NCBI GenBank assembly: GCA_052390515.1
Contig: JBQTGV010000105.1
Span: 1-19,131 of the forward strand
Length of the DNA stretch: 19,131 nucleotides
Source of the DNA: Candidatus Eiseniibacteriota bacterium
GTDB taxonomy: Bacteria; ARS69
Direction: 5' to 3'
Positions 1 to 19,131 of this stretch are shown piece after piece. Position 1 is the stretch's first letter. Every line of letters begins with the position of its first letter. The notes beneath the pieces are model-generated. The model made no database searches and had not been told where the DNA came from. It saw nothing but the letters and a program-made list of their open reading frames with translations. The position numbers and the translations under genes were made by a program.

Positions 1-48
1 GCTACGACGCTCGGCCATCTGATCATCTCTTTCGAGACGGAACACTAG
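1..48 (+). CDS. Possible 3' end of a gene entering from the left (…ATTLGHLIISFETEH*)
   Basis: Frame 1 is open from base 1 to TAG at 46-48 and converges on the stop of the LVIVD gene at 53-55. It is too short to identify. Confidence 0.3.
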   Translation, partial: ATTLGHLIISFETEH

Positions 49-52
49 CGCT

Positions 53-2233
53 TCACCGCAGGCGCACCACCGCACGCGACGTCGGACCGTGCGGCGTCGA
101 CGCACGCACGAAGTACACGCCGGGCGCCACCGACCTGCCGTGCTCGTCCGCACCATCCCACGCCACGGTGCGCTCGCCGTGCCCCGTGTCGGAGGTGACG
201 AGCCGTCGGACGAGCCGGCCGGCGACGTCGTGCACCGCGAGTCGGACCGTGCCCTCGCCGGGCGATACGACGCGGATCCCCGCCGTGAAGCGGAACGGGT
301 TCGGGAACACCGAGAGCACGACGGCGTCCGCGCCGCGCGGTGAGTCGAACGTGAAGGGCGAGCCCGTCGCCGCCGAGCACTGCGCCGGAATCACCTGCAA
401 GCCGTCGCCCGACGTCGCCGCGTACGCCAGCTCCCCGAGCGCGGCGACGCCCTGGACGTCTCCGGCCACGACGCTGCCGACGAGGAGCGGAGCATCGGGG
501 TCGGACACGTCGACGACCTGGACGCCGGCGATCCCGTTCGCCAGGTAGACGATCGTTCCCGGACCGCCGTCGCCGACGGCCTCGAGCGCCCAGATCTGAT
601 CGGCGGACTCGACCGCACCGCGGATCACCGGGACCGAGGGATCGGCGATGTCCACGACGAGCATCCATTGGGCGTCCCCGACGTAGAGGAACGGACCGCC
701 GCCGTCGGCCAGCGAGACCGCCGTCGAGTAGTCCGGCGTGTCGATCGTCGTGAGGAGAACGGGCGCCGCCGGCGCCGAAACGTCCACGATTTGCACGCCG
801 GACGTGAAGTCCGCGACGAACGCGAGACCGCCGCGCGCCTCGACGTCGAACGTGAGCGCGGGCAGCCCGAGGCTCCCGGCGACGAAGGCCTCGTCCGGAT
901 CCGACACGTCGACCGTTCTCAGCGTGTCGTCGTCGGCGACGCACGCGATCGTCCCGGTCAGGGCAACGGCCAGCGCGAAGTCCGCGTCCACCGTCGAGCG
1001 GATCGTCATGGCCGCGGGATCGGCGACGTCGAGCACCTGAAGCCCCGAGCTCCCATCCGCCACGCAGGCGATCGCCCCGAGCACGGCGATCTCCTGCGCC
1101 GTCCCGGGCGTGTCCAGCGCTCCGGCCATCGCCGGGCTCAGCGGATCGGCGAGCTCGAAGGCGAGGATCCCCGCGGCGCCCGCTGACAGCCAGAGCCGAC
1201 CGCCCACCTCGATCAGCGCGTCGGCCGACGATGTGGCCACGCCGCCGAGAGCCGCCGGTGAAGCCGGGTTGATCGCCTCGACCGCGACGACGCCGTGCGA
1301 GTCATCCGCCACGAACACGCGCGTGCCCGACGCCGCGATCCCGCGCGAGCTCCCCAGCGTCTGGAGGTGCCCCACCATGACCGGGTTAGCGGGGTCGGTC
1401 ACGTCGACCGTGATCACTCCGCCACTCGCGGAGGCGAGGATCGCCAAGGTCCCGATCTTCGCCACCTCGTGCACGTCGCCTGGGACGGCCAGGGATCCGA
1501 GGATCACGAGCGCCGCGGGATCGGCGGCGTCGACGACGGCGAGTCCCGATCCTCCGTTCGCCACGTAGACCGTCGTCCCTTCGACGAGCAGACCGCGGGC
1601 GAAGCCCGCAGTGTTCTGCACATCGATCTGGATCGGCAGCGACGGATCGGTGACGTCGACCGACACGAGGCCCGCGTTGCCGCAGGCCGCGAAGGCCGTC
1701 GACCCCGACACGGCCAAACCGAACGCGTGCGACGGCGTCGCCAGCGCCGACACGAACGCCGGCGCGTCGGGGTCGGAGACGTCGAGAATGCGAAGGCCGG
1801 CGAACGAGTCGGCGATGAAGACGCGGGAGCCGCTCACCGCCAGGCCGAGCGCGTTCCCCGGCGTGTCGATCGCCCCGCGCAGCACCGGCGCGTCCGGATC
1901 GGACACGTCGACGACGCGAAGGCCCGCGCTCGCGTCCGCCACGTATGCGAAGGTCCCGGCGACGTCCACGTCCTCGGCCACGCCCGGCGTGTCGACGCGA
2001 GAGCGGAGCACGGGCTGCTCCGGCGCGGACAGATCCACGACCGCGAGGCCCGAATCGCCATCGGCGATGTACGCCAGATTCCCGTCGACGGCGATCCCGC
2101 GTGCCGCTCCCGGCGTGTCCGCGATGCCCTCACGGTGCAGGAAGAGCGAGTAGTCGACGCAGGTCTGGGAGGCGGAAGGCGCCGCTGCGGCGAGCGCGAA
2201 CGCGAGAGCAGCGAAGAAGCGCGCGGAGGCCAT
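53..2233 (-). CDS. Secreted LVIVD-repeat beta-propeller protein with C-terminal FlgD/T9SS-like sorting domain (726 aa)
   Basis: Signal peptide MASARFFAALAFALAAAAPSASQ. I count 14 repeats of about 42 aa of the type TPG.A.GIAV.G..AYVAD...GL.VVDVSDP..P. The tail is VFPNPF...HDVAGRLVRRL...WDGADEHGRSVAPGVYFVR...VVRLR. Confidence 0.9.
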   Translation of the reverse strand: MASARFFAALAFALAAAAPSASQTCVDYSLFLHREGIADTPGAARGIAVDGNLAYIADGDSGLAVVDLSAPEQPVLRSRVDTPGVAEDVDVAGTFAYVADASAGLRVVDVSDPDAPVLRGAIDTPGNALGLAVSGSRVFIADSFAGLRILDVSDPDAPAFVSALATPSHAFGLAVSGSTAFAACGNAGLVSVDVTDPSLPIQIDVQNTAGFARGLLVEGTTVYVANGGSGLAVVDAADPAALVILGSLAVPGDVHEVAKIGTLAILASASGGVITVDVTDPANPVMVGHLQTLGSSRGIAASGTRVFVADDSHGVVAVEAINPASPAALGGVATSSADALIEVGGRLWLSAGAAGILAFELADPLSPAMAGALDTPGTAQEIAVLGAIACVADGSSGLQVLDVADPAAMTIRSTVDADFALAVALTGTIACVADDDTLRTVDVSDPDEAFVAGSLGLPALTFDVEARGGLAFVADFTSGVQIVDVSAPAAPVLLTTIDTPDYSTAVSLADGGGPFLYVGDAQWMLVVDIADPSVPVIRGAVESADQIWALEAVGDGGPGTIVYLANGIAGVQVVDVSDPDAPLLVGSVVAGDVQGVAALGELAYAATSGDGLQVIPAQCSAATGSPFTFDSPRGADAVVLSVFPNPFRFTAGIRVVSPGEGTVRLAVHDVAGRLVRRLVTSDTGHGERTVAWDGADEHGRSVAPGVYFVRASTPHGPTSRAVVRLR

Positions 2234-2238
2234 GGTCC

Positions 2239-2244
2239 ATCATA
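2239..2244 (-). promoter_or_regulatory. Putative -10 box (TATGAT) giving a leaderless transcript of the LVIVD gene
   Basis: The minus strand reads TATGAT-ggacc-ATG(2233). There is no Shine-Dalgarno sequence, and an AT-rich hexamer is rare in this high-GC DNA. Confidence 0.5.
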
Positions 2245-2278
2245 GGGCAGGAACCCGCCCCGTGTCACGCCGTGCGGG

Positions 2279-3973
2279 TCACCGGACAAGAACGACGCGC
2301 GCGCCGGCAGCCACGCGGGCGGAGTGAACCCGGGCGAAGTACACGCCCGCCGGGACCGGAGCGCCCCCGATGTCCCGCCCGTCCCACTCGAACCGTCCGG
2401 CACAGATCGCCGGAGCCGGGTCCACGATCCGCTTCACCAGCCCGCCGCCGGCATCGTGGATCGTGACGTTGGCGCGCCGGTCGGTGAGACCCTCCACTTC
2501 CAGCACGCACCGATCGCGCATCGGGTTCGGCGACACGGTGAGGCGCAAGCCGCTCGCCACTGCCGGCGTGAGAGGCGCGCCGACCGCTCCGAGCGCGCGG
2601 CGCCGATACCAGACCTGCAGCGATCCGGTCCGGTCGTCCCCCCACACCAGATGCAGGTACGCGCCGCTCACCGCGGGAAGCGGCGCGACGGATTCGCCGG
2701 CGGCCTCCGTGACGCGCTCCTCGGCCGCCCACGTGGCGCCGCCGTCGAGCGAGGTCAGGTAGTAGATCTCCGTGTTCGTGGAATCGCGGCGGTCGTGCCA
2801 GGCGAGGTGCACGGAGGCGCCGGACCCCACCATGGCGCCGTGGTCCGAGGGCGAGTCGGTGAGCCGCACTTCCGTGCCCCACGTCGCGCCATCGTCCGTG
2901 GAGCGGACCACGTACATTCTCCCGCCGTCTCCGGCCACGACGTCCTGGTTGTAGTTCACGACGACGGCGCTCGGCGACGCCGCCGCCACCTCCGGCCGGC
3001 CCGCGAAGCGGTTCCCTCCCGTGGTCAGGCGCACGTCGGGACCCCAGCTCGTCCCGCCGTCGGCCGACCGCTTGAAGTACGTTTCCGGGCAAACGGGCAC
3101 GGTATAGCAGGGGGGATTGGCGTCGCGGTCGTCGCCCCAGACGACGTGCACCGAGGCGCCGCGCGCGGACACCTGCGGGCGCCCGAGGCCGACGGAGCCG
3201 GCGGCGGCCGCCGCGAGCAGCACTTCCGGCTGCCAGGAAGCGCCGCCGTCCAGCGAGCGGCGGTAGTAGATCTCCGAGACGATGTCCGGACGCCGGAAGT
3301 CCATCCACGCCATGTCCAGCCGCGGCCCGGAAGTGAAGAGCGAGATGCGGTAAGCCCCGCCGGCGGTCGTCAGGCGGGACTCGGGGAGCCAGGTCAGGCC
3401 GCCGTTGGTCGACCGCCTGAGGTAGATGTCCCCGATCTGCCGCGGACAGCACCAGTCCGTGACGATCGTGATGTTGCGCAAATAGACCACGTACACGTTC
3501 GCGCCGTCGGCCTGGACAGGATCGGTGAGGTGCGGCTCGCCGTCGGCGGAGATCACCGTGTCCGCGCTCCAGGTCGCGCCCTCGTCGGTAGAGCGCCGGT
3601 AGTAGACCGGGCTGATCCCCCAGATGAGGTGCGCAGTGGTGCCGCTCGCGGCGATGCCGTAGGCCCATACGTCGCCGGGTGCCGCGCTGATCTGCCGCTC
3701 CGGATCCCACTGCGCGAGCGCCGAGCGCGCGCCGAGACAGGCGGCGATGACGAGGACCCACCACACCACGGAACCCGGTCCGGCGGTCCACGTGTCCGGA
3801 CGACGCGGGTCGTGCGCGTCCCGGCGTTCCAATCCAGGCGTGCGAAGTAGACGCCGCTCCCCACGGGACGGCCGCCGTCGTCCCCGCCTGCCCACCGGAA
3901 CGCGTGCGGCCCGGCCGCGAGCGCGCCGTCGACCAGCCGGCAGGGCGAGAGCGAACCCCCTAACGTGTCGCAT
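2279..3973 (-). CDS. Secreted Asp-box/BNR (sialidase-like fold) beta-propeller protein with FlgD-like C-terminal domain; start uncertain (ATG 3973 with strong RBS, or GTG 3769)
   Basis: Six Asp-boxes: RSTDEGATW, RSTNGGLTW, RSLDGGASW, RSADGGTSW, RSTDDGATW, TSLDGGATW. A hydrophobic signal-like segment VVWWVLVIAACLGARSALA|QW precedes them. The tail is SPNPM...WDGRDIGGAPVPAGVYFAR...VVLVR. The ORF-track extension to 4282 overlaps birA and is not credible. Confidence 0.8.
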   Translation of the reverse strand: MRHVRGFALALPAGRRRARGRAARVPVGRRGRRRPSRGERRLLRTPGLERRDAHDPRRPDTWTAGPGSVVWWVLVIAACLGARSALAQWDPERQISAAPGDVWAYGIAASGTTAHLIWGISPVYYRRSTDEGATWSADTVISADGEPHLTDPVQADGANVYVVYLRNITIVTDWCCPRQIGDIYLRRSTNGGLTWLPESRLTTAGGAYRISLFTSGPRLDMAWMDFRRPDIVSEIYYRRSLDGGASWQPEVLLAAAAAGSVGLGRPQVSARGASVHVVWGDDRDANPPCYTVPVCPETYFKRSADGGTSWGPDVRLTTGGNRFAGRPEVAAASPSAVVVNYNQDVVAGDGGRMYVVRSTDDGATWGTEVRLTDSPSDHGAMVGSGASVHLAWHDRRDSTNTEIYYLTSLDGGATWAAEERVTEAAGESVAPLPAVSGAYLHLVWGDDRTGSLQVWYRRRALGAVGAPLTPAVASGLRLTVSPNPMRDRCVLEVEGLTDRRANVTIHDAGGGLVKRIVDPAPAICAGRFEWDGRDIGGAPVPAGVYFARVHSARVAAGARVVLVR

Positions 3974-3986
3974 TTCCGCACCTCCT
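3790..3986 (-). pseudogene. Internally deleted secreted-protein gene: RBS, ATG and signal-peptide start joined out of frame to an orphan C-terminal sorting-domain fragment
   Basis: AGGAGGT (3986-3980), 6 nt, then ATG (3973) encoding MRHVRGFALAL. Another frame at 3939-3790 encodes RLVDGALAAGPHAFRWAGGDDGGRPVGSGVYFARLDWNAGTRTTRVVRTR, which matches the tails of the neighbouring secreted proteins. Confidence 0.7.
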
Positions 3987-4052
3987 GACTGCGCGCGGGG
4001 TCGGGTTCCGGCACGACCGACGGGATGTCCTGCAGATACGAGCCGTGGGAAT

Positions 4053-5090
4053 CTACCTCCCGGTCTCCGAGGCGGACCAGGGTCCGGGCTCCGGCCCGCC
4101 GCCGGCGGCGGTCGACCTCGGCGCGACAGCAGCCTCGCCGCTGCGCAGGGCGACCGTCCCCTGACTTGCCACTTCGACGAGCAGCCGGCCCTCGCCGTCG
4201 ATGCCCCGGGCGACGCCGGTCTGTGCGCCGCCGGCCCCTTGGGCGACGACTTCACGGCCGGCGAGCGCGTCGCGCTCGGCAAAGGCCGCCGCGAGATCCA
4301 GCCGGTCGGCGCGTTCGTCGTCGAGGAGATCCTCGAACCGGTTCAGCAGCGCGGCGAGCAGCGCGCTGCGGGAGAGGCGGCGGCCGGTCACGCTCTCGAG
4401 CGAGCCGGCAGTTGCCCGGATCTCGGGCGGGAAGTCCGCGTCGCGGTGGTGCACGTTGATGCCGATCCCCGCGACCGGGATGGTTGCGCCGCCGGCCGAG
4501 CGCGCCTCGATGAGTATGCCGCACACCTTGCGGCCGCCGAGCAGCACGTCGTTCGGCCACTTGAGGGAGGCGGCGGCGCCGGCCTCGCGCTCGATCACGT
4601 CGGCTACGGCGAGTCCGGCGACGAGCGAGAGCCGGGGTGCTGCCGCCGGATCGGAGGGCGAATCGAGCAGCGTGCTGCACCAGACGCCGAGCCCCGGCCG
4701 CGAGTCGAACCCACGGCCGCGCCGGCCGCGCCCCGCGGTCTGCAGCTCGGCGGCCACGCAGAGTCCGGGCGCAGCACCCGCCGCCGCGCGCTCGAGCACG
4801 ACGTCGTTCGTGGAGCGCACCGAGGCGAAGGTCTCGAGCGGCCGGCCGAGGCGGCGCGTGGTCAGTTGCTTCGACACCTCGTCCGCCGACAGCACCGAGC
4901 CGCGCGGGCCGGGACGCACGACACCGTCCCCCGGCGGCTCGATGAGACCGGCCGCGGCGAGGTCGGCCAGGGCGTCGCCGACGGCTGCTGCCTCGAAGCG
5001 GCTCGAGAGCTCGGCGACATGGACCGGCCCGCGCCGGCCCAGCAATGCGAGGACCTCGGCTTGCACCTTGCGGAGCGAGTACTCGCTCAC
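4053..5090 (-). CDS. birA: Biotin--[acetyl-CoA-carboxylase] ligase with a divergent N-terminal HTH-like region (about 345 aa)
   Basis: Motifs STND, AELQTAGRGRRGR, LKWPNDV, RKVCGILIE, GIGINV and C-terminal GVARGIDGEGRLLV. The GTG start at 5090 overlaps the nadC TGA (GTGA). Confidence 0.93.
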   Translation of the reverse strand: MSEYSLRKVQAEVLALLGRRGPVHVAELSSRFEAAAVGDALADLAAAGLIEPPGDGVVRPGPRGSVLSADEVSKQLTTRRLGRPLETFASVRSTNDVVLERAAAGAAPGLCVAAELQTAGRGRRGRGFDSRPGLGVWCSTLLDSPSDPAAAPRLSLVAGLAVADVIEREAGAAASLKWPNDVLLGGRKVCGILIEARSAGGATIPVAGIGINVHHRDADFPPEIRATAGSLESVTGRRLSRSALLAALLNRFEDLLDDERADRLDLAAAFAERDALAGREVVAQGAGGAQTGVARGIDGEGRLLVEVASQGTVALRSGEAAVAPRSTAAGGGPEPGPWSASETGR

Positions 5091-5964
5091 GCGCCCTCCA
5101 GCAACAGCGAGAAGTCGATCGCCTTCGCGCTGTGAGTCAGCGCCCCGAGGCTCACGAGGTCGATGCCGGCGTCGGCCAGCTCCGCCAGCCGCTCCGCGCG
5201 AATCCCGCCGGACGCTTCCAGCTCCGGCCGCGTCCCGCGCGGACCGAGCGCCGCCGCGGTGCGGCGGATCTCCTCGGTCGTCATGTTGTCGAGCAGGATG
5301 CGGTCGACGTGAAGCTTCGCCGCCTCCATGGCCTCGTCGAAGCTGCGCGCCTCGACGGTGATCGGCAGCCGCGCGGACTTCGCGTCGGCGCGCACCGCGG
5401 CCACGGCCGCGCCGATCCCCCCCGCCAGGGCGATGTGGTTCTCCTTGAGCATCACCATGTCGGCGAGGCTCCAGCGGTGGCTCGTCCCGCCGCCGACTAC
5501 CACCGCCCACTTCTCCAGCGCACGAAGACCCGGCGTCGTCTTCCGCGTGTCGCACACCGCGAGGCGTCCGCCGGCCGCGTCGACGGCGCGGCGCGTGGCC
5601 GTGGCGATTCCCGAAAGCCGCTGCAGGAAGTTCAGCGCGGTGCGCTCTCCGGACAGCAAGGCACCCGCCGGTCCCTCCACCGTCAGCACCACGTCGCTGG
5701 CGGCGAAGCGGTCCCCGTCGGAGCGTCCTCCGACCCGGCACTCGCCCGGCGCCAGCGTCTCGAAGACCCGCGCGAACACGGCCACGCCGGCCAGCACGCC
5801 GCCTTCCCGCGCCAGCACCTTCGCCTTCACCGTTCGGCTCCGCCCCGGCAGTGGCAGCGTCGAACGATCGTCGAACGCCGCGTCCTCCTCCATCGCCCGC
5901 TGCACGAGCGCATCGAGCACGTCCGCCGCCGGCACCTTCGCGTCGAACGATCCGAGCAGCTTCC

Positions 5965-5968
<4 letters not shown>
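5087..5968 (-). CDS. nadC: Nicotinate-nucleotide diphosphorylase (carboxylating) / quinolinate phosphoribosyltransferase (about 293 aa)
   Basis: Motifs [63 protein letters not shown]. The GTG start at 5968 overlaps the uvrB TGA (GTGA). The ORF-track extension to 7600 is a shadow over uvrB. Confidence 0.95.
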
Positions 5969-8022
<2,054 letters not shown>

Positions 8023-8028
8023 CGGGGC

Positions 8029-8034
8029 AGTGTA
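8029..8034 (-). promoter_or_regulatory. Putative -10 box (TACACT) for a leaderless uvrB transcript
   Basis: The minus strand reads TACACT-gccccg-ATG(8022), with no SD between them. Confidence 0.55.
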
Positions 8035-8062
8035 CCCCCCCGGGCGGTCCCCCGGGGAGCGG

Positions 8063-8091
8063 TGCTATAGTGGCTCATCCCCCAAGGAGGT
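8063..8091 (+). promoter_or_regulatory. Extended -10 promoter (TGcTATAGT) and RBS (AAGGAGGT) of the large BNR-repeat gene
   Basis: TG at 8063-8064, TATAGT at 8066-8071, AAGGAGGT at 8084-8091 and an in-frame TTG at 8096. Confidence 0.65.
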
Positions 8092-8095
8092 CAGC

Positions 8096-10621
8096 TTGCG
8101 AGCCCATCCCCTCACTACGTCGAGCACCGCGCTCTTCGCGTTCCTCACCCTCGGCACGGCCTTCGCCGCGGATCCGCAAACGGCCGTGGCACCCGAGAGC
8201 CCCTTCGCCGAAATCGGCCGCTGGTTCGAAGCGCACCCCGAGCTCCAGGACAGGTCCGGCACCGGCTGGAAGCCCTACAACCGGATCAAGTGGTTCCACG
8301 AGCGGCGCATGGACGGGGGGACGCTCCCTCCGGGCGATGCGCGGTGGCGAGCTTGGGAGGAGAAGCGGCGTCGCGAGACGGCCATGGGACCGTCGGCGCG
8401 CTCCACGTGGTTCGCGCTCGGACCGGCGAACTTCGGGGGCCGCATGCTGGCCATCGACTTCGACGCGACGAACCCGAGCATCGTGTACGCGGGAGCGGCG
8501 GGCGGCGGCGTGTTCAAGTCGACTGACGCGGGTCTCTCGTGGACGGCCGTGTCCGACGGGATCCCTTCGCTCGGTGTCGGCGCGCTGGCGGTCAGCCGGA
8601 CGAACCCGAACGTCGTGGTGATCGGAACGGGCGAGGGCACGCTCAACATCGATCGGGTCCTCGGCGTCGGCATCCTGCGCTCCACCGACGCGGGCGCCAC
8701 CTGGCAGACGACCAACCTCTCGTATGCGCAGGTCACCGCGCACGGCTTCCACTTCGCCACGGCGGGGCCGAGCGGCACGCTGCTGGCCGGCGCTGTGGAC
8801 GGGATGTTCCGCTCCGTGGACGACGGCGCCACCTGGACCGAGGTCATGCCCACCGTGGGATCGACTTTCGCCAACGGCTGGTACGACGCGCAGTGGGATC
8901 CGGCGGACCCGAACCGCGTCTATGCCGTCAAGGGCAACGACTCGACGACGAACGGCGTGTACGTCTCCACCGACGACGGCCTCACTTGGGCGATCGTCGG
9001 CACGGGGCAGCCGGCAGCGGGGAGCTTCGGCAAGTGCAAGCTCGGCGTCAGCGGGGACAACGTGTACTGCTACGTGGGCAGCCCCGGCTTCGGGGGCGGC
9101 GTCTTCGGTCTGATTCGTTCCACCGACGACGGCGCGAACTGGGTGCAGGCAGTCGGTACGGGTCTCCCCAGCGGGCAGTCCTGGTACAACCTCTCCTGCG
9201 TCGCGGACCCGAACAACTCCGCCCGGGTGATCTGCGGCGCGGTGATCTTCGCCCGCTCCAGCGACCTGGGTGACACGTTCGTCGAAGTGGGTAGCAACGT
9301 CCACGTCGACCACCATGCCCTGAAGTACGAGCCGGGCTCCAACGGCCGCGTGTGGGCGTGCAGCGACGGCGGCGTGTGGTTCTCCGCGACCGATGGGTCC
9401 CTGTTCTCCTGGCAAGATCGCAACGCCGGTCTCGTGAGCTACCAGTTCTACGACATCTGCGTGAACAACGGCGCGGACCCCTACTACGTCATGGGCGGCA
9501 CCCAGGACAACGGCACCGACAAGTGGTCCGGAACGACGACTTGGGCCGACGGCCTCGGCGCCGACGGCATGGTGTGCAACGTCGACCCGACGAACGGCAC
9601 GACCGTGTATGCGGAGATCCAGAACGGCGGCCACAACAAGAGCCTCGACTCCGGCGCCTCGTTCTTCAGCATCGGCAACGGCATCACCGGCTCCGGCCGC
9701 TGGGTGACGCCGGTCGATGAGGACCAGACGGACGGCGACCGGCTCTTCACCGAGACATCCACCGGCGTGTTCCGCACCACGGACGGCGGGGCGAACTGGT
9801 CGAACGTCACCTCGTCACGAGCCGTCTGGATATCCATCAGCTCCATAGATCCGCAGATCGTGTGGACGACGAACGGCGGGACCACGCAGCGCAGCACCGA
9901 TGGCGGCGACACGTGGAACGTCGTGGCGGCGTTCCCCTTCTCCATCGGCGGTTCGACGAAGGTCTACGCGCATCCGGCGGACGTATCCACCGCTTTCGTC
10001 TGCTTCTCGAGCTACTCGAACGTGGTCACGCTGGCGCGGACGACGGACGACGGAGGCACCTGGACCGACGTGACCGGGGACCTGCCGCTCATCCCGGTGA
10101 ACGGAATCGCCATCCATCCGGCGGCTCCCGACGACTGGTACATCGCCACGGATCTCGGCGTGTGGCACTCGGGCAACGGCGGCGTTAACTGGCTGCCCTA
10201 TGCCACCGGCCTGCCGAACGTGGTCGTCGAGGACGTCGAGATCAAGCTCGTGCCTGGAAAGCTGGTGGCCGGCACGCACGGGCGCGGCGCCTGGGAGATC
10301 GACCTCGGGCTAGCGGTCGGTGTCGAGACGGACGTGGCGGTCGAGCCGGCCGCGCGCAACTTGATGTTCGACGAGCCTTGGCCGAACCCGGCGAAGGACC
10401 GCACGCTGCTCCGCTACGCGGCGAAGAGCGCTGGTGCTGTGACGCTCCGCATCTACGACGTGCGCGGGCGTCTGGTCAGCAGTCTCGAGGGCTTCTCCCG
10501 CGGGGACGGCATCATCCGCACGACGCCGTGGTTCCCGGACGACGTGGCCAACGGCGTGTACTTGGCCGTGCTGGAGGCCGGCGGGGAGCGGGTCACGCGG
10601 AAGATCACGGTCTTGAAGTAG
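8096..10621 (+). CDS. Secreted VPS10/GH74-like BNR-repeat double beta-propeller protein with T9SS type A-like C-terminal domain
   Basis: TTG start after a strong RBS gives the signal peptide MRAHPLTTSSTALFAFLTLGTAFA. Motifs include WFALGPANFGGR, many Asp-boxes (KSTDAGLSW, RSTDAGATW, RSVDDGATW, STDDGLTW, RTTDGGANW), HVDHH, GGTQDNGT and AGTHGRGAW. The tail is WPNP...IYDVRGRLV...NGVY...RKITVLK. Confidence 0.88.
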   Translation: MRAHPLTTSSTALFAFLTLGTAFAADPQTAVAPESPFAEIGRWFEAHPELQDRSGTGWKPYNRIKWFHERRMDGGTLPPGDARWRAWEEKRRRETAMGPSARSTWFALGPANFGGRMLAIDFDATNPSIVYAGAAGGGVFKSTDAGLSWTAVSDGIPSLGVGALAVSRTNPNVVVIGTGEGTLNIDRVLGVGILRSTDAGATWQTTNLSYAQVTAHGFHFATAGPSGTLLAGAVDGMFRSVDDGATWTEVMPTVGSTFANGWYDAQWDPADPNRVYAVKGNDSTTNGVYVSTDDGLTWAIVGTGQPAAGSFGKCKLGVSGDNVYCYVGSPGFGGGVFGLIRSTDDGANWVQAVGTGLPSGQSWYNLSCVADPNNSARVICGAVIFARSSDLGDTFVEVGSNVHVDHHALKYEPGSNGRVWACSDGGVWFSATDGSLFSWQDRNAGLVSYQFYDICVNNGADPYYVMGGTQDNGTDKWSGTTTWADGLGADGMVCNVDPTNGTTVYAEIQNGGHNKSLDSGASFFSIGNGITGSGRWVTPVDEDQTDGDRLFTETSTGVFRTTDGGANWSNVTSSRAVWISISSIDPQIVWTTNGGTTQRSTDGGDTWNVVAAFPFSIGGSTKVYAHPADVSTAFVCFSSYSNVVTLARTTDDGGTWTDVTGDLPLIPVNGIAIHPAAPDDWYIATDLGVWHSGNGGVNWLPYATGLPNVVVEDVEIKLVPGKLVAGTHGRGAWEIDLGLAVGVETDVAVEPAARNLMFDEPWPNPAKDRTLLRYAAKSAGAVTLRIYDVRGRLVSSLEGFSRGDGIIRTTPWFPDDVANGVYLAVLEAGGERVTRKITVLK

Positions 10622-10690
10622 TTGCAGACGCCGGCGGAGAAAGCCCTGGTCGCGTGCATGGCGGGCGCGACACGGGCGTTCGAGGGCCGA

Positions 10691-10975
10691 ATGGCGGCGG
10701 CGACACCGCTGTGGTTCCACCGGCGCGTGCGTGGCGCGGAGTCTTGGGAGACGCGTTACGCTTACGGCGACGTCGGCCTGCTGACGCGCATGTTCGAGAC
10801 CGCCGGTTTCGTCTGAGAGAGCGTTCGACGCTTCGCGTTCCTGGAAGGCTACCTGGGCAGGTTCGCCGGTCTCGCAGCGCCGGCGCGGACCTACGACCGG
10901 CTCGTCACGAAGCTCGGGCCGAGCGACCTCCTCGGGAACGTGTTCGTCGCCTTCGCGAAACCGCAACAAGAATGA
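10691..10975 (+). pseudogene. Remnant resembling the C-terminal half of a class I SAM-dependent methyltransferase, interrupted by an in-frame TGA at 10814-10816
   Basis: Reading through the TGA gives AAATPLWFHRRVRGAESWETRYAYGDVGLLTRMFETAGFV*ESVRRFAFLEGYLGRFAGLAAPARTYDRLVTKLGPSDLLGNVFVAFAKPQQE*. The 'L..MF..AGF.' and terminal 'FVAFAKP' resemble methyltransferase C-termini. No SAM-binding motif I is present. Confidence 0.45.
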
Positions 10976-13900
10976 GGCCCACCGTCACCGCGGCCCCCAC
11001 CAGCGGCAACGTCCGGTGCGACGCCGGCGCCTCGAATCCCGCGGTCACCACGAACGGCGCCCACTCTCGCGGGGCCGCCCCGGCGGCCATCGCCTCGAGC
11101 TGCGCGTGCCGCAGGGCCATGTCGGTGGGCACGCCGTCATCGAGGAGTGCGCCGTAGAACGAATCCATCAGGCCGGCAGCGGACCGGTCCGCCACCTCCC
11201 ACAGCGAGATGAGCACGGCACCCGCCCCGGCCTGCAGGAAGGCGCGCGTCAGACCCAGCACCCCTTCGCCCCCGGCGATGCGGCCGAGACCGCTGTTGCA
11301 CGCCGACAGCACCACGAGATCCGCGCCCAGCCCGAGCTGCATCACCTCGTGCGCCTGCAGGAAGCCGTCCTCCGCCGGGTCCTCGTCCTGGGCCAGCGTG
11401 AGCCCCGAGAGCAGCGGCTCATCCTCGTCCAGCAGGCCGTGCGTGGCGAAGTGCAGGTACGTGGCGCCGCCGGCCAGAGCTTTCACCGCTTCCTCCCTCG
11501 CCTCTTCGCCGATCAGGACGGTTGCCTTGCGGAAGCGCGCGGCGACCTTCCGTGCTTCCTCCCCGGCGAAGGGTAGCTCGCCGAAGCGCCAGCCGCGAGC
11601 GTCACGGGCGGCATCCAGCAGCGCGACGGTTCGGTAGGTGGATGGGTTTCCCACGGCGAGCAGCGTCCGCTCGCCGCCCCTCCGCGGCCTGCGCAGCTCC
11701 GCGTCGAGGGCGCTGGCCGACGGCGCCTGCGCCACGGCGTGCTGCTCCACCAGGAAGGAGCTGCCGTCGTGCAGCACGGCGAACGGGAAGTGCAGCAGCG
11801 GACCGTCGGCGACCACGACGAGCCGTGCCGCCGCGCTCAGCTCCGCCGCGACCGGTTCGACCAGCAGAGCGTGCAGCACCTGTGCCGCCCGCGGATCGAA
11901 GCGGTCGGACATCATCGACTCGCGCGCGGCCTGCACGAGCCCGCGCAGCGATTCCGCGCCCAAAGGGATGCGAAGCGCGCGGAAGCGGTCCCGCCCGACG
12001 ACGAAGGCGAAGGTCTGGTCGCTGCCGACCAGATACTCCAGGAGCAACTGGTCGTCGCCCAGGACACGCTTGCGGATCTCCGCCAGGGTGAGCGGAGCAC
12101 TTCCGCGGGAAAGGCCGCCGCCCTGCTCCAGCACCGCGCGGTACTCCCGTGCCTTCGCGTCGACGGCGTCGGTGAGCGAATCCGCGCGCGCCTCCTCCCA
12201 CTGCTCGGCGGACACGGTCTGCGAGAGCTCCGCCTGCAGCGCGGCGAGCTCCGCCGAGAGCTTCCGCTCGCGGTCGCGGAGCGCGGGAGCTGTGGTGTGG
12301 GACGGCGCGTCGGCCCCCGCGGACATCACCTCCAGCAGCACGCGCGCACGCGACCGCTCCGCGACGTCGAACGCCAGCTCGTCCCGGCCGAGCTCGTGCA
12401 GCACCGCGGCACGCCGCACGTAGATTTCCTTCTTGTCGGTGAAGAAGCCGAGGCGAAGCTCCTCCCCGGCCAGGCGCTCACGCACCGACTCCACGATCTC
12501 GACGGCTTCGGCCAGCAGCGAATCCGCGCGGGCCAGCTCGCCGGCGCGCGCACACACGTCCGCCTCATCCACCAGCGCCTCCCGCAGCAGGGAGACAAAA
12601 CCGTGGCGACGTGCAGCGTCGATTGCGTCCGCGTAGAGCCCGCGGGCGACGCCGTCTTCCCCCTTCGCGGCGCAGACTCGCCCGAGGCAGCGCTCGGCTT
12701 CCGCGAGCAGGTAGGGGTGGTCGATGGAGTCGGCCACGGCGCGCGCCCGGGCGAGATCCTCCCGGGCGCGGTCCCAGTCCCCGAGATCCGCGCGCACCTT
12801 TCCCAGGGCGACGAGGATCTCCACCGCGCGGGAACGCACCTCGGTGTCCTGGGCGAGGTGCCAGGCCTGCTCCAGCGGCGCAACCGCGCCGGCCGCATCC
12901 CCGAGGTCGACGTGGGCGAGCGCCATCCCCATGAGCACCGCCGCCTCGTGTCTTGGAGCACCCAACGCGCGTGCGGAAGGCAGCACCTCCTCGAGGTGGC
13001 GCAGGGCCTCGTCCGGACGCCCGAGGGTGAGGTACGTCTCGCCGATCTGCGTCGCGAGCAGCGCCTTCGCTTCCTGGATCCCGGTCTCCTCCGCGAGCAG
13101 CGTGCCATCCTGCAGCACCGAGAGCGCCATGGAGTAGCGCTCGAGCGACTGATAGAGCCACGCCAGCCCGATGATCGTGCCCAGCTCGGCTCCCTTCGCC
13201 CCGATCTCGCGCTGGATCCGGCGCGCCTGCTCTCCCTCGGATATCGCCGCCTCGACCTGCCCCGAGAGCCCGAGCACGTGGGCCAGCATCCCGCGCAGCT
13301 CTCCCTCCCAGTGCCGGCGCTCCGAGGGCGGGACTTGCGGGATCCTCGCGAGGCCTTCCTCCAGATCCTCGCGCGCGGCGTCCAGCTCGCCGCCCTGCGA
13401 CCGGCACTGCGCAATGCTCAGCGTGGCCCAGACCCACGTCCCCCAGTCCCCGGCCTGCTGCGCCGGGTCGAGCACCGCGGACAGCGTGGCGATGCCTTCG
13501 GCAAGGCGGTCCGCGCCGAACTGTGCGCGGCCGATCCACACGCGCAGGTTGAGCGCACCGACGCCGTCGCCCAGATGCTCCGCCATCTCCACCGCCTTCT
13601 CGTACTCGCGAAGTCCCGCATCGGTGGACTCCGTGATGAGCATGCAGCGCGCCCGGACTCGCTGGACGTCCAGCTCGAGGTACGGGTCGGAGGCTCGTGA
13701 CGCGGCGCTCTCCACCGCCGGCAGTGCATCTCGCACCAGATTCCAGCGCGCACCGAGCGCGACGCATTCCCGGTAGCGCTTCCAGCCTTCGACCAGCGCG
13801 GGAAGCCGGCCGGCCGGCAGCGATTCGTGGAAGGCAACGATTCGAAGAGCGAAGGAGTCGGCCAGCGCCTCACGGTACAGTGCGGCCAGCGCGCGCGTCT

Positions 13901-14150
13901 CGACGAGCAGGGCCGCCGCCGAGTCCGCCCGACCGGTGAGCAGGTGCCCGGCTCGTTCGACGAGCAGGTCGCGCACCACGGGTGCTGCGGCGCGCCGTTC
14001 ATCGCCCAGCAGTGACCGCGCCGACGCCGTGTCCGCCGCGGACAGCGCCTGCTCCAGCCGCTCGCGGAGCGGAGGCACCTGCGCCGGAGCCACCTGCACC
14101 AGGCCAAGAGCGACTCCCGCGGCCCACCACGCCGGCCGCGGTATCTTCAC
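10905..14150 (-). CDS. Exported TPR-repeat / CHAT-domain (caspase-like clan CD) protease with C-terminal membrane anchor (1081 aa)
   Basis: Signal peptide MKIPRPAWWAAGVALGLVQVAPA|Q and a long TPR-like helical region. AFDVAERSRARVLLE precedes the CHAT catalytic motifs LHFATHG and LVVLSACNSG, followed by SLWEVAD and WAPFV. The end is a hydrophobic LPLVGAAVTVGLILVAVS followed by RRRR. The GTG start overlaps the upstream TGA. Confidence 0.93.
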   Translation of the reverse strand: MKIPRPAWWAAGVALGLVQVAPAQVPPLRERLEQALSAADTASARSLLGDERRAAAPVVRDLLVERAGHLLTGRADSAAALLVETRALAALYREALADSFALRIVAFHESLPAGRLPALVEGWKRYRECVALGARWNLVRDALPAVESAASRASDPYLELDVQRVRARCMLITESTDAGLREYEKAVEMAEHLGDGVGALNLRVWIGRAQFGADRLAEGIATLSAVLDPAQQAGDWGTWVWATLSIAQCRSQGGELDAAREDLEEGLARIPQVPPSERRHWEGELRGMLAHVLGLSGQVEAAISEGEQARRIQREIGAKGAELGTIIGLAWLYQSLERYSMALSVLQDGTLLAEETGIQEAKALLATQIGETYLTLGRPDEALRHLEEVLPSARALGAPRHEAAVLMGMALAHVDLGDAAGAVAPLEQAWHLAQDTEVRSRAVEILVALGKVRADLGDWDRAREDLARARAVADSIDHPYLLAEAERCLGRVCAAKGEDGVARGLYADAIDAARRHGFVSLLREALVDEADVCARAGELARADSLLAEAVEIVESVRERLAGEELRLGFFTDKKEIYVRRAAVLHELGRDELAFDVAERSRARVLLEVMSAGADAPSHTTAPALRDRERKLSAELAALQAELSQTVSAEQWEEARADSLTDAVDAKAREYRAVLEQGGGLSRGSAPLTLAEIRKRVLGDDQLLLEYLVGSDQTFAFVVGRDRFRALRIPLGAESLRGLVQAARESMMSDRFDPRAAQVLHALLVEPVAAELSAAARLVVVADGPLLHFPFAVLHDGSSFLVEQHAVAQAPSASALDAELRRPRRGGERTLLAVGNPSTYRTVALLDAARDARGWRFGELPFAGEEARKVAARFRKATVLIGEEAREEAVKALAGGATYLHFATHGLLDEDEPLLSGLTLAQDEDPAEDGFLQAHEVMQLGLGADLVVLSACNSGLGRIAGGEGVLGLTRAFLQAGAGAVLISLWEVADRSAAGLMDSFYGALLDDGVPTDMALRHAQLEAMAAGAAPREWAPFVVTAGFEAPASHRTLPLVGAAVTVGLILVAVSRRRRTRSRGGRSARAS

Positions 14151-14884
14151 AGCAACTGGCCCGGAGAGATCTGCACGAGCAGATCATGCGCCTCGCCGGA
14201 GTGGTCGCCGCCCTCGGAGACGTTCTCCTCCAGCACGGCGCGCGCCTCGTCCAGGCGGCCGGCCTTCAGGTACGCGTTGGCCAGCACCCAGGTCCACCTG
14301 GAGTGAAGCTCCTCCGGCGCGCCGGCGGCCGCCGCCTCCAGCGGCTCGATGGCCGACTCCGCGTCGCCGCGCAGCGCCCTGGACAGCCCGAACAGGTACG
14401 CCGCCTCCAGCGCCGAGGGATCCCGCTCCATCGCCGCGCGGAAGCGCTCCTCGGCCTGATCGTGCTCGCCGAGCTCCAGGTAGGAGACCCCGGCCTCGAG
14501 CAGCTCCCGCGTCCCGTCCTCCAGGCTGCCGGCGCGCGTAAGCGCCGACGTCGGCCCCTCGTGCGGAAACGTGGCCAGCTCACGGAGGTCGGGCGTGCGC
14601 GGGCGAAGCAGCAGCACCGCGGCGAAGGCCACCGCCGCCGCCAGCGGCAGCGTCAAGCGCAGGGCCGGCCAGAGCGGGGGCCGTGCCGGCTTCTCCGTGA
14701 CCGCCTCCAGGAGCGCCGTCCCCTTCCCGCGCAACGCATCGGTCGCGGCCGATCCGCGCGAGAGCTCCGCGAAGCATTCGTCGCACTCCAGCGCGTGCGC
14801 TTCGAAGGCGCGGCGCTCGTCCCCCTCGAGCAGACCTTGCTCGTACGCGGCGAGCCGCTCGCGCATCTGCTGGTGCACGTTCAT
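14147..14884 (-). CDS. Zinc-finger (zf-HC2) anti-sigma factor with a transmembrane helix and extracytoplasmic TPR domain (about 245 aa)
   Basis: ATG at 14884 overlaps the sigma TGA (ATGA). LAAYEQGLLEGDERRAFEAHALECDEC contains HxxxCxxC. The TM segment is LTLPLAAAVAFAAVLLL, followed by TPR-like GVSYLELGEHDQAEERF...AAYLFGL...LANAYLKAGRLDEARAVL. Confidence 0.88.
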   Translation of the reverse strand: MNVHQQMRERLAAYEQGLLEGDERRAFEAHALECDECFAELSRGSAATDALRGKGTALLEAVTEKPARPPLWPALRLTLPLAAAVAFAAVLLLRPRTPDLRELATFPHEGPTSALTRAGSLEDGTRELLEAGVSYLELGEHDQAEERFRAAMERDPSALEAAYLFGLSRALRGDAESAIEPLEAAAAGAPEELHSRWTWVLANAYLKAGRLDEARAVLEENVSEGGDHSGEAHDLLVQISPGQLL

Positions 14885-15426
14885 GTTCCCGTCCCTCCGA
14901 GCCTCTCCAGCTCGCGCAGCAGCTTCTCGCGGCAGCGAGAGACGCGGCTGTACGTCGTGCCGATGGCCTCGTCGCCGAACGCGCGGCGGATCTCTTCCCG
15001 GTCGGCGTCGGCCAAGAGGAGCCGGAACAGCCGCTTGCACTCGGGCGTTGCCCTGCGCAGCGCCTTCGCCACCGCCTCCTCGAACTCGATCAGCTCGACG
15101 GCTTCCTCGCCGGCGCGACGATCGGTCAATTTCGCCAGCTCCTCCGGCGAAGCGGCGCGGCTGTCCTGCGCCCATTTCGCCTTCAGGTAGTTGCCCACCT
15201 TGTTGCGCAACACGGCGAGTACCCAGGGGATGAGGCCGTGGGCCAGCTCGGCCTCCTTGTACTTCGCCAGGACGGTGCGGATCGTCTCCTGTGCAATGTC
15301 ATCAGCCGCATCCGCGTCCCACACCCTCCTTTTCGCGGCGGCCACCACCCTTGCATGCAGCTTCTGGAAGAGCCGGTTCTCCGCGTCGCGGTCCCCGCCG
15401 CGCGCACGAGTGAGCAGATCGTCCAT
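14881..15426 (-). CDS. ECF RNA polymerase sigma-70 factor (181 aa)
   Basis: Region 2 is LLTRARGGDRDAENRLF...AADDIAQET...WVLAVLRNKVGNY. Region 4 is REEIRRAFGDEAIGTTYSRVSRCREKL. GGGGA lies upstream of the ATG. Confidence 0.9.
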   Translation of the reverse strand: MDDLLTRARGGDRDAENRLFQKLHARVVAAAKRRVWDADAADDIAQETIRTVLAKYKEAELAHGLIPWVLAVLRNKVGNYLKAKWAQDSRAASPEELAKLTDRRAGEEAVELIEFEEAVAKALRRATPECKRLFRLLLADADREEIRRAFGDEAIGTTYSRVSRCREKLLRELERLGGTGT

Positions 15427-15504
15427 GAGATCCCCGCCGCTGCAAGGAGGCGGCCCGTCCGGAAAAGGGCAGCGTAGGAAGCATCCAACCCGAGGTCAAA
15501 CGAG

Positions 15505-17847
15505 ATGAACGGTTCCTTCCTCCGTGCGCTGCTTTTGGCGGCGTGCTGTCCGGCGGCGAACGCCGCGCCCACCTGGTGGTCGCTGGACACCATGCCCGCG
15601 GGAACGCCGCCGACCGTGCAGTGCCTCACCTCCTCCACCCCGGACCAGACCGTTCTGGACGTGACGCTCCACGGTTTCTGGTACGAGACCCTGACCCAGG
15701 GACAGCAGGCCTTCCAGCGCCTCAGCCTGAACCGCACCCGCGACGAGGCGCTGAGCCGGCAGATCGGCCGGCCGGAGCTGCCCGCCGTGCACCACCTCCT
15801 CGGCAACCTGACCGGCGGGCAGATGCAGGCTCCGTCGGTCACGCCCATCTCCGAGGTGCAGATTCCGGGTGCGGTGATCTGGCCCGCTCAGCCGGTGCTC
15901 ATGGAGGACCAGCAGTCCGGTCCATTCCAGCAGGACACGGCCTTCTACCAGCAGACGAGCTCGGTCTGGCCGGCGGCGCGGGGTGCCGCGCTGGGCACCG
16001 CCGGCCGCTTCGACGGGCTCGATTTGATGGCGGCGGAGACCTACCCCTTCCGTGTCGTCCCCGCCACGCAGACCCTGATCGTGACCCAGCACTACATGGT
16101 GGCGATCGCGCACGCGGGGACCGGTACGCCGGCGACCGAGACGATCACACGTCGGCGCGCGAAACAGTACGAGCTCGCCCTGGACAACTTCGCCGTCGTT
16201 TCGCCCCTTCGCCCGGCGAACGTGCTCGGATACGCCGGCGACTACCTGATCGTCACCGACCCGCTGTTCGTGGAGGAGATCGAGCCGCTGGCGGATCAGA
16301 AGCGGGAGCGCGGCTACACGGTGCTCGTGGCCGACACCGACGAGACCGGCACGACCTGCGCGGAGATCCGGGGCTTCGTCACCGACTGGTGGAGCGCCGC
16401 ACCGGAGAAGGACCACTACGTGCTGCTCGTCGGGGACACCACGTCGGTTCCCCTGTGTCCGTCCGAGAGGCTCACCGGCTCCGACATCCTCTACGCCTGC
16501 GTGGACGGGCTCGCCGCCGACGGGCTCCCGGACGTCTACCCGGAGGCGCGCCTCGGCCGCTTCCCCTGCGTCACGGAGTCCGAGTGCACGCAGATGGTGA
16601 CCAAGACCTTGACCTACGAGGACGACTACGACTTCACCGACACCTGGCTCTCCGAGGTGGTGCTGGCCTGCCACGAGGAGGCGGACCTGGTCTACCCGGA
16701 CCAGTACCGCGACGCGCAGGAGACGGTGCGTGCGTATCCGTTCACGAGTCCGCCATCCTTCACCACGCGGTACGGCCAGGACGGCGCCACCGACGCGGAG
16801 GTGCGCAGCGACGTGAACGGCGACATCGGCCTCCTGTGCTACCGCGGCCACGGCAGTTCGGATTCCTGGAGCGGGGACTGGAACCTGGCCAACGAGAGCT
16901 TCGACACGTTCGACGTCGGGCTGCTGACCAACCAGCCGAACACGCCGGTCGTCTTCTCCATCGCCTGCCTGAACAACTCCATCAGCACTTTCGAGTGCAT
17001 CGGGGAGAAGTGGATGAAGACGACGGGGCGGTCGGTGGCGCACTTCGCCGCTTCGCACTGCACGTCCCGGGACGCCAACGACCTGCTGGACCTGGAGCTG
17101 TTCGAGACGATCTACGAGGACGGCCACCGGATCCTGGGCGAAGCGATAGCCGCGGCGCACGCCGCCACCATGATCTCCTTCCCGGTCGAGGGCGAGGCGA
17201 ACGCCTGGCAGTACCTGCTGCTCGGGGATCCGGAGCTGGAGGTGTGGACCGCCGCTCCGCCGCCGCTCTTCGTGCTGGCCGACGTGAGCGAGGTGTCTAC
17301 GGGACCAACGACCGTCGTGGTGACGGTGAGCGGAAGCTCGGCGCGGTCCGCGACGGGCGTGTCGATGGCGACGGTCGCGGTGTGGAAGGACGGCGAGGTG
17401 TCCGAGGCGCTCTACACGGACGCGATGGGACAGGTGTCGGTGCCGGTCGATCCGCAGACGCCGGGCACGCTCACCATTACGGCGTACACCGAGCTCGGGC
17501 CCGAGGGGGTCGGTGCGCTGACGATTCCGGTGACCGGGCCGACGGCGGCGCTGGACGTGGCGGCGGCGGCGACGCTTCGCCTCGGGCCGGTGGCCCCGAA
17601 CCCGTCGCGCGAGCGAGTCGTGGTGCCTTTCACTCTGCCGGCGGCGGGACGTGCGAAGCTCGAGGTGATCGATGCTTCGGGGCGGCGCGTGGCGAAGCTG
17701 GCGGATGAGGTGGCCGCGGCCGGCGCGTATGCACGTGCGTGGAACGGACGCGGGGCTGACGGCAGGGTCGCCGCTCCCGGCGTGTACTTCCTGCGGCTGA
17801 CACACGCCGGCGCGACGCGGACGGCGAAGGTGACGCTGGTACGGTGA
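15505..17847 (+). CDS. Secreted gingipain-like peptidase C25 with propeptide, Ig-like domain and FlgD-like C-terminal domain (780 aa)
   Basis: Signal peptide and propeptide motif GRPELP. C25 motifs are YLIVT, YVLLVGD, SDILY, LGRFP, catalytic YRGHG (about 16840-16854), FSIACLN (Cys at 16966-16968) and YLLLGDP. The tail is APNPS...WNGRGADGRVAAPGVYFLR...KVTLVR. RBS GAGGT. Confidence 0.92.
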   Translation: MNGSFLRALLLAACCPAANAAPTWWSLDTMPAGTPPTVQCLTSSTPDQTVLDVTLHGFWYETLTQGQQAFQRLSLNRTRDEALSRQIGRPELPAVHHLLGNLTGGQMQAPSVTPISEVQIPGAVIWPAQPVLMEDQQSGPFQQDTAFYQQTSSVWPAARGAALGTAGRFDGLDLMAAETYPFRVVPATQTLIVTQHYMVAIAHAGTGTPATETITRRRAKQYELALDNFAVVSPLRPANVLGYAGDYLIVTDPLFVEEIEPLADQKRERGYTVLVADTDETGTTCAEIRGFVTDWWSAAPEKDHYVLLVGDTTSVPLCPSERLTGSDILYACVDGLAADGLPDVYPEARLGRFPCVTESECTQMVTKTLTYEDDYDFTDTWLSEVVLACHEEADLVYPDQYRDAQETVRAYPFTSPPSFTTRYGQDGATDAEVRSDVNGDIGLLCYRGHGSSDSWSGDWNLANESFDTFDVGLLTNQPNTPVVFSIACLNNSISTFECIGEKWMKTTGRSVAHFAASHCTSRDANDLLDLELFETIYEDGHRILGEAIAAAHAATMISFPVEGEANAWQYLLLGDPELEVWTAAPPPLFVLADVSEVSTGPTTVVVTVSGSSARSATGVSMATVAVWKDGEVSEALYTDAMGQVSVPVDPQTPGTLTITAYTELGPEGVGALTIPVTGPTAALDVAAAATLRLGPVAPNPSRERVVVPFTLPAAGRAKLEVIDASGRRVAKLADEVAAAGAYARAWNGRGADGRVAAPGVYFLRLTHAGATRTAKVTLVR

Positions 17848-17854
17848 TTCGGCG

Positions 17855-19131
17855 CTACTGCGAGCGGTGCGGTTCGGAGAGGTGCCTGCGGATCTCCTGC
17901 GCGAGGCCCGCTCCGTCGAGCCCCTGCGCGTGAGGCAGCCGGCCGCCGAGCTGGTGCATGAAGAACTCGGGGGCCGGCGGCTCGCCGGCCTCCCACACCA
18001 CTCCCGGCGGATAGACCAGGTACACGTCCCAGGCCGGCTCGGTGGTGAGATGTATGGCCGGCTGGAACGCTTCGCCCAGCTCCGTGCCGTCCGTCCAGTA
18101 GTTCACCACCCGAGCATCCGGGAGAAGTGCCGTGGCCTTGCGCGCGGACCGCTCATCGTCCGTGCGGAGAATCGGCTCCCACACGGCGTAGACCACCAAG
18201 TTTGCGTCGGCCACTTCATCGAGAACATGCTCTCGCACCTCCCGGGCGCCTCGTTGGCAGCCGGGTCAGGTCGGCGAGAGGAGCATCAAGAGGCGCGTCT
18301 TGTCGCGGTCGGCGTTGAAGCGATCGCGAAGGGGGCGCGCGTCGGACGACAGTTCGGTGACGAGCGAGGGCTCGCCCGCCGCCGTCTCGAGCGCGAGGAA
18401 GTCCTTCGAGAACTGCGGCTCCGCCGTCACCCGGCGAAGCTCGAGCGGTACTTGCTCATCGCCGATCGTGGCGGTTCCGCCGATCCGGCTGCCGTCCTCG
18501 CCCAGCCTGCCCTCGAAGTCCGTCTCGATGGCGGTGAAGTGGAGGCGGATGGTCTCGCCGGCCTCGGAGACCTCGACCGGATAGTCCTCCACCTGGAACT
18601 CCATCAGATCGAACTCGCCGACCCATCGGGAACCGAGCGTTCCGAGGTCGACGACCATCCGCGAGACCTTCCCCTCTCCTGTGGGCAGATCCGTCTCCCA
18701 TTGGCCTCTGATCGAGGGTTCGCCCGCCGCCGGGGTGGCGGTCTTGCCGGCCGCCGGGGTGGCCTCGTCACCGCCGCCCGCAGACGCCAGCTTGTAGCCC
18801 GCGCTCGTCACCGCCGCGGCAAGAGCGGTCCGCGACGGAATGCGCGTGCTCTCCACCCGCAGCGCAGCGGTGCCGGCTTCATAGCCCGCGCCGGCCGCCA
18901 GGACTCCGGGAACCGCGGAGAGCGCCATCTCCACCGCGGCCTCGCAACCCGAGCAGGTCATCCCCTCGACTCCGAGCACGAGCTGTTCCGCGTCTTCGCC
19001 CGGGACCGCCGATGCTCCGCCGGCTCCGACCAGCCCACCGACGTAGCTCGGAAAGGACGCGAAGGCGACGACGAGCTCCGTGGAGATCCTCATCATCACG
19101 CGGTTCGTTCGCAGCCACCGGCGGTTCGACT
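17855..19131 (-). CDS. Probable selenoprotein (5'-partial): MerT-like terminal helix, HMA domain, beta-barrel and thioredoxin-like UxxC domain, with Sec TGA at 18266-18268
   Basis: ORFs 18266..19099 and 17855..18238 share a frame and join as DKTRLLMLLSPT-TGA-PGCQRGAREVREHVLDEVADANLVVYAVWEP. The HMA motif is VEGMTCSGCEAAVEMALSAVPGV. The frame stays open to the window edge (SNRRWLRTNRVMMRISTELVVAFASFPSY). Confidence 0.82.
18241..18265 (-). promoter_or_regulatory. Candidate bacterial SECIS-like hairpin directly 3' of the in-frame UGA
   Basis: The minus strand reads UGA-CCCGG CU GCC AACGA GGC GC CCGGG. CCCGG/CCGGG and GCC/GGC pair around an AACGA loop (folded by eye). Confidence 0.45.
18722..18763 (-). 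repeat. 18-bp direct repeat (1 mismatch) encoding the linker ATPAAG-KT-ATPAAG
   Basis: gcccgccgccggggtggc (18722-18739) and gccggccgccggggtggc (18746-18763), between the HMA and beta-barrel domains. Confidence 0.6.

What the first reader, a model, noticed from the sequence alone, without database searches (positions are those of the whole stretch)
17855..18370. Hidden selenoprotein: in-frame UGA forms a thioredoxin-type U-P-G-C redox motif
Seen: two same-frame ORFs are separated by a single TGA (18266-18268). Read through, they give a hydrophobic strand, LLMLLSPT-U-PGC, a helix (QRGAREVREHV) and a strand (LVVYAVWEP), with a later AWDVYLVY strand. A GC-rich hairpin begins right after the UGA. 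Established: a strand-CxxC-helix-strand layout is the thioredoxin fold, and Sec typically replaces the first, nucleophilic Cys (UxxC). Inference: this is UGA-Sec recoding rather than two genes or a pseudogene, and standard annotation would split it.
Basis: partly seen in the sequence, partly recalled or inferred. Interest (0 to 1): 0.85.

Follow-up and report, generated by a model that had tools for sequence, protein, structure and literature searches.

The report
New thioredoxin-fold selenoprotein on MerT fusion
The in-frame TGA is almost certainly a selenocysteine codon in the U-x-x-C active site of an unnamed thioredoxin-like domain, which here ends a membrane protein built from mercury/copper-handling modules, so gene callers cut the gene in two.

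Summary

- **The gene.** It lies on the minus strand (17855 to beyond 19131) and is cut at its 5' end by the window edge. Its in-frame TGA is at 18266-18268.
- **Sec/Cys signature.** At 24 homologous sites in 21 public genome loci, 22 have TGA at this codon and 2 have a Cys codon, with protein similarity on both sides. In databases, 19 relatives read C-x-x-C here, 26 stop exactly at ...LLSPT, and 33 are orphan C-terminal pieces.
- **Family.** In a profile search, 146 of 156 domain matches have Cys at both motif positions.
- **RNA signal.** Synonymous sites are frozen for 5-7 codons shortly after the TGA, over a conserved hairpin that fits the published bacterial SECIS rules.
- **TGA as stop.** It ends 7 of 9 other genes in the window.
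- **Fold.** The model (pLDDT 88) is strand-UxxC-helix and is closest to periplasmic TlpA/DsbE/ResA/CcmG reductases. No Pfam or NCBIfam model covers the domain, and no listed selenoprotein family fits.
- **Architecture.** Full-length orthologues are MerT + HMA + beta-barrel + this domain, beside MerR-type regulators.

Not tested: selA, selB, selC and selD, and selenium in the protein. This is a new member of a known kind.

The parts
17855..19131 (-). Selenoprotein gene, incomplete at its 5' end. The reading frame is open to the window edge and the stop is TAG at 17855-17857. Orthologues add about 90 residues of MerT upstream.
   Evidence: Full-length orthologues L001 (486 aa) and L002 (488 aa) hit Pfam MerT and HMA.
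19028..19131 (-). Last transmembrane helix of the MerT-like module (...MMRISTELVVAFASFPSYV...). The rest of MerT lies beyond the window.
   Evidence: Alignment with MerT-bearing homologues. Partial NCBIfam MerTP_fusion match to residues 4-104, below cut-off.
18791..18970 (-). HMA (MerP/CopZ-like) heavy-metal-associated domain with GMTCSGC.
   Evidence: Pfam PF00403, E = 3.4e-10, residues 44-103.
18425..18706 (-). Eight-stranded beta-barrel domain of unknown function, with no Pfam model.
   Evidence: AlphaFold2 pLDDT 92.3. Only weak lipocalin/FABP-like Foldseek matches, best E = 2.5e-3.
17876..18361 (-). Thioredoxin-fold domain of an un-modelled family. Conserved motifs are SPT-[U/C]-x-x-C, PDxR, WDVY and MHQL.
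   Evidence: No Pfam or NCBIfam match to it.
18266..18268 (-). In-frame TGA read as selenocysteine (residue 278 counted from GTG 19099).
18257..18268 (-). U-P-G-C active-site motif at the start of helix 1.
18235..18249 (-). Candidate SECIS core: GCGCC / CGGGA loop / GGUGC, at +17 to +31 after the UGA, -7.5 kcal/mol when folded alone.
   Evidence: RNAalifold consensus. Forms in 8 of 8 sequences of this group, with a different stem sequence in L010b. Synonymous sites are frozen at codons +6 to +10. It fits the spacing and loop rules quoted in PMC13188914.
18241..18265 (-).
   Evidence: Its spacing of 10 nt and a loop that does not start with G fail the published bSECIS constraints.

Best explanation
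The TGA at 18266-18268 is decoded as selenocysteine. The product is one polypeptide: a MerT-like membrane module (cut by the window edge), an HMA metal-binding domain, an eight-stranded beta-barrel, and a C-terminal thioredoxin-fold domain whose active site is U-P-G-C.

**Shown by comparison.** There is a Sec/Cys pair at one column, the TGA is conserved with coding constraint on both sides, and an RNA element overlaps the codons just after the UGA.

**Inferred.** SelB with Sec-tRNA(Sec) is recruited by a hairpin about 17-31 nt downstream. This probably happens once the ribosome has unwound the more stable hairpin that starts at +1.

**Inferred function.** MerT topology (recalled from the literature, not tested) and the signal or anchor sequences of shorter homologues suggest the HMA, barrel and thioredoxin-like domains face the periplasm. 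I think the domain most likely works like TlpA, ResA or DsbE. Its exposed selenolate, at the first and nucleophilic position of UxxC, would attack disulfides on the neighbouring HMA and MerT cysteine pairs. That would keep a MerR-controlled soft-metal (Hg/Cu) relay reduced and able to bind metal.

**My odds.** UGA = Sec about 0.93, thioredoxin-fold active site about 0.9, reductase role about 0.45, direct metal binding about 0.35. The confidence figure given for this explanation (0.8) refers to the core claim: a Sec-containing thioredoxin-fold active site made by UGA recoding.
For: **Sec/Cys pairing.**
- 22 of 24 homologous sites in 21 loci have TGA and 2 have Cys codons.
- 19 database proteins read CxxC at the site, 26 others end exactly at the motif, and 33 are fragments that start after it.
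- 10 of 10 more distant relatives aligned have SPTCxxC.
- 146 of 156 profile-matched domains have Cys at both positions.

**Coding constraint across the TGA.**
- Invariant residues on both sides use 2-5 synonymous codons.
- The Cys at +3 is kept in 12 of 12 and 6 of 6 sequences.

**RNA element.**
- Codons +4 to +10 in 12 Acidobacteriota sequences, and +6 to +10 in 6 Eisenbacteria-group sequences, are almost fixed at synonymous sites.
- The hairpins are conserved and fit the published bSECIS spacing and loop rules.

**TGA is otherwise a stop.**
- It ends 7 of 9 other Pfam-supported genes in the window.
- It also ends the orthologues themselves in L001-L004.

**Fold.** The model has pLDDT 88 and shows strand-UxxC-helix. 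The best PDB matches are DsbE, DsbF, CcmG, ResA and DipZ-C, with E from 1.5e-4 and TM up to 0.62 normalised to the target.

**Metal context.**
- MerT and HMA occur in L001 and L002.
- A MerR-type regulator lies directly upstream in L001 and L006. L001 also has a heavy-metal P-type ATPase, and L006 has a Cus-like efflux set.
- In L009 the same gene carries a second Sec, in the HMA motif GMT-U-AGC.
Against: - **No Sec machinery seen.** There is no tRNA-Sec in the window or in any of the 21 loci, and no sel gene among 16 window ORFs scanned. Whole genomes could not be searched.
- **Little covariation in the hairpin.** The Acidobacteriota stem has 1 compensatory pair out of 8, and 36 of 500 shuffles reach its score. 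The support is frozen synonymous sites, not covariation.
- **Competing structures in the window.** Here the MFE structure is the other hairpin. With the first 11 nt removed, the MFE is a third one. The candidate core reaches only -7.5 kcal/mol.
- **No sequence-level family membership.** No TlpA, Redoxin or Thioredoxin model matches. The Foldseek TM-scores are moderate (0.45-0.62).
- **The metal link is not general.** Across the wider family, HMA occurs in 13 and MerT in 5 of 148 representatives, and 130 carry no Pfam domain at all. Three closest Cys or Sec forms lack MerT and HMA (L003, L004, L007).
- **No merA nearby.** None was found within about 6 kb in L001 or L002.
- **Some copies are disrupted.** Three of the 22 TGA copies are broken nearby (L019 copy 1, L020, L021 first copy).
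Confidence: 0.8

Rival explanations
1. Same recoding, different chemistry. The U-x-x-C pair is a soft-metal ligand site rather than a redox centre. A periplasmic selenolate-thiolate clamp would capture Hg(II) or Cu(I) and pass it to the HMA domain and the MerT cysteine pair, or simply sequester it.
For: - The domain is fused to MerT and HMA in the closest relatives.
- MerR-type regulators and metal efflux genes are adjacent.
- In L009 the HMA metal-binding motif itself carries Sec, so Sec serves as a metal ligand in the same protein.
- Sco2, a copper-binding thioredoxin fold, is among the structural matches (rank 28, E = 2.2e-3).
- A His in the MHQL motif is kept in most aligned members but not all; L010b, L021b and two others differ there.
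- Published selenoprotein lists already include metal-handling selenoproteins.
Against: - The top structural matches are reductases, not Sco.
- 130 of 148 family representatives have no metal module.
Confidence: 0.35
2. The TGA is a true stop: a pseudogene, a sequencing error from TGC or TGT, or two separate genes with the downstream piece started anew.
For: - Gene callers treat it this way.
- A GTG at 18238 could start the downstream ORF.
- Three homologous copies show nearby frame disruption.
Against: - TGA is at the same codon at 22 of 24 sites across several phyla.
- The three codons between the TGA and any start encode x-x-C with the Cys invariant and synonymous variation.
- A split would cut the fold between strand 1 and helix 1, separating the two active-site residues.
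- Fragment starts differ between records.
Confidence: 0.03
3. The UGA is read through as a standard amino acid (Cys, Trp or Gly), either by a reassigned code or by near-cognate or suppressor decoding, without selenium.
For: - One family representative has W at the column (SPTWPPC). This may be a TGA translated under another code by a pipeline.
- The Sec machinery was not seen.
Against: - TGA ends 7 of 9 other genes in the window. In L009 it ends the very gene that holds two in-frame TGAs.
- A conserved RNA element follows the UGA, which a reassigned code would not need.
- The partner residue in homologues is Cys, the standard Sec signature described in the reviews.
Confidence: 0.04

Closest known systems
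Extracytoplasmic TlpA/ResA/DsbE/CcmG-type thiol-disulfide reductases, and their listed selenoprotein forms (thiol:disulfide interchange protein PF13098; thiol-disulfide isomerase-like cd02966/PF13905; redoxin family PF08534)
   Same: Thioredoxin fold with strand-[U/C]xxC-helix. Membrane-anchored or secreted. Sec sits at the first position of the motif. These are the best structural matches, and the language-model neighbours after the unnamed clusters are TlpA and AhpC-TSA families (score 0.86, a lead only).
   Different: No Pfam or NCBIfam model of these families matches, even at E <= 1 to 10. It has its own conserved motifs (SPT-U/C-xx-C, PDxR, WDVY, MHQL). The cis-proline position was not examined. 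In this lineage it is fused to MerT, HMA and a barrel.
MerT-family selenoproteins (putative mercuric transport protein PF02411; NCBIfam NF045683 MerT/CopZ fusion-like heavy metal transport selenoprotein) and Sec-containing MerP/HMA proteins
   Same: A MerT plus HMA membrane protein that uses selenocysteine in a heavy-metal context.
   Different: In those families Sec lies in the MerT or HMA metal motifs. Here the MerT and HMA motifs are Cys, and Sec lies in an added C-terminal thioredoxin-like domain. NF045683 scores 27.9 bits against a cut-off of 375, and on the HMA part only.
SaoT thioredoxin-like selenoprotein (NF040730) of the SAO organometallic system
   Same: A thioredoxin-like UxxC selenoprotein placed among metal-handling (seleno)proteins.
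   Different: SaoT is an MJ0307-like protein of about 85 residues. NF040730 does not appear among the NCBIfam matches. The related MJ0307-family model TIGR00411 gives only E = 0.2.
Sco / TlpA copper-delivery pair
   Same: A thioredoxin fold used next to a copper-binding partner in the periplasm. Sco2 is a weaker structural match.
   Different: The motif is CxxC/UxxC, not Sco's CxxxC (the Sco motif is recalled, not tested). There is no sequence match, and no cytochrome oxidase genes were seen in the flanks scanned.

Membership tests
Bacterial selenoprotein gene (UGA-Sec recoding) | In-frame UGA with protein-coding conservation on both sides | tested here: met
Bacterial selenoprotein gene (UGA-Sec recoding) | Cys-containing homologues aligning Cys to the UGA, and UGA-containing homologues in other organisms | tested here: met
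   19 CxxC database proteins and 146 of 156 domain matches have Cys. TGA is at 22 of 24 sites in loci.
Bacterial selenoprotein gene (UGA-Sec recoding) | bSECIS stem-loop: 3-9 nt loop, stem of at least 4 bp, G in the first two loop positions, 16-37 nt from the UGA, MFE <= -7.5 kcal/mol (rules as quoted in PMC13188914) | tested here: inconclusive
   The candidate at +17 to +31 has a 5-bp stem, loop CGGGA, spacing 21 and -7.5 kcal/mol. It is conserved. It competes with a stronger hairpin that fails the rules. The bSECISearch program was not available.
Bacterial selenoprotein gene (UGA-Sec recoding) | selA, selB, selC (tRNA-Sec) and selD in the genome | not testable with these tools
   None is in the 19-kb window or in the loci flanks.
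Bacterial selenoprotein gene (UGA-Sec recoding) | Selenium found in the polypeptide | not testable with these tools
   This needs 75Se labelling or mass spectrometry.
Thioredoxin-fold oxidoreductase, TlpA-like group | Strand 1 - CxxC - helix 1 within a thioredoxin fold that resembles solved members | tested here: met
   Model pLDDT 88.1. Foldseek matches include 1lu4, 3ios, 1kng and 2f9s, with E from 1.5e-4.
Thioredoxin-fold oxidoreductase, TlpA-like group | Match to the family's sequence models (Pfam Thioredoxin_8, AhpC-TSA, Redoxin, Thioredoxin_2; NCBIfam ResA/TlpA/DsbE) | tested here: not met
   No match at E <= 1 or E <= 10. One homologue hits StoA at E = 0.019, far below the cut-off.
Thioredoxin-fold oxidoreductase, TlpA-like group | Extracytoplasmic location | tested here: inconclusive
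   Short homologues begin with a hydrophobic anchor or signal sequence, and L009 has a lipobox-like LVGAC. No topology predictor was run. The MerT topology is recalled.
MerT/MerP mercuric transport (MerTP fusion, NF033556) | MerT domain with a CC pair, followed by HMA with GMTCxxC | tested here: met
   In orthologues L001 and L002, Pfam MerT scores 45.2 and 34.2 bits (cut-off 32.9) and HMA is present. In the window only the last helix and the HMA domain are visible.
MerT/MerP mercuric transport (MerTP fusion, NF033556) | Score above the curated cut-off of the equivalog model, and a mer operon with merA | tested here: not met
   45.5 bits against a cut-off of 180. No merA lies within about 6 kb in L001 or L002. 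The MerR-type regulator scores 138 bits against a cut-off of 150.85, with ZntR and CueR nearly as good.
NF045683 MerT/CopZ fusion-like heavy metal transport selenoprotein | Score above the curated cut-off | tested here: not met
   27.9 bits against a cut-off of 375, on the HMA region only.
Any selenoprotein family listed in Table 1 of PMC13188914 (2026) | Match to the domain identifier given for a listed family | tested here: not met
   No Pfam or NCBIfam identifier in that table matches the C-terminal domain. The CDD identifiers (cd02966, cd02970 and others) could not be tested.

The most novel reading that the evidence does not exclude
The selenocysteine is not a redox catalyst but the entry ligand of a periplasmic selenolate-based capture and hand-off chain for Hg(II) or Cu(I): thioredoxin-like U-x-x-C, then HMA C-x-x-C, then the MerT CC pair. 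That would make this a selenium-dependent metal-uptake or sequestration device in soil and sediment phyla (Eisenbacteria, Krumholzibacteriota, Acidobacteriota), with double-Sec versions such as L009.
Probability: 0.3. Interest if true: 0.7.

Novelty: new member of a known kind. Interest (0 to 1): 0.55.

Why it matters
**Annotation.** Gene callers cut this gene at its active site. Dozens of database entries are truncated N-terminal parts or orphan C-terminal pieces, so the family, its active site and its selenium use are invisible in current annotation.

**Family.** It adds a large family with no Pfam or NCBIfam model (2822 cluster representatives at E <= 1e-3) to the thioredoxin-fold selenoproteins.

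**Taxonomy.** It shows selenocysteine use in candidate phyla for which I found no paper pairing them with selenocysteine (0 papers hold both 'Eisenbacteria' and 'selenocysteine').

**Biology.** It links selenium to periplasmic heavy-metal handling through a fusion with MerT and HMA.

**Limits.** It does not change how Sec recoding is understood. More than 100 bacterial selenoprotein families are already known, and most are thiol-oxidoreductase-like.

Tried and rejected
- **Rfam.** A scan of the window at gathering thresholds gave 0 matches.
- **tRNA scans.** There is no tRNA-Sec in the window or in any of the 21 loci.
- **Pfam on 16 long window ORFs.** No sel genes were found. The neighbours are secreted repeat proteins, UvrB, NadC, BirA, a CHAT/TPR protein and a C25 peptidase.
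- **Covariation test of the Acidobacteriota hairpin.** The stem is almost invariant, with 1 compensatory pair, and 36 of 500 shuffles reach the score. I rely on frozen synonymous sites instead.
- **RNAalifold on all 22 sequences together.** It gave a weak 6-pair consensus that mixes two hairpin registers. I set it aside in favour of per-group analysis.
- **Folding with the first 11 nt removed.** This did not give one common MFE structure in the Eisenbacteria group.
- **The protein-atlas search with the recoded window protein.** The natural Cys homologue P0003 gave only unnamed clusters, followed by TlpA and AhpC-like leads at 0.86.
- **BSepDB supplement.** The stored part lists the genomes examined, not Sec users or the family table, so it was of no help.
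- **Complex prediction.** Not run. A tethered enzyme-substrate pair is a poor case for that tool.
- **Middle domain.** Only weak lipocalin/FABP-like matches were found.
- **Not checked.** Whole genomes were not searched for sel genes. The Haft and Tolstoy paper on selenoprotein neighbourhoods is not held in the library. CDD models could not be run.
Full report
**1. What is in the sequence**

The feature is on the minus strand.
- A reading frame open to the window's right edge (18266..19129) ends at a TGA at 18266-18268. The same frame continues to a TAG at 17855-17857.
- Read through from the GTG at 19099, the product has 414 residues and the local sequence ...TRLLMLLSPT-U-PGCQRGAREV....
- Pfam finds only an HMA domain, at residues 44-103 (E = 3.4e-10). 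NCBIfam finds only HMA, MerP and CopZ-type matches, all below their cut-offs.
- The window has 70.8% G+C. TGA ends 7 of 9 other Pfam-supported genes in it, and none of those has an internal in-frame TGA.

**2. Comparative test of the TGA**

*Protein databases, whole read-through product.* The search returned 31 proteins.
- Three are full length across the site and have Cys where the window has TGA: P0003, 460 aa, 51% identical over 99% of the query, plus P0004 and P0030.
- 27 end exactly at ...LLSPT or ...LLAPS. One of them is the window's own record.
- One matches only the HMA part.

*Protein databases, shortest form.* The query was the L006 form of 198 aa. The search returned 64 proteins.
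- Taking both searches together, 19 database proteins read C-x-x-C at the site.
- 33 are pieces of 115-135 residues that begin after it.
- Ten more distant members, once aligned, all have SPT-C-x-x-C.

*Genome collection.* The scan gave 21 loci from MAGs labelled Eisenbacteria/Eiseniibacteriota, Krumholzibacteriota, Acidobacteriota (mostly Pyrinomonadaceae), Thermoanaerobaculia and one 'Clostridia'.
- Of 24 homologous sites in them, 22 have TGA and 2 have a Cys codon.
- Similarity continues for about 130 codons after the TGA.
- Three TGA copies are disrupted nearby: L019 copy 1, L020 and the first copy in L021. These may be assembly errors or decay.

*Profile of the domain.* It finds 2822 cluster representatives at E <= 1e-3, 1737 at <= 1e-10 and 309 at <= 1e-30.
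- In the best 148 plus the window protein there are 156 domain matches.
- 146 have Cys at both motif positions, counting the window's own read-through (scored as Cys). Four do not cover the column and 6 differ.

This is the standard Sec/Cys signature used to find selenoproteins, as described in passages of PMC12013277 and PMC13188914.

**3. RNA signal**

*Frozen synonymous sites.* Invariant residues around the site normally use 2-5 synonymous codons.
- In 12 Acidobacteriota sequences, codons +4 to +10 are almost fixed, with 3 single-sequence exceptions.
- In 6 Eisenbacteria-group sequences including the window, codons +6 to +10 are almost fixed.

*Acidobacteriota hairpin.* The frozen stretch is an 8-bp stem with a GGC loop, 17 nt after the UGA.
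- 98% of cells are paired, against 74% or less when the partner columns are slid.
- Only one pair is compensatory, and 36 of 500 shuffles reach the covariation score.

*The window's group.* RNAalifold picks a 5-bp stem, GCGCC/GGUGC, with a C-G-[U/G]-G-N loop.
- Folded alone, it forms in 8 of 8 sequences, at -5.4 to -10.1 kcal/mol (window -7.5).
- In L010b the same loop sits on a different stem sequence.
- Its spacing (21 nt), its loop with G in second place and its stem length meet the bSECIS constraints quoted in the Figure 2 legend of PMC13188914. Its energy is right at the limit.

- Its loop lies 10 nt from the UGA and does not start with G.
- Its 5' arm varies at synonymous sites, and it shares bases with the other hairpin.
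- I infer that the ribosome, once at the UGA, unwinds it and lets the downstream hairpin form. This is not shown. With the first 11 nt removed, the MFE structures are not uniform.

**4. The protein**

- **Thioredoxin-like domain.** The model of the last 193 residues (pLDDT 88.1, pTM 0.82) has strand 1 on RLLMLLS, the U/C-x-x-C at the start of helix 1, and further strands on LVVYAVW and DVYLV. The best PDB matches are secreted or membrane-anchored thiol-disulfide reductases: M. tuberculosis DsbE and DsbF, CcmG, ResA, DipZ-C and the PilB N-domain. They have E from 1.5e-4 and TM 0.45-0.50 by query and up to 0.62 by target. Peroxiredoxins and Sco2 rank lower.
- **Sequence models.** None covers the domain: Pfam and NCBIfam give nothing at E <= 1 to 10. 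The language-model neighbours are unnamed clusters.
- **Conserved motifs.** The family has its own: SPT-[U/C]-x-x-C, PDxR, WDVY and MHQL.
- **Middle domain.** Residues 132-225 are a confident eight-stranded barrel (pLDDT 92.3) with only weak lipocalin/FABP-like matches.
- **Full-length orthologues.** L001 (486 aa) and L002 (488 aa) begin with a MerT domain, including its CC pair, followed by HMA. The window holds only the last MerT helix, so the GTG at 19099 is not the true start.
- **Other architectures.** These are signal sequence + barrel + domain (L003, L004, L007), anchor + domain of about 195 aa (most Acidobacteriota), and HMA + domain (L009, L010).
- **L009.** One gene has Sec in the HMA motif (GMT-U-AGC) as well as in the thioredoxin-like motif, and it ends at a third TGA.

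**5. Context**

- In L001 and L006 a MerR-type regulator lies directly upstream on the same strand. It scores best for MerR but below the cut-off, with ZntR and CueR close behind.
- L001 also has a heavy-metal P-type ATPase. Between the regulator and the gene it has a 'DF family (seleno)protein' in its Cys form (102.9 bits, cut-off 70).
- L006 has Cus-like efflux genes and a CopY/BlaI-like repressor.
- ResA/TlpA-like redoxins follow the gene in L002 and L006.
- No merA was seen within about 6 kb.
- Across the wider family, HMA occurs in 13 and MerT in 5 of 148 representatives, and 130 have no Pfam domain. The metal link therefore belongs to this subfamily, not to the domain as a whole.
- In the window, the gene's downstream neighbour is a convergent C25 peptidase gene. 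The upstream side lies outside the window.

**6. Mechanism**

*Shown by comparison.* One gene is translated through a UGA at a position that is Cys in relatives, with an RNA element just downstream.

*Inferred.* Decoding uses SelB with Sec-tRNA(Sec). The domain faces the periplasm. Sec is the attacking residue of a UxxC centre.

*Two functional readings.*
- I favour a TlpA-like reductase that keeps the tethered HMA and MerT thiols reduced (about 0.45).
- The alternative is a direct selenolate-thiolate metal site (about 0.35).
- The two are not exclusive.

**7. Novelty**

- I read Table 1 of the 2022 review PMC9312934 (87 families).
- I read passages covering most of Table 1 of the 2026 review PMC13188914. 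BSepDB lists 111 families (passages).
- None of the Pfam or NCBIfam identifiers given there matches this domain. CDD identifiers could not be tested.
- The known MerT selenoproteins carry Sec in MerT or HMA motifs, and Sec-MerP was already listed in 2008.
- No paper in the library holds both 'Eisenbacteria' and 'selenocysteine'.
- The paper by Haft and Tolstoy is not held. Its models are in the NCBIfam release that I scanned.
- I rate this a new family within a well-known kind, the thioredoxin-fold UxxC selenoproteins, with an unusual fusion.

**8. Verdict**

The main gaps are the Sec machinery of the genome and direct detection of selenium.

Noticed in passing
L009:9686-10498 (+): A homologue with two in-frame TGAs. 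One is in the HMA metal motif (GMT-U-AGC, at 9800-9802) and one is in the thioredoxin-like motif (at 10103-10105). The gene ends at a third TGA. A lipobox-like LVGAC follows the signal sequence.
   Followed up: partly
L001:9384-9731 (+): Between the MerR-type regulator and the MerT-fusion gene lies a small protein that matches NCBIfam 'DF family (seleno)protein' (NF049942, 102.9 bits, cut-off 70). Here it is in a Cys form (EGCPNH).
   Followed up: partly
L009:3094-3183 (-): ARAGORN calls a 90-nt tRNA with anticodon CTA (labelled tRNA-Pyl). Rfam finds no tRNA there at E <= 0.01. It is either a false call or an unusual suppressor-like tRNA.
   Followed up: partly
window 18425-18706 (-): A confident eight-stranded beta-barrel domain (pLDDT 92) with no Pfam model and only weak lipocalin/FABP-like structural matches. 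It recurs in front of the thioredoxin-like domain in L003, L004 and L007.
   Followed up: partly
proteins P0095, P0096, P0097: Representatives of 571-708 residues with three matched stretches of the domain. Some of these stretches are partial, so they may be tandem copies.
   Followed up: no
protein P0189: One family member reads SPT-W-PPC at the Sec/Cys column. This may be a TGA translated as Trp by a pipeline that used another genetic code.
   Followed up: no
L019:621-1072, L020:1892-1948, L021:10082-10279: Three TGA-bearing copies have a frameshift or early stop nearby. In L020 it is a 1-nt deletion inside the conserved hairpin. These are either assembly errors or decaying copies. L019, L010 and L021 each hold two paralogues.
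   Followed up: partly
window 53-17847: The rest of the window is rich in large secreted proteins with FlgD_ig or Por_Secre_tail C-terminal tails: LVIVD repeats, BNR, sortilin-like and a C25 peptidase. It also holds a CHAT-TPR protein next to a zf-HC2/TPR protein, as well as UvrB, NadC and BirA.
   Followed up: partly
L001:11683-12035 (-): A tmRNA gene (tag ADDQLALAA) lies about 500 nt downstream of the orthologous selenoprotein gene.
   Followed up: no
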